A stretch of DNA of 64,000 nt from Luteolibacter sp. (GTDB taxonomy: Bacteria > Verrucomicrobiota > Verrucomicrobiia > Verrucomicrobiales > Akkermansiaceae), in assembly GCA_043766715.1 (NCBI GenBank), contig JAYUHS010000176.1, forward strand, positions 15,379 through 79,378. Direction: 5' to 3'. Position 1 is the stretch's first letter, and each line of letters starts with the position of its first letter. Of this stretch, positions 1 through 64,000 are shown piece by piece. Made by a program: the position numbers and the translations under genes. Below the pieces are notes generated by a model that saw only the letters and a list, made by a program, of their open reading frames with translations, searched no databases and was not told where the DNA came from.

Positions 1-1369
1 CGAGCCAAGGGGCTTCGGACACCGTCTCCAAGGCAATCGATTGCGCTTGTTCTGCATAGCCTGCATTTAGAAGTAAAAGGGAGACATATCCCTTGACTTG
101 ATACTGGAGCGGTCGGGTTTCAGATGTGAGTAACATCAGTTCCAAGGGATTCCCCCAAACGGTGGCCCAGTAGCGGAAATAGCCGCCGCAGACCGGGAAT
201 CGGTAAACCAGCAGCATCCCGAGTAATACCGCGAGCATGAGATTACTGGGTTTCGCTTCGTGCCTTGTCTTGGCGTAACGTTGGATCAGATTTTCACAAA
301 CCATCGCTAACATCACCGCGAGGCCGATGGATGGGATCGTTACATAGACGTCATAGATTGGCCCGTTGAAACAGGGGATGAAATTTCCGGATGGAATGCT
401 CGCGATCACAAAAAAAATGATTCCGAAGGCAATTTGTGGAAATCGTTTCCATGTGAAGACGGCCGCGACCGCAGTCGAGATCAGGAAAAACCAGCCAAAC
501 ACCAGCGAAAGAATCGATGCCGAGCGCAACCAAGTGTAGCTCCCTAAGAGCTCTAATGTCCCAAAGGGGAATATCCACATCAGAAAGTGCCGCCACAGGA
601 ACCACGGGGCGGATAAGATCATGTGAATCCCTTTAGTATCGGGGGAAAACCCGGAATGCATGACTGAGCCGCCAGCCTCTCTGGCCGAAAAATGATGTCG
701 GACGAGAAGAAAGGCCAAAGCCACAAGCGTGTAGCCTCCGTAACGAACGACGGTTTGCCGATTCCACAAAAGCCGGCGTTGCTGAAAATCCCGGATAAAG
801 AGAATCCCGGGAATGGCAATGAGAGATTCGTAGCAAAGCAGTGTCAGTGCATAAAACAAGCCGCATGCGAATAGCCACCGGAACGATGGGCGTTCGGCCC
901 AGCGTTCGTGGAAGTGGAAAAGGCAGGCGGCGAAGATCACTCCGATGCTGATGTTGGCACTGCTTACCCAAATGACAGTGGAGACGCAACTGGGGCTGAG
1001 TGCCCAAAAGCAGGTCGCCATCAACGCTGCACGCTGGGATTTCAAGCAGATGGAGGCGATTCTAAAAACCCCGGCCGTCGCACCGAGATAGGCCGTTAAG
1101 CCAATCCAATGCCATGCGACGAGGTTAGTTGCGAATGGCGCGGCGAGTTTAAAGAGAATGTTTTTAACAGGCCGATAATAGCCGAAGACATCCACGCCGA
1201 AGATCTCGGTCCAATGGGCAAGGTTTTTGGTTTTTTCAAGCTGATGAATATCATCGGTGAAAAGCGGCGAGTGCATCCCTGGCCATGCACAGAAAATCAC
1301 CGCCAGCATGATGATGGCTAGGCCGGTGAGGGTTTTTAGTGAATTGCGATCGAGAGTGACGGGAGCCAT
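1..1369 (-). CDS. Polytopic membrane protein, GT-C (PMT/ArnT/TMTC-like) glycosyltransferase candidate; 3' end lies beyond the window
   Basis: Absent from the ORF track because it runs off the window edge. Manual minus-strand translation from the ATG (complement of 1367-1369) is open all the way to base 1: MAPVTLDRNSLKTLTGLAIIMLAVIFCAWPGMHSPLFTDDIHQLEKT... It has many hydrophobic segments and an acidic DD motif in the first loop, as in GT-C enzymes. Confidence 0.55.
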   Translation of the reverse strand, partial: MAPVTLDRNSLKTLTGLAIIMLAVIFCAWPGMHSPLFTDDIHQLEKTKNLAHWTEIFGVDVFGYYRPVKNILFKLAAPFATNLVAWHWIGLTAYLGATAGVFRIASICLKSQRAALMATCFWALSPSCVSTVIWVSSANISIGVIFAACLFHFHERWAERPSFRWLFACGLFYALTLLCYESLIAIPGILFIRDFQQRRLLWNRQTVVRYGGYTLVALAFLLVRHHFSAREAGGSVMHSGFSPDTKGIHMILSAPWFLWRHFLMWIFPFGTLELLGSYTWLRSASILSLVFGWFFLISTAVAAVFTWKRFPQIAFGIIFFVIASIPSGNFIPCFNGPIYDVYVTIPSIGLAVMLAMVCENLIQRYAKTRHEAKPSNLMLAVLLGMLLVYRFPVCGGYFRYWATVWGNPLELMLLTSETRPLQYQVKGYVSLLLLNAGYAEQAQSIALETVSEAPWL

Positions 1370-1397
1370 CTGTTATTTTTGGGATAGAGTCGGCGAT

Positions 1398-2249
1398 TCA
1401 GAGTTTCTTGAAATCGACGAGAGTGGCCCTGACATCGCCGATGAAGGCGGCGGCCCGCAGCTCGACAGGGATGCGGTCGGCATCGTCGCTGAGCCACAGC
1501 GTGGCGTCTTGTTTCAGCTTCTTGTAGGCGATCAGCTCGGAAGTCTTGCGGTTGATTTTCCGCAGGCCGACGGTGACACGGATGGTGTTGCGGCCTTGAT
1601 GGATCTCGCGGCCTAGGACTTTGACGCGGAGCAGGTAGGGCGTATCGAAAGGATGGATGACCAAGGAGATCGTGTCACCGGTCGCGAGCTTTTGGCTGCG
1701 GACATGCAGCATGGCGGAAAATAGGTCGAACACCGGGCTCCATTCGAAAACGCGGTCCGTTCGCTTCCGGACGCCGGTCTTGAGTGGCTGGGTGATTTCT
1801 TGGCTCTCCACTCGGTTGGGGAAATAGTGGACGGTGGTGGTCACGGTCTCGCGGTGGTCCGTTTCCACGGCCTTGAAAAAACGCGGACGCAGGCTGGTGG
1901 TGGCCAGCTCGGACCAGAAATGGGTCTGGTAGGGAAACAACAGCGCTGCGGCCCCGTGGCTGGCGGCGGAGGAGCGGATGACATAGGAGCCCGCTTTCGC
2001 GACGTCGGGCGGTGCGAATTCGATACGAACGGTGCCGGCGTTGATGGTGCCATTCCAACTGACTTGGAAGGTGAGGGAAGTCGGGGCGGGCTTGGGAAAT
2101 GGTCCGGGCAGCGGTGAGGTGAGTTCGTCTTTCCATGACGGTTCCGCTCGCAGGCATGGCGCGAAAAGCAGAGCGCACCCGAGCCCACCGCAGAGGAAGA
2201 GAATCCTCTGGAACTGACTCCTGAAGCCCGTGCGGGACTTGTCACTCAT
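1398..2249 (-). CDS. DUF3108-like protein
   Basis: 283-aa ORF with an N-terminal signal/anchor (ILFLCGGLGCALLFAPCL). Layout and C-terminus (...AAAFIGDVRATLVDFKKL) resemble DUF3108. The ATG overlaps the upstream stop by 8 nt. Confidence 0.65.
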   Translation of the reverse strand: MSDKSRTGFRSQFQRILFLCGGLGCALLFAPCLRAEPSWKDELTSPLPGPFPKPAPTSLTFQVSWNGTINAGTVRIEFAPPDVAKAGSYVIRSSAASHGAAALLFPYQTHFWSELATTSLRPRFFKAVETDHRETVTTTVHYFPNRVESQEITQPLKTGVRKRTDRVFEWSPVFDLFSAMLHVRSQKLATGDTISLVIHPFDTPYLLRVKVLGREIHQGRNTIRVTVGLRKINRKTSELIAYKKLKQDATLWLSDDADRIPVELRAAAFIGDVRATLVDFKKL

Positions 2250-2736
2250 CAGACGCCGGTAGAACTGGCTCGGCGCGAGGTGGCAGGACTCCCGGGCCGC
2301 TGTCGAAACTGGTATCGAGCCGATCCTCGCTCACCGGCATGGGCCGGAAGGACTCGGAGTGGGTGTCCACTCGGAACTCGAGTTTCATGACGTCGCGATT
2401 CGTCTCCGCCATTTGATCGAGTAAATCTTGGTTTTGATTCTGGAGATTCTCCATTTTCTTGATCAGCGCCTCGTAGAAGTTTTTCTGGGCTGGATCGGCT
2501 ACGGGAGGTTTTTGCGAGGAATCAAGCTTGAGGGCAAGATCGGGAGAGATGGGCTTGGTCTGCGGCGTTTCGATCGGCTCCGTCGCAGCTTGCCTCGCTG
2601 GTTGCTCTGCTTGGACGGGAGGTCCTGCGGGGAAGGCGGAAACCCATTGGTTCACCGACCACCAATGGCTGGCCCCTGCGGCGACCATGGCGGCGAGGGA
2701 AATGCTGCAGAGGGTGGGAAGGGTAGCGGGCTTCAC
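2242..2736 (-). CDS. Hypothetical membrane-anchored coiled-coil protein
   Basis: 164 aa. GTG start forms a GTGA overlap with the upstream stop. N-terminal TM (LCSISLAAMVAAGASHWW), Pro/Gln-rich linker and a KKMENLQNQNQDLLDQMAETN coiled-coil-like segment. No family recognised. Confidence 0.55.
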   Translation of the reverse strand: MKPATLPTLCSISLAAMVAAGASHWWSVNQWVSAFPAGPPVQAEQPARQAATEPIETPQTKPISPDLALKLDSSQKPPVADPAQKNFYEALIKKMENLQNQNQDLLDQMAETNRDVMKLEFRVDTHSESFRPMPVSEDRLDTSFDSGPGVLPPRAEPVLPASDE

Positions 2737-3569
2737 TTCTTGCGGAGGGCTGCGGGTTTCGTTTCGGGGTGGGGCCGTAGCTCCGGTCTCGGCAGGGAGA
2801 TGAGAAGCTGCTGGAGGTTATCGATCGCGTTGCCGAGTTGCTTGGAGTCTTCGTCCAGTTGGCGGATGGAGGTGGCAAGAACTGCACCGACCGTCGCGGT
2901 TTGTCGATAACCGAGTGGGTGGTCGTAACCGGGTTCTGCGAGGGCTAAAACATTCGCACCATCTGCGTCTGGCACGAGGATATGAGGGCGGATGGTGAGG
3001 GTAATCCTAGCACCGGGGGAAAGCTCGACCTCGCGGGTGAAGGGTGGGGCATTGTCGGAAACGTCCAAATGCCAACCTGCTGGGGCGGCGGCGAGCGGCT
3101 TCGCGGGGAAGGGTGCGGTGAGTTTGACTTGGGCGGGATCGACGGTTCCATTTGCCGATTGTAGCTTCTCGACCCGCACCGCGAGTCCGGCCTCGGGGAT
3201 GGGAGAATTCTCCGAGGGATCAGCGGTGGTCAGGTCTGGTGGCTCGGGATTGGCGGTGGCTGCGGCTTCGGTGGGTGCGTCTGGTGGCTTGCTGGTACCT
3301 GCGTCTGCCGATTCGGTAGCAGGAGCTTCAGAAGATTTCGGTTCCCCTTCCATGGGCACGGCGGCAGGGGGCTGGTCCACGTCATCGAGGACTGCGGTGA
3401 CTTCGTTAGGAGCATTCTTGTCGCGGGTGTTGAATTTTTGGATAGCCTCCCGGACGGCGTCGCTCATCGGGACTTTGCGCTCGGTAGGGGCCGCGGAAAG
3501 AATCGAACCGGAAAGGGCTAGGCCTAGGGCAAGGGCTGGCAAGGCTGGGATGGTAGGGCGGAAGGTCAT
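2733..3569 (-). CDS. Hypothetical secreted protein
   Basis: The track ORF is 2733-3719. The internal ATG at 3567-3569 gives a clean signal peptide (MTFRPTIPALPALALGLALSGSILSAAP) and an ATGA overlap with the upstream stop. Pro/Ala/Glu-rich linker followed by a C-terminal domain. Confidence 0.6.
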   Translation of the reverse strand: MTFRPTIPALPALALGLALSGSILSAAPTERKVPMSDAVREAIQKFNTRDKNAPNEVTAVLDDVDQPPAAVPMEGEPKSSEAPATESADAGTSKPPDAPTEAAATANPEPPDLTTADPSENSPIPEAGLAVRVEKLQSANGTVDPAQVKLTAPFPAKPLAAAPAGWHLDVSDNAPPFTREVELSPGARITLTIRPHILVPDADGANVLALAEPGYDHPLGYRQTATVGAVLATSIRQLDEDSKQLGNAIDNLQQLLISLPRPELRPHPETKPAALRKK

Positions 3570-4375
3570 TTTTTCGCAGGTTGCATCTGGATCAGCTCGG
3601 TGGTGTTGAGGCCGGCGGGACGAGGGGAATCCGCCGTGTCTTGCTGGTTGGCAGGAAGGGCAGGGCTGTCCGCACGGAGGACCGTGGTGGGGATGGATCT
3701 CTCGATCATCCGGTTCCACGTCGCAAGGAGATCGACCCCTTCGGACCGCAGGGCGCGGGACTTTTCTTGATAATTTTGTAGCCGGAGCACTAGCTCCCGG
3801 GCCTCCGCCACTTCGGTTGCCGTCCAGCGTAATTTCCGGCTTTGATAGAGCACTGGCACATCAAGGTCGATTTTCGCTAACAGGCCGCCTGGGGCTTGGG
3901 CATTCAGGATATGCTGGACGCGGAGATTGGTCTGCTCGAAGGCGGCCACCGGCTGGCTAGCGGGGTGGGTCTCATGAGTGCTCACGGGGTCGGGACGGGC
4001 GGAGATTTTCTCGCCGGGCAGGTGATCCGCATTGGGCATCAGACTGGGCGGGGCCTCGACCTTGGAGGTTGAGAGGGAAGTCGCGGACGAGGGCGTGGGA
4101 AGAACCGGATTTCCTAACGAGAACGGCGGGGGGGCTTGAGAGGCAAGGATCACCGGCTTGGTGATATAGAGCAGGCAGAAAATTCCTGCGATGGCGGTGC
4201 TGGTAAAAAGTAACCACGGATAAGCCCGCTGGACCACGCAGGTGGAGAGGCGAGGATTGCCCTGCGGCGAGGACGCGGCGGCAGGACTTATGGGTTCGGG
4301 CAGTGGCGGGACCCCGCTCTCGCTCGCTGCGGGTTGCCGTGAGTGCTGGGAATCCTGAGCGGGGAGGGGCTTCAT
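3566..4375 (-). CDS. Hypothetical bitopic membrane protein
   Basis: 269 aa with ATGA overlaps at both ends. Pro-rich N-terminus, one TM (WLLFTSTAIAGIFCLLYI) and a C-terminal soluble domain. No family recognised. Confidence 0.6.
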   Translation of the reverse strand: MKPLPAQDSQHSRQPAASESGVPPLPEPISPAAASSPQGNPRLSTCVVQRAYPWLLFTSTAIAGIFCLLYITKPVILASQAPPPFSLGNPVLPTPSSATSLSTSKVEAPPSLMPNADHLPGEKISARPDPVSTHETHPASQPVAAFEQTNLRVQHILNAQAPGGLLAKIDLDVPVLYQSRKLRWTATEVAEARELVLRLQNYQEKSRALRSEGVDLLATWNRMIERSIPTTVLRADSPALPANQQDTADSPRPAGLNTTELIQMQPAKK

Positions 4376-4833
4376 GGTGGGGTGGCAGGGGTGGCTGGTT
4401 TGACTGCGGTTTTTGGCTCGGCGGCGACGGAATAGCTGACGACGGTTTGATCGGAAACTCCCGGAAAGGTGGTGATGGTCAGCGACTCGCGGGAAAGCCG
4501 CAGGTGGCGGAGCGTGCCGCCGACGTTGCTCATGGCTTGAAGCCCGGGGATCACCTCCAGCGCACCCGCCCCTTGGCGCTGGCGTCCGATGCCATCGGAC
4601 CGATAGATTTCAAAAGTGGTGTGCGCCTCGTCATCGCCTTCAGCAGAGACTCGGATGCGCGTGCCGTCGGTAAACACTTGGAAGGCGATCGGCTTCATCG
4701 GGATGGGAGTCATTTTACCGCCAGTCAGCTTGAAATGGGATTTAAGCAAAAAATCGCCGACATGTTTGAACTCAAGGGCCAAAGCCGCCGGTGAGAATAC
4801 CAGAATCGTGACAAATCCAAGGAGCCGCTTCAT
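4372..4833 (-). CDS. Hypothetical secreted protein
   Basis: 153 aa with signal peptide MKRLLGFVTILVFSPAALA. ATGA overlaps at both ends. Confidence 0.6.
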   Translation of the reverse strand: MKRLLGFVTILVFSPAALALEFKHVGDFLLKSHFKLTGGKMTPIPMKPIAFQVFTDGTRIRVSAEGDDEAHTTFEIYRSDGIGRQRQGAGALEVIPGLQAMSNVGGTLRHLRLSRESLTITTFPGVSDQTVVSYSVAAEPKTAVKPATPATPP

Positions 4834-5267
4834 TCGCCGACGTCCCAGAGAGAATCTGTGGCACCACCCGAAGGATCATATTGGACGCCACCTTGCGTGA
4901 ATTGAGGCGGGGAAACGACGATATTGAAGGTGAGGGCAGCACCTTTGAGCGGTTTGACCGTTTCAAATGCCGCCACCAAGGTCGCCGGGGCTGCGGCTGC
5001 GGGATTTCGATTCGGCAGATAAGGGATCAGCATCGCTTCCGTCAGATCGGTTACTTGGGTCATCGGATTATCGGCGAGATACATTCGCTGCGCGGAGTAA
5101 ACGGAGCGCAGGGTTTCCGAAGCCGCTCGACCGAGTTTCCACTCATCCATCTTGGAAGAGGTGAACAGACCGATTTTCGTAAGTGTCAGTAACACCAAAA
5201 TAACAATGGTCATTTCCAAGAGCGTCAACCCTCTCTTGGGTCGAACTGACGGACAATTGATTTTCAT
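4830..5267 (-). CDS. Minor pseudopilin / prepilin-type N-terminal cleavage-methylation domain protein
   Basis: Class III signal MKINCPSVRPKRG|LTLLEMTIVILVLLTL with conserved G(-1) and E(+5). Confidence 0.8.
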   Translation of the reverse strand: MKINCPSVRPKRGLTLLEMTIVILVLLTLTKIGLFTSSKMDEWKLGRAASETLRSVYSAQRMYLADNPMTQVTDLTEAMLIPYLPNRNPAAAAPATLVAAFETVKPLKGAALTFNIVVSPPQFTQGGVQYDPSGGATDSLWDVGE

Positions 5268-5322
5268 AGTGGAGTTTGGTTTAACGGGTTCTGACTGGCT
5301 TGGGAAGGTGGAAATAAAGTGA

Positions 5323-5736
5323 TCAACTGCGGAAGAGCTTGAGCGCGTCTCTGAAGTTTTTCATGAAATTCGCATCCTCGACGAAGCCTTTCAGATAGAG
5401 CAGCGTGAAAAATAAGCCGATGAGGATCAGGACCGTCGAGATGACCCACCAAGTGACCGACTTATCCTTGGGGGCGATGAATGGGACATACCACCCGGTG
5501 CGATCCACCACTTGGGTGGTGTACATCTGGCTGTTTTCTCTGAGCTGGAGGATCAGTTGGTCGGCGAGTTGGCTGCTTTTCGCGATGAACAGATACTTGT
5601 AGCGCTTGCCGGGGACGTCTGGGATCGGCACCTCGCGGATGCCATGCGGCAGGGATTCCGGTGGCCGCAGGGTGTGGATGTGGGTCTCGTACACCCACTT
5701 TTCGCGGAGCCAGCGGTCGAATCGGGTGAGTTGCAT
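5323..5736 (-). CDS. Hypothetical membrane protein
   Basis: 137-aa ORF with ATG start and one C-proximal TM (WWVISTVLILIGLFFTLLYL). Sits between pilC/gspF and the pseudopilin on the same strand. Confidence 0.55.
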   Translation of the reverse strand: MQLTRFDRWLREKWVYETHIHTLRPPESLPHGIREVPIPDVPGKRYKYLFIAKSSQLADQLILQLRENSQMYTTQVVDRTGWYVPFIAPKDKSVTWWVISTVLILIGLFFTLLYLKGFVEDANFMKNFRDALKLFRS

Positions 5737-5764
5737 CGGGGTCGGAGAGTTCGAGTGAAGCGGG

Positions 5765-6919
5765 TTAAATACCGCTTTGCATCATCTTCGGACCCATCAG
5801 GAAGATCGGCAGGAAGGTGCCGACAAAAACCGCCGCGATCAACATCACGGCAATGATGAGCACCACGAAGCTGACTGTCGCGGCGAAGGTGTCCATGTGG
5901 TTTTGGAGATCTTCTTCATACATTTCGGTGAGCATTTGCAACTGGGAGTCGAGCGAGGCGGATTTCTCACCGATCGAGAGCATGTGGGTGACTTGTGAAT
6001 CCACCGAGGTGTATTTGGCAAAAGCGGTCGAGAGCGGCACTCCGGAGTGTTCGTATTTGTCGGCAGCGGTACGGAGTTCTTCGTAAAAAGGCGTATTGCG
6101 GACGCTGTTGGCGGAGACGCGGATCGACTTCGCGAGGTTGATCCCATTCGAGTGGAGCAGCCGGATGGTCGAGAGGAAAGTGACTTGGCGCAGGCTCATG
6201 ATGAGCAGCCGTAGCAGCCGCCACTTGGACATGGCGAAGCCGAGGATGAAATTCCGTACCGTCGCTGATCGAGCGATGGTCACCGCGATGGCGATGATGC
6301 TGATGACGATCACCGGCCAAGTATTCTGGGTGAAGTGGCTGACCATGAAGGAAATGGCCGTCATCCCATCGGGCTTAGCGCCCACTCCCATTAGCATTGA
6401 CTCCACCTGCGGCACGATTTTCACCTGCGAGACGATGAATGCGCCGCCAAGGACGCAGATGATCACGCCGGGAGTGACGGTGGCCTTCTTGAGCTGTTTT
6501 GAGAAAAATAGCTCACTCTTGAGCCGCGCCGAAAGTGATTGGAACGCATGATTGAGCTGGCCGGCATCCGAGCCTGCCTGGACGAGGCCGATGATCGTCT
6601 CGCTAAAACGACCCGTGCGGCGGAACGCCTCGTGAATATTCATCCCGGCATTGATATCCTCACGGATGTGGGCGAGGGCGGCGACCATCGGCTTATTCGG
6701 TAGGCCTTGGCTGTAGTATTTCAGTGCATCCGCCGTGTTGATCTGTGCGCGCAGCATCGAGCCGAGGCCGCGGAACAAATCCACCAGTTCTTTTTTGCTG
6801 AACTGGCGAACCTTTTTGGGCTGGTTAAGTCCGGCAAGAAATCCCTTTTGCACAGTCGCTGGACCTCCGCCTTTGGTGGGTGGCGAGCTGGCGGTGAAGG
6901 CTGAATTAGTCGTGCTCAT
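5765..6919 (-). CDS. Type II secretion system F family platform protein (PilC/GspF)
   Basis: 384 aa with the two-repeat T2SF layout and three TM segments. ATGA overlap with the upstream ATPase gene. Confidence 0.85.
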   Translation of the reverse strand: MSTTNSAFTASSPPTKGGGPATVQKGFLAGLNQPKKVRQFSKKELVDLFRGLGSMLRAQINTADALKYYSQGLPNKPMVAALAHIREDINAGMNIHEAFRRTGRFSETIIGLVQAGSDAGQLNHAFQSLSARLKSELFFSKQLKKATVTPGVIICVLGGAFIVSQVKIVPQVESMLMGVGAKPDGMTAISFMVSHFTQNTWPVIVISIIAIAVTIARSATVRNFILGFAMSKWRLLRLLIMSLRQVTFLSTIRLLHSNGINLAKSIRVSANSVRNTPFYEELRTAADKYEHSGVPLSTAFAKYTSVDSQVTHMLSIGEKSASLDSQLQMLTEMYEEDLQNHMDTFAATVSFVVLIIAVMLIAAVFVGTFLPIFLMGPKMMQSGI

Positions 6920-8610
6920 TCGGTGTAAGTCATATCGATGACCTTGCTGACAGCCGCAAGGTCTGTTTTTCCTTCGCGCAGCAGCCGTAATCCGCTGCGT
7001 CGGAGGCTGGGAAGCACGCCCTCTTGGGCGACTTTCATTTCCAAGTCATAAGGACTCATTTCCCCTTTCGAGAGCATGTCGGAAATTTTCGGGGTGATCG
7101 GGATGATTTCGAGGATCGCCGTCCGGCCGCTGTAGCCGGTGTGACGGCATTCTTGGCAGCCACCATGCTTGGCATTGAACACGGCGATGGTCTCCCAGGT
7201 GTCATCAAGGCTGTAAATCTTGCGCTCGTTCTCCTCGATGCCCGGTGAGGGTTCTTTGCAATAAACACACAGCAGTTTTACCAAACGTTGCGCACACGCG
7301 GCTTTAAGCGTTTGCGCGATTTTCCAACGTTCCAGCCCGAGCTGTTCGAAACGCTCGATGATCTGCGAGGCCCGCGCGGTGTGGATGGTGGTCAAGACCT
7401 TGTGGCCCGTCACTGCGGCCTCGATGGCGAGCTCCGCAGACTCGATGTCCCGCACCTCACCCATCAGGATGATGTCGGGGTCAGACCGCATAAATGAGGC
7501 GATCATCGGCTTGAATTCCTTGGGGCTTTTTAAATCGCAATGGGTGATGCCGGGCACCTCATCTTCCACTGGGTTTTCCAACGTCAGGATGTTGACCTCG
7601 GGCCGGTTTAACTCGCGTAAAATGGCGTTTAGCGTCGTCGATTTCCCCGATCCCGTGGGCCCTGACATAACGATGATGCCTGCGGGGATTTTCATCACCT
7701 TGCTCAGGGCGAACATCGTCTCATCATCGAAGGCGAGCGTGCCTTTTCCCAGAGTGACGTTGATGTTGCTTTTATCCAGAAGCCGCATCGTCACATGGTA
7801 GCCGCGGTAAGTGCGGTGGCGTTCGTAGCGGATGTCGATGGGGCGGTGGAAATAGGAAATCGTGAACCGTCCAGAAATCCCCGGTGAGGTGTTGCGGATC
7901 TCGGTGGGCAACTTCATCAGATTGAGCAAGAACGCATCGAGGCGGTCCTTGAGCTTCATCGGGATTTCCACACGATTTCCGAGGTCGCCATCGGTCCGGA
8001 AGGTGTAGTAGAAATTTTCCTTCTCCACCTTGAAGTGGACGTCGGAGGAGCGCGTCCTCACCGCATCTGCCATGATCGTGGCGATCAATTGAGCCATCGG
8101 CTCGGCGTAGTCGGTCGTGACGTTGAAGTCATGGATGCCGTCGTCCATGTCCTCGACGTCGATGGCGTCGAGCTCAGACTTGCTCGGGCCACTGTTGGTG
8201 GTGACGGACTCGATCGCCCGGCTGATCTCTGTGGCGAGCGTGACCACTTTCACGATTTCCAAATCCGGAAACCGCGGTGCAAGGTATTCTTCCGCCAGTG
8301 GGCTCCATGGATTCGCAATCGCGACGATCAGCTTATCCGAGCCGGACAGGCACAGCGGGACGAAAAATCCGCGCGTCATGACCGTGGAGTCACAGGTCGC
8401 GTGCAGCGAGCCATCACAGAAATCCGCGACCTTGGGGAAAAATGGCAGCGAGTTGATCGTGGCAATCGCCGCCATGAAACTAAAGCGGGTCACCCGGTTC
8501 GGCACTTGGTCTTGGGCCAGCTCGGCATAGCTCGGGTCATGCCCAGCCAGCTCTGCCATGATTCGGCGGCTGATCGACTCGTTGAAAGAAATACCGTCGA
8601 ATTCGATCAT
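6916..8610 (-). CDS. GspE/PilB family secretion/pilus-assembly ATPase
   Basis: Walker A (MSGPTGSGKSTT), Asp/His boxes (ILMGEVRD, TGHKVLTTIHT) and a tetracysteine C-terminal motif (CVYC...CQEC). The track ORF extends to 8898, but the ATG at 8608-8610 (MIEFDGISF...) forms an ATGA overlap with the upstream stop. Confidence 0.9.
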   Translation of the reverse strand: MIEFDGISFNESISRRIMAELAGHDPSYAELAQDQVPNRVTRFSFMAAIATINSLPFFPKVADFCDGSLHATCDSTVMTRGFFVPLCLSGSDKLIVAIANPWSPLAEEYLAPRFPDLEIVKVVTLATEISRAIESVTTNSGPSKSELDAIDVEDMDDGIHDFNVTTDYAEPMAQLIATIMADAVRTRSSDVHFKVEKENFYYTFRTDGDLGNRVEIPMKLKDRLDAFLLNLMKLPTEIRNTSPGISGRFTISYFHRPIDIRYERHRTYRGYHVTMRLLDKSNINVTLGKGTLAFDDETMFALSKVMKIPAGIIVMSGPTGSGKSTTLNAILRELNRPEVNILTLENPVEDEVPGITHCDLKSPKEFKPMIASFMRSDPDIILMGEVRDIESAELAIEAAVTGHKVLTTIHTARASQIIERFEQLGLERWKIAQTLKAACAQRLVKLLCVYCKEPSPGIEENERKIYSLDDTWETIAVFNAKHGGCQECRHTGYSGRTAILEIIPITPKISDMLSKGEMSPYDLEMKVAQEGVLPSLRRSGLRLLREGKTDLAAVSKVIDMTYTE

Positions 8611-9191
8611 CGCTCGAAGTGTTTGTGAGTGAGGAAATTCCAGCTCTCGTAGTCGAGACGGGAGATGGTGACGAACGGTCGGATGCCGAAGCGTTTGTAG
8701 GCGGCTTTTCGGATTTCCTCGGCAAGGATGGTCGAGGCGATTGGATTCACTGAGGCGGTGCCGATCGCATCGGTGTCCTCGGCGTAGATCACGGGCGAGA
8801 GCAAGATCCGAGCGAGCTGGTGGATCTGGTCGAACGATTCGTAGAAGGCCGCTGGTGCGAAGAGTTTCCCGGCGAAGGGGATGTAGGGAGCGTTGCACTC
8901 CAAGGTGGCGGCGATCTTATTTCCGAGTTCCATGACGGCGGGGGCGAGATGTTGCTCGTCGTGGCCTTGGATGCGGGCGAGCGTTTCGAGAAGTTCGGAC
9001 GGTCGCTCGGAAACATATTCCTCGCGGACGATTGCCATGGCTTGCGAAATCTCGGCGGCAGTCCCGGCGCGGACTTGGTAGAGCACCTCTGCGGTGCGCT
9101 GTAGGCAGACGTCGGCGATGTCCCAGAGATCGCTATTACGGGAAGTTGGGGGGGACTCTTGAGCAGCCAAAAATGGGGATAAGGAAGGCAT
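8607..9191 (-). CDS. Stand-alone T2SSE_N-like (GspE N-terminal domain) protein
   Basis: 194 aa. The C-terminal half (IPFAGKLF...VIYAEDTDAIGTASVNPIASTILAEEIRKAAYKRFGIRPFVTISRLDYESW) has the pattern of secretion-ATPase N-terminal domains. Translationally coupled to the ATPase. Confidence 0.5.
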   Translation of the reverse strand: MPSLSPFLAAQESPPTSRNSDLWDIADVCLQRTAEVLYQVRAGTAAEISQAMAIVREEYVSERPSELLETLARIQGHDEQHLAPAVMELGNKIAATLECNAPYIPFAGKLFAPAAFYESFDQIHQLARILLSPVIYAEDTDAIGTASVNPIASTILAEEIRKAAYKRFGIRPFVTISRLDYESWNFLTHKHFER

Positions 9192-9237
9192 AGAATTACG
9201 GGAATTCTAACCGGGGGGAAGAAAACCGCAGAGTGGG

Positions 9238-11031
9238 TCAGCGCTTTCCGGCCTTGCCGAAACGAAGTGGGGTGCGGTTGGTGGGGTAGTTTTCTTGCGG
9301 TGCAAGTTCGTCGGCACGCGGGTAATACGGTGCTTGACCTGGTTGCAGTCCGCGGAGCGTCCGCTTCAAATTCGGCTCGTGGGCAGCACCCGGGTTGTTT
9401 TCATCCAGCCAGTTGTAGTCGCACGCGAGTTCGGTGGCTGAGTGGATCCGGTTGTTGGTGGCGCGGTTTTCCGAGTGTTTGGTCGGATCGTAGGATTTGG
9501 GCGTGACGATGAACACCAGACTGGTTTTTTCTTTGGAGGCTTCTTTGCTCTTGAAGAAGAAGTTCACCACGGGGAGATCGCCAAGAAGTGGGATTTTGGT
9601 CTTCGCATCGCTTTGGGCCTCGCCGTAGAAGCCGCCGACGACCAGCGAAAAACCATCCGGAACGCGGGCCAGAGATTCGACCATCGACTCAGTGACACGC
9701 GGATATTTATTGCCTTGAAAGCTGGTGATCTGTTCGACGATCTGGGCAGACCGGGGGCGCAGTTTCATGCGGATCGTGCCGTCGGGCAAGAGAGTGGGGG
9801 TGACCACCATCGAGATCCCGATTTCCCGATGTTTTTCAGGGTTTGAGCTGAAAGTCGGATCTTCGGCGTCGATTTTATAGCGGACCTGCTCGGTGCGCTG
9901 AGTCTCCGAACCATTGGCCCCACCGCTGACTGTCGAAGTGATGATGGGAAGGCGATCGTTGATGAAGATGCTCGCTTGTTCGTTGTCCTCGGTGATGAGG
10001 GTGGGATTGGAAATTTGGCGGGCGAGGGTCCCCTCAGCGAGCGCTCGGAGGACACCGTTTAGTTGGATTGGAGACAGCACAATGTTCGAATCTCCGCCTG
10101 TCACGACGCTGGAGGCGACGGGTGCAGACAGGCCGAAGATCGAGTTGAGGTCGCGAGAGAGACGCAGACTAGTCCCATCCTTACCCAGTGCAGTGGTCCA
10201 GTTCACTCCGGTGCGCTCGGCAGTCGCGCTGGTGATGCGGAGAATTTTGGTTTCTACGATGATCTGGCCCTTTGCCTTATCGATGCTGTGGAGAAGTTCT
10301 CGAACTCGCTCGATGCGATAAGCAGAGTCGATCACGATGATGGTGTTGGTCTTCGGTTCGAAATTGACCAACCCGACTGCGCCCCCGGCTTTGGCGGTGA
10401 GCATCGGTAGGATCAAATCCTTGATCTGGTTGATGTCAGTTGGGCGGAGATAGCGGAGCTGGTAGTGAAACTCGGTGCTTGGAAGCTTGGCAAGTTGATC
10501 CTCGGTGAGAGCGTAGATGGTATTGCCCTTGGTATAAAGCATCAAGCTCCGGCCGAATGCGAGTTCCTCCATTTGCTGGAGTGGATTTCCTTCCGTGAGA
10601 TGACCCGTGACGTTGTATTCGGGCGTGTTGAGCTGACTGTTGTGGAAATACTGCTTGTTAGCGGATGTCGCGAGAAATTGGAAAATATCGTTGATGCGAG
10701 CTTCCATCATGTTGTAGCCGTCCGCCGATTTCTCCATATCCTGTTTCTGCTGTTCTAGCGGGGCAAAGGGTGCAGGGGCCACTGCTGGGCCGGCGGCAGG
10801 TTCCGTCGGAGGCTGATGATTTAGCGGAAGGTCCGCCACTCCTCCGGGAGTGGAGGGATTGCTGGCCGGTGCGGAAACTTCTGATTGGGAACTGGGTGCT
10901 CCCGGAGTAACGGGAGCTTGCTCTTCGTTGGGGATGACCGGTTCGATCATCGGATCGACCGGTGTTTGGGCGTGGAGGATTCCCGCCGTCAGCAGGGCTG
11001 CGGAGAAGTTGAAGAGATTCGCGGCTTTCAT
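9238..11031 (-). CDS. Secretin (type II/III secretion system protein; PilQ/GspD-like)
   Basis: 597 aa with a signal peptide and a C-terminal secretin core including IPLLGDLPVVNFFFKSKEASKEKTSLVFIVTPK. Confidence 0.88.
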   Translation of the reverse strand: MKAANLFNFSAALLTAGILHAQTPVDPMIEPVIPNEEQAPVTPGAPSSQSEVSAPASNPSTPGGVADLPLNHQPPTEPAAGPAVAPAPFAPLEQQKQDMEKSADGYNMMEARINDIFQFLATSANKQYFHNSQLNTPEYNVTGHLTEGNPLQQMEELAFGRSLMLYTKGNTIYALTEDQLAKLPSTEFHYQLRYLRPTDINQIKDLILPMLTAKAGGAVGLVNFEPKTNTIIVIDSAYRIERVRELLHSIDKAKGQIIVETKILRITSATAERTGVNWTTALGKDGTSLRLSRDLNSIFGLSAPVASSVVTGGDSNIVLSPIQLNGVLRALAEGTLARQISNPTLITEDNEQASIFINDRLPIITSTVSGGANGSETQRTEQVRYKIDAEDPTFSSNPEKHREIGISMVVTPTLLPDGTIRMKLRPRSAQIVEQITSFQGNKYPRVTESMVESLARVPDGFSLVVGGFYGEAQSDAKTKIPLLGDLPVVNFFFKSKEASKEKTSLVFIVTPKSYDPTKHSENRATNNRIHSATELACDYNWLDENNPGAAHEPNLKRTLRGLQPGQAPYYPRADELAPQENYPTNRTPLRFGKAGKR

Positions 11032-11054
11032 GATTCGTGTCGGTAGGGAAAAGG

Positions 11055-11723
11055 TTAGGGAGCGGAGTTACCCGCGTCGAGTTCGATGGGGGCATTCGTG
11101 CGGTTGGGAGTCATCCCAGGAACGGTAGTTGGTTGGCTGCCGGGAGTCAGACCTAGGGGCAGGCCGTTGAGTCTGCGGCTGGCCGTCTCGCCCGTATCCA
11201 GATTTCGGAAGGTGATCTGCTGAGAACTCACCTCCGTGATTTGCACCCGCAATTGCTTGCCTTGGTATTTAAGCGGAATCAGTTCTCCCTGTCTAAATGG
11301 ACGGCTTCCGTATAAAAACATCTTTTCCCTCGGCATAACCGTCGTCACGGCGATCAGCGGCACGATCTGGCTGAACGGTGTGGCCTGTTTGGTTGCGACG
11401 GCACCATTGCCAAAGTTGGAAGGCTTGGTGAGTGGCACCACTTCCGGATTCTGAGTCAAGCCGAAGGGATCGCGCACCCGATTCTTCATGAGGAATTGCG
11501 ATGAAATCGACTTCAAGTAGGACTCGATCTCCGTCGGACCAATCAGGCGCGAGGGCGTCGAGTCCACGTTACCCAAGTCTTTTGAAGCGGGCTTTACGCC
11601 GTTTTCGGACCCCGGACTCGGCTTCACCTGATGGGACGGTGCGGGATCGAAGTTCGACGCCGACTGCGCGAACGCAGGTGACGACAACGCTACCGCGAAG
11701 TAAATAATGGCTAGTTTTCCCAT
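11055..11723 (-). CDS. PilP-like pilus assembly protein (positional/weak similarity)
   Basis: 222 aa with a signal peptide. The C-terminal beta-domain (MFLYGSRPFRQGELIPLKYQGKQLRVQITEVSSQQITFRNLDTGE) and its position directly upstream of the secretin match PilP. Confidence 0.45.
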   Translation of the reverse strand: MGKLAIIYFAVALSSPAFAQSASNFDPAPSHQVKPSPGSENGVKPASKDLGNVDSTPSRLIGPTEIESYLKSISSQFLMKNRVRDPFGLTQNPEVVPLTKPSNFGNGAVATKQATPFSQIVPLIAVTTVMPREKMFLYGSRPFRQGELIPLKYQGKQLRVQITEVSSQQITFRNLDTGETASRRLNGLPLGLTPGSQPTTVPGMTPNRTNAPIELDAGNSAP

Positions 11724-12247
11724 GCGGTGTAGTTGACTTGGAAGTTGAGCAGCGAGGATTGGCTAGGATTTGGGAGGATATTTAGCTCTTGGAGTTGAAG
11801 CTGTGGCATCCGGGTTTCCAACTCGAGCAGGGCGAGCTGCATGGTCCGAAAGGTACTGCGGAAGGAGATGCTCACCTGAGAGGAATTCTGCGCGGAAACA
11901 CTGCCGAATCCCGCCTTGGCGACCGAAGGATCGCCACCGCCAAAGATAATTTCCTTACTGGGAAGGTGTTCGGCGATCTCCTTTAGGTTCTTATTGACCA
12001 AGCTTTTCGTTTCGAGCCCAAGCTGGACATTCCAGCGGGCCATTTGTGGGCGATGGCTGTTCACTTGGGCCTCGACCTCACGCGCAGCGGCCACTCCCAT
12101 TGAGGCGTTTTTGGCGTCTTTCTCCTTGGTATTAAAGGAATCCACGACCTGTGACTTGAGCACGGAGGACCCACCCACCACCGCCGCGCCGACGAGGATG
12201 GGGAGGACGATCCCAAAGAGGATGATCGGTTGACGATAAAGACTCAT
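11711..12247 (-). CDS. PilO-like bitopic membrane protein (positional)
   Basis: 178 aa with an N-terminal TM (IILFGIVLPILVGAAVVGG). Sits between the PilM/N-like and PilP-like genes. Confidence 0.4.
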   Translation of the reverse strand: MSLYRQPIILFGIVLPILVGAAVVGGSSVLKSQVVDSFNTKEKDAKNASMGVAAAREVEAQVNSHRPQMARWNVQLGLETKSLVNKNLKEIAEHLPSKEIIFGGGDPSVAKAGFGSVSAQNSSQVSISFRSTFRTMQLALLELETRMPQLQLQELNILPNPSQSSLLNFQVNYTAWEN

Positions 12248-12276
12248 AAAATCAGAAAATTGAGAGCGGGAGGGGG

Positions 12277-14055
12277 TTAGGGAGCTTTGGCAACGTTGAT
12301 CGCCATCGGGTCGGTCGCTTCGAAGCGCTGGGTGATGGTGATGTCAAAGGTGTAGGGATAGCTACTTTCATCGGTCAAATCTGCCGAAGTGGGCGAGTCT
12401 GCTTTGAAGGCTGCATTTTCCGGGGTGCGGATGTTCACCACCAAATTACGGTTTCCGATATTCGGGCTGTAGGTGCTGTTACCAGTGATCTGGGCGATTT
12501 TGGTGAAGTAATCCGAAATCCCCTCGCGGGTGTTGATGGTCTCTAAATAGTCTTTTGCCTCAGCGCGGGCAAACCCGGTGATTTTCCAATCCTTGACGAA
12601 GCCGACCTTTGCTTTACCGGATGCGGTGGCATCGGGTTTGACCGTGTGCTTGTAGGTTTTCACCAACATTCCGCCTTTCTCCGGGAACATCTGGGAAAAA
12701 GCTTCCATGTTCATCCAGCCCTTCGAGCGGTCTTCGAGTAAATTACTCCAGTGATCGAGGCGCTGTTTTTCTTGGTTGAGCTTGGTGAGCTTGGCCTGCG
12801 CGGCTTGGGCTTGCGTGGAGTCGAATTTCCATTCGTCGCGCCAAGTCAATTGCAGGGCTTGTAATCCAAAATAGGCGACGCAGACGGCGGCGATGCCATA
12901 CACGGCGACTCGTGCGATCCGCAGTGTTCGCAGTAGTCGCATGTCGGAGCGTTCGGGGAAGACGTCAGCGATCTCGCTGGGCGTCGGTAGAAAGTCTTGG
13001 AGTGCCCATCGTTCTTCGCGCAGGATTTGGAAGGTGTGGCTGGTGGTGAATCCCTTGGCCGGAGTGGAAGGCGTCTGCATGGCCATCACTGGCTCCGGGC
13101 ACCAGCTCGGGATGCCCTCAGTTTCCGGCTGCTGGACCACTTCCACGCGGCTAATCGGGAAGGCAAGCTTCAAGTCTGCGGCGACCGTGGCATCGACATT
13201 CGCACCCAGTGGGAGGATGAAGAGATCGGGATCGCTGAACTCAAGTGAGGCGTTGGTCGTGGCGAGGGCGTTGCGGAAATTCGTCGGCCTGCGCAGACCA
13301 CGGTGCTGGAGCGTGCGGACGAGCCGGAGGTCTCCGCGCTCATTGAAGAAGCCAAGCGCCGTTAGCCACGGGTATTGGAGGATGACGACAAATGCCTTGC
13401 CCGGAGTCAGCGTCGCCCGCTCGCCGAAGCCCATGAGGGCGACCAAGGGTGCGCTCAGAGCATGGGTGATGACCGGGAAATTTTCTCTTTCCCCCGCTTG
13501 GCGCAGCGCATCGAAGAGCAGGGTATAATGTTTGGTGAGCGTGATGGTGGTGGCGATGGCCTCACCGCCCGCAGCAGGATAGGGCAGGATGCGCCATGCG
13601 GATTGCGCGGCATCGATCGAAGAGTCCGACAGAATTGAAGCGGGATTGGCGATGGCAGCCTCTCGGAGTTCGGGGAGAACGGCAGCATGATCGAACTCCG
13701 ACTTGAGTGCGGTGGTGGCGAATTCATCCGCCACGTGCAGGATGACACCGACTGAGGTTGCACCGTGCGAGCGGGCGGCACGGATGGCTTCGGTGGCCAG
13801 CGACTCAATTTTCGACGGCTCTTGGAGCGCTTCCTCGGTCAGGGCAGGGCCTGCACTCCACAGGGATTTTTTGCGGTCGTAGTAAAAGGTGACTACACCT
13901 GCGCCGTCGGCCCGGAGGTGAAGCTGATAATCCAGTTCCAATGCCTCTTGATACCAAGCAGGATTACTAGCGCGGGTGGTGGTGCGCAGAATCGCGCGGG
14001 CTTGGCTGAATTGCTTAAGGGCATTCAGGGCGGCGGGGTGTTGGAAGGTGGCCAA
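12277..14055 (-). CDS. PilM/PilN-like fusion protein (cytoplasmic domain + TM + periplasmic domain)
   Basis: 592 aa. About 390 aa of soluble N-terminal region, one TM (IARVAVYGIAAVCVAYFGL), a coiled coil (QAQAAQAKLTKLNQEKQRL) and a periplasmic domain. The apparent start is TTG. Function is assigned by gene order (M/N-O-P-Q). Confidence 0.4.
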   Translation of the reverse strand: MATFQHPAALNALKQFSQARAILRTTTRASNPAWYQEALELDYQLHLRADGAGVVTFYYDRKKSLWSAGPALTEEALQEPSKIESLATEAIRAARSHGATSVGVILHVADEFATTALKSEFDHAAVLPELREAAIANPASILSDSSIDAAQSAWRILPYPAAGGEAIATTITLTKHYTLLFDALRQAGERENFPVITHALSAPLVALMGFGERATLTPGKAFVVILQYPWLTALGFFNERGDLRLVRTLQHRGLRRPTNFRNALATTNASLEFSDPDLFILPLGANVDATVAADLKLAFPISRVEVVQQPETEGIPSWCPEPVMAMQTPSTPAKGFTTSHTFQILREERWALQDFLPTPSEIADVFPERSDMRLLRTLRIARVAVYGIAAVCVAYFGLQALQLTWRDEWKFDSTQAQAAQAKLTKLNQEKQRLDHWSNLLEDRSKGWMNMEAFSQMFPEKGGMLVKTYKHTVKPDATASGKAKVGFVKDWKITGFARAEAKDYLETINTREGISDYFTKIAQITGNSTYSPNIGNRNLVVNIRTPENAAFKADSPTSADLTDESSYPYTFDITITQRFEATDPMAINVAKAP

Positions 14056-14170
14056 GGGAGAAGGGATTAGGGAAGTGGGAGGCGGAGTAAGCGGGGTAAT
14101 CCGGAAAAGTCAAAGCGAGAAAATAGCTTAGGCTAGAGAGAAAATCACAAATCGGAGAGGAATGATGGAA

Positions 14171-14590
14171 TCACCAACTGGAGTAACTCCCTGCGAGCGG
14201 GGCAAACTCAGCGTCCGCCGTGGTATTGAGGTAGGTTGGCGTGAGGTAGAGAGTGCCGACCGGTGGGATGGTAGAATCGAAATTACCCGTGTAGGTGATG
14301 TCAGGGTTAGGGGAAGTCACGCTACCGAGATATTTGCCGGGGCCGATGATGTCGGTCTGGGCAAGTGGGCTGCCAATGGCGAGCTGGCGGGTGTTCGCGT
14401 GAGCCCGGACGGCTTGTTGTACATTTCGGATGTTGATGATGTTTGCGGAGCGGTCAGAGCCTCTTTTCCAAGCGCGGGTGCCGATGAAAAGGATTGTGAT
14501 GAGTGTGATCATCACAAGGATAACGACTGTAAGCTCAAGCAGGGTCATTCCTGACTTAGGTTTCATCAGGCCACTAGACGTGAACTCCAT
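14171..14590 (-). CDS. Prepilin-type pilin/pseudopilin (paralog 2)
   Basis: Leader ...KPKSG|MTLLELTVVILVMITLITILFIG. The conserved N-terminal ~65 aa are shared with the neighbouring paralog. Confidence 0.85.
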   Translation of the reverse strand: MEFTSSGLMKPKSGMTLLELTVVILVMITLITILFIGTRAWKRGSDRSANIINIRNVQQAVRAHANTRQLAIGSPLAQTDIIGPGKYLGSVTSPNPDITYTGNFDSTIPPVGTLYLTPTYLNTTADAEFAPLAGSYSSW

Positions 14591-14645
14591 GGGTAGTGTA
14601 AATTCGCTGGATCAAAACTAATCAATCACTCAAACAAGTAAACGA

Positions 14646-14668
14646 CTCACCCACCGTTGGCAGGTGAG
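14646..14668 (-). terminator. Possible weak intrinsic terminator/attenuator after the first pilin gene
   Basis: The minus-strand RNA has a CUCACC...GGUGAG 6-bp stem followed by a U-rich stretch (ucguuuacuuguuug). Confidence 0.25.
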
Positions 14669-14704
14669 CCGTAGAACTAAGTCTCCTAATTGGAGATCAT
14701 TAAT

Positions 14705-15121
14705 TTACCATTCTTGAGTGGTCGTGGTAGCTGGTGCGAAGTCAGCGCTGGCGCCTGCAGCCGTATAATCACCAACTAAATACAATACTCCTGTAGTTGG
14801 AACTGAAGTAAGATATGTATATGCACCAAGTGTGGTGTTTGGAGGTGTTGGAGCACGGAGATACTTATCTGCGCCGACAATATCCGTGGAGGCGAGTGTA
14901 GCGCCTTCAAGAAGTTGACGGACGTTCGCGTGAGCACGCACGGCTTGTTGCACGTTACGAATGTTCAGAATGTTCGCTGCGCGGTCCGAACCCTTCTTCC
15001 AAGCGCGAGCGCCAATGAAGAGGATCGAGATGAGGGAAAGCAAGACGAGGATGACGACCGTCAATTCAAGCAGGGTCATACCGGACTTGGGCTTTGCGCT
15101 CAGGGTGTTTGTAAGTTTCAT
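14705..15121 (-). CDS. Prepilin-type pilin/pseudopilin (paralog 1, probable major subunit)
   Basis: Leader MKLTNTLSAKPKSG|MTLLELTVVILVLLSLISILFIG. First pilin after pilT. A small hairpin plus T-rich tract follows the stop. Confidence 0.85.
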   Translation of the reverse strand: MKLTNTLSAKPKSGMTLLELTVVILVLLSLISILFIGARAWKKGSDRAANILNIRNVQQAVRAHANVRQLLEGATLASTDIVGADKYLRAPTPPNTTLGAYTYLTSVPTTGVLYLVGDYTAAGASADFAPATTTTQEW

Positions 15122-15234
15122 AGTGTGTTATTTTCTATATCTAGGTGTGTTGCTATTTTGTCGGATCGAGAATGCTTGGGAGAGGGAGAATTCTAAATTC
15201 TTCCGGCTCCATCGGCATTTCTCAGAAGGTGTTA

Positions 15235-16521
15235 TTACTCGCCATCTTCGTTTTTGTTCATTTTGGCGTTGTAGAAAGTTTCTGGGGTGATGACGCCTTG
15301 GTTCATCAGGCGCTTGAGATTGTTATCCCACTCGATGTTACCGGCTCTGCGGATCACATCCTCGAGCGAATGGGCACCGCCATCGTAGCTGGCGATGGCG
15401 CTGGAGACGGCGTCGTCGTTATTCTGGAGGAATTCGTAGGTGAGCACTCGCTTGTGGACGCCATTGAGCAGGCCTTGCGAGTGGATGAAGATCAGGATCT
15501 CAGACAGCCGACTGAGGACGGCTGAGTGCATATCCTTCGGGTAAAGCTCAAGAATCCGACCGATGGTCTTGACCGCGCCGGTGGTGTGAAGGGTAGAGAG
15601 AACGAGGTGGCCGGTCTGGGCGGCTTCCATGCAGGTTTCCATGGCCTCGCGATCCCGGATTTCCCCAAGAAGGATGATGTGCGGAGCCTTACGCAGCACA
15701 TCCTTGAGGCCTTGGCGGTAAGAATGCACATCCCGCCCGACTTCTTGCTGGGTGATGATGCTGGGCGAGGGGATACGGTGGCCGGGGTAGTCCGGATCGT
15801 CCATATCGTCCGGGTATTGATACTCGATCGGATCCTCGACGGTGACGATGTGCTTGGGATGATTCCGCCGTGCCCAGTCGATGAGTGAGGCGAGGGTGGT
15901 GGATTTACCCGAACCGGTGGGACCAGTGACGAGGCAGAGGCCCGCCCGCTTGAGCACGCCGTGGCGGAGGGTGTCCGTGGTGTCTGGATCGATCCCGAGC
16001 GACTCAAGCTCGGGGATGTAGTCATTGAGAATCCGGCAAGTGATGCCGAGACCCGAGGAGCTGAGGTGCGCTTGGATCCGCAGCCGCCCGGAGCGTTCCT
16101 CGCTGTCGGCAGAATCGCTCAAGAGGATGCCGTCGCAGGAGAAATCCGCGACCCGGTGCTCTGAGAAATCCGCAATGGCGCGGCGGATTTTTTCGTCCAC
16201 TCGCAGATCGATGCCCTTGTCTTGGCCGAAGCCGTGGCTGCCGCTTTCGCGGTTGGCGATGAGTTCCTTGAGGATCTCGTCGAGGTGGGCGGGTGATAGG
16301 ATGCCAAGGAAGTCGAGTTTCTCCATGCCCTTGTTGGTATGGATGTAAACTGGCCGATCTGACCGCATCTGGATGTCTGAGACCTTCTGCTCACGGCAGA
16401 CCCGGAAAATAATAGCCAGCAGTTCCTTACCCCGCATCCCACTGGAGAAACGCACTGGCACTGCCGCCGGGGCAAATCCCGGGAGCGGCGGTGGTTCAGT
16501 GATGATGGAGAATACAGACAT
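15235..16521 (-). CDS. pilT: PilT/PilU family type IV pilus retraction ATPase
   Basis: Walker A (VTGPTGSGKSTTL), ILLGEIRD, and a His box (TGHLVLSTLHT). Lacks the T2SSE_N domain. Confidence 0.8.
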   Translation of the reverse strand: MSVFSIITEPPPLPGFAPAAVPVRFSSGMRGKELLAIIFRVCREQKVSDIQMRSDRPVYIHTNKGMEKLDFLGILSPAHLDEILKELIANRESGSHGFGQDKGIDLRVDEKIRRAIADFSEHRVADFSCDGILLSDSADSEERSGRLRIQAHLSSSGLGITCRILNDYIPELESLGIDPDTTDTLRHGVLKRAGLCLVTGPTGSGKSTTLASLIDWARRNHPKHIVTVEDPIEYQYPDDMDDPDYPGHRIPSPSIITQQEVGRDVHSYRQGLKDVLRKAPHIILLGEIRDREAMETCMEAAQTGHLVLSTLHTTGAVKTIGRILELYPKDMHSAVLSRLSEILIFIHSQGLLNGVHKRVLTYEFLQNNDDAVSSAIASYDGGAHSLEDVIRRAGNIEWDNNLKRLMNQGVITPETFYNAKMNKNEDGE

Positions 16522-16543
16522 GTAAGAAGGGGTAGGCGAACGA

Positions 16544-17422
16544 TCAATTTATCGCTTGAGACTCTTGAGGTGTTCCTTCGAGCCGGTCAATGGTTTTCAC
16601 CGCCGCTTCCCGGATCTTACGGATGAAGCTGACACGATCTTGGCACTCGGAAATCCGCATGGGAGAAAGTAAATCCCAATTTTTCGATTGATCCCATTTT
16701 TGAGAAATCGTGACGTAGCGGGCGAGGCAGACGTCCAGCAGATCAAGCTTATGGTGCATCTGGGCGAAGGTGAATTTCCGCGAGCCGGCCCGGTAATCGT
16801 TGAACATTAGCTCGAGGACATTTGTCACCGCTGCAGCGGCAGTGAGTGCTGGCCGGGGGTCCTGTTCTTGCTTCAGGCAATAACGGATGGTGTCATCCGC
16901 AAGCTTGGTGGCGGATGGCGTAAGCTCGGGGCGGGTGCCGAGCTGGGGCTCGGTGAGGAAAAAGTGGAGCGAATTGTAGTTCGCGTAGTGGGCAGGATCG
17001 AGCTGGTAGGTGAAGCGAAGTTTGTCCTCCACTTGGCGGCGCAGGTAGAAACGCAGGGCACTGCCGGGAGCCTTCGGATTGGTACGAGTCTCAGCAGCCT
17101 TGTCGAGCGAGGCGAGGAGCCCCTTCAAACGTGCGGTGAAGGAGGTTGGAATTTTCGCTGGAGCGGCAACCTCGGCCTCCACCTTGTGAGCACCCGCCGG
17201 ACGGGTCGCTCCGCCGCTCATGGAACTGTTGAAGTAGGTATCGATCGGGCCTTGCATCGCCATGGCAAAAACCTCGCCGTAAGGACTGCCATTGATGCCA
17301 AGGGGATTTAACGGAACACTCAGATCGGGATCGGTGACTAGTCCACGACCCGCAAACGCCCACGCCGTAACGCCCAAGCCGATGAGGCTGGCGGAAATCG
17401 TGTGGGTGATCAGACGTGTCAT
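16544..17422 (-). CDS. Hypothetical exported protein
   Basis: 292 aa with an N-terminal hydrophobic segment (ISASLIGLGVTAWAFA). No family recognised. Confidence 0.55.
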   Translation of the reverse strand: MTRLITHTISASLIGLGVTAWAFAGRGLVTDPDLSVPLNPLGINGSPYGEVFAMAMQGPIDTYFNSSMSGGATRPAGAHKVEAEVAAPAKIPTSFTARLKGLLASLDKAAETRTNPKAPGSALRFYLRRQVEDKLRFTYQLDPAHYANYNSLHFFLTEPQLGTRPELTPSATKLADDTIRYCLKQEQDPRPALTAAAAVTNVLELMFNDYRAGSRKFTFAQMHHKLDLLDVCLARYVTISQKWDQSKNWDLLSPMRISECQDRVSFIRKIREAAVKTIDRLEGTPQESQAIN

Positions 17423-17449
17423 GGTGGAAGGCGCGGTGAAGAGAGGAAA

Positions 17450-18217
17450 TCAGGCAGAAAGTTTCGTGCGGAAGCAAAGGCGGGAGACACCCGCGTAAAC
17501 TGCGAGAATGCCGCCGAAGTAAACGATCATTTCAAGGAAGGCTTGGGTGGGAAGGGCGCCGGATTTGAGAAGAAGTCGCTGAGTCAGATCCGCGAACCGG
17601 TAGTGAGGTGAGTAAAGCCAAAGCCCTTGGAGAATGGGATTTTGCTCAAGCTTCAGCATGTTATCGAGGTAGCCCACGCCATACAGGCCGTAAATCGTGA
17701 GGCCGAGTGTGGCCGCGAAGCCGGTGACGGCACCAAATCGTGAGGCGAGTGCTGCCGAGAGCGCCAACAGCGGGCCGATCACCAACAGGAATAAAGTGAC
17801 GTATTGGAGATTGAGAGTCCACCACATCGCACGCTCGCCGAGGTCGCCCGGTGCGGCGGAGAATTGACAGACGGCAGCGGTGATCAGAGCGAGAAATGCG
17901 ATGAAGCAAAAGACGGCCAACCAAATCTCGAAAAGCTGGCGAGTGGCGGAAACTCCGGTGGTGTAAAAATACTCGCCGACGCCGGTCTTGGCATTATTTT
18001 CCCCCTGCTGGGCGGCGGTGAAAAGACCCCAGACCAGCGTGCAAATCCAAAGGGTGCCCCATGAGGCAAGGACCCGGGCCGGCTGGACAAGAATCGGCTT
18101 CTCAGTGGCGCTCGAAATGACTGGCAGCACGAACGGAAGAACGATCACGGCGAATGCGCAGATGGCCCATGCCTTCCGTTGGAAGATCGTCGCGAAGGTG
18201 AGTCGGAACAGTCTCAT
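17450..18217 (-). CDS. ABC-2-type transporter permease
   Basis: 255 aa with six predicted TM segments, immediately downstream of the ABC ATPase. Confidence 0.6.
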   Translation of the reverse strand: MRLFRLTFATIFQRKAWAICAFAVIVLPFVLPVISSATEKPILVQPARVLASWGTLWICTLVWGLFTAAQQGENNAKTGVGEYFYTTGVSATRQLFEIWLAVFCFIAFLALITAAVCQFSAAPGDLGERAMWWTLNLQYVTLFLLVIGPLLALSAALASRFGAVTGFAATLGLTIYGLYGVGYLDNMLKLEQNPILQGLWLYSPHYRFADLTQRLLLKSGALPTQAFLEMIVYFGGILAVYAGVSRLCFRTKLSA

Positions 18218-18220
18218 GGC

Positions 18221-18871
18221 TCAATTCATCAAAGACTTCAGGGTGCTCCAAGTCTGGCTCGAATCGTGGAGGTGGCGGGCGTGATGACCCTCAATCATGA
18301 GTGCGCTGGGCATCTCCATGGAGTCGTAGTCCGGGTGGCAGCTCACGAGACGCAGAACATTGTCGGAAGATTCCTTCCAGATTTGTTCGAAGGCTTGGCG
18401 GGCGAAAGCGTCGAGGCCGCTGAACGGCTCATCGAGAAGTAGGATATTCCCGTTTTCCGGTTTTACGGAAAATTCGGCCATGATCAGGCTGGTTTTGCGG
18501 CGATTACCGGTGGAAAGGCGGCCGTAGGGTTTCTTGACATCCAGCTCGATCCGGCTGGCGAGCGCGAAGGCCGCGTCCAAGCGGGACTTCGGCAGCATCA
18601 TCCGAAAGACCAGCGCCGGGGTGACGGTGGGATCGAAGCGCAGGTCTTCGGGGAGATATTGAAGAAAGCCTGCGGTGCGAAAATTTCCGGCGAGGGGCTT
18701 CTGGGTCCGGGCCAGCGTACGAAGGAGAGTCGTCTTGCCCCGACCGTTCCGGGCAAGCAGGAAATGGGTGCCGCCACCTAGAGCCACCGATTCGCCGAAC
18801 TTGGCGAGGGGACTGCTGTAACCAATTTCCAGACCGGAGTCGAGATGGATGGATGGAGCTTGCGGGGACAT
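18221..18871 (-). CDS. ABC transporter ATP-binding protein
   Basis: Walker A (ARNGRGKTTLL), signature (LSTGNRRK) and Walker B (ILLLDEPFSGLD). The track ORF extends to 19171, but the ATG at 18869-18871 (MSPQAPSIHL...) gives a normal-length NBD. Confidence 0.8.
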   Translation of the reverse strand: MSPQAPSIHLDSGLEIGYSSPLAKFGESVALGGGTHFLLARNGRGKTTLLRTLARTQKPLAGNFRTAGFLQYLPEDLRFDPTVTPALVFRMMLPKSRLDAAFALASRIELDVKKPYGRLSTGNRRKTSLIMAEFSVKPENGNILLLDEPFSGLDAFARQAFEQIWKESSDNVLRLVSCHPDYDSMEMPSALMIEGHHARHLHDSSQTWSTLKSLMN

Positions 18872-19237
18872 CGTTAAAAATTTCGATTTCGATCCGGTTC
18901 TAGGGCGGGGAGCAGATTTGTCAAGTTGCATTAACAATCCGCAGCGCTTGGCTTTCCTCGGTTTAGAATGATCTTTCAAAAAAGCTAGTCTTTTTTTAAA
19001 ATCCACGCCCGAGGTGACGGATGTTTTTAAAAATCGATATTGACAGTGGGCACCTGACCTCGGTCGGTCGCGGTGGGCTGCTGTCGGATAGAGTCGGACA
19101 TCTCGCGACTCGGCAACCTCTGGCTTGTGCAAGATGCAATTCCGAACAAGATCGCGGCAGTCGCCCAACAATTCCTATCAATCGCTGACAGAAATCAAGG
19201 TCTGCCAAATCGTTTTTTTAATTATCTATCTCTCGAA

Positions 19238-20863
19238 ATGAGTGAGTCACCCACTACGGCGAGGCCGATTACGAATTCAAATAGTCTCAGGAAAACCGCG
19301 GTACCGGTGGATGCGGTGCTCATTTTGGGCGGCTTTATTCTGGTGTGTCTGGTCGAGCTGCTGGCCATTCTCGTGCTGAATGACTTCAAGCTCGTTTACA
19401 CGATGGATGACCCTTACATCCATCTGGCGGTGGCGGAGGAAATCGCTCGTGGCCACTACGGGGTGAATAGTGCTGAGTTTTGCGCACCTTGCTCCAGTCC
19501 CATCTGGCCATTTCTAATCGCGCCCTTGGCGCGGACTCCGCTGGTCGAGGTGATGCCGCTGATTCTGAACCTCGGTTTCGGATTTCTGACTTGTGTGGTG
19601 GTTTTGCGGGGCCTGCGGCGGGCGTTTCCATCGCCAGAAGGGGAGCGCGGGCTGTCGTTGCAAGTGGGGCGGGCGACGATGGGCTGGGCCGTCCTGCTCG
19701 GGTGTAATGTGGTGGGCTTGGTGTTCAGCGGGATGGAGCATAATTTGCAGGTGCTGATGGCGGTGATGGTGGTGGATGGGATGATTCAATTTTCAAAAAC
19801 GGGGAATGTGGATCGTTGGTTCATGGTGGCTGTCGTCTGCGGGCCGTGGGTGCGGTATGAAAACATGGCGCTGACTGCCGTGGCGTGTGGGTTACTTTTT
19901 TTTAAAAAACAGAAGGTCGCGGCCATGGTGAGCGGCGGTGCGGCGGTCGCGGGACTGGCGGTGTTTTCGGGATTCCTTTATTTTCTCGGATTGCCATTGA
20001 TTCCGAGCTCGATCACCTCGAAGTCCCACCTGCTGACAGATAGCCACTTGGTCGGAGGGATTCTTCAGGCGGTGGCGCAGTCGCTGATGGGCAACCGCGG
20101 GATCATCTTGCTGCTGATGACTGCGGTTCTTGTGGGTCTCAGCCTGTGCTCGGAAGCGAAAAGGACCCGAGGTGCGGCGCTTGGTCTAGCGGCTGCGGGG
20201 ATTCTGCATGCGTGCTTCGGGGCTTATGGATGGTATCATCGCTACGAGTGTTATATTTATGCGGCATCGCTGTATGGGATATTTTTGCTGATCGGGGATT
20301 CGGCTTTCCGCCTATCAAAAAAATGGACTCATGGACACTCGGCGACCGTGGCGCTCTTCGGGTTATTGATTTCGTTTCCCGCCACTGCCGGGTTGCTGAC
20401 CGTCCCAGTGGCGTCGAATAACATCTACGATCAGCAATTCCAGATGCATCGATTCGTGACGGAGTGGTGGAAAAAGCCGTTGGCGGTGAATGACTTAGGA
20501 TGGGTTAGTTTCCACAATGATCAGTATATCCTCGATCTATGGGGGCTCGCCTCGCAGGAGGCCTTGGATGCACGGATGAAAAAGAGCGACCCCTCGTGGA
20601 TGGTCGAAGAGGCTCGGAAACGCGGGGTGGAACTCGCCATCGTTTACGAAAACTGGGTGCCTGCCCGGGCGATCGGCTGGATCAAAGTCGGAGAAATGCA
20701 CCTTTCTCGGGAGCGGGTGACGCCAGCAAACGCGGAGGTGGCTTTTTTCGCGACCTCATCTGCCTCGGTTGGAGAAATTGAACGGAAGCTTCAAGATTTT
20801 AAGAAGACGCTTCCGCCGGGAGTGGTTCTTCTAACTCTCTCCGATTTCCGACAAACTCAGTGA
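19238..20863 (+). CDS. Large polytopic membrane protein, possible GT-C-like glycosyltransferase
   Basis: ATG at 19238 (MSESPTTARP...). More than 10 TM segments, an early DDPYIHLAVAEEIARGHYGVN loop and a ~130-aa soluble C-terminal domain. Confidence 0.45.
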   Translation: MSESPTTARPITNSNSLRKTAVPVDAVLILGGFILVCLVELLAILVLNDFKLVYTMDDPYIHLAVAEEIARGHYGVNSAEFCAPCSSPIWPFLIAPLARTPLVEVMPLILNLGFGFLTCVVVLRGLRRAFPSPEGERGLSLQVGRATMGWAVLLGCNVVGLVFSGMEHNLQVLMAVMVVDGMIQFSKTGNVDRWFMVAVVCGPWVRYENMALTAVACGLLFFKKQKVAAMVSGGAAVAGLAVFSGFLYFLGLPLIPSSITSKSHLLTDSHLVGGILQAVAQSLMGNRGIILLLMTAVLVGLSLCSEAKRTRGAALGLAAAGILHACFGAYGWYHRYECYIYAASLYGIFLLIGDSAFRLSKKWTHGHSATVALFGLLISFPATAGLLTVPVASNNIYDQQFQMHRFVTEWWKKPLAVNDLGWVSFHNDQYILDLWGLASQEALDARMKKSDPSWMVEEARKRGVELAIVYENWVPARAIGWIKVGEMHLSRERVTPANAEVAFFATSSASVGEIERKLQDFKKTLPPGVVLLTLSDFRQTQ

Positions 20864-21017
20864 GTCGTTCAGTGCTGCCGCAAGATTGACGCAAGGATTT
20901 CTGGGCAGAGTGAGAGGTTCTAGTTTGGCTAAAACGTGGAGGATTTCACAACGCTCGGATTGGGTGGGTGGTCACATCGCCCAGCGGTCGATGGCGGGTT
21001 GGATGGGTTTCCAAATT

Positions 21018-22424
21018 TTAGTCTCGTTCGGCGGCCTTGGCGATTCGGAGGAGCATGGCCTCGCCGAGGTGGGGGCCGAGGATTTGCAGGCCGACGGGGA
21101 GGTTTTTCCCATCATCTGAAACGACGGTGCCGCAAGGGACGGAGATGCCTGGGATGCCGGCGAGGTTGGCGGCGATGGTAAAAATGTCGGAGAGGTATTC
21201 TTCGAGTGGGTCGCTGTGGGCCACACCGATTTCCCGGGCAGGGCTGGAGACGACGGGGGAGAGGATGGCATCGACCGTCGCGAACGCGTTCTCGAAATCT
21301 TGGCGGATGAGGGTGCGGACCTTCTGGGCGCGGCTGTAAAAGGCGTCGTGGTAGCCGGAAGAAAGGACGTAGGTGCCGAGGATGATGCGGCGTTTCACCT
21401 CGGGGCCGAAGCCTTGCTCGCGGGATTTTTTGTAAAGATCCAAGACATCGGCCGGGTTGGCGGCGCGGTGGCCGTAGCGGATTCCGTCGAAGCGCGAGAG
21501 GTTCGACGAGGCCTCTGCCGGGGCGATGACGTAGTAGGTGGCGACGGCGTAGGCGGTGTGCGGCAGGGAAATTTCGACAAGCTCGGCACCTTGCGCGGCG
21601 AGGGATTGGATGGATTTCTCGACTTGGGCGCGGACTTGGGGATCGATCCCAGGGCCGAAGTATTCCTTGGGGATGCCGAGTTTCAGCCCCTTCACGCCGT
21701 CGTGGAGAGTGGCCAAGTAGTCCGGGACGGGGACATCGAGACTGGTGGAGTCTGCGGGGTCGAACCCGGCGATGACTTGGAGAATGAGCGCGGCGTCTTC
21801 CACCGACTGGGTGAGCGGGCCGATCTGGTCGAGCGAGGAGGCGAAGGCGACAAGGCCGTAGCGGGAAACGCGGCCGTAGGATGGCTTGAGGCCTACGACT
21901 CCGCAGTGCGAGGCGGGCTGGCGGATGGAGCCGCCAGTGTCAGAACCAAGAGCGGCGATGGCGGTGCGGTCGGCGACGGCGGCGGCGGAACCACCGGAGG
22001 AACCGCCGGGGATGCGCGACGGGTCGTGGGGGTTACGGGTTTTTCCGAGGGCGGAATTTTCGGTGGAAGATCCCATCGCGAACTCGTCCTGATTCATCCG
22101 ACCGAAGGGGATGGCCCCGGCGGCGCGGAGTTTTTTGATAACGGTGGCGTCGTAGGGGGCGACGTAGTTTTCGAGAAATTTCGAGCCGCAAGTGCAGGGC
22201 TGGCCGAGGACGTTCATGTTGTCCTTGATGGCGATGGGGATGCCACCGAGCGGCAAGGAAAGGTCCGCGACGGCGGCCTCGGCGAGGGCGGACTGGAGAT
22301 CGTGCGAAAGATAGGCACCGGTCTGGGGATCGCGAGCGGCGATTTCCCCGGCGAGTTTTTCGAGAATCGCGGTGGCGGTGGTGGCTCCGGCGGTGAGCTG
22401 CTGGCGGAGTTGGGAAATGGTCAT
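21018..22424 (-). CDS. gatA: Asp-tRNA(Asn)/Glu-tRNA(Gln) amidotransferase subunit A
   Basis: 468 aa with the amidase signature GGSSGGSAAAVA and a full-length GatA-like sequence. Confidence 0.92.
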   Translation of the reverse strand: MTISQLRQQLTAGATTATAILEKLAGEIAARDPQTGAYLSHDLQSALAEAAVADLSLPLGGIPIAIKDNMNVLGQPCTCGSKFLENYVAPYDATVIKKLRAAGAIPFGRMNQDEFAMGSSTENSALGKTRNPHDPSRIPGGSSGGSAAAVADRTAIAALGSDTGGSIRQPASHCGVVGLKPSYGRVSRYGLVAFASSLDQIGPLTQSVEDAALILQVIAGFDPADSTSLDVPVPDYLATLHDGVKGLKLGIPKEYFGPGIDPQVRAQVEKSIQSLAAQGAELVEISLPHTAYAVATYYVIAPAEASSNLSRFDGIRYGHRAANPADVLDLYKKSREQGFGPEVKRRIILGTYVLSSGYHDAFYSRAQKVRTLIRQDFENAFATVDAILSPVVSSPAREIGVAHSDPLEEYLSDIFTIAANLAGIPGISVPCGTVVSDDGKNLPVGLQILGPHLGEAMLLRIAKAAERD

Positions 22425-22451
22425 GTGGAGAGTGGAGAGGGAAATTTTGAT

Positions 22452-22745
22452 TTATGCGTCGGTGACGACTTTCGGCACGCGGATCTGGCCTTGGGCTTGG
22501 TCGGGGGCGTTTTGGAGGACCGCTTCCGGTGTCAGGCTGGTGTGCGGGACATCGTCACGCATCCGGCCGAAAACGGGGGTGGCGTGGGCGGTTTCATCGA
22601 TCCCGGAGACGTCGAGCTGCGAGAGGGTCTCCATGTAGCCGAGGATGGCTTCGAGCTGAGGCTGGAATTCCGCGACTTCCGCCTCGGAGAGTTCGAGGCG
22701 GGCGAGATTCGCGACGTAGCGGACATCGATGGGACTGTGCGACAT
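22452..22745 (-). CDS. gatC: Asp-tRNA(Asn)/Glu-tRNA(Gln) amidotransferase subunit C
   Basis: ATG at 22743-22745 (MSHSPIDVRYVANLARLELSEAEVAEFQPQLEAILGYM...). Directly upstream of gatA. Confidence 0.85.
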   Translation of the reverse strand: MSHSPIDVRYVANLARLELSEAEVAEFQPQLEAILGYMETLSQLDVSGIDETAHATPVFGRMRDDVPHTSLTPEAVLQNAPDQAQGQIRVPKVVTDA

Positions 22746-22911
22746 GGCTGGGAGCGTCTGGAAAGCCCGGGAAATTTCCAAGTGCCAAGTGCGAGCAGTG
22801 GGAAAAGAAGGCTGAGTAGGGCACTCTACCTCACACCGGCACGACGAGACCTTCCGCTTCAGCTGGCGTGAGGAATCCGTCGGTATGATTCTGGATATCG
22901 TTTATCAGTCT

Positions 22912-23175
22912 TCCGCGCCAAAGGCGCTTCCTATCCCAGCCTAGGGCAACGCCCTAGGAATCGTCGGTGAGGAGAAAATGAGGGCTGAAGGCCCGGCCCA
23001 TTCTGAAATTGTGACTCGGAATCACCGATGGACCGGCCCTTCAGCCCTTTGATGTTGAGTCGAATTCATTTCCTAGGGCGATGCCCTAGGCTGGGATGGG
23101 TCGCGCCGTCGGCGCTGGGGAATTGGGGCGATGCCCTAGGCTGGGATGGGTCGCACCGTTGGCGCTGGGGAGTTG
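22912..23175. repeat. REP/MITE-like composite palindromic repeat cluster
   Basis: A ~50-bp unit (gggcgatgccctaggctgggatgggtcgcRccgtYggcgctgggga) occurs in tandem at 23076-23124 and 23126-23174, and in inverted orientation at about 22912-22960. A nested imperfect inverted repeat lies at 22982-22999 / 23030-23047. Confidence 0.75.
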
Positions 23176-23183
23176 GGCAGTGC

Positions 23184-24950
23184 TCAGTCCGCACGCAGGC
23201 TGTCGATTTTTCCCTGCGTGGCGGTGGCGTCTTCCGGCTGTTTGGCTTGCTCGTAGGATTTTTTCAGGCCGAGGAGGGCGGTCATGTCGTTCGGGAAACT
23301 GGTGAGGGCGCGTTGGTAGGCCTCAATGGCTTCCTTGGGCTGGCTGGTGGTGAGGAAATACTCGCCGAGGTGGATGGCCATGGGGGTGAGATTCATGGGT
23401 GGAAACATCATGGGAGCGGGGACTTGGCGGTCGGCAGCGGAGGCGAACCAATTATAAGCGGTGCCGGTGCGTTCCTTAGGACCGGCCATGGTGAGCTGGC
23501 CGCGGAGCTCGCTGGCGAGGACTTCCATGGCGCGGAAGCCGCGAGTCCATGGGGAGCGCTCGCCATTCGAAGCGGCGGTGGCTTGGGTCTTGCTCATGGC
23601 CTCGCCGTGATGGGTGATGGCGTCCACGACGTCGCGGGCCTCGCTGATTTTTCCCTCTTCGATGAGGCGGCGTGCTTCGAGGGCGAGCCGGAGTCCATCG
23701 ATCCACCAGTAGGCGAGCGATGAGTCGCGGGTCTCCTTGATTTCCGCAGGGGAGGGCAGGGAATGCAGGGCGTCGCTGGCATTTCCCTTAAGGCCACGGC
23801 GGAGGAGGACGCGGGCGGGGAGAGTTTTAGCATCCCAGATGAGGAGGCGGGCACCAGATGAAGAGCTGCGGCCTTTCGGGGCGGGGGTGGCGGCGACTTG
23901 GCGGGCGGCGGCGTAGGCGGTATCGAAGTCGCCCTTGGAGGCAAGCGAGACGATGCGGTAGCACTCGGACTTCACCCACTCGGGGCAGTCGGCGACGCTG
24001 GCTTTGTTTTCCTTCATCCAAGTTTCGAAAAAGGTCGAGGCGCGGCCAAATGCGGAAGTCGCCTTGCCGTGGTGGCCGCAGCGCCATTCGTAGTGGCCGA
24101 GGAGGTGGAAATATGGTGGGTAGTCCGGGGCCATCTGGGTGAGCTTGCGGGCGAGGTCGAGCGAGCTACTGAGGTCTGGGGACTCGGCGCGAATGGTGAG
24201 CAGGGCATTGAGCGGGAGCGGACTCAGCGGGTTTTTCTCGATCATCGCGAGTAGGCTCTTCTCGGCGACTTCTTGGTCGGGCGTGGCGGAGCCGAGGTCG
24301 TCGTAGCCGCCGCGACCGAAAAGCGCGGCGAAGATGCCGGCTTGGAGGTCGTTCGGAAATTGGGCGGCGACCTTGTGGAAGGCGATGGTGGCTCCGGAGG
24401 GGCCTTCTTCGATGTATTTGATCAGGCCAAAGGCGTAACCACGCTCAAGCTCGGTGCCTTTTCCCTGATCCACGAGGTCGAGCAACCGGGCGGTGACGGC
24501 GATGCGTGCCTTGTCGTTTTCCGGGGACGGGGTGAGCAGTGACATCAGCATCCCCCAGTGGGCGAGCAGGCATTCTGGGTCTTCGCGCATGGCGACAGCG
24601 AAATGGCGGCTAGCCTCGAATTCCCAACCGCCGTGGAGGTGGTTCATCCCTTGATTCACGTGGACTTGGGCCTTGTCGGTGGCAGCGGTGACGGCCATTT
24701 GGATGCCGTTGGGGAAATTAAATAGGGCCGGTTCGCCTAGCGCTTTCACGGGATCGGGGATCGCGGCTTCCACGCCCGGGGTCTCATCTGCGGTGGGTGA
24801 AACGACCACTGCCTTCGGGTGGGCGGCGTCCTCGGGGTTCCGTGAAATTTTCGTTTTCACCACCGCCTTGGGTGTCGCTGGGGCTGCCGTTTCCTCACCC
24901 GCCGCCAAGCCACAACCCACCAGCAATGCCGCGATCAACCGTATTCTCAT
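23184..24950 (-). CDS. Secreted TPR-repeat protein
   Basis: ATG at 24948-24950 gives the signal peptide MRIRLIAALLVGCGLAAG. TPR-like helical repeats run throughout (e.g. PKEAIEAYQRALTSFPNDMTALLGLKKSYEQ). Confidence 0.65.
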   Translation of the reverse strand: MRIRLIAALLVGCGLAAGEETAAPATPKAVVKTKISRNPEDAAHPKAVVVSPTADETPGVEAAIPDPVKALGEPALFNFPNGIQMAVTAATDKAQVHVNQGMNHLHGGWEFEASRHFAVAMREDPECLLAHWGMLMSLLTPSPENDKARIAVTARLLDLVDQGKGTELERGYAFGLIKYIEEGPSGATIAFHKVAAQFPNDLQAGIFAALFGRGGYDDLGSATPDQEVAEKSLLAMIEKNPLSPLPLNALLTIRAESPDLSSSLDLARKLTQMAPDYPPYFHLLGHYEWRCGHHGKATSAFGRASTFFETWMKENKASVADCPEWVKSECYRIVSLASKGDFDTAYAAARQVAATPAPKGRSSSSGARLLIWDAKTLPARVLLRRGLKGNASDALHSLPSPAEIKETRDSSLAYWWIDGLRLALEARRLIEEGKISEARDVVDAITHHGEAMSKTQATAASNGERSPWTRGFRAMEVLASELRGQLTMAGPKERTGTAYNWFASAADRQVPAPMMFPPMNLTPMAIHLGEYFLTTSQPKEAIEAYQRALTSFPNDMTALLGLKKSYEQAKQPEDATATQGKIDSLRAD

Positions 24951-25033
24951 GGCGCAAGATGGCCACGCACGGCCCGCAGCTCCAAGCAAAATGACGCTGG
25001 CGTGTGCTGCGATGGGCCGCTTAATCTCCGGCC

Positions 25034-25837
25034 ATGAAGCTTGGCGTCATCGGTTGTGGGAAAATGGGAACAGCACTGGTCCAAGGCGCGATCCGTGCCG
25101 GAGTGGTCGGGGCTACGGACATCATCGGCTGCGATCCGTTTGAAAAATCCCGTGAGGCATTTGTCCTCGCCACCGCCGCGAAGGTCACTACCGATGTCGT
25201 GGAATTGGCTGCCGCGAGCGAAATTATCCTGCTTTGCACTAAGCCGCCGGATGTCGCGAAGGCCCTCGCTGACGCTGCAAAAGCCGCCGCGGGGGAGTCG
25301 CGCTTGGTCATTTCCATCGCCGCTGGGGTCACGCTTGCCGCCTTGGAAGCTGCCGCGTCTGAGAATTTCCGCGTCATCCGTGCCATGCCGAACACCCCGG
25401 CGCTCGTCGGCCACGGAGCCGCCGCCTACTGCCTCGGCACCCGCGCTACTCCAGCAGATGCACAGACGGCGCAGGCACTGCTCGGCGCAGTCGGCCTCGC
25501 ACTCGAAGTCCCGGAACGGCTGATGGATGCCGTCACTGGACTCTCCGGCAGCGGCCCTGCTTACATTTATCTGGTGATCGACGCCCTCGCCGACGGTGGG
25601 GTCCGCGCTGGCATCCCCCGCGCCGATTCCGTCCGCCTCGCCGCGCAAACCGTGCTCGGTGCTGCGGCCATGGTCCTCGAAACCGGCGAGCACCCCGCCG
25701 TGCTCAAGGACATGGTCACCTCACCCGGCGGCACCACCATCGCCGGACTTGCCACCTTGGAAAAACACGGCCTGCGCTCCGCCTTGATCGAGGCCGTCGG
25801 AGCCGCGACTCAGCGCGCCGTGGAACTTGGCAAGTGA
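25034..25837 (+). CDS. proC: Pyrroline-5-carboxylate reductase
   Basis: 267 aa with an N-terminal Rossmann GxGxxG (IGCGKMG) and the motifs GSGPAYIYLVIDALADGGV and VTSPGGTTIAGL. Confidence 0.92.
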   Translation: MKLGVIGCGKMGTALVQGAIRAGVVGATDIIGCDPFEKSREAFVLATAAKVTTDVVELAAASEIILLCTKPPDVAKALADAAKAAAGESRLVISIAAGVTLAALEAAASENFRVIRAMPNTPALVGHGAAAYCLGTRATPADAQTAQALLGAVGLALEVPERLMDAVTGLSGSGPAYIYLVIDALADGGVRAGIPRADSVRLAAQTVLGAAAMVLETGEHPAVLKDMVTSPGGTTIAGLATLEKHGLRSALIEAVGAATQRAVELGK

Positions 25838-25872
25838 CTGATTTTGGGCTTTCCCCGCCTCTCCCGCCTCCT

Positions 25873-26820
25873 ATGCTGCCGCGCATGACCTATCGGTTTG
25901 CTGCCCTCGCGTTGATTTCTGCTTCCGCGTTCCACCTTTCCTCCTGCGGCCCGGACCCCGATACGCCGATCATGGCGGGAAATACCCAAGCTGCCGCGGC
26001 CGAGGGTGAGAAATTTTACCAAAGCGCCAAGCTCGCCGACCAAGCCGGTAAGACCGGAAAGGCCATCAAGCTCTACGACCAAACTGCCACCCGCTACCCT
26101 TTCGCCCCGTCTGCCCCGCAGGCCCGCTTCCGCCAAGCCCAGCTTCTCGAACAACAGGGCGACATCGTGAAATCCTTCGAGGCTTATGACCAATTTCTTT
26201 CCCGTTTCCAAGGCAGTGGGCTCTACACCACCGCCCTCAACCGCCAGATTTCCATGGCCCAGTCCGCCGCCGATGGCGATGTGAAACAAAGTATGCTCGG
26301 GCTGAAAACGAGGCTCTCGCTCGAAAAGACCGTGGAAATGCTCGGTAAGGTCCGTGATAATGCCCCGAAATCCCCAGCCGCCTCCAAGGCCCAGTTCACC
26401 ATCGGTCGCCTTTACGAAGGGAAGAAGAAATTCAAAGAGGCCACCCTCGCTTACCGCAAGCTCGTCAGCGACCAACCGATCAGCGCCGAGGCTCCCGAGT
26501 CACTCTTCCGAGTCGGTGTCATCCTCATGGCCGAGGCAGAGCGGGGAAACCAGAATCAGGCAAACGTCGCCCTCGCCCGTGAGGCCTTCAATGACTACCT
26601 AATCCAGTATCCCGGCCATTCGCGGAATGCGGAAGCTCGTAAATTGATCTCTAACCTCGGCGGTCGCGACTTACAAAAATCCTACGACATCGCCGAGTTC
26701 TATCAAAAAACCGGCAAGATAGAATCCGCCAAAGTTTACTACCGCGACATCGTGAGCACCGCCAAGTCCGGGCCGCTTCATGATAAGGCCAAGGCCCGCC
26801 TCAAGGAGCTCGGCGAGTGA
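25873..26820 (+). CDS. bamD: BamD-like TPR lipoprotein (outer membrane protein assembly factor)
   Basis: Lipoprotein signal with lipobox (ISASAFHLSSC). TPR-like repeats and an ...AEFYQKTGKIESAKVYYRDIV tail typical of BamD/YfiO. Confidence 0.6.
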   Translation: MLPRMTYRFAALALISASAFHLSSCGPDPDTPIMAGNTQAAAAEGEKFYQSAKLADQAGKTGKAIKLYDQTATRYPFAPSAPQARFRQAQLLEQQGDIVKSFEAYDQFLSRFQGSGLYTTALNRQISMAQSAADGDVKQSMLGLKTRLSLEKTVEMLGKVRDNAPKSPAASKAQFTIGRLYEGKKKFKEATLAYRKLVSDQPISAEAPESLFRVGVILMAEAERGNQNQANVALAREAFNDYLIQYPGHSRNAEARKLISNLGGRDLQKSYDIAEFYQKTGKIESAKVYYRDIVSTAKSGPLHDKAKARLKELGE

Positions 26821-26851
26821 TTTTCTCACCCCTTTCACCCTCATCGCGGCC

Positions 26852-27358
26852 ATGAAAATCCTCGCCCTGCTCACACCCGCGCTGCTGCTTGTTTCCTGTG
26901 CTGGCTATCAACTGGGTAACACCAAGCCCGCCTCGCTCAGTCGCGTGCACACCATCGCCGTGCCGATGTTTCGTAACTCCACCCTCCACCCGCGGGCCGA
27001 AGCACTAGCCACCTCTGCCGTGGCGAATGCTTTCATCCAAGATGGCACCTATCGGATCGGGACCTCGGATCATGCCGACGCCGTCCTCGAAGGCGAGCTG
27101 ACCAGCATCACCTACTCCACCATCCGTGGCACTCGCTACGACACGCTGCTGCCGGAAGAACTCAGTAATGCCGTCGCGCTGAACTGGACGCTCCGCGATG
27201 CGCACGACCCCACCAAGATCCTCGCATCCGGCAGTTCCAAGGGCGAAAGCCAACTCTTCGTCGGCTCAAATCTCCAGTCCGCTCGGAATAATGCCCTGCC
27301 CGAAGCCCTCGAACACGCGGGCGAGGCCCTCGTCTCCCGCCTCGCGAACGGCTACTAA
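26852..27358 (+). CDS. lptE: LptE-like LPS-assembly lipoprotein
   Basis: ATG at 26852. Lipobox LLLVSC|AGYQLG, then the VPMFRNSTLHPRAEALATSAVANAFIQDG pattern of LptE/RlpB. Confidence 0.55.
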   Translation: MKILALLTPALLLVSCAGYQLGNTKPASLSRVHTIAVPMFRNSTLHPRAEALATSAVANAFIQDGTYRIGTSDHADAVLEGELTSITYSTIRGTRYDTLLPEELSNAVALNWTLRDAHDPTKILASGSSKGESQLFVGSNLQSARNNALPEALEHAGEALVSRLANGY

Positions 27359-27367
27359 CTTGCACGG

Positions 27368-29701
27368 TTACGGCACCGTCACCCGCACCCGATAAAACCG
27401 CGCTGGTTCCGAGGAAACGACTGGGAAATCCGCCACAGTTTGCGCCCCGTTTCCGGCATCGCTCGTGAGGATCACCCAAGCGGATAGATCCGGACTGCTC
27501 TCCACCTGATAAGTCCGGCCAGTCACCGTCGGGAAACCCAGCCGCACCGTGCTCGCGGAGGGCTGCGTGAAGCTCACGACGAAGCGCGACGCCGCATCCT
27601 GCGGGTCGGTGCCGAACACCCGCTCGTCCGCATCCGGTGTGCCGTCGCCATCGGTATCATCGCGGGTTAGAAAAGTGACTGCTAGATTATCAATCGCCAT
27701 GCCTTGGGCCGCTGGCACGGAGTTGATGAAGTTCTGGCTCGCGTTCACCGCGCCCTTGCTGTGCGATCCCGCAATTTTCGCCCAAGTGAAATCTGTGCGG
27801 ATGCCACCACTTCCGATGCGACCCAGTGCAGACGTTCCGACCGCTTCAGTCCCAGTCTGAGAGACTCCGATGTTCGTGGATGCGGATGGCGGAACCGTGG
27901 CGGCGGCGATGCCATCCGTAGCGACGAAGCTGCCTTCGTAGGAGATGAACTCGATCACTTGGCGGGTCACTCGATTTACCATCGCAATCCCGTCTGGACC
28001 ATTTTGGATGAAGTCGCTGAACCCGGCGACGAACAGATTAAATTCGTTAGGAGTCGTGGTCCGGGTGAACTCCGAACTTCCTAAATTCAGTGTCCGATAG
28101 ACTTTCCCGTTCGATCCATTGTAGAGCAGCACATCGATTTCGCTAAAATCTCCCGTAAATCCCGGCCCCGCGACCACTTCGATGAATTCTCCCTGATCGG
28201 TCCCTGTGTTGTCGTAATGGAACTCGTTCAAGAAAATGTCAGCAGGTGCAGCCCCTGCAGTGGCTCCGGGAGTGAAGGTGAAACGGAGTTGGAACTCACT
28301 GCCCGGTGCGATCGCTAGTCCGGTGACGATGGCATTTTTCAAAATAGAAATCCCGCCAGCGATGGCTCCGGTGGCAAGATTGTTAGCAGCAGTAAATGTC
28401 AGTGCCGGGATCGGACTCGCTACTCCATGCAGGATCAATTCCGCAGTCAGCGAGCCAGTCGTTCCGCCGCTCACGCTCCGCCACTGTTCCGCAGTGAATG
28501 AAATTTCAAGCGCCGTGATCGGTTGGCTGGTTTGATTGATGAATTGAGCCGTCGCAGTGCCACCCGCCGCACCGGCGATGAATCCGATCGAAGGATCCGT
28601 CGCGGGGCCGTAGGATCGGAAACCCGCCACCGCTGCCGTGCCGCTGTCGATTCCTCTCCAAGCTCCGCCGCTCGTGACCCATGGGTAAGGATCGTATGCC
28701 CCGGAAAAACCATCGAAGGTTTCACTCACTGTCTGTCCAAGGGTGGTAAAAGTATAAGGTATCGCAGGGTCTAACTCGATATCGCCGAAAAGTGCTAAAT
28801 GGTCAGACGCCGCCATACTTGTCCCGCCAGCGAGTGGCAGCCCTGCCTTGGGCCGACCGGTGTCATTTGATCGATCAAGTGCGGAGTTATAGATTTCACT
28901 ATGCAAAGGCCGCGAGCCGATGACTGGCGAGACCATGAAAAGATCGATGCTCGTGCCCTCGCCGGCGGTGGTAGTGGAAGGGCGGGTGATGATGGATTGA
29001 TCCAACTGGCGCGGGATGTCCGGCCCCAGAGCGAAGGCGGGAGGTAAGCCGCTGGAAGGAACGGCGGTGAACTTCCGATCGCTAGCAGATGGGTTGAAAT
29101 TAAAATCACCCAAGATGATGAAATTATCGTTCGCAGTGAGTCCGCTTGAGTTGAGGTTATCCGTCAGGCGGCGCATTTCCACCGTTCTTTGAAAAACGTC
29201 CGAGGCCCCGCTGCCGACCTTCAAATGGGCGCTGACGACTACCAAGTCCCGCGCGGTCCCAGGCACATCGATTTTGACCACAGGAATGAGTCGAGTCATG
29301 TCCTTGAAACCGGCAGGTGTTGAGATCAGCTCCTGTGACAAGAACGGAAACCGCGACAGAATGACGACGTGGAGCGATGGATCAAACGCCTGATTCGTCG
29401 GCGCGTAGTAAACGTAAGGATAGCCCAAACCGGTCGCCAACGTGGTGAGATTTCCCGAGCTGAAATCCGCGCTGTGGATTTCCTGTAGCGCCACCACGTC
29501 GGCATCCATCCGGCTGAGCACGGCTCGCACCGCATCGTGATCTGGCTGGCCCGGCGGACCGATGCCATAGTCGAAATAGGCCGGGCCTGTCGTCGGGAAC
29601 TGAAGATGTGCGCCGATGTTGAAAGTCGCCACCCGGATTTCCACCGCCATCGCCAAGCTGCTAAAGGTGAACAGCAATGACGCCGCAGTTTTCAAGAACA
29701 T
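27368..29701 (-). CDS. Secreted endonuclease/exonuclease/phosphatase (EEP) family protein with lamin-tail-like domain and TSP3 repeat
   Basis: Signal peptide from the ATG at 29699-29701 (MFLKTAASLLFTFSSLAMA); the track start is 29788. EEP motifs (VATFNIG, VVALQEI, GDFNFN, ASDHLAL), an LTD-like segment (IFLNEFHYDNTGTDQGEFIEVV) and a C-terminal DDTDGDGTPDADE repeat plus beta-module. Confidence 0.75.
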   Translation of the reverse strand: MFLKTAASLLFTFSSLAMAVEIRVATFNIGAHLQFPTTGPAYFDYGIGPPGQPDHDAVRAVLSRMDADVVALQEIHSADFSSGNLTTLATGLGYPYVYYAPTNQAFDPSLHVVILSRFPFLSQELISTPAGFKDMTRLIPVVKIDVPGTARDLVVVSAHLKVGSGASDVFQRTVEMRRLTDNLNSSGLTANDNFIILGDFNFNPSASDRKFTAVPSSGLPPAFALGPDIPRQLDQSIITRPSTTTAGEGTSIDLFMVSPVIGSRPLHSEIYNSALDRSNDTGRPKAGLPLAGGTSMAASDHLALFGDIELDPAIPYTFTTLGQTVSETFDGFSGAYDPYPWVTSGGAWRGIDSGTAAVAGFRSYGPATDPSIGFIAGAAGGTATAQFINQTSQPITALEISFTAEQWRSVSGGTTGSLTAELILHGVASPIPALTFTAANNLATGAIAGGISILKNAIVTGLAIAPGSEFQLRFTFTPGATAGAAPADIFLNEFHYDNTGTDQGEFIEVVAGPGFTGDFSEIDVLLYNGSNGKVYRTLNLGSSEFTRTTTPNEFNLFVAGFSDFIQNGPDGIAMVNRVTRQVIEFISYEGSFVATDGIAAATVPPSASTNIGVSQTGTEAVGTSALGRIGSGGIRTDFTWAKIAGSHSKGAVNASQNFINSVPAAQGMAIDNLAVTFLTRDDTDGDGTPDADERVFGTDPQDAASRFVVSFTQPSASTVRLGFPTVTGRTYQVESSPDLSAWVILTSDAGNGAQTVADFPVVSSEPARFYRVRVTVP

Positions 29702-30030
29702 GGATCGGGAAATTAGAGCCGTGGAGTGCGTTGTCGATCCGCCAAAAGTGACAGCATCTTCAAGAGCGGAAGGAGTTCCATTTTTCATGTCGAGCGTGGC
29801 AATAGGGATGCCGAGGGATTGATTTCTGAGTTAATTTGAACCACGCAAATTGCTTCGATGCTCGGACTGATACCAAGAACACTCGTTGTGGCGAGACGCC
29901 TCAACCACGCTTCTTCACATCTCTTTCCGTTCGAGGCGTATCAAGGGTGTGAAGGGACTGGATGGCGGTGGATGTCTGGAATTTGTAATGTTTCGCTTTT
30001 GAGGGCGTAATTCTGGAGAAATCTGAGCTT

Positions 30031-30963
30031 ATGCAAAAATCATCCCGAGTTCTAAGCCCCATTCTGTTGCCTTTGGTCTGGACCGTGGGGATCTTGGCTA
30101 ACTTAATCTCATTTTCACCCGCGCTAGCGTTAGACGCCACCCCGGCCAAGAAGATCGTTTTCATTGCCGGAAATCCCAGCCACTCGCCCGGCGAGCATGA
30201 ACACCGTGCGGGTTGTATGCTCCTCGCCGACCACTTGAATCGAAGTGGACTTCCAGTGAAAGCGGTCATCACCACCCACGGCTGGCCGCAGGACGATTCC
30301 ATTTTTCAAGGTGCTGCGGCGGTCGTTATTTACTCTGACGGCGGCGAAGGTCACCCGGCACTCAACCACCTCGCTGAGTTGAAAAAACTCGCCGCAGCCG
30401 GAATCGGCATCGGCTGCATCCACTACGCGGTGGAAATTCCGAAGGGCGCTCCGGGCGATACACTTCGCGATCTAATCGGAGGCTATTTCGAGACGGATTG
30501 GTCGGTAAACCCCCACTGGCAAGGCTCGTTTACGCTGCCCAAGCATGAGGTCACCCGTGGCATTCGTGACTTCAAAATCACTGATGAATGGTATTATCAC
30601 CTGCGTTTTACCCCGGAGATGAGTGGCATTATTCCAATACTAACGGCGCTGCCACCGCCAGAGAGCCTCGACCGTCCTGATGGGCCTCACGAAGGAAACC
30701 CCGCCGCACGCGCTGCTGTCCTAGAGCGTAAAGAACCGCAGCAGGTGATGTGGGTCTATGATCGCCCGCAGGAATCGGGCGGTGGTCGTGCCTTCGGTTT
30801 TACAGGCGGACATTTCCATAAAAATTGGCAGCAAGATGACAATCGCCGCCTAGTCCTCAATGCGATCGCATGGATTTCTAAACTCGAAATCCCGGACCAA
30901 GGTGTCGCCTCTGAAACCCCATCTGATGCGGCAATGGCAGAAAATCTTGATGAGAAAAACTGA
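30031..30963 (+). CDS. ThuA domain-containing protein
   Basis: 310 aa with a signal peptide. KIVFIAGNPSHSPGEHEHRAGCMLLADHLN is typical of the PVC-type ThuA-like family. Confidence 0.7.
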   Translation: MQKSSRVLSPILLPLVWTVGILANLISFSPALALDATPAKKIVFIAGNPSHSPGEHEHRAGCMLLADHLNRSGLPVKAVITTHGWPQDDSIFQGAAAVVIYSDGGEGHPALNHLAELKKLAAAGIGIGCIHYAVEIPKGAPGDTLRDLIGGYFETDWSVNPHWQGSFTLPKHEVTRGIRDFKITDEWYYHLRFTPEMSGIIPILTALPPPESLDRPDGPHEGNPAARAAVLERKEPQQVMWVYDRPQESGGGRAFGFTGGHFHKNWQQDDNRRLVLNAIAWISKLEIPDQGVASETPSDAAMAENLDEKN

Positions 30964-30999
30964 CCAACGGATCAGAGCGCAGGATGCTGGCGGTTAGAG

Positions 31000-35670
<4,671 letters not shown>

Positions 35671-35808
35671 CAAAAGTTCAGGAAAACCGCGCTCAACCGA
35701 TGATTGTGAGCGAGGAACGGGAATAAACGACAGGTCACGAAGACTGCCAAGCAGGAATTGTGCCTGCTAACACGACACGAAATCCCTCAGCGAATCACCC
35801 CAAACTTT

Positions 35809-36657
35809 TCAGTGATCTGGCGGTGTGTCGTCTGGCGGTAGCAGCCCGTGAGCCACGAGGAAGCGGTCGGCAGCAGCGATGGTCAGCTCGAAATTTTTAT
35901 GGCTGACGTTGAAGTTAAAGAAGCTATGTTCCTCGCGTTCGAAGTCGATGATTTCACAAGAATTTCCCCACCAGCGCATCCGGCGGCGGAATTTATCGAC
36001 CTCTTCAAACGGGGTGATGCGATCGGATTTCCCGTGGAAAAAAATCATCGGCGGTAGCTTACGGCGGATGAGCCGGGTCGGGCTGAGGCGCTTGGCAGTC
36101 TTCGCATCTGGAAACCGCTCCATGGCAGCTCCTTTGACTGCCGTATTTACCAAAGTGCTGAAGAGGATGAGTGCTTGTGGGAAGCAATCGAATCCATCGA
36201 CTGCTGGCAAATCCTTCGCCTTCGGCATGGTGGCGAGCAGGGCCAGATAGGCTCCGCCGCCTGCTCCGCCGATGGTGATTTTCGTCGGGTCGAGATTGAA
36301 GGTCTCGGCATTAAAACGGAGCCAGCGGATCAAGTCGCGGGCATCCTCGACGGCTTCGAGCGGGCCGGTGCCGTGCTTGGCTGAGGTCCTCGTTTCTGCG
36401 GCGACGGCCACCGCCCCGCGCGTCGCGAAATGGAGACAATGGGGGACGAACTGAGTGGGCGTCGGCGAGTCCCAGAAACCGCCGTGGAAGAAAACGACGG
36501 CAGGGCGGGGGGGGCCGTCGTTTTTCGCGGGGAGAAACAAATGGGCGATCACGTCACCCTCGGGGCGTTGTTCGTAAACGTAGGTCGAGGCATCCTTTAG
36601 AATCTCACGATCGCGCGCCTCGCCGATGGGCGCGACTCTCTGTAAAATGTTTCTCAT
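35809..36657 (-). CDS. Alpha/beta-hydrolase fold protein (esterase/lipase-like) with atypical nucleophile elbow
   Basis: ATG at 36655-36657 (MRNILQRV...). Oxyanion HGG motif (VVFFHGGFW). The expected GDSAGG elbow reads GGAGGGAYLA, with no Ser. Confidence 0.6.
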   Translation of the reverse strand: MRNILQRVAPIGEARDREILKDASTYVYEQRPEGDVIAHLFLPAKNDGPPRPAVVFFHGGFWDSPTPTQFVPHCLHFATRGAVAVAAETRTSAKHGTGPLEAVEDARDLIRWLRFNAETFNLDPTKITIGGAGGGAYLALLATMPKAKDLPAVDGFDCFPQALILFSTLVNTAVKGAAMERFPDAKTAKRLSPTRLIRRKLPPMIFFHGKSDRITPFEEVDKFRRRMRWWGNSCEIIDFEREEHSFFNFNVSHKNFELTIAAADRFLVAHGLLPPDDTPPDH

Positions 36658-36739
36658 AGGGTGAACCCGCCACCCAGAATTGGAACGGCCTGCAATTTGT
36701 TTGTTGTGGGGAAGCCTATCTTGTCCAATCGTTTCGCCA

Positions 36740-37618
36740 ATGCACCGAATAATTTTAGTGATTTCCTTGGTCTTCTCCAGCTTCGCGGCGGCCCAAGATA
36801 ATCTGCGGCCCGCGCTGGAAACCACCTACAGTGCTTGGAGGGAAGCGATGATCCGCAAGGATCCTTCCGTCTGGCAGCGGGTGACGGCGGAGCACCGCCG
36901 GATCGAGGTGAGGAATCGGATTGTTTCTGAAAAGCGGCCATTTCCAGCGACGGTGTTTGAGCTTCCCGCGCCGCCGCCGACGTTGCAAGGGCTCAAGTTT
37001 CTCGAGGCCAAACAAAATGGCCCCACGGCCAAGGCATCGTATTTCGGCAAGATCGACTTTGGCGTCGGCGGTGACCCAACGGAGAATTTGCTCGTTCTTT
37101 CATTCGTCCGGGGTTCCGGCGGCTGGCTTTACGATCGGGCTGACTTCGTGAACCTCAGCGGTCTCGCGGCGGTCCGGAAGGAACTTGCTGGGGGAAACCT
37201 CAAGTATCTCAAGGAAACACCTGAAGCCCAGCCGTCTGGGAAAGTCCCGCCGACCCCAATCTCGGCGAATCCTGCGAAGCACATTGCCAAGGTATATGTC
37301 TTCTGCCCCGGGCGGGAAGTGGAGGTGCAGATCAACAAGATCAGCCGCCACCGATTTGCGAATGCCAAGGTGGCGGAGGTGGTCATCGGCGGAGCGGTCG
37401 ATGGGGCCAACGAGGTGCAATATACGGTGAAAAAACTCGCTGGAGGCACCGGCAAGGAAGTGATGACCATCCGCGTCTATCTGATGTCTGAGGTGCAGGG
37501 GCAAAAGCCGATCAAGGCGTTTGAATACCAGATCGCGGCGGGGCAGGCACCGAAAGCTGTGGCCACTGGCACCTTCAACCTAGATGACGTGATAGCTGCT
37601 AAGTTAACTGGAAAATAG
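36740..37618 (+). CDS. Hypothetical secreted protein (N-terminal NTF2/SnoaL-like segment)
   Basis: ATG at 36740 gives the signal peptide MHRIILVISLVFSSFAAAQ. The ETTYSAWREAMIRKDPSVWQRV pattern is DUF4440/SnoaL-like. Confidence 0.5.
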   Translation: MHRIILVISLVFSSFAAAQDNLRPALETTYSAWREAMIRKDPSVWQRVTAEHRRIEVRNRIVSEKRPFPATVFELPAPPPTLQGLKFLEAKQNGPTAKASYFGKIDFGVGGDPTENLLVLSFVRGSGGWLYDRADFVNLSGLAAVRKELAGGNLKYLKETPEAQPSGKVPPTPISANPAKHIAKVYVFCPGREVEVQINKISRHRFANAKVAEVVIGGAVDGANEVQYTVKKLAGGTGKEVMTIRVYLMSEVQGQKPIKAFEYQIAAGQAPKAVATGTFNLDDVIAAKLTGK

Positions 37619-37640
37619 CCAAGCGGAGAGGAAATTCCGT

Positions 37641-38267
37641 TCAGCCACCCGCCGTGGGTGAGGCGACTTGAGTCAGGGCGTCCATGACGAGGGCGACGGA
37701 GGCGGGGCTGAGCGAATCGGGGACGACGGCTCCGAGGATGAGGCAGCCATCGGCAGTTTCCACGGGAATGACTTCGAGGGTGGCTCCCGCGCCGATTTTC
37801 ACCCGCACATTCGCCATGGAGGCGGCAGGGCGGCGGGGGGCAAGTGCCACGCTGCGGGCGAGGAAATGCAGCCGACCGTGGCGGCTTTCGTCGAAGATGA
37901 CCGCGCCGTCGCGGTCGAGGATGAAGAGGTCAGTGGCGGAGAAATCGCGATGCATCCAGTCGCAAAAACGGGTGATGCGGTCGAGAAGTGGTCCGTGGGC
38001 GGTTGTGAAATTTTCCGCAACTGGAGGCTCGGGCGTGGTCTGGATCGCGGACTCGATGGGTGGTGATTGTGGCGATCCTTCCGCAGGTTCTGGGGCTGAA
38101 GGCGGGGCGGTGAGTGGGGTCACTTCATGAGCGCCGTAGCCGATGAAGGTCTCACCGAAACCCGCGTCGGCGGCAGATATGGCCGTCGCATGGGTGGGAT
38201 TCAGCAGCCGTTCTGCTAAACGACGGACCTCGTTGGGATCAAGCCATGGGTAGATCGGGTCCATCAT
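37641..38267 (-). CDS. Hypothetical protein, C-terminal roadblock/LC7-like domain candidate
   Basis: The track ORF (to 38693) has an Arg-rich N-terminus overlapping the ParA-like gene. The ATGATG at 38262-38267 overlaps the ParA-like stop (ATGATGA). The C-terminus (ATDLFILDRDGAVIFDE...ADGCLILGAVVPDSLSPASVALVMDAL) resembles LC7/MglB-type folds. Confidence 0.4.
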   Translation of the reverse strand: MMDPIYPWLDPNEVRRLAERLLNPTHATAISAADAGFGETFIGYGAHEVTPLTAPPSAPEPAEGSPQSPPIESAIQTTPEPPVAENFTTAHGPLLDRITRFCDWMHRDFSATDLFILDRDGAVIFDESRHGRLHFLARSVALAPRRPAASMANVRVKIGAGATLEVIPVETADGCLILGAVVPDSLSPASVALVMDALTQVASPTAGG

Positions 38268-39052
38268 TGAGGAGTAGGGAGGCCACCGCTGGAGGCGAGT
38301 TTTACTTCGATTTCTGCCCGTAGTGAGTCGAATGAAAGTTGGGCAGCCGCACCGTCTTCGAGCACGCCGACGGGTAGGCCTCGGGCGCTGGCGCGGACGA
38401 AAAGCCCGTCGCGTGGGATCTGGGTCCGGAAGACGATCTCGGGTGGCAGCAGTTGGCGAAGAGCGGTGGCGGCCTCGGTGCTTTCCGCCAGATCTTCCTG
38501 AACCATGGTGAGGCAGACACCGAGGACGCTGAGGCGGGGATTCATGATGCGCAGGCGGTTCAGCCCTTCGAGCAGTTTCGGTACGGAGCGGATGCCCAGT
38601 GGCTCGGCTTGCTGAGGGATGAGGACCGCGTCGCTGGAGGTGATGACGTCGCCAGTGACTCCGAAAAGCCCGGCGGCGGTGTCGATGAGACATAAATCAA
38701 ATCCACGGGCGGCGACGTTGCGGAGAACGGTTCGAATCCGAGCAAGGTGGGCGCCCATGGTGCCGCCACCTGAGTCGTAGTCGCTGCCTTGTCCGCTGGC
38801 GACGAGGGAAAACGTATCGAGCCGAGTGGGGACGACGAGACGTTCTAATGGGATGCTGGGATCAGCCAAGTAGTCGTAGAATCCGGTAAGTAAACGCGAT
38901 TGGCGGGTGAGGGACAGGCCGACGGAGCCTTGTGGATCGGCGTCCACCAAGAGGGTTTTCACCCCTGCCCGGGCGAAGGAGTGGGCGAGATTGATCGAGA
39001 CGGTGGTTTTACCCACGCCTCCTTTTTGGCTAGAAACGGCAATACTAATCAC
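38264..39052 (-). CDS. ParA/MinD-like P-loop ATPase
   Basis: Deviant Walker A at the N-terminus (SSQKGGVGKTTVSINLA), then LLVDADPQGS. GTG start. Confidence 0.8.
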   Translation of the reverse strand: MISIAVSSQKGGVGKTTVSINLAHSFARAGVKTLLVDADPQGSVGLSLTRQSRLLTGFYDYLADPSIPLERLVVPTRLDTFSLVASGQGSDYDSGGGTMGAHLARIRTVLRNVAARGFDLCLIDTAAGLFGVTGDVITSSDAVLIPQQAEPLGIRSVPKLLEGLNRLRIMNPRLSVLGVCLTMVQEDLAESTEAATALRQLLPPEIVFRTQIPRDGLFVRASARGLPVGVLEDGAAAQLSFDSLRAEIEVKLASSGGLPTPQ

Positions 39053-39166
39053 ACGGCACGGGGAATTGTTGCGAGAGGCTAGCTTCCGCTTGCCACATCG
39101 GAAGTCTTTTCTTCATAATGCGGTCGCGAGGGAATGATAGGTCCCTTCTTTCCCGCCCATTTTCCT

Positions 39167-41344
39167 ATGAATTTCTCATTTCCATTTGTCTCAATCACGA
39201 TGGCCGTCGCAGTTGGCGGGCTGATGCTCGGAGCTGGCGGTTGCCGGAAAAAGGGGCAAGGAGAGCGGGTTGAGGCTGCCCATTCGGCGGCGGCCCGGGT
39301 GCCAGAGTTGGAAACGAATGGACTCGTGTCTCTGCCGGGAGCGGTCTATCGCAGCGAGGCTGCCTCGCCGATCCACTGGCAGCCATGGACCAAGGAGACG
39401 CTGGCACATGCCAAGGCGGCGAACCGCCTCATCTTCGGCGTCATTGCGATGCCGCAGCAGCCCGGATTTAAAGGAGTCCTCGCGACCCTTTCGAAGGATC
39501 CGACGTTGGTTTCCTTGATCAACACCCAATACGTCCCTGTGCTAATCGACGGCGATGCCTCGCGTGAAATCGGCCTACTCACCGGGGATCTCTGTTCGGA
39601 AATCAAAAAGAGCCTACAGTTACCGATGTTTGTGTGGATGACGGCGGAGGGAAATCCCGTCGCGTGGATTCCAGTCCCCAAGTCGGGCATCGTCGTCGAT
39701 CTGTTCAACCAATCTCACTCGATGGTCAAACGCATGTGGATGGAGGACGCGGCCTATGTGCTGAAAAACAGCGGCTTGGATAATGCCAGCCGCCGCGAAC
39801 GGATCGCGCTGCGCAAGAATTCCAAAGTGATGAGTAAGAACCCGGCTCTGGATGTGGTTCGCAGCCTCCGCCAGCTTGCTTCGTTCTATGACCCAGACTC
39901 CCGCAGCTTCGATGAAGCGGGAGGATTATTTCCGTCCGGTGCGATCGATCTTCTCGCGACAGCAGCGGTCCATCCGGGGCTCGATCCCGAGGTGCGGGAT
40001 CGGTGCATGCAGACCACTCGCGACCTGATCAGCGATCTCCTGCCAAGTGCGATGTTTGACCCGCTGGATGGCGGACTTTTTTCGGCAAGGCAGAAGAATT
40101 CTTGGGCGCTACCGTCCTTTAATAGAGACTGCGTCACCCAAGCCCGCGCCGTCATCGCGCTCGTCCATGCCTACCGCGCCACTGGCGATGCAGGGATTTT
40201 AGAAAAGGCACTGGGGTTGATCCGGTTCTCCGAGAAAAACTTCGGCACGACTGAAGGCTTATTCTCCGTGGGCATGGCCGAGGAAACCGTCCCAACTGCT
40301 TGGTTGTGGAGCCTTGAGGAAATCGAAAAGGAACTCCCCGCTGAGGATGCCACTTGGTGGATCAAGGCGACGGGGATGAAGGGACTGGGGAACTTGCCGT
40401 CTGAGGTCGATCCCGGTCGCGAATATTTCCGCAGCAACAGCATCGGACTTGGAAAGTCAGCCGCAGCGCTTGCGGCGGAGCTTGGGCAGCCTGTCGCCAC
40501 CTTCACCACCCGCTTTGAGGCGGTAAGGAAGAAACTCCTCGAAGTCCGGACGGCCCGGCTCGGACCCGTGCAGCGCGACGATTGCTCACACGCCGGAGCC
40601 ACCTTCCGCATGATTTCCGCTTATGCAGCGGTGTTTGGCGTCACTGGCCAAGCGGAATTTCGTGATAAAGCCGTCGCTCTGATTGAGAAATCACGGACGG
40701 TATTCAGCAGCGGACCGAAGTTGCGCTTATTCACCCAAGAATCGCCAAACTCGATCGGTGAAGGCCGTGCTTTCCTCTACGGCTTGGCACTTCAGGCCGC
40801 GTTGGACGTCTCTGCGATTACTTCGGATGAAAAGCTTCTCACTTGGTCTGAAGATCTCGCCACCACGGCGGCGGAGTTGTTCACCGACTCAGAATTCCTT
40901 AAAGAATGCCCCGATGATGCGAGACTCATCGACTTACCGACGACGGATCTGGTGATGCTCTTCGACGATTCCACGGCAGGTTTGATATCCTTTGCCGAAT
41001 GCCGCCTTGCAGACCGCAAACGGCCTCTGGTTCCGACTTTCAGCGCGCTTGCCACGCCGCTGCCGACGCACGCGGTGGATCGTCCCATCCTCCACACCGA
41101 CTTGCTACAAGCGACTCTCGCCCGGGAATTCAAAGTCACCGTCGTCGCGGGTGATGGAATTTCTCCAGAACTAAAGCAGGCGACCGAGCGTCTGCCGCTG
41201 CGGATGGTGCAGCGCCGGGCGGCGAAATCAAAAGATGAAGTTCCGACTGGGTCGGCGATGGTCTCCTTCTCAGATGGTCGCAAAGTCTTGGTCTCTACAC
41301 CCACAGCCCTCGCCGCCGCAGTTTTACCTCCGGCGAAAAATTGA
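39167..41344 (+). CDS. DUF255/YyaL-like (thioredoxin-fold + six-hairpin glycosidase-like) protein, lipoprotein
   Basis: The ATG at 39167 gives a lipobox (LMLGAGGC). The N-terminal IHWQPWTKETLAHAKAANRLIFGVI matches the DUF255 pattern, but the usual CxxC is absent. Long alpha/alpha-toroid-like C-terminal region. Confidence 0.6.
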   Translation: MNFSFPFVSITMAVAVGGLMLGAGGCRKKGQGERVEAAHSAAARVPELETNGLVSLPGAVYRSEAASPIHWQPWTKETLAHAKAANRLIFGVIAMPQQPGFKGVLATLSKDPTLVSLINTQYVPVLIDGDASREIGLLTGDLCSEIKKSLQLPMFVWMTAEGNPVAWIPVPKSGIVVDLFNQSHSMVKRMWMEDAAYVLKNSGLDNASRRERIALRKNSKVMSKNPALDVVRSLRQLASFYDPDSRSFDEAGGLFPSGAIDLLATAAVHPGLDPEVRDRCMQTTRDLISDLLPSAMFDPLDGGLFSARQKNSWALPSFNRDCVTQARAVIALVHAYRATGDAGILEKALGLIRFSEKNFGTTEGLFSVGMAEETVPTAWLWSLEEIEKELPAEDATWWIKATGMKGLGNLPSEVDPGREYFRSNSIGLGKSAAALAAELGQPVATFTTRFEAVRKKLLEVRTARLGPVQRDDCSHAGATFRMISAYAAVFGVTGQAEFRDKAVALIEKSRTVFSSGPKLRLFTQESPNSIGEGRAFLYGLALQAALDVSAITSDEKLLTWSEDLATTAAELFTDSEFLKECPDDARLIDLPTTDLVMLFDDSTAGLISFAECRLADRKRPLVPTFSALATPLPTHAVDRPILHTDLLQATLAREFKVTVVAGDGISPELKQATERLPLRMVQRRAAKSKDEVPTGSAMVSFSDGRKVLVSTPTALAAAVLPPAKN

Positions 41345-41381
41345 TAGATTTTCTTCCGCAGTCTGCTCTACTCTCCCACCT

Positions 41382-42437
41382 ATGAAACCCAATCTTGCCC
41401 TCGCTGCGCTTTGCGGCCTATCCCTTGCTGCCCCTTGTTTCGCGGACACTTTTACCTTGAAAGACGGCACCACTCTTGACGCAAAAATCGTCAGCGAGAC
41501 ACCCGATGCCTACTTTCTTGAGGTCCAAGTGACGAAAAGCATCAGAGACGAGCGGACCGTTTCCAAGGCAGATGTCGTTAAAGTCAGCCAAGAGCGACCG
41601 GATTCCAAAGCGTTCCAAGCGATCGCTAAATTGGTGCCCACCCCTGACCTAATCACCGCGGAGGATTGTCAGGCACGAATCGCCCAAGTGGAAAAATTCA
41701 TCAAGGACTACAACACCGCAGGCACCGTCAAGGAGGCCAAGGTGATCCTGTCCACGCTCCAAAAAGAGTCCGCCGAAATTGCTGCGGGAGGCATCAAAGT
41801 GGGCGGTAAGGTCATCTCGACACAAGAATATGAGGTCAATGCTTACGATCTGGACGCACAGATCCAGGAGGCGAAAATCCGCAAATTAGTGGTCGATGGT
41901 GAGTTCGTCGGGGCGCTTCGGCTATTTTCAGAATTCGACGCCGATTACCGGACCACTCTTTCGTACAGCGCCCTCCTGCCCTTGATCCGGCAGGTGATTC
42001 AGAATCAGGTTGCCGAGGCGAAGCAGTCCTTGGCCACCCTACCGAGTAGGCTGAAGGACCGAGATCAGGGCCTATTACAGATGACGACCGATGACCGCGC
42101 CGTGACCCATGCGGCGATCCAAGAAGAGGCTGCGCAACTTGAAGCCCGCTACAAGGCGGAGAAAAACTCCAAATTGACCTGGGTCACCGTGGACCCGTTT
42201 CACAAAGGATCGCTGGAAGATACCGCTAAATTTGGCGAAACCGAACTCGTCCGATTGTCCGCAGTGAAGACCGTGCTCGGCGTGGAAGGTGGTAAGTCCT
42301 ACCGCGAAGTTTATAAAGCAGTCCACGACGGCGGAAACAATGCTGCGGTGACAGCCGCCATGAGCCGCGCAAAGACGGCTCTGATTCCCGATCGCTACCT
42401 AAAACCGCTGGAAGACGCCGCGAAGGGTCGCAAATAA
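41382..42437 (+). CDS. Hypothetical secreted protein (SHD1-like N-terminal segment)
   Basis: ATG at 41382 with signal peptide MKPNLALAALCGLSLAAPCFA. FTLKDGTTLDAKIVSETPDAYFLEV resembles SHD1-type modules. Confidence 0.5.
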   Translation: MKPNLALAALCGLSLAAPCFADTFTLKDGTTLDAKIVSETPDAYFLEVQVTKSIRDERTVSKADVVKVSQERPDSKAFQAIAKLVPTPDLITAEDCQARIAQVEKFIKDYNTAGTVKEAKVILSTLQKESAEIAAGGIKVGGKVISTQEYEVNAYDLDAQIQEAKIRKLVVDGEFVGALRLFSEFDADYRTTLSYSALLPLIRQVIQNQVAEAKQSLATLPSRLKDRDQGLLQMTTDDRAVTHAAIQEEAAQLEARYKAEKNSKLTWVTVDPFHKGSLEDTAKFGETELVRLSAVKTVLGVEGGKSYREVYKAVHDGGNNAAVTAAMSRAKTALIPDRYLKPLEDAAKGRK

Positions 42438-42482
42438 TCGCTTTCTCGACGTTTCGCGCCTGTGCCTGACTCATTGATTTCT

Positions 42483-43076
42483 ATGTCCACACTCCGCACC
42501 GCCAGCCGCAGCCGTAAGACTGCGGAGACTTCCATCGAACTATCGCTCGACATCGATGGCTCGGGAATTTCCACAATCGATACCGGCATTCCATTTTTCG
42601 ATCACATGCTCACGCTGTTTTCAAAACACGGATTGTTCGATCTCAACGTGAAAACCGTCGGTGACATCGCGGTGGACTACCATCATACCATCGAAGATAC
42701 CGGTATCGTCATCGGCGAATGTCTGCGCGAGGCCCTCGGCACCAAGGAGGGCATCCGTCGCTACGGTCACTGCTATTTACCGATGGATGAGACGTTGGCC
42801 CGAGTTGTGATCGATTTAAGTAACCGGCCCCACCTTGAATTCCGAGCTCCTGCTGGAACGCCTTCTGCGCCTAACATGCCCTTCACGCTGGTCGAGGAAT
42901 TCTGCCGCGCCCTCGCATCGAATCTCCGGGCAAACATCCACATCGAGCTGCTTTACGGTCGGGACGGTCACCACATTGCCGAGGCCATTTTTAAAGGCCT
43001 CGCCCGTGCCCTCCGCGATGCATGTGAGAAAGATCCTCGGGTAAAAGGGATTCCCAGCACCAAGGACGCCTTGTGA
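42483..43076 (+). CDS. hisB: Imidazoleglycerol-phosphate dehydratase
   Basis: Motifs VDYHHTIEDTGIV and GRDGHHIAEAIFKGLARAL. The ATG is at 42483; the track start at 42462 is GTG. Confidence 0.92.
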   Translation: MSTLRTASRSRKTAETSIELSLDIDGSGISTIDTGIPFFDHMLTLFSKHGLFDLNVKTVGDIAVDYHHTIEDTGIVIGECLREALGTKEGIRRYGHCYLPMDETLARVVIDLSNRPHLEFRAPAGTPSAPNMPFTLVEEFCRALASNLRANIHIELLYGRDGHHIAEAIFKGLARALRDACEKDPRVKGIPSTKDAL

Positions 43077-43687
43077 GAACCGGCATCATCGACTACGGCG
43101 GCGGGAATCTTCGCAGCGTTGCCAATGCCCTGCGTTCGCTCGGCGAGGATCCTGTCATCATCGCCAGCCCGGAGCAGCTTGCAGATGCGACGCACCTGCT
43201 ACTGCCCGGCCAAGGCGAATTTCGCGATACCATGGAGCGCCTGGAACAGCGCGGCCTCGCTTCGTTTCTTAAAGACTGGATCGCGAGGGACCGGCCATAT
43301 TTCGGAATCTGTGTCGGGTATCAAATCCTGTTCGACAGCAGCGAGGAGGCCCCAGAGGCCCCCGGGCTTGGCATTTTGTCGGGCACGGTCCGCCGATTCC
43401 AAAACGAGCACGGCCTGAAAATCCCGCACATGGGCTGGAACTCGGCGGAGGCCACACGTGGCGAAACTCGCGTCTGGCAGGGGCTGGGCACGGACCCGTA
43501 TTTCTACTACATCCACTCGTATTTCCCCGAGCCTGCCACCGCAGATCTCGTCGTGGCAAAAACCACCTACGGCACTCAGACTTTCGCCGGCGCTGTCGAG
43601 CGCGGAAATCTCTTCGCCTGCCAGTTTCATCCAGAAAAAAGCCAAGCCGCCGGACTGCGGCTGATCCAGAATTTCCTAGAACTGTGA
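43073..43687 (+). CDS. hisH: Imidazole glycerol phosphate synthase, glutamine amidotransferase subunit
   Basis: GTGA overlap with hisB. Nucleophile elbow (GICVGYQ) and QFHPEKS. Confidence 0.92.
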   Translation: MRTGIIDYGGGNLRSVANALRSLGEDPVIIASPEQLADATHLLLPGQGEFRDTMERLEQRGLASFLKDWIARDRPYFGICVGYQILFDSSEEAPEAPGLGILSGTVRRFQNEHGLKIPHMGWNSAEATRGETRVWQGLGTDPYFYYIHSYFPEPATADLVVAKTTYGTQTFAGAVERGNLFACQFHPEKSQAAGLRLIQNFLEL

Positions 43688-43821
43688 GAGCTGGATTCGG
43701 AAACACCAAAACCCAAGGAGTGGTGGACTCCGATCCGCCATGCCCATGAGAAGCCAATGAGGTGAGAGAATCGCTTCTCATGGTCCCCCCAGGGGCAGGC
43801 GATTCGGAGATCACCTCTCCT

Positions 43822-44136
43822 TGGAAAGAGTCCGTCCGGGGAGGGAAGGTCGCGGATGATCGCTGGAACCCTGCTCACCTTTATTGGAAACCCGTAGCCG
43901 ATCCTTGGAGCGTGTCTCACTAGGGTTGGAAGATCGCTCATGCTGACGGGAACGTCACTCATCCACGCTGGAAGACCGCGCACGCACGTTGGAGCGTTCC
44001 TCACGTAGCCTGGAAGATCGCTCACGCAAGCTGGAGCGTTCCTCACGCGAGCTGGGAGATCGCTCACGCAGGCTGGAGCGTTCCTCACGCACGCTGGAAC
44101 ATCGCGATGGCACGCTGGAAGCCTTCGTTTTGTTCT
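43822..44136. repeat. Phased 21-bp tandem repeat array (~15 units; last ~6 alternate between two subtypes, giving a 42-bp super-unit)
   Basis: The TGGA/GGGA core recurs at 43822, 43843, 43864, 43885, 43906, 43927, 43948, 43969, 43990, 44011, 44032, 44053, 44074, 44095 and 44116. Conserved units are CTGGAAGATCGCTCACGCAnG and CTGGAGCGTTCCTCACGCnnG. Confidence 0.9.
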
Positions 44137-44202
44137 AAATCCATGATTTTCAATCACTCTCCCGTCAAAAAAATAAACAAATACGAACAGCCCCGGATCC
44201 AC

Positions 44203-44940
44203 ATGAAAGACACCCTATCGAATAAACTCACCAGTTTCATCGCCACCCTCGCCGTCGCTGACACGGCCGCGCACCAAGCCATTTGGAGAGATCAACCGCC
44301 GCTGAGCTTCACCGAGGAACTGGCCCTTGCCCGTGCCGGAGTCACCGCCCTCGGTTCTGCCGGGGCCGAGCAAAGCGCCCCCATCACTGGAACTACCGAA
44401 GCTCTGGGTAAACTCCGCGAAGCCCTCGAAGAACGACTTCACGTTCTCGCGCGTGCTACCTACCAGTTCATGAAAAAAGCCGGTCGGACCGAAGATGCCG
44501 CCAAAGTTGACCTCACTCCCAGTGCCTTGCACAACGCCCGCGCCGTCATTCTAGCCGGCATCGGAGAAACCGTATTAAATTTCGCCGAGCCCCTCACGCT
44601 GCCGCCCGCAGCCGGGCAAGCCGCGCCGGGCGAGAAAAATGGCATCACTGCCGAACTGTTCACCCAAGTCGATGACCTCTGGGAACGCTACAGCATCGCC
44701 GTCGGTGCCCCCACCGGAGCCCGTTCCAAGCGCAAAACCCTCACCGCAGGTCTCCCCGGTAAATTCAGCGCCATCGAAGAAATGTTCGCCGATCTCGACG
44801 ACATGGTCATCCAATTTGGCACCACCGAACTCGGCAAGGAATTCATCAATGCTTGGTTCAACGCCCGCCACGTCACTCCGCTAGGCCGCCGCGCCGCCAA
44901 GCCAAAAGTTTCGATTTCCACACCACCTCCCACTCCATAA
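44203..44940 (+). CDS. Hypothetical protein (predicted all-alpha, no family recognised)
   Basis: ATG at 44203 (MKDTLSNKLTSF...). The track start at 44107 would place the repeat array inside the coding region. Followed by a strong terminator. Confidence 0.55.
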   Translation: MKDTLSNKLTSFIATLAVADTAAHQAIWRDQPPLSFTEELALARAGVTALGSAGAEQSAPITGTTEALGKLREALEERLHVLARATYQFMKKAGRTEDAAKVDLTPSALHNARAVILAGIGETVLNFAEPLTLPPAAGQAAPGEKNGITAELFTQVDDLWERYSIAVGAPTGARSKRKTLTAGLPGKFSAIEEMFADLDDMVIQFGTTELGKEFINAWFNARHVTPLGRRAAKPKVSISTPPPTP

Positions 44941-44962
44941 AACCCTAACTTCCAGAACCTCC

Positions 44963-45005
44963 AAAACGCCCCGCTTTCCTCACCGGAAACCGGGGCGTTT
45001 TTCGT
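44963..45005. terminator. Rho-independent terminator, plausibly bidirectional
   Basis: aaaacgccccg (44963-44973) pairs with cggggcgtttt (44991-45001). A T-run follows on the plus strand and an A-run precedes it. It lies between convergent genes. Confidence 0.65.
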
Positions 45006-45109
45006 TAGTCAAGCCTTGGGTCTGAAAGCAGGTCGATACGTTTCCTCCACGCATATTTCCCACCTCAGAAGCTGGGACTTCTTCTGCCGAAAATTCCGGC
45101 TATTTGCCG

Positions 45110-45400
45110 TTAAGCCTGAGGACGGGTCTTTGGATTTTTTGTGAAACGGGGTATCTTCCCTGTTCGTTTTTCCGCCCGTTTGAGAATTTCCCCCGGTGAG
45201 ATCCCTAAAACGAAAGCAATCCGCCCCAAGGTTTCCACAGATGGAGCCGCCCCACCTTGTTCCAAAGTGGTAATGAATGACCGAGCCAGACCGGTCCTCG
45301 CCGAAAGTTCGTTTTTTGACAACGCACGGGCCTGCCGCAATTTTGTCAGCTCAACAGGCAAGGCCCGCCTCAACTCTTCCGCCCACGCTCCAGCATCCAT
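45110..45400 (-). CDS. XRE-family helix-turn-helix transcriptional regulator
   Basis: 96 aa. LRQARALSKNELSARTGLARSFITTLEQGGAAPSVETLGRIAFVLGISPGEIL is a classic HTH_3 pattern. Confidence 0.85.
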   Translation of the reverse strand: MDAGAWAEELRRALPVELTKLRQARALSKNELSARTGLARSFITTLEQGGAAPSVETLGRIAFVLGISPGEILKRAEKRTGKIPRFTKNPKTRPQA

Positions 45401-45455
45401 AGTTGTGGATGGTGGAGAAGTCAGCTAAGTGCGTTGGGGTTCGTTATTCAGGTCA

Positions 45456-45510
45456 TTAACAATTCTGATATTTCATGAAATTCACTTGACCCAGCCGCCT
45501 GAATTGTTAA
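45456..45510. promoter_or_regulatory. Candidate operator set in the divergent XRE/RHS-cluster intergenic region
   Basis: TTAACAATTC (45456-45465) and its exact reverse complement GAATTGTTAA (45501-45510) flank a perfect 12-bp palindrome ATTTCATGAAAT (45470-45481). A TTGAC -35-like box lies at 45486-45490. Confidence 0.4.
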
Positions 45511-45564
45511 TTCATTTTCTATCTGGAATTACATGTTCAATCTCTTTTTCCAAATACCGCTGCC

Positions 45565-46488
45565 ATGTTTGTCGTGAAATTCATCCCCCTGTCCGTCGGT
45601 CTGGCTATAACCGCTCCGCTCTATGCGCAGGAGCCGCACACGAACGTGAGTCATGAGACCATGATTCTTGGAGAAATTTCAGATGGCAGGCCTAGCGAGG
45701 CGTTAGTCGCTCCGGTCTTGCCTGATTTCCGGGTGAAGAACTCGATCCTGCGGAGGATGCGGGTCGTGGAGCCTCCAGAAATGGACGGACTACCGCCCGT
45801 GCAGGGATGGATCAAAACGACAGTGCAACGGGTGGATGATCCCAAGTTGCCCGATCCACCGGCGCCAGTGATCCAATCCATCCCTGATGATTTTGTGGTT
45901 TCTGCACGGTTAGCACAGCGACGTGAACTAGTGCAGACCTCCGACGTCGTTTTTATTTCTGCGACGGTTTATGACCACGCTCGGACCTTACTGCGCTACT
46001 CACCCAGTGGCGCAGGACGCAGGGAAATCTCTGCTTGGTCGAACTTGGACTTTAATTGCTTCTCTGGATTTAGCACCTATCAGGTTAAAGGGCCAGATGG
46101 AAAGGCCAGAGGACATGGTCTTGTGATGGCGATCAGTAATATTGATGCGAAAGCTCGGGCGACTTTCTTGGCGAAACATCACCTCACGTATCAAGCTCCT
46201 GAGATTCCTACGCTCCCTGACTTGGCAGGAGGTGGCCCCACTTTCATCGTCACGCAGGACGACACCCGCGAGACGGCAGCGGTGGCAGTGATCCAAGAAC
46301 TACATGATCTCTATCGGGTAGAAAGTGAACGGATGCAACTCGCCTACCAAGCTCGAATCAAGGCTGAAGAGGAGCGCAGGACCTATTTACTAGCGAATCC
46401 GCCGACGCCGGATGATATCACGATTCGGTTTTGGAAACGACAGTCTCGGCCTTCCGATTTGAAAAAACTGGAGGGGCTCAAACCATGA
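45565..46488 (+). CDS. Hypothetical secreted protein (RHS-cluster gene 1)
   Basis: 307 aa with signal peptide MFVVKFIPLSVGLAITAPLYAQ. No family recognised. The stop overlaps the next start (ATGA). Confidence 0.6.
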   Translation: MFVVKFIPLSVGLAITAPLYAQEPHTNVSHETMILGEISDGRPSEALVAPVLPDFRVKNSILRRMRVVEPPEMDGLPPVQGWIKTTVQRVDDPKLPDPPAPVIQSIPDDFVVSARLAQRRELVQTSDVVFISATVYDHARTLLRYSPSGAGRREISAWSNLDFNCFSGFSTYQVKGPDGKARGHGLVMAISNIDAKARATFLAKHHLTYQAPEIPTLPDLAGGGPTFIVTQDDTRETAAVAVIQELHDLYRVESERMQLAYQARIKAEEERRTYLLANPPTPDDITIRFWKRQSRPSDLKKLEGLKP

Positions 46489-47165
46489 AGCGTGCAGGAT
46501 TGGTAATTCTAATCGGGTTAGTGAGTATCTCACGGATCGCGGCCGAGATGGGGCCAGTCCCACAGGTGTCACTGACGTCTGGAACTTCCAGTAGTTGGAA
46601 CCTCGCTTGGAATGGGCGTGACGGCCTGACTTACTTTTCAAAATGGTCCACCGACCTAGTCGTTTGGAATTATCTACCGGGGATCGAGCAGGGCAGCGGG
46701 ATCAAGACGCCGAGCTTCACCTCCACGACGCCTAAGTTTTTCGTGAGAGTCTTTTGCACGAACATTCCAACAAATGATGCGGAGCTGGCAGATTTCGATC
46801 TGGATGGGGTGGGGAATCTCGCAGAACTCAATCTCGGGATCGATCCGATGGATCCAGATACCGATCATGATGGTATTCCAGACGGCATCGAGATTTCCAA
46901 CAGCGGGAATCCTCTATCCGCTGCGGATGGCGACACGCTGAGAGCAGGTGACTCAGATGGAGACGGAGTTAGCGATGCGATCGAGCTACTGCGCGGGACC
47001 AGTCCGACATTATGGGATAGCGATGGGGACGGCTTTAGCGATGCGACAGATCTGTATCCACTCGATCCGTCGCGTCACAGCCGACCGTCAGTATCGGGAG
47101 ATATCACTCGCCCCATAGTTTCCCTAGAGTCTCCGGCCAGTGCGGTGCTGGTTTCGGGTCCGTAA
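46485..47165 (+). CDS. Secreted protein with beta-module and thrombospondin type-3-like Ca-binding repeats (RHS-cluster gene 2)
   Basis: ATG at 46485 (MKRAGLVILIGLVSISRIAA). Repeats DPDTDHDGIPDGIE, DSDGDGVSDAIE and DSDGDGFSDATD. Confidence 0.65.
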   Translation: MKRAGLVILIGLVSISRIAAEMGPVPQVSLTSGTSSSWNLAWNGRDGLTYFSKWSTDLVVWNYLPGIEQGSGIKTPSFTSTTPKFFVRVFCTNIPTNDAELADFDLDGVGNLAELNLGIDPMDPDTDHDGIPDGIEISNSGNPLSAADGDTLRAGDSDGDGVSDAIELLRGTSPTLWDSDGDGFSDATDLYPLDPSRHSRPSVSGDITRPIVSLESPASAVLVSGP

Positions 47166-47191
47166 TTTCTATCCCCTGTTCTTATTTTCCC

Positions 47192-50100
47192 ATGTCTTCA
47201 CTCACTCGTAGGTATCTCTGGATCGTTCCTATCAGCTTTGCAGTAATCGGTAGCGTCATCTGGTATATGAGTCTTCATCGTGCGATGACTGCGGTGTCAT
47301 TACCTGCTTCGACCGCCCACTCAAAGGCATCTCCATTTCGCGATTCGCTGGTCCATCAACGGACCACCGAGGAGGCAAAGAAGACCGCTGAGGCCCAGCC
47401 ATGCGACGACACGGTGCTCACCTACCTCGACCTGTCGCGGATTCCAACGCAGGGCGAACTCATCGCTGCTGGAAATCTGGGCGAACCGCTTACCCCCACC
47501 TCCGCTGCTGAGCCTGCTGCCATCAAAGACCCGGTGAAGCGAGCACGCCAAGAGCAGGAAAATCTCGCTTTCGGAACGGCCATCCAGACATGGAACCAGC
47601 ATCACTATCCAGAGTCGTTTGCGCTTTTTGAAAAGTATATCAAGGACTTCCCTAGCAGTCCGTGGGCCGCAGAGGCACAGCTTCATCTAGGGTGCTTTTG
47701 CCAGTATAATGGAAGAATGCTTGAGGCGGCGGAGTCGTTCGATCAGATCCTTGCTACGGTGGAGCCGAAGTCGGAAATGTATCACAAGGCGAAGCTACGG
47801 CGCTCGATTCTTCATCTCGACCAAGGAAATCTCGAAGCATCACTCCAAGGCTTCACCGTGATGAAAAGAGACGATCCAGATGCAGGCCACCAAACGTATG
47901 CCTCTTACTGGATTCGTGAAATCGCACTACTCCAGAAAAACGAAACGGCGCTGCGGGACTGCGGGCAGAAGGCGCTGGCCCGGGTGACCGAAATTTTAGG
48001 CAATCTCGCAGAAGCAAAGAAATTGAGGGAGACGGTTTCTGCAGGGCCGCATGGTTTTACCGCCGAGGAGTTGCACGCCACGGCCCTGTTACACGGACTG
48101 GATTCGAATCCGGTGCGGGCGGATGCGGCGCTGGATGATTTACCTGTGCCCTTCGTCGCACACTATCAGGATCATCACTATGTCACCGTCGAGAAGGTAA
48201 CGGCAGAGGAGGTGATTTTTTATGATTCGCGGATGGGGGAAGGTAAAATGCCGCGCACGTCTTTCCAGAAGCAATGGTCTGGATTTGCACTCATTTTCAG
48301 CAAACCGGCGAACGCCGCCGCAATCTATCCTGCGGAAAATTTAAAGGAAATCGTCGGTGGCTGCTGTGGCCACCCTCGCAGTCCATCCGATCTGGGAGAT
48401 GATGGATGCGACAAGAACTGCGGCTTGCCCGGCTGGAGTGTGAATCCGGTGAATTTTAATTTCCGCGTCAGCGACACGCCGATGTGGTGGAACCCACCGG
48501 TAGGGCCCGCAGTCTCGATGTCGATGCTTTTTAACAGCCTTGACTCGCTCAATAAGTACGCACCGTTTGGCAAGAAGTGGTCCTTCGAATATAGCTCTTA
48601 TCTGCTCATCACTCCCGGCGTCCAAGTGCAGGTAAAGGATGGCGACGGTCGGCTTGAAACCTTTACCAGCCCGACTGCGGCGAGTTCCTATCCGATCACC
48701 TATACCCAGCCTGCTGGAGATTTTCGCGAACTCAAAGAAATCGCCGATCATGTATTTACCCTGACCCACCAAGACGGAACCATCTATCGCTATGGTATCC
48801 CGGTGGCGATGACGGGAACTTCTTCGGTCCCACTATTACTGTCCATTGAGGATCGCCACGGTAACACCATCAGCATCACGCACAACGTCCACGGGGCCAT
48901 CACGGAAATCGGTCACTCGATGTTACCTGCGACAACGGCAGCGCCCGGAGTGCCGTCAGCCGCGAGGAAGTGGATCTTCACTTGGGACACCTTCAACGGC
49001 CATGACCGTTTGAAATGGATCGACGATCCATTCGGTCGCCGCGCTACGTTCGACTACGATGCGGACGGGAATTTAAGGCACCAAACCGACATGGGCGGTC
49101 TGAGCTATGGCTATGATTACACGACCAAGTTGGCTGAGAATTCAGTCAGTATTGATTATTACCAAACCACATTTGAACCAAAGACCAATGAACTTTTCAT
49201 TTCCGCAATTCATACTCCGAAGGGGACTACCACCATCCTCACCGAACCCTCCGACGGGAAAAGTGGCTTACCGATCTCGGCTGAAGATCGTGCGAAAGGG
49301 TATAGTCTTTCCTATCCACCCATCGGATTTCCAGAAATGTGGACAAACTACCGGATCCGTATTACTAACCCGGAGAACAAGACCGAAGAATATCACTTTG
49401 AAGGAGTATACAGATACGTCTATCACCGGGATCCGATCCAACTTGCTCGTCCACCGGGCGAGTCGGTTGCACCCATGACCGGTCCATCCGACATGTTTAC
49501 GATCAGTGTCATTGGAGGCAAAAAAGGGAAGGTCGTCGGCACGGTCCGAAAGGGTTCTAATATAAGCGAAACTCTGAATGCGAGGGTCTTTGCTGCTTCA
49601 TCTCTTCAAACGACAGCAATACAGGACTATTCTTATAATTGGACTTCATTTGAGTATAATGCCAACGGCACAATGAAAACTATAAGTTTGCCCAAGGCTA
49701 GCTATTCGACGACTGATCCGTATAAAACTTATTATACTTATGAAACTTCCGGTCTGGGTGCAGGAGTGGACCTTGACAAGGCAACACGCTACTTTGAGGG
49801 AAGTCTTAAAACTCTCATCGACATCGACTACAAGACAGGAACCCGTGATGTAGAGAAAATCACCGATGTTCTCGGGCATGTCACTCGCTACCAATGGCAT
49901 TCCAACGGACTACCCAAAAGCATGACAGATGATACCACAGGCGACGTTATTTCCTATGTTTATGACGAGGGTGTCAACGATACCGATCATTATCCAACTT
50001 GGAAGCTGTTGAAGGTGAAACGAACGACTCCAGCAGTTGGAACGAGTCCCGCGATCACCACTCTCCTCGTTCAAACCGAATATGATGATATCGGGCGTCC

Positions 50101-52690
50101 CTCAATCGTCAGTAACTCTGACGGAGACTATCAACAGCCGAGCTTTGACAATCTTAATCGTCTTACACGGACAGACTTCCCAGATGGAACCTTTTCCCAA
50201 CAGATTTGGGAATGTTGTCACATCGGTGAATCCCGCAGCGGTAAAATGGTGAATGGACAGGATCAGATAAAGGATCGGACTCTTTATTCCCATGACCGCC
50301 GTGGCTTGCTGACTCGGTCCATTGACAGTGCGGGTAAAGTCACGCAACTCACTTATGATGATGCCGGACGACTCAAGACGCTGACGGATCCTAGAAATTC
50401 CCAAACCACTTGGACCTATGATAGTTTAGGTCGAATTGATAAAAAAGTTTTCCCGGATACGACTTACGAACAAATCGTCTGGGAAAATATGGGCCAGCCA
50501 AAAAAGATCCTCAACCGTAGTGGACAGGAAACCAACTTCGTATTCGACAGTAACGGGAACTTAAAAACTGAGTTTGGCACAGGCATCTATATTAACCGAA
50601 GCTACGATAACTGGGACCGGCTCAAGACCGCACAAGATAATTCATATAGCAACAATGCACACACCTACAGCTACGACCTTCTCGGACGCGTCACCTCGCT
50701 GGATGGTCCTTGGAGCGATGACACGCTCAGTTGGCAATATTTGGATGCCGAGAAGAAAGTCATCCGCACCAGTCCCGGAGGACTCACGGAAACCCGCATC
50801 GGCGATACGCAGGACCGTATGAAATCCATCGCGAATCCACTCGGGCTATTTACCTTTGGCTACGATGGTGAAGCGGATCGTGCGCTATCCATCCAGCATT
50901 CCGGCGGCTTTGATACCGCATTTTCCTACCTCGGTGCGGACGATCAACGGGCGCTAAGGACGATCACCTCCAAGTTACCAGGTGGATCATCCATTGGGAA
51001 GCACACTTACAGTTATGACGATCAAAATCGGATCGACTCATGGAAACGTGAGACTCCGTTAGTCAATCCTTTGGGAATCACCCATGGTTACCAATGGAAG
51101 AATTACTATGACTTTTCCTCCCAACTCACTTCTGTTACAGAAAAGTCTCTGACCGGCACACTGGAACAAGGATGGGACTATCAGCACGATCTCGCCGGGA
51201 ACATCAGTTCGGTTCAAAAATCTTCTCAAGTCAATCACTCCGTCTCACTGGTAAAGCGCAATCATGACCTCAGCAACCGTATCACCAGTATGGGAACCGA
51301 TGGGAAGGCCGTGATTCGCGGCACCCTTAGTGAACCTGGGGACGCCACCGTCGGCCTCGCAGGAAGCGGTGACAAACCCGCGAGAATGCTTGCAGACAAC
51401 CGTTTCGAAACCGAGCTGATCCTCCAGCCCGGGAATAACTCCGTCGCCATCGCCGCCACCGATACCAGTGGCAACCGCTCGAACTATCGATTCAATGTCA
51501 CCCTACCCACTGCCAATGTTTCGCCGCTCTCGTTCATTTATGATCTGAATGGGAATCTCACTTCTGATGGGATGCGGAGTTATGAATGGGACATCCACTC
51601 TCGTTTGAAAAAAGTTACTTGGGGCACAGGCAAAACCACCGAGTTCAACTATAATGCACTTGCCCAACGTTGTGAAAGTATCGACACCGTAGCAGGAGTG
51701 GTCACCCGCCATTTCTACTTATTTGATGGAATCCGACTCATTGATCGCCGGACTGGCACCACCGCAGATACTGCCACCATCGACCGCCGCTACTTTTCGC
51801 AAGGCGAGCAACGCAAGAACGGTAGCTCTTGGGAGAACTACTTCTACAGCCGCGATCATCTCGGCAGCATCCGCGAAGTAGTAAAATCAGTGGGAGGAAC
51901 CAACACCCTAGTCGCTCGCTACGACTACGACCCCTACGGCAAGCGCCTCACTCAATACCAAGCCAGTGCCTACACCGGCGGTTGCGACTTCGGCTACACC
52001 GGTCACGTCACAAATCCAAGCCTCGTCGCAGGCCAGACGGAACTCGTACTGACTCACTATCGTGCCTACGATCCGAACTTAGGAAGATGGTTGTCTAGCG
52101 ATCCGATTGGGGAGGCGGGTGGGATGAACTTGTATGCTTATGTGGGCGGGAACCCGATCAACCTATACGATCCCGATGGAATGTGGCCAGCTAGACCGGA
52201 GTGGATGCTGACAAATGCAGAAATCGGCGATGCCTTGAATGATGGATTTTTTGCCACACTTGATGGGGCAATACCATTTGCTGATCCGTTTGCCGATGCT
52301 GGGAAATACGGGCGCTGTGAGTCTGGGATCGGCGTTTCTCAGGCGGCGGGTGGCATTGCTAGGGATGCGGCGTTGTCAGCATTTGTGCCGAATATTGGCG
52401 CATGGGCGAAAAATCCGGTAATGTATGAACTGGGAAGCACAACCGTCCCTACTCGTGTATTCAACACGATCAGTCATTTGGACCCTGTAAGTCGTGGAAG
52501 AATTCTAACGCAGATGAACGGAGGCGGCTTAGGAGGGATGGTGAAAACCGCGTTCGGCACATCATGGAAATATGTTGGAGCAAATACAGCGAGCACATTA
52601 GGAACTGGCCTGACGCCTGGTGGAAACTTGGCCGTCATCGCCGGAATACACGGTGTCGACGAAATGACGAAAAGTAATGACTGTCCATGA
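47192..52690 (+). CDS. RHS/YD-repeat polymorphic toxin with N-terminal anchor, TPR-like block and C39-like cysteine peptidase domain
   Basis: 1832 aa. N-terminal TM. C39-type Cys motif LRDCGQKALARV (Cys codon 47960-47962) and His motif QDHHYVTVEKV..FYDSRMG (48173-48178). Many YD repeats (YxYDxxGR/N). RHS core (YFYSRDHLGSIREV...YDYDPYGKR...THYRAYDPNLGRWLSSDPIGEAGGMNLYAYVGGNPINLYDPDGM), then a ~168-aa C-terminal tip. Confidence 0.9.
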   Translation: MSSLTRRYLWIVPISFAVIGSVIWYMSLHRAMTAVSLPASTAHSKASPFRDSLVHQRTTEEAKKTAEAQPCDDTVLTYLDLSRIPTQGELIAAGNLGEPLTPTSAAEPAAIKDPVKRARQEQENLAFGTAIQTWNQHHYPESFALFEKYIKDFPSSPWAAEAQLHLGCFCQYNGRMLEAAESFDQILATVEPKSEMYHKAKLRRSILHLDQGNLEASLQGFTVMKRDDPDAGHQTYASYWIREIALLQKNETALRDCGQKALARVTEILGNLAEAKKLRETVSAGPHGFTAEELHATALLHGLDSNPVRADAALDDLPVPFVAHYQDHHYVTVEKVTAEEVIFYDSRMGEGKMPRTSFQKQWSGFALIFSKPANAAAIYPAENLKEIVGGCCGHPRSPSDLGDDGCDKNCGLPGWSVNPVNFNFRVSDTPMWWNPPVGPAVSMSMLFNSLDSLNKYAPFGKKWSFEYSSYLLITPGVQVQVKDGDGRLETFTSPTAASSYPITYTQPAGDFRELKEIADHVFTLTHQDGTIYRYGIPVAMTGTSSVPLLLSIEDRHGNTISITHNVHGAITEIGHSMLPATTAAPGVPSAARKWIFTWDTFNGHDRLKWIDDPFGRRATFDYDADGNLRHQTDMGGLSYGYDYTTKLAENSVSIDYYQTTFEPKTNELFISAIHTPKGTTTILTEPSDGKSGLPISAEDRAKGYSLSYPPIGFPEMWTNYRIRITNPENKTEEYHFEGVYRYVYHRDPIQLARPPGESVAPMTGPSDMFTISVIGGKKGKVVGTVRKGSNISETLNARVFAASSLQTTAIQDYSYNWTSFEYNANGTMKTISLPKASYSTTDPYKTYYTYETSGLGAGVDLDKATRYFEGSLKTLIDIDYKTGTRDVEKITDVLGHVTRYQWHSNGLPKSMTDDTTGDVISYVYDEGVNDTDHYPTWKLLKVKRTTPAVGTSPAITTLLVQTEYDDIGRPSIVSNSDGDYQQPSFDNLNRLTRTDFPDGTFSQQIWECCHIGESRSGKMVNGQDQIKDRTLYSHDRRGLLTRSIDSAGKVTQLTYDDAGRLKTLTDPRNSQTTWTYDSLGRIDKKVFPDTTYEQIVWENMGQPKKILNRSGQETNFVFDSNGNLKTEFGTGIYINRSYDNWDRLKTAQDNSYSNNAHTYSYDLLGRVTSLDGPWSDDTLSWQYLDAEKKVIRTSPGGLTETRIGDTQDRMKSIANPLGLFTFGYDGEADRALSIQHSGGFDTAFSYLGADDQRALRTITSKLPGGSSIGKHTYSYDDQNRIDSWKRETPLVNPLGITHGYQWKNYYDFSSQLTSVTEKSLTGTLEQGWDYQHDLAGNISSVQKSSQVNHSVSLVKRNHDLSNRITSMGTDGKAVIRGTLSEPGDATVGLAGSGDKPARMLADNRFETELILQPGNNSVAIAATDTSGNRSNYRFNVTLPTANVSPLSFIYDLNGNLTSDGMRSYEWDIHSRLKKVTWGTGKTTEFNYNALAQRCESIDTVAGVVTRHFYLFDGIRLIDRRTGTTADTATIDRRYFSQGEQRKNGSSWENYFYSRDHLGSIREVVKSVGGTNTLVARYDYDPYGKRLTQYQASAYTGGCDFGYTGHVTNPSLVAGQTELVLTHYRAYDPNLGRWLSSDPIGEAGGMNLYAYVGGNPINLYDPDGMWPARPEWMLTNAEIGDALNDGFFATLDGAIPFADPFADAGKYGRCESGIGVSQAAGGIARDAALSAFVPNIGAWAKNPVMYELGSTTVPTRVFNTISHLDPVSRGRILTQMNGGGLGGMVKTAFGTSWKYVGANTASTLGTGLTPGGNLAVIAGIHGVDEMTKSNDCP

Positions 52691-52875
52691 AAACTTGCAC
52701 AGGTCTAGCCATGATTTTGGTGTATATTTTAGCAGGCCTATACTTAAGTGTACATCTTGGAATAACTCATGGAGCAAAGGGCTATTTTATTGGTGCTCTT
52801 GTAGGTTTTGGCGGAAGTATGATTATCGGGGCAATTGTCATCAGTATCATTTCAAAAAATATTCATAAAAAATAG
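52687..52875 (+). CDS. Small two-TM membrane protein, candidate cognate immunity protein
   Basis: 62 aa. ATGA overlap with the RHS stop. Two hydrophobic helices with GxxxG-like spacing (GALVGFGGSMIIGAIVI). AT-rich. Confidence 0.55.
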   Translation: MKTCTGLAMILVYILAGLYLSVHLGITHGAKGYFIGALVGFGGSMIIGAIVISIISKNIHKK

Positions 52876-52944
52876 TTAGACACGATCTAGTTCGTAGTCA
52901 TCGAAGGTCCTCTCAAGCTGTGTTTCCCGCTAGATGTTAAGTGT

Positions 52945-53841
52945 ATGAATGAAGAACGATCTAGCAGCAGCACTTGGGAGATCTACTTTTACTCCCGCGA
53001 TCACCTCGGCAGCATTCGCGAAGTGGTAAAATCCGTGGGTGGAACCAATACCCTAGTCGCCCGCTACGACTACGACCCCTACGGCAAGCGCCTCACCCAA
53101 TACCAATCCAGTGCGTACACGGGCGGTTGCGACTTCGGCTACACCGGTCACGCCACCGCCCCCAGCCTCGTCGCAGGCCAGACGGAACTCGTGCTGACTC
53201 ACTACCGTGCCTACGATCCGAATCTAGGAAGGTGGTTGTCTGCGGATCCGCTTGGGGAGGCGGGTGGGATGAACTTGTATGCTTATGTGGGCGGGAACCC
53301 GATCAATGAATGGGATCCCACCGGTCTGGCTTCTTGGCGCGACCATTGGGAGGCTCTTGGCTCTTGGAGCGGCGATGAGTTGGGTGAGTCTTTAGGACTC
53401 GGAGCAATGGCCACTGCTGATGGGTTCATTCCATTCAGTGATCCATTCCAGTTATCCGGCGGCTATAGTGGCTGCGAAGATGGAGCAGCATTTTCAAAAG
53501 GAGCGGGCGAAGTTGCTAGAGAGGCTGCATTAATGGCCATAGGCGCGGGTCTGGGGGCAAGAGCCGCAGGAGTGAAAGGAGCAGGAAAGGAATTTTCTCA
53601 TTTTATTCCAAACAGAATGGGTGGGCCACGCTCAATCTGGAATGGAAATTACGTAAGCACTCGAACTCATGCTCTTTCAGACCCATTTCGTTACAGATTC
53701 ATGCCCAGAGCGTGGAAGGAGGCAAATCCAATGCCAAACAGATTGAAACAGCTATGGGATCGCTTGCCGAACACTTGGAAAGGCACAGCGGCGGGAGCAG
53801 GCGCGGCAGTTGGCAGCCATGCAGGCGATAACTGCAAATAA
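52945..53841 (+). CDS. Orphan RHS core-tip with alternative C-terminal toxin (HNH/EndoVII-like motif candidate)
   Basis: 298 aa. Residues ~10-125 nearly duplicate the RHS core end of the main gene (DNA 52972-53317 vs 51830-52175). The cleavage-type motif is NPINEWDPTGL. The tip contains EFSHFIPNRMGGPRSIWNGNYVSTRTHA. Confidence 0.75.
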   Translation: MNEERSSSSTWEIYFYSRDHLGSIREVVKSVGGTNTLVARYDYDPYGKRLTQYQSSAYTGGCDFGYTGHATAPSLVAGQTELVLTHYRAYDPNLGRWLSADPLGEAGGMNLYAYVGGNPINEWDPTGLASWRDHWEALGSWSGDELGESLGLGAMATADGFIPFSDPFQLSGGYSGCEDGAAFSKGAGEVAREAALMAIGAGLGARAAGVKGAGKEFSHFIPNRMGGPRSIWNGNYVSTRTHALSDPFRYRFMPRAWKEANPMPNRLKQLWDRLPNTWKGTAAGAGAAVGSHAGDNCK

Positions 53842-53855
53842 CGGCACGTCCACAT

Positions 53856-54590
53856 ATGATTTTACGAAAACTCAAAAATTTATTCAACCAGTATCGTTCT
53901 TACGAACAGGCGATACTTGATGCGCTCATAGAAAACAGTCCCGAAAGTTCTCGAGGCATCTTGAAGAGCCAACTGGATCGCGTGAGCAAGATTCAACGGC
54001 ACGCGGAGGGACGCGAAGTGAACCTTTATTGCATGAAAGGCGGAGCAGCATTTTTAGATGAGTCCCTACGCTTTCCAAATAGCAAGCCGGAACTGTTGTT
54101 GGCGAAGGCAGCCATAGAATCCCCTTGTCTCAGAGAGGCTCTGCGTGCAGAGGTGTGGATGGCTAACGGAAGGATTTTTTCCCTGATGTTCAATCGGTCT
54201 CCAAATGGAATTGGCAAAGACTTCAAGGTGAATCATTTTGAAATACTTTCCGATCCGATGAAGCAATTCGTTGAGGGCGAGGAAACCATCAAAGATCGGG
54301 AAAAAATTCTCGAAGAAATTAATGCGTCGTTACCTGAAGAATACATAACGATGATCGAAATAAAACACGATCATTCAATTAACGGCTGGCAACTTTACGA
54401 TATCCCGAATATCAGAAAAATAGCTTTTCCTGACAAAAATTATTATCTTCTCGCGGAAAAAGAAGGTCGTGGCGCAATCGCAGTGGCGGAATCGAATCTA
54501 TCTGGAGAATTGTTTTATCTCGATTATGAAGACGACGGTCCTGAAAAAATCAGAGTTCCGTTGTGTGATTTCATTGAAGCCATTAAATAA
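53856..54590 (+). CDS. Candidate immunity protein, C-terminal SUKH (SMI1/KNR4)-like domain
   Basis: 244 aa and AT-rich. LPEEYITMIEIKHDHSINGWQLYD...YYLLAEKEGRGAIAVAESNLSGELFYLDYEDDGPEKIRVPLCDFIEAI fits the SMI1/KNR4 pattern. Confidence 0.5.
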   Translation: MILRKLKNLFNQYRSYEQAILDALIENSPESSRGILKSQLDRVSKIQRHAEGREVNLYCMKGGAAFLDESLRFPNSKPELLLAKAAIESPCLREALRAEVWMANGRIFSLMFNRSPNGIGKDFKVNHFEILSDPMKQFVEGEETIKDREKILEEINASLPEEYITMIEIKHDHSINGWQLYDIPNIRKIAFPDKNYYLLAEKEGRGAIAVAESNLSGELFYLDYEDDGPEKIRVPLCDFIEAIK

Positions 54591-55207
54591 ATGTCAATTC
54601 AAGTTTCCAGACCAGACAAGTTTCCAGACAAACCCAGTTAGGATCAGGTCGCGCATTGAAACAATTTAAGTGGCTCTACTGAATCCAAGAATCACCCATG
54701 ACACGGGCAAACTATCGAAACACGAAATCTTCGGCGAGGAGAAGAGTGAAAGAAATCGTGAAGCCAACATCATTGGGTCATGCCGAGCATTGAAACAATT
54801 TGAGGGGTTTCAATTGACTCTGAAAGTCACCACTCGGCTACCCTGTGTCCATGAAAGTCCAATCCTGTCATTTTTGACTTTAAGAAATTTAACTATAGAT
54901 GGGTGGGCTAAACGCAGATGCAGTGGATCAAAACCCAGTCTTGATTGGGGTTCTCTACTTGAGAGACCGTCTTGAAATATCTAACTTTAGATTCTGGCGA
55001 CCATTCGCTTGCTCATCGATAGATAGATCATGGCCTCCGTGGTATCGGTCAAACTCACCTCTCTGATATTGAATCCTTAGTCTGATAGTTGACCAGAGCT
55101 GTAGTCTCCGAGGACGGCAGCGAGCAGATGGGTGAGCGAGGCCTAGCCATTGGTCGGCTTATATAAGCTCCTTGCTATCCCATACCAAATTCAACAATCA
55201 AAGTCGG

Positions 55208-56206
55208 TCAGAATTTCACTTCATCCACGGAATTCGGCCTCACCGCGACCTCATCTCCAACACTGAGCGCGAGATCTTCCAGTTGCTTACGAGACAGTTC
55301 GACGTCAACAAATTGGCCATCTTCAAGCCGCAAGCTAAGAGTGGCAATGGGGCCGGCATTGAACAAATGCTGCACTCGTGCCAAGCGATCCGTAAGTGGT
55401 TCATATTCTGCCGCGAATAACACTTCGATTTCGTGGGGTCTGACATACTGAGTTTCACCAGATGCATCTCCGATTTTATTCACATTCCCAAGAAACTCAT
55501 AAACAAACGGACTGCGTGGCCGATCGTAGATGGATTGGGGATCACCGACTTGTTCGACGCGGGCGTTGCGCATCACCACGACCTGATCGGCGAGCTCGAG
55601 TGCTTCCTCTTGGTCGTGGGTGACAAATAGGGTGGTGAGGCCGATTTCATCGTGAAACTGCCGCAGCCAGCGGCGTAGGCTTTTCCTTACTTGCGCATCT
55701 AACGCGCCGAAGGGCTCGTCCAGCAGAAGCACCTTCGGCCGGATCGCAAGGGCGCGAGCCAGCGCCACCCGCTGACGCTGACCACCCGAAAGCTCGTGAG
55801 GACGGCGCTGATCAAGGCTTTCGAGTTTGACCAGCTTCAGCAACTCAGAAACACGGTCACGAATTTCCTGCTTCGCCGGGCGTTTAGAGCGTGGAAGCAC
55901 ACTCAACCCGAAGGCAATGTTCTCCGCGATCGTCATGTGACGGAACAGAGCATAGTGTTGAAAAACAAAGCCAACGCCGCGTTTTCCCGCCGGAATGTCG
56001 CCCACGTCCTCGCCATGGAAACGGATTTTACTGTTTCCTGCATCGGCGAATTCCAGCCCTGCGACAATGCGTAGCAGCGTGGTTTTCCCCGATCCCGAAG
56101 GTCCTAGCAAAGCGGTCAGTGAGCCGTCTGGAACTTCGAGAGAAATATTCTCAAGCGCGGAATAATTACCAAAGGTCTTATTGATAGATTGAATCGAGAT
56201 CGACAT
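55208..56206 (-). CDS. cysA: Sulfate/thiosulfate ABC transporter ATP-binding protein
   Basis: 332 aa with [27 protein letters not shown] and [11 protein letters not shown], plus a C-terminal regulatory (TOBE-like) domain. Confidence 0.88.
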
Positions 56207-56217
56207 GGGAAGACAGA

Positions 56218-57147
56218 CTACTTGTGAGTGGAAGATGACTTGCCTGAAAAATGTTCGACTACGCTTTTCAGACCCAGAGTGACGAGGGCGAGAAAGGCAA
56301 GTAACGTGGCGCAGGCGAACGCCGCACTGAATTGATACTCGTTGTAAAGGACTTCGATGTGGAGTGGCAGCGTGTTAGTCACTCCACGGATGTGACCGGA
56401 AACCACCGAGACTGCGCCGAATTCACCCATGGCTCTGGCGTTACAAAGTAAGACGCCGTAAAATAATCCCCATTTAATGTTCGGTAATGTCACTCGGAAA
56501 AAAATCTGCCAGCCTCTGGCCCCTAGCGTAATCGCGGCTTCTTCTTGATCGCTACCTTGGGTTTCCATGAGTGGGATTAGCTCACGTGCGACGAAGGGAA
56601 ATGTTACAAATACGGTGGCGATGACAATGCCGGGAAATGCGAAGACGATTTTTGGATTTCCCAGCCATTCGGATAGACTGCCGAACAGCCAGTTGAAACC
56701 ACGATATTCTGCCAAAGAAGCCGTCAAGCGAGCCGCAGGTTCGAAGAAATCGGCAAGTGCCGATGGTGGCAGCCAACCTTTAGAGCCGAAAATCATCACC
56801 CACACTAAGCCGGCGATTACTGGAGAAACGGCAAATGGAAGATCGATCAACGAAAGCAGAAATGCCCGACCTTTGAAGCGATATTTAGTCACCAGCCATG
56901 CGGCGGAAACTCCGAATACCGTATTGAGCGGCACGGAAATCGCCGCAGCGAGCAAGGTCAGTTTGATCGCCGAAAATGCTGTTTCCTCATGCAAGGAGGC
57001 GAGGAATACTTCCCAACCACGGCGCATCGCTTCCGCAAAAACAGCGGCTAACGGAAGGAGTAAGAAGAGAGATAGCACGACGACGGCAAGGCCGATGAGG
57101 ATCAAGCGGACCAGCGGCGACTCAGTAGTGGCGGGACGAAGAGCCAT
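56218..57147 (-). CDS. cysW: Sulfate ABC transporter permease CysW
   Basis: 309 aa, second permease of the operon, with an EAA-type loop ([21 protein letters not shown]). Confidence 0.85.
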
Positions 57148-57151
57148 GGTT

Positions 57152-58036
57152 TCAGTGGTGTTGCCAGTCGAGGCGGCGCTGCAGGAGATTGATGAGAAAC
57201 AGCAAAGTGAAAGACACCATCAGCATCGCGGAAGCGATGACTGCCGCCGCTTGATACTTAAACTGCTCAAGCTGCGCGACAATGAGAAGCGGAAGGATTT
57301 CGGTTTTCATTGGTAGGTTTCCCGAGATGAAAATCACTGAGCCATATTCGCCAATGGCTCGCGCAAAGGCGAGGGTGAAGCCGGTGATCAATGCTGGAAC
57401 AAGTAGCGGAAGAATGACCCGCCGGAAAATGGTCCAGCGGTTCGCTCCCAAGGTGGCAGCGGCTTCTTCGATTTCCACGCCGAGATCTTCCATCACCGGC
57501 TGTAACGTCCTAACGACAAATGGAAAACCAATGAACGTGAGTGCGATGAATACGCCAAGTGGGCTGTAGGCGGCCCCTTTGGACGCCCAATCGTCCACCT
57601 GTTCACCTAGCCAACCCGAGGGAGCATAAGATCCTTGATACCATTTCGCTGCCTGCGAGATATACTGACCGATCCAGCCGTTCGGTGCATAGATCTGGGT
57701 CAGTGTGATACCAGCCACAGCGGTGGGGAGTGCAAATGGTAGGTCCACCATCGCATCAAGGATCCGCCGACCTGGGAACTCATAACGGACTAACACCCAC
57801 GTCACTAGCAGCCCAAGCACCACGCTCACTCCAGCAGCGGCAGCACTTGCGCCGAAGGTGAGTTGCGTCGCTGCGATGACGCGCGGTGTGGTTAGCAGAC
57901 TCCACCATTCCGACCAGCCCAGTCCGGCAGCCTTGATAAATAACGCGGCCAACGGGATCAGAATGATCAAGCCCAAGTAAGTCACCGTGAAACCCATCGA
58001 CAGGCCGAAGCCGGGTATAACGCGTCGTTTTGACAT
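57152..58036 (-). CDS. cysT: Sulfate ABC transporter permease CysT
   Basis: 294 aa, first permease, with the loop [21 protein letters not shown]. Confidence 0.85.
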
Positions 58037-58075
58037 GAGTGAGGATTGGGTGGTTTGCCGGTGATTGAGAAGAAG

Positions 58076-59107
58076 TTATTTAACGCTGTAAATTTGGTCG
58101 AAGGTTCCACCGTCGTCGAAGTGTTCCTTCTGTGCCTTTACCCAGCCGCCGAAATCTGAATCCACCGTGACGAGTGGAAGCTTGGGTAACTTGTCCACAT
58201 ACTTCGCGGCGATGGCTTGATTACGAGGCCGATAGAAATGCTTGCCAGCCAGATTTTGCGCCACGTCGGTGTAAAGGAACTCAAGATAGGCACGGGCGGC
58301 TTCGGTTGTTCCGTGTTTCGCGGTGTTTTTCTCGACAACGGCGACTGGGGGTTCAGCGAGGATACTCAAGGATGGATAAACCACCTCAGTTTTTCCGGGG
58401 AATTCCTTCTCGATTAGATAAGCTTCGTTTTCCCATGAAAGGAATACATCGCCGATTTCACGTTGGGCAAAGGTGGTGGTAGAACCACGGGCACCAGCAT
58501 CAAGCACCGGCACGTTTTTGTAGAGAAGGGTGATGTAATCGATGATTTTTGCGCGATCTCCGCTGAACTCTTTGTTGGCCCATGCCCACGCAGCTAGGTA
58601 ATTCCAGCGGGCACCGCCAGAGGTTTTCGGATTTGGAGTGATCACCTTCACCCCATTTTTGACGAGATCGCCCCAGTCTTTAATGCCTTTGGGATTTTCT
58701 TTCCTAACGACGAAAACAATAGTGGAAGTATAAGGCGAACTATTATTTGCAAGTTTGGACTGCCAATCGGCAGGAAGGGACTTTGCTTCCTTAACGATAC
58801 TATTGATATCACCCGCCAAGGCGAGTGTGACCACATCGGCTTCAAGGCCATCAATCACCGAGCGGGCTTGTTTACCGGAGCCGCCGTGGGATTGCTCGAC
58901 GGTCACGGTTTGGCCTGTTTTAGCAAAGCGGTCATTCTTAAAGGCCTCGTTGATCTCCACATAAAACTCGCGGGTGGGATCATAGGACACATTCAGGAGT
59001 TTCAAGTTTTTCGCGGTAGAACCAAGTTCGACAGGCTTGTTTTTACCGCAACCTGTCAGCACTAAGGCGGATGCGAGAATGGTGGGAATGAGAGATTTTA
59101 TTTTCAT
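58076..59107 (-). CDS. Sulfate-binding periplasmic lipoprotein (Sbp/CysP family)
   Basis: ATG at 59105-59107 with a lipobox (ALVLTGC). Full-length similarity pattern to sulfate-binding proteins ([16 protein letters not shown]..., [16 protein letters not shown]). Confidence 0.85.
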
Positions 59108-59159
59108 TTTTGTGAAGTGATAGATCAACTAAGTGGGAATTTGAATCGATGATAGAACT

Positions 59160-60317
59160 TTAGAACGAGAACCGGATGCCGGTAAGCAGTGTGGTGCCTT
59201 GGTAGGCTTCACCGTTCCCTTTGAGTTGCGCCCATTCTGCACCAGCGAGGACTTTGAGTTTATCGCCATAGATGAAGTATTGAACACCTCCATAAAAGGA
59301 ATTGTAGTTGTCGCCGCGAGCGCCGCCGGTGGCGATGGGTTTTTCGTAGCGGCTTTGTGCGATGACTCCCAGTGGACCTGCGCTGTTAGCATAAGAATAG
59401 CGACCTACGAGTTGGAGTTTTTTCGGAATGATATCGTAGGTGGGCTGAACGTAGAATCCGTAAACATCACTGTCATCGCCGTCTCCACCTGCCGCGAAGA
59501 AGCTTTCAAAAACGATTGCTGCGGCCTCTTGTTTCACTGCGAAGGTGGCGGAGACAATGTCGTCATAGCGGGCTAGAACGAAGTCACCAGCCTCCCGCTC
59601 GCTGTGTAACCAGTCGAGATGAATGTCTGCCTTCTCGGTGTGGAGAATTTCTTTGAGGTCGTAACCGACTCCCAAAGTTGTGGAAATTCCGCCATTTAAG
59701 TCGCCGAATTCACCATCGCCAAATGCGCCGCTTCCTCCAGTGTTGGTAGGTGTGTCATTGGAGTAAATGCCAGCGCGCCACGAGAATTCGTCTAGGCTAC
59801 CTTCTGCGGTGAATCCGGTTGCTCGGTTCACGCCGAGTTGGTTGAAAATTTGTGAGCGCTCAAAAGTCGGCTGGGTGTTAGTCGATTCTAGGAAATCATA
59901 TTGACCGATGAGTGGTTTCATTTTTCCCAGCGTAAAACTCAGCGATGAGGTGGGTTTCCAGCGAATGTAGGCATCTACGAGTCCATCATAGAAATCATTG
60001 AAACCGTCATTACTTTGAAAGTCTGCGCGAATTTCGATTTTCTTTTCGAAGAGTTTTGCATCGAAACCGAAACGCGACCGGCGGTCTTCCCAGTTACTCT
60101 GGCTGCCTTGGTCAGCATCCGTGTCCCAATATTGCCCCTGATAGCGGCCGCGTAGTTTAAATTCTTCGAGAATGGGGTTAGCATCGTTTTTATAGAGGGT
60201 GGCATAGCTCCACCATTCGTCGAGGGTGTGAGTGAGAGGATCTTCGGCAGCTAAGGATGTAGAAATGCCGGTGGTGAGACTTAATAAAAGAGCCGATGCT
60301 GAGCGGGATAGTTTCAT
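59160..60317 (-). CDS. Outer-membrane porin (OprO/P-like anion porin candidate)
   Basis: 385 aa with a signal peptide, alternating beta-strand pattern and a C-terminal ...GIRFSF. It is the first gene of the sulfate uptake operon. Confidence 0.6.
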   Translation of the reverse strand: MKLSRSASALLLSLTTGISTSLAAEDPLTHTLDEWWSYATLYKNDANPILEEFKLRGRYQGQYWDTDADQGSQSNWEDRRSRFGFDAKLFEKKIEIRADFQSNDGFNDFYDGLVDAYIRWKPTSSLSFTLGKMKPLIGQYDFLESTNTQPTFERSQIFNQLGVNRATGFTAEGSLDEFSWRAGIYSNDTPTNTGGSGAFGDGEFGDLNGGISTTLGVGYDLKEILHTEKADIHLDWLHSEREAGDFVLARYDDIVSATFAVKQEAAAIVFESFFAAGGDGDDSDVYGFYVQPTYDIIPKKLQLVGRYSYANSAGPLGVIAQSRYEKPIATGGARGDNYNSFYGGVQYFIYGDKLKVLAGAEWAQLKGNGEAYQGTTLLTGIRFSF

Positions 60318-60360
60318 ATGAGTTAATGTTTGAGTTAGGTAGTGGGAGAGAACTTGTAGT

Positions 60361-60479
60361 TAGAAATAAAAAAGAGACCGACGGTCCGAGAGGATAGGAT
60401 ATACAAAGTTCGGGAGATGCTCTGGGCATCGCGAATCTCGTATGTTTCCAAGTCCTCCGGTGGTCCGGTCGGTCTCTTT
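60361..60479 (-). terminator. Long-stem structured element ending in a U-run (terminator or structured leader/sRNA)
   Basis: Perfect 12-bp arms at 60371-60382 (aaagagaccgac) and 60468-60479 (gtcggtctcttt) enclose ~85 nt with further internal pairing. On the minus strand the 3' arm is followed by UUUUUUAUUU. Confidence 0.45.
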
Positions 60480-60502
60480 GGTGTGGACGGGCTAAGCCCG
60501 AT

Positions 60503-60709
60503 TTAATGAGATGATTTCACTTGGGGCGCTTCTTGAGGCGCGGGAACAATGCGTGTTTTCTCAACACTTTCGACTTGGGTGACACGGCCATCGTGAACCG
60601 TGATTTGGACTGAGCCGAAGCGAAGGTTGCCAACATTTTTCCTAACGATCTCAAGCCATTCAGTTGGTGTGTTTTCGTTAGCTGGACTGTCAGAGAGATT
60701 CGAGCTCAT
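60503..60709 (-). CDS. YezD/DUF2292 family small protein
   Basis: ATG at 60707-60709. WLEIVRKNVGNLRFGSVQITVHDGRVTQVESVEKTRI matches the DUF2292 pattern. Overlaps the Rrf2 gene's 3' end by 20 nt. Confidence 0.65.
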   Translation of the reverse strand: MSSNLSDSPANENTPTEWLEIVRKNVGNLRFGSVQITVHDGRVTQVESVEKTRIVPAPQEAPQVKSSH

Positions 60710-61280
60710 GGGTATCTTGAGAGTGGGTTGCGAGTGCGGAAAGACCTGCCAAGAATCCATCCGCGGGGTCGGCTTTACGTTTCGGGGTAATTCCTGCGAT
60801 GGCGAAAGATTCTGCGGTGGCAAAGGGAGGGACGATCCCGTCGCGGCGCATTTTCCGTAGGGTAACCTCGACGACTTGGGCAACGGTGTAGCGGTCAAGA
60901 ATGTTGGCGATGGCATTTCGGACATCGATCATGATCATGCGCAGGCCACAATGGTCTTCGTCTGGACAAGAGCAGGGTTGGTAGGCATTTTCGCTGGCGC
61001 AGCAGATGGGAGCTAACCGGCCATCCATGAGGCGGACGATCTGCCCGATGCCGATCTCGTCGGCGGGCTTTGCGAGTGCGTAGCCGCCGAACTTGCCGCG
61101 ATGAGTCTCAACGACGCCGGCTTCGCGAAGTTCCTGCAAGATCCGTTCCACAAATTTCAATGGAAGGCGGTTGGCTTCTGCTAGCTCGGAACCTGAAACA
61201 GTTCCCCGACCGACTTCGGCTGCGATACCGAGATTGATCGTCGCTCGAAGCGCGTATTCAGATTTTTTGGAAAGATGCAT
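60690..61280 (-). CDS. Rrf2 family transcriptional regulator (Cys-rich, probable Fe-S type)
   Basis: ATG at 61278-61280. MHLSKKSEYALRATINLG...GGYALAKPADEIGIGQIVRLMDG is a canonical Rrf2 wHTH, with a Cys cluster (PICCASENAYQPCSCPDEDHC). Confidence 0.85.
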   Translation of the reverse strand: MHLSKKSEYALRATINLGIAAEVGRGTVSGSELAEANRLPLKFVERILQELREAGVVETHRGKFGGYALAKPADEIGIGQIVRLMDGRLAPICCASENAYQPCSCPDEDHCGLRMIMIDVRNAIANILDRYTVAQVVEVTLRKMRRDGIVPPFATAESFAIAGITPKRKADPADGFLAGLSALATHSQDTHELESL

Positions 61281-61591
61281 TCGCTTAACTGGATTTATTA
61301 GTAGGAGTTCGGCTGGGTTTGCCAAGGAAAAAATTTAAAAGATGTTTTAATGTCTTAAGCGATTGATAGTAAGTCGAATAAGAGTGAAAGTGCGCTCGAT
61401 AATCGCTGCCAAGAAGTGGCTTTTAACGATTCTATACCGAGGAGTATGGAATTTCAGAACCTTAAAAATTGGTGGGTGGTTGTGATTTGTGGAGCAGTCG
61501 GAGGCGAGTTCTGCGGGGAGATTCCGTAATGCGGGTGTTTGCGAGTTGTTTCCTATCAAGTTAGACGATATTTTTGCCGGAGAATTTGTTT

Positions 61592-62866
61592 ATGAGTGCC
61601 GCGCCCGAAAGCCCCTTCGACCTCGAGAGTCTAATTTCCCAAATTCATCGGTTGTTGGGAAATCGTCTGGATGGACCTACGTTGGAACAGGTTAGCGAGG
61701 TTTGTGAGGTGCTCTATGCCTCCAGCCTTTTGAAGGAAGAAGGGCGTGTGGTGAGGACACGGGTGATCATCGCGCCGCCGGATGCTTTTGTCGCGACGGA
61801 GGGACCGCCGGATGGCACTCACGCGGTGCGTTTCGCGGTTCCGCATGGGCTGACGGCAAATGAAATTAAGAGCCTGAGTCCTGCTGCGAGTTTTTTTCAC
61901 TCGGTGGTGGCGATTTGGCCGGACCGGGATCGTGGAATTAAAATCTGGGGAATTTTGAACACTGGGCCGCGCTGGCTAAATCGGGTGGCAGGCGGGCGAA
62001 AGGCGTTAGGAAATGAAATTCAATATCCAATCATTCATGTGCGTGATCCTGGTTGGTTGCTTTTTTACAATGGCTATCACTTGATGGCAGAGTGGCGGGG
62101 GCGTGAGTTTCATGGGCCGCGGATGGATGTTTTTCAGTCGCAGTTGTTGAGCGAGCGTTTCGCCGCTCATCGGCTGCGGCTGGTGGAAGAGTTGGTGGAG
62201 GGTTGCCTTCCGACGACGTTGGGCCACGAATCATACGCGGATCTGGCCCATTTGATTTCCCTTCAGTTTGTGAAGCGCATTATTAATCTCGTGCGCACCA
62301 GTGGTCATGGTGGAAGCATGGTCATCGTGCCGGCGAATATGGACGGGATGGAGGCGGCGACGAGCTGGATCGATTGTAAATACTCGGCGACGCCAGATGT
62401 CGCAGGGTTACGATTTAGGAGCTTGTTGCAATCGATCATCCGGCGGGTTGGGATGTTGTGTGTGGAGGACTCGACGGTGGAAGATGCATGGCATGTTTTC
62501 CGGAATACGAATGATCCGGAGCTGGATCGGCTCGAGGAGGCGTTCTTCGAACTCGCGCGGTTGTTCTCGGATTTAATGCAGGTGGATGGTGCATTGGTGC
62601 TGGATAAGCGGCTGGGGATTATTGGCTTCGGTGGGGAAATCCGGGTGGATCGGAATGTCCTGCAAGTGGGGCTTGCACACGATCTTGAGGGGAAAAATGT
62701 CACGCCGTGGAATGTGCAGAGTGATGGCACGCGGCACCGTTCGGTGTATCGATTGTGCTCGGTGGAGCCCGAAGTGATCGGATTCGTCATTTCACAGGAT
62801 AGTCATGTGCGGATGATAGCTAACGTGGACGACGCGGTAATTTTTTGGCCGCACACGGTGATTTGA
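61592..62866 (+). CDS. DAC (DisA_N, diadenylate-cyclase-like) domain protein with ~210-aa uncharacterised N-terminal domain
   Basis: C-terminal motifs GHGGSMVIVP, VDGALVLD and GTRHRSVYRL, then VIGFVISQDSHVRMI, matching the DGA/RHR pattern of DAC domains. The ATG is at 61592; the track start at 61574 is TTG. Confidence 0.6.
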   Translation: MSAAPESPFDLESLISQIHRLLGNRLDGPTLEQVSEVCEVLYASSLLKEEGRVVRTRVIIAPPDAFVATEGPPDGTHAVRFAVPHGLTANEIKSLSPAASFFHSVVAIWPDRDRGIKIWGILNTGPRWLNRVAGGRKALGNEIQYPIIHVRDPGWLLFYNGYHLMAEWRGREFHGPRMDVFQSQLLSERFAAHRLRLVEELVEGCLPTTLGHESYADLAHLISLQFVKRIINLVRTSGHGGSMVIVPANMDGMEAATSWIDCKYSATPDVAGLRFRSLLQSIIRRVGMLCVEDSTVEDAWHVFRNTNDPELDRLEEAFFELARLFSDLMQVDGALVLDKRLGIIGFGGEIRVDRNVLQVGLAHDLEGKNVTPWNVQSDGTRHRSVYRLCSVEPEVIGFVISQDSHVRMIANVDDAVIFWPHTVI

Positions 62867-62878
62867 GGTTGGTACTGC

Positions 62879-63333
62879 CTAGGAGTCTGTCGGACTTGGA
62901 GTCAAAATTCTGAGTTATTCCCTCTTCACGTGCGAATACAGGAAATGTCCCCTCGTTTCGTCAACATCGACCACGGCTCTCCCATGCTCTTGGCGCCCGA
63001 TCTGCGCGATTGGGTCTCAGCCGATCACATGGTCCACTTCATCATGGATGCGGCAAAAGCCTTAGATCTAAGTCTTGCTCGCACCAACCAACGCGGCACC
63101 GGTCACGCCCAATCCCTGCCCTCCATGATGCTCGGCCTGCTCATTGATTGCTACGCCACCGGAACACCCCAAAACGCCAAAACCTCAATTAATTGGCTAG
63201 ATTAAAATCAAACGATCGTTTTATTTTTGGCAAGACTCAGCAACACCGACCTTCCACGAGGAATAGTCGCAAGCACCTCAGGATCTACCAGTAGGTGATA
63301 TCATGGAAAAACCAAAATCCGACTGACTCCTAG
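62879..63333. mobile_element. Internally deleted IS remnant (IS1182/IS5-type N-terminal fragment) bounded by 15-bp terminal inverted repeats
   Basis: CTAGGAGTCTGTCGG (62879-62893) versus CCGACTGACTCCTAG (63319-63333) match at 14 of 15 positions as an inverted repeat. They enclose a 91-codon transposase N-terminal fragment. Confidence 0.6.
62930..63205 (+). pseudogene. Truncated transposase (DUF772-like N-terminal region only)
   Basis: MSPRFVNIDHGSPMLLAPDLRDWVSADHMVHFIMDAAKALDLS...SLPSMMLGLLIDCYATG is the N-terminal pattern of IS1182/IS5 transposases. No DDE domain follows. Confidence 0.6.
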
Positions 63334-63444
63334 AATCGAGGTATCAGGAAAGCGGTCGTTTGAAAGCCTTATCGTCGCTGGATAAATCCAGTCTCCGCCC
63401 CGCCTTAGACTTGCGCCGATGCGCTTGGGACTCCATGGGTGGGC

Positions 63445-64000
63445 ATGGACCGCTGGTTTCTACTTGCCGCCACCTTGCTCGCTGCCGTGGGCGGGACGTG
63501 GGGCATCATCTCGGTGCAGCGGGGCCGCCGCAGTCATCGCACCGTGGTCTGGATCGGCGCGGCGTTCCTCTGTCAGATCGGTTTCCTCGCAGTCCGGGGG
63601 GAAATGCGAAGTGCTTGTCCGCTGATGGACCGGGGGGAAATCCTCGCGTTTCTTGCATGGTCGCTGACGCTGTTTTACCTGCTGATCGGCCCGGCTTACC
63701 GGATCTCGCTGCTCGGAGTTTTCACGGCTCCGGTCGTCGTTTTGTTCCAAGCCCTCGCGCTGATTCCGGGCATCCTGACGCAGAATCCTGGAAAAATGGT
63801 CGGCGGAAATGCGTGGCATGAGACGCACTCGGCGACGTCGGTGCTAGCCTACGGTGCGCTGGCACTGGCCGCAGTGGCCGGGGTAATGTTTCTGGTGCTG
63901 GATCGGCAGCTTAAGGAACAGCAGTTAAAGGGTGGACTATTTCGAAATTTACCGCCCGTGCGGGACTTGCTGATCTCGCTGGAACGGCTGCTGTGGGTGG
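63445..64000 (+). CDS. Cytochrome c assembly family (CcsA/HemX/YpjD-like) membrane protein, partial
   Basis: Not in the track because it runs off the 3' edge. Manual translation from the ATG at 63445: MDRWFLLAATLLAAVGGTWGIISVQ...WHETHSATSVLAYGALALAAVAGVMFLVLDRQLKEQQLKGG... Confidence 0.55.
   Translation, partial: MDRWFLLAATLLAAVGGTWGIISVQRGRRSHRTVVWIGAAFLCQIGFLAVRGEMRSACPLMDRGEILAFLAWSLTLFYLLIGPAYRISLLGVFTAPVVVLFQALALIPGILTQNPGKMVGGNAWHETHSATSVLAYGALALAAVAGVMFLVLDRQLKEQQLKGGLFRNLPPVRDLLISLERLLWV

Follow-up and report, generated by a model that had tools for sequence, protein, structure and literature searches.

An RHS toxin from Luteolibacter that probably cuts itself free with its own C39 protease

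Described RHS toxins and C39 peptidases

RHS cocoons are among the commonest carriers of bacterial toxins; in bacteria with two membranes, their export, maturation and delivery outside of the T6SS and Tc systems are poorly understood. T6SS Rhs effectors, such as RhsA from P. protegens and TseI from A. dhakensis (PMC8765631), share several features with the 1832 aa protein considered here, which is encoded in a 64 kb stretch of Luteolibacter DNA (the window): a YD cocoon with a DUF6531-like plug, a core whose DPxG motif frees the encapsulated polymorphic toxin by aspartyl self-cleavage, an immunity gene downstream (here a candidate), and orphan tips. The T6SS effectors are also cleaved a second time, N-terminally and directly ahead of the plug, as is predicted for the Luteolibacter protein; this cleavage is required in the T6SS effectors, and in TseI it depends on glutamates at +7/+8 (PMC8765631). 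However, the Luteolibacter protein lacks a PAAR, prePAAR or VgrG-binding part and has a Sec signal-anchor instead; for its N-terminal cut, the predicted agent is a fused C39 peptidase acting at a double-glycine (GG) site.

C39 domains from PCAT/AMS exporters (ComA, PCAT1 and LahT; 3k8u, 6mpz, 6v9z) share with that of the RHS protein the fold, the Cys/His/Asp triad and, by prediction, the LSxxELxxIxGG substrate motif; the published leader consensus of C39-processed peptides is LSXXELXXIXGG (PMC1538908). In contrast to the exporter domains, the domain described here is not fused to an ABC transporter, is predicted to be periplasmic rather than cytoplasmic, and has its substrate motif on the same polypeptide, C-terminal to the domain; the P1'-P2' residues are an invariant Cys-Cys, and the oxyanion Gln is not conserved.

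The C39 domain of the CdiA-like StbD-CT cuts itself in cis after a Gly-Gly in the adjacent linker and is under redox control (bioRxiv 10.64898/2026.05.07.723447). The RHS protein likewise features C39 inside a polymorphic toxin with GG on its own chain in an adjacent linker, where the cut is predicted; however, in StbD-CT the C39 domain is the C-terminal toxin and GG is N-terminal to it, whereas here C39, as a putative N-terminal processing module, precedes GG, and a separate tip within the RHS shell serves as the toxin. N-terminal releasing peptidases of the PrsW and ZU5 types have been proposed as a concept for polymorphic toxins, including RHS proteins (Zhang et al. 2012, PMC3482391); their logic is the one proposed here, with an invariable autoprocessing peptidase at the N-terminus and, in some cases, RHS repeats and a variable toxin behind it. 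Unlike C39, these two are not papain-fold enzymes that recognize a leader-type site: PrsW is an intramembrane metalloprotease of the polytopic kind, and ZU5 a module that cleaves itself. No PrsW match was found in the 1832 aa protein, which has a single hydrophobic segment. The TPR-C39-RHS toxin would work like the PrsW-dependent class but is not a member of it. In the same survey, C39 is listed only as a C-terminal toxin domain, Tox-PL-C39 (PMC3482391).

WapA-type Sec-dependent RHS/YD toxins and the BC cocoons of Tc toxins are, like the present protein, RHS cocoons without a T6SS. The first export step of WapA is signal-peptide-dependent; compared to WapA, a further export step is needed here since the organisms have two membranes. 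The Luteolibacter protein differs from both in having neither an SpvB/TcB N-terminal part nor a same-chain beta-propeller (SpvB, TcdB and FG-GAP gave no match in the 1832 aa), and its accessory genes differ, the neighbours being TSP3 and 307 aa proteins, which sets it apart from Tc BC toxins.

Literature searches on C39 with Rhs, YD or polymorphic toxins gave no description of an N-terminal C39 domain on an RHS protein; closest to it come the C-terminal toxin Tox-PL-C39, StbD-CT, and giant Omnitrophota proteins whose N-terminal C39 domains are mentioned in passing. An initial annotation of this DNA suggested a previously undescribed delivery mode; the C39/GG|CC implementation and the partner genes are indeed new, but the principle is not, since the PrsW and ZU5 releasing peptidases had already been proposed (PMC3482391).

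Domain architecture and the double-glycine site

The 1832 aa protein consists, in order, of a signal-anchor, a TPR block, Peptidase_C39, a YD shell, an Rhs core and a C-terminal toxin (Table 1), an architecture put forward in the initial annotation and borne out by Pfam and NCBIfam searches. Only one strongly hydrophobic 19-residue window is present in the protein (residues 8-29). It is followed by a conserved pre-TPR motif with the family consensus LDLSRPPxEEELMAAGQLGGPLxPT (72 sequences), whose second Gly occurs in 59% of the family, the window protein having Glu there; this motif was considered as a second double-glycine site and rejected, as its register is two residues off the leader consensus and the window protein has G-E, not G-G. 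The TPR helices are modeled by AF2 with a pLDDT of about 90; YbgF/BamD/CpoB-like TPR matches lie at residues 108-243 by NCBIfam, and Foldseek matches this part to YbgF and BamD (2xev, 3qky). The linker after the double-glycine site runs, by alignment, to a conserved plug start, G-x-P-x-W-x-V-N-P-V-N, and DUF6531 has a weak Pfam match at residues 442-491. Pfam RHS_repeat matches in five stretches (E=4.9e-21) and TIGR01643 (E=6.4e-14) identify the YD/RHS shell. Within it, the Ig-like insert aligns to positions 20-80 of the 83 of the Glucodextran_B profile; because the match begins only at position 20, the insert is without its first strand. The Rhs core is identified by a full-profile match to Rhs_assc_core (TIGR03696, residues 1579-1664, E=1.5e-19); its sequence, ...YDPNLGRW...NLYDPDGM(1664)|W, carries the DPxG motif.

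The peptidase fold proposed in the initial annotation for residues ~230-370 is agreed upon by profile and structure searches. Peptidase_C39 (PF03412) matches with 68.5 bits against a cutoff of 22 (E=6.6e-19), and the best PDB match by sequence is the ComA peptidase domain (3k8u, E=5.9e-7). An AF2 model of residues 77-503, built from a 10-sequence alignment, has the LahT150 double-glycine protease (6mpz) as its best Foldseek match in the PDB, with other matches to the ComA and PCAT1 peptidase domains (top entries 6mpz, 5xe8, 7n87); the TPR and C39 parts of the model are confident, residues 387-391 are moderate, and pLDDT is below 50 from residue 392 on. Neither ABC_membrane nor ABC_tran was found by Pfam in the 1832 aa, and the NCBIfam PCAT models cover the peptidase part only, with 35 bits against a cutoff of 853. 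Both catalytic motifs had been described as intact, which is the case for Cys257, located where the initial annotation put it, and for His329, which falls within the range it gave; together with Asp345, they are invariant in 88/88 aligned relatives at identities down to about 30%, and W362-x-G364 is invariant or nearly so across the same 88. As judged from this alignment, the catalytic residues are under strong purifying selection; because the Cys, His and Asp are invariant over such distances, the selection is considered to be for catalysis. The oxyanion-hole Gln of ComA-type C39 enzymes is not present ~6 residues before Cys257, where -6 is E251 and -7 is N250, in columns that are variable across the family.

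C-terminal to the peptidase and in cis to it lies an LSxxELxxIxGG-type motif, at which cleavage is predicted. GGCC is invariant in 99/99 relatives aligned at the motif, and their leader consensus, L(-12)S(-11)xxE(-8)[LM](-7)xx[IV](-4)xGG, is in its residues the canonical C39 substrate motif; before GG the residue frequencies are L 60%, S 39%, E 50%, [LM] 58% and [IVL] 51% over the 99 sequences. At least four of the five leader features are displayed by 50% of the sites; for the 1277 other GG dipeptides of these proteins the figure is 1.6% (a 32-fold enrichment). The site of the window protein has four of the five; it matches the leader less well than the family consensus does, the residues at -8, -11 and -12 being N, P and Y. 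In 80/100 sequences, the tether between the peptidase WxG and GG measures 26-29 residues; the linker from GG to the plug start is variable, at 26 to 95 residues. The conserved cysteines are C168, C391, C392 and C410. A reading of VGG|C as a lipobox was rejected, as it is ~390 residues from the signal sequence.

Table 1. Features of the toxin locus and of the wider window (nucleotide positions of the window; residues of the 1832 aa protein).
Feature	Position	Strand	Basis
T2SS/type IV pilus-like cluster: GspF/PilC, GspE/PilB, secretin, GspM-like, PilT	5765-16521	-	profile matches
Secreted 307 aa protein, conserved, first gene of the operon	45565..46488	+	cluster in 7 loci
Secreted partner with bacterial TSP3 (Ca-binding) repeats	46485..47165	+	Pfam TSP3_bac
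Main gene: predicted Sec-exported TPR-C39-RHS polymorphic toxin, 1832 aa, ATG start	47192..52690	+	ORF list, translation, Pfam and NCBIfam domains
N-terminal signal-anchor helix, residues 6-28	47207..47275	+	sole strong 19-residue hydrophobic window
Conserved pre-TPR motif LDLSRIPTQGELIAAGNLGEPLTPT, residues 79-103	47426..47500	+	column frequencies, 72 sequences
TPR block, YbgF/CpoB/BamD-like, ~residues 115-248	47534..47935	+	NCBIfam, AF2, Foldseek
Peptidase C39 domain, residues 253-373	47948..48310	+	Pfam, PDB sequence match, Foldseek, invariant triad
Catalytic Cys257	47960-47962	+	alignment with ComA catalytic positions
Catalytic His329, second His of HH pair	48176-48178	+	alignment with ComA catalytic positions
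Catalytic Asp345, completes triad	48224-48226	+	alignment with ComA catalytic positions
Leader-like segment IYPAENLKEIVGG then CC; predicted scissile bond G390|C391	48323..48367	+	motif alignment, spacing, enrichment
GG (389-390); CC (391-392)	48356-48361; 48362-48367	+	same segment
Linker of variable length with extra Cys C406 and C410	48368..48427	+	alignments
RHS/YD-repeat shell including N-terminal DUF6531-like plug region	48428..51925	+	Pfam RHS_repeat and DUF6531; NCBIfam YD_repeat_2x
Ig-like insert within shell, residues 1374-1437	51311..51502	+	weak Pfam Glucodextran_B match
Rhs-associated core with DPxG self-cleavage motif	51926..52183	+	TIGR03696
C-terminal toxin, Gly-rich, residues 1665-1832	52184..52690	+	no Pfam match
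Candidate immunity gene, 62 aa, two predicted transmembrane helices	52687..52875	+	translation; start overlaps toxin stop codon
Orphan Rhs core and alternative toxin tip, 298 aa	52945..53841	+	translation, repeat, shared subdomain
Probable orphan-tip immunity gene, 244 aa	53856..54590	+	weak SUKH/SMI1_KNR4 match; position

Proposed processing and its alternatives

The family comprises at least 109 clusters at 50% identity (more than 100 related proteins), and 51/51 long members have an RHS shell. Its members come from Verrucomicrobiota, Desulfobacterota/Thermodesulfobacteriota, Syntrophales, Gammaproteobacteria and Acidobacteriota; the design is therefore not specific to PVC bacteria, the group to which the initial annotation had referred it. 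Their N-termini are Sec signal peptides (cleavable examples being ...SIFA|EQN and ...AAKA|SQP), lipoboxes or signal-anchors, with TPR-C39-GGCC retained; around the N-terminal segment the family has a net charge of +2.6 in the N-flank and +0.4 in the C-flank. Since many members have cleavable Sec or lipoprotein signals, the TPR-C39 module is probably periplasmic. A member from a cultured organism, Microbulbifer epialgicus DSM 18651, exists, so experiments are feasible.

It is proposed, with a probability of roughly 0.6, that the protein is a T6SS-independent polymorphic RHS toxin which is exported by Sec and then cleaved in cis at G390|C391 by its fused C39 domain; the toxin would thus probably cut itself free with its own protease. 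Sec would insert or export the protein through the N-terminal signal-anchor, and because of this the TPR, C39 and RHS parts would fold outside the cytoplasm. The RHS shell would enclose the C-terminal toxin, with internal release at the DPxG aspartyl site, a step common to Rhs proteins in general. C39, with its Cys257/His329/Asp345 triad, would bind the leader-like segment on its own chain and cut after Gly390, parting the anchor-TPR-C39 module from a mature cocoon with Cys391-Cys392 as its new N-terminus; in the window protein, the cut would also free the cocoon from the inner membrane. The cut is hypothesized to be the counterpart of the N-terminal autocleavage needed by T6SS Rhs effectors and to replace it; if true, this would provide a defined mechanism for an N-terminal cleavage whose chemistry is still unresolved in RhsA (PMC8765631). 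The CC pair, invariant at P1'-P2', probably serves in some chemistry, and the preferred guess is a redox latch with the catalytic cysteine. Counting against the proposal, passage of the ~1440 aa cocoon across the outer membrane falls outside it, and a periplasmic catalytic Cys beside conserved cysteines might become oxidized; known C39 domains work in the reducing cytoplasm. The variable oxyanion position, the weaker leader match of the window protein and the low AF2 confidence from residue 392 on also speak against it. The family provides a hypothesis testable by mutation, namely that of a C39 domain outside an ABC exporter, probably periplasmic, which acts on a built-in site; such a self-cleaving leader/C39 cassette might become a protein-engineering tool.

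Alternatively, C39 could act in trans, maturing some other double-glycine substrate (one of the partner proteins, for instance, or a co-secreted bacteriocin), and GGCCG could stay uncut as a structural knot held by disulfides or a metal. In favor of this, separate peptides are what classical C39 domains process (PMC1538908), AF2 leaves the chain beyond residue 391 unplaced, and C168, C391, C392 and C410 could make disulfides or a metal site. This is considered distinctly unlikely, as the partner proteins carry Sec signal peptides of the ordinary kind instead of double-glycine leaders, no conserved leader-bearing neighbor was found among ORFs of at least 90 aa at 45 loci (shorter peptide genes being outside this range), and a knot leaves the leader residues at -4, -7, -8, -11 and -12 and the fixed tether unexplained. 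In RTX exporters the C39-like domains no longer have the catalytic Cys, whereas here Cys/His/Asp are invariant in 88/88; it is therefore very unlikely that the domain is a non-cleaving, HlyB-like binding or chaperone domain, whose grip on the leader-like segment would keep the N-terminus or plug of the RHS part in place during Sec export and folding. In favor of a chaperone, the oxyanion Gln is not conserved, and the C39-like domain of HlyB is mentioned in this role in bioRxiv 10.1101/2023.11.21.568195.

The initial annotation envisaged self-processing that releases the toxin from its membrane anchor. Self-processing is favored by the leader motif, the fixed distance and the invariant GG|CC; anchor release as the essential and general role of the peptidase is quite improbable. 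A cut after G390 would release the cocoon in the window protein and its Akkermansiaceae relatives, as their signal-anchor looks uncleaved, but many TPR-C39-GGCC relatives have cleavable signal peptides or lipoboxes and need no such release; the conserved function therefore appears to differ, with anchor release a clade-specific by-product. Scarcely probable is that the protein is the cargo of a dedicated secretion system encoded elsewhere (T6SS, eCIS or T2SS), its N-terminal helix being a prePAAR/TMD-like element and not a Sec signal. The view taken here is limited to 64 kb of genome, and this contains a secretin cluster of T2SS or T4P type; however, the 1832 aa protein has no PAAR match at E<=1 and no VgrG-binding or MIX-type domain, and the family N-termini are typical Sec or lipoprotein signals. 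In a search with an alignment of 6 closer sequences, 43 related loci were retrieved and 35 analyzed; a T6SS-like conserved neighbor occurs in 0/35, the conserved ones being secreted TSP3 proteins. In line with the initial annotation, the scanned ORFs of the window, which were 150 aa or longer, gave no PAAR, VgrG, Hcp, other T6SS gene, TPS or C39-ABC exporter. The claim of that annotation that no known export partner is nearby was overstated, given the protein's own Sec signal and the secretin cluster 31 kb upstream of the toxin. Housekeeping genes lie between the two, and no evidence for a link was found; T2SS and type IV pilus are not separable for this cluster by NCBIfam, and the inclusion of a PilT-type ATPase suggests a pilus.

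Partner genes, toxin tip and orphan cassette

Two upstream secreted proteins were previously suggested to assist the toxin, and both are conserved neighbors in related loci. A TSP3 neighbor on the same strand is present at 24/35 loci; the TSP3 gene of the window stops 27 nt short of the toxin gene, and its product has at the C-terminus a lone beta-strand-like tail, ...RPIVSLESPASAVLVSGP, whose conservation extends to Verrucomicrobial loci and L031 (an unclassified bacterium). The 307 aa protein has 177 homologues at E <= 0.001, those listed being all hypothetical or unnamed; it has no Pfam match, and its AF2 model (pLDDT 83) gave no PDB fold match at E<0.1. The gene pair also adjoins an RHS protein without C39 (L045), and so the partners are not tied to the peptidase step; the co-transcribed 307 aa and TSP3 proteins may be accessory factors for surface display or target binding. 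A split Ig domain, joining the last 25 residues of the TSP3 partner to the Ig-like insert of the RHS protein, extends the Glucodextran_B match from positions 20-81 to 1-81, yet the score of 26.4 bits, up from 22.3, stays under the cutoff of 27, which is suggestive only.

A further reading, which is considered unlikely, is that the GG|CC cut is a chemical priming that exposes an N-terminal Cys-Cys for covalent or redox coupling (for example a disulfide latch with Cys257, acylation, or a thioester-type ligation). In addition, the plug end would be opened by the cut to take up the lone C-terminal beta-strand of the TSP3 adhesin, or the strand would complete the Ig-like insert. The outcome would be a contact-dependent RHS delivery machine of two components that is displayed on the surface and does not depend on T6SS, T5SS or Tc toxins. 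If this were true, a new route of delivery would exist that is common across Verrucomicrobiota and Desulfobacterota. More generally, the invariant Cys-Cys behind the predicted scissile bond and the lone strand at the end of the conserved TSP3 partner suggest steps of chemistry and assembly not yet described.

The toxin tip of the window protein has only five homologues, all unannotated, and its PDB matches are at chance level. The tip is probably membrane-acting, because the immunity candidate is a two-helix membrane protein; small membrane proteins are found downstream of the RHS gene in many related loci. Across the family, 45 toxin tails fall into 40 clusters, i.e. the tips are hypervariable; a hypervariable tip, an adjacent candidate immunity gene (its function putative) and an orphan tip are found together at this locus, by sequence. 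The immunity ORF, the orphan Rhs cassette and the secretin cluster are, like the GG|CC site, additions to the initial annotation. The 244 aa protein encoded after the orphan tip matches SUKH/SMI1_KNR4 in Pfam at E=0.0063, below the family cutoff, and is a probable immunity protein because its position next to the orphan tip supports this. A 300-nt direct repeat (51824-52123 and 52969-53268) has 90% identity between its copies, and through it the orphan tip with its own immunity gene may be swappable; the main and orphan tips have in common a 52 aa subdomain of 52% identity.

An N-terminal C39-fold peptidase module on RHS toxins

The window protein is an Rhs polymorphic toxin with a C39-fold peptidase module, its identity as a polymorphic RHS toxin being close to certain; it does not belong to the PCATs, T6SS effectors, Tc BC proteins or PrsW toxins. 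Translation confirms the open reading frame of the initial annotation, which also placed Cys257 exactly and gave a range for the catalytic histidine that contains H329. Besides the domains in the table, the protein has five RHS repeats by Pfam, and residues 8−29 form its sole strongly hydrophobic segment. Among solved structures, the peptidase part is closest in sequence to the peptidase domain of ComA (3k8u, E=5.9e-7), with which the catalytic Cys and His of the window protein align. An AF2 model of residues 77−503 has a mean pLDDT of 71, with the TPR and C39 parts at about 90; its top match is the double-glycine protease LahT150 (6mpz), followed by ComA and PCAT1, and in the TPR part the matches are to YbgF and BamD, both periplasmic. 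The catalytic triad consists of Cys257, H329 and Asp345, and all three residues are unchanged in 88 of 88 aligned relatives at identities down to approximately 30%; the oxyanion Gln is not conserved in the sequence alignments of the family's peptidase.

Exhaustive HMMER searching of 1.84 billion cluster representatives returned 109 clusters with E<1e-30, many of them 1400−2000 aa long, and 43 loci came from a scan in which each species was represented by a single genome. The nearest loci are in Luteolibacter/Akkermansiaceae MAGs (83% identity); further carriers are found in Opitutales, Puniceicoccaceae, Spartobacteria, Acidobacteriota, Syntrophales, Thermodesulfobacteriota (including Candidatus Electrothrix) and Gammaproteobacteria, the last represented, among others, by Thiohalocapsa sp. 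PB-PSB1 (complete genome CP050890) and by a cultured strain, Microbulbifer epialgicus DSM 18651 (NZ_JBGMEK010000013.1). Family members are also carried by the assembly with the 2.1-Mb contig JAXGLL010000001. Matches to the N-terminal 433 residues come from fragments cut off at contig ends, and these continue into the RHS part, thus the C39-RHS fusion is conserved. An RHS shell is present in 51 of 51 long members, 46 of which have the Rhs core, and the 45 C-terminal tails (72−400 aa) fall into 40 clusters; the family members are bona fide polymorphic toxins with a constant N-terminal module.

The 2012 survey of polymorphic toxins (PMC3482391) lists C39 solely as a C-terminal toxin domain, and N-terminal C39 domains in giant Omnitrophota proteins receive no more than a passing remark in a 2023 preprint; no published account of an N-terminal C39-on-RHS architecture was found in the literature searched, which did not cover subscription journals.

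Features of the toxin locus and of related loci (nucleotide positions are those of the window unless a family locus from another genome, denoted by an L-number, is named)
Feature	Nucleotides	Residues	Strand	Basis or remark
Toxin ORF, 1832 aa	47192-52690		+	Translation
Second family-wide motif, LDLSxPPxxEELMAAGQLGGPLxPT	47426-47500	79-103		Before TPR block
TPR, YbgF/BamD/CpoB-like		108-243		NCBIfam
Peptidase_C39		253-373		Pfam, E=6.6e-19
Plug-type match to DUF6531, weak		442-491		Pfam
Ig-like match, weak		1374-1437		Pfam
Rhs-associated core, complete		1579-1664		NCBIfam
Secreted ~300-aa (307-aa) protein	45565-46488; L045 counterpart 10001-10903			First gene of operon
TSP3 partner, secreted	46485-47165			Directly upstream of toxin gene; bacterial TSP3 calcium-binding repeats
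Small divergent ORF	45110-45400; L045 9467-9697		-; -	Just upstream of operon
Candidate immunity ORF, 62 aa	52687-52875		+	Overlaps toxin stop codon; two predicted transmembrane helices
Orphan Rhs core and alternative tip, 298 aa	52945-53841
244-aa ORF	53856-54590			After orphan tip; weak SUKH match
T2SS/type IV pilus-like cluster	5765-16521		-	Secretin, GspE/PilB, GspF/PilC, GspM-like, PilT-family ATPase
YD-starting neighbours	L030 7955-9649; L024 16645-21003; L036 14873-21001; L027 14489-16942

The invariant G-G-C-C site and its predicted processing

A G-G-C-C motif follows the peptidase domain and is invariant in all 99 sequences aligned at this point, 94% of which have a Gly directly after it. 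The preceding residues, L (−12, 60%), S (−11, 39%), E (−8, 50%), L/M (−7, 58%) and I/V/L (−4, 51%), give the same consensus as that published for leaders cut by C39 peptidases, LSXXELXXIXGG (PMC1538908). At least four of these five leader features are present at half of the family sites, whereas among the 1277 GG dipeptides elsewhere in these proteins 1.6% reach that level. The window site, IYPAENLKEIVGG|CC with the GG at 389−390, has four. The spacing from the WxG motif of the peptidase to the GG is 26−29 residues in 80 of 100 sequences, and the linker from the GG to the RHS plug is variable at 26 to 95 residues. Together, an intact triad, a leader motif tethered at a short, constant distance and a flexible linker behind it would be the signature of self-processing in cis at G390|C391. 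Cleavage at this bond is considered rather likely, and the mechanism as a whole a little less so, with a probability of roughly 0.6.

The predicted mode resembles that of the C39 toxin domain of StbD, which cleaves itself in cis after Gly-Gly under reducing conditions only (bioRxiv 10.64898/2026.05.07.723447). Substrate recognition does not account for the invariant Cys-Cys at P1'-P2'; by analogy, a redox latch involving Cys257 and the adjacent cysteines would be the preferred idea. In function, the window protein is likened to the proposed PrsW/ZU5 class of N-terminal releasing peptidases (PMC3482391).

The initial annotation had proposed release from the membrane anchor by the fused peptidase. 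The N-terminus of the window protein and its close relatives does resemble an uncleaved signal-anchor; distant members, however, have cleavable signal peptides (...SIFA|EQN, ...AAKA|SQP) or lipoboxes (...LLTGC) at the same position, therefore the family cannot have kept the cut for anchor release, which in the window protein would be a by-product. These signals, along with the net charge of the flanks (+2.6 for the N-flank and +0.4 for the C-flank, n=46 members), make it highly probable that the family is Sec-exported; the TPR-C39-RHS portion should then fold in the periplasm, with which the periplasmic-type TPR matches are consistent. More likely, what is conserved is N-terminal processing of the kind that Rhs cocoons need, by analogy with T6SS effectors that are cut just upstream of the plug; TseI uses glutamates for this cut, and in RhsA its mechanism is still unresolved (PMC8765631).

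The second family-wide motif, before the TPR block, is like a double-glycine leader but with a two-residue shift; it carries GG in 59% of the family and G-E in the window protein. A second site is conceivable, as is a pseudo-substrate.

Upstream partners and export genes

Neighbouring ORFs were called and clustered in 45 sources (44 fetched loci and the window). The 307-aa protein is conserved in seven loci, including Opitutales, and has 177 homologues at E <= 0.001, those listed all being hypothetical or unnamed; its confident AF2 model (pLDDT 83) has no fold match in the PDB. Of 35 family loci, 24 have an adjacent same-strand protein with TSP3 repeats, and such partners comprise 27 of the 32 TSP3-positive ORFs among 463. 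Their lengths lie between about 230 and 2231 aa, and their adhesin-type domains vary (RCC1 propellers, LamG, Ig, PKD, cadherin, NIDO). Luteolibacter sp. Populi (L045; complete genome CP161812) carries only a related operon whose RHS protein lacks C39 and is preceded by the 300-aa and TSP3 pair, which argues that the pair serves RHS proteins of this phylum generally, as an accessory module; any role assigned to the individual partner proteins is quite tentative.

All Verrucomicrobial partners, and that of L031 from an unclassified bacterium, end in a sequence like ...FPLDPxR...TPPVITIxxPxxG... a few residues before the stop codon, 3−93 nt before the toxin gene; this tail resembles the opening strand of a bacterial Ig domain. 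The Ig-like insert of the toxin aligns with its Pfam profile from position 20 onwards, without the first strand; when the partner tail is joined to it the alignment reaches back to position 1, with a gain of only 4 bits. Strand complementation between the tail and the insert is a possibility, to be taken as a lead and not a finding.

In three proteobacterial loci (L024, L036 and, from M. epialgicus, L030) and Verrucomicrobial L027 a large secreted neighbour starts with a YD repeat right behind the signal peptide; apart from the L027 protein, which showed no TSP3 motif, these neighbours are TSP3 partners. The repeat hints at direct β-sheet contact with the RHS shell.

The view that known export partners are missing holds in part: PAAR, VgrG, Hcp, TPS and PCAT were not found among the scanned ORFs of the window, but a T2SS/type IV pilus-like cluster, with profiles ambiguous between the two, had gone unmentioned. 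A distance of 31 kb, which includes housekeeping genes, separates the cluster from the toxin gene, and no evidence of a link between the two was found.

Toxin tip, immunity candidates and locus context

No annotated relatives of the C-terminal toxin tip (residues 1665−1832) were found. The 62-aa ORF likely encodes its immunity protein; two-helix membrane proteins are typical as immunity to membrane-acting toxins, so the two predicted helices suggest that the Gly-rich toxin may act on membranes. The main and orphan tips have a common 52-aa subdomain (52% identity), and the orphan cassette shares with the main gene a direct repeat of 300 nt at 90% identity (51824−52123 versus 52969−53268), through which tips could be switched; the 244-aa ORF is probably the immunity gene of the orphan tip.

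The window copy of the small divergent ORF is XRE/HTH-like in sequence and its L045 equivalent has weak HTH_3/HTH_31 matches; it may be a regulator. The G+C content drops from ~0.58 to 0.48−0.54 over 46000−62000, a stretch comprising the toxin locus and adjacent sulfate ABC importer genes, a pattern that would fit a toxin region acquired by horizontal transfer.
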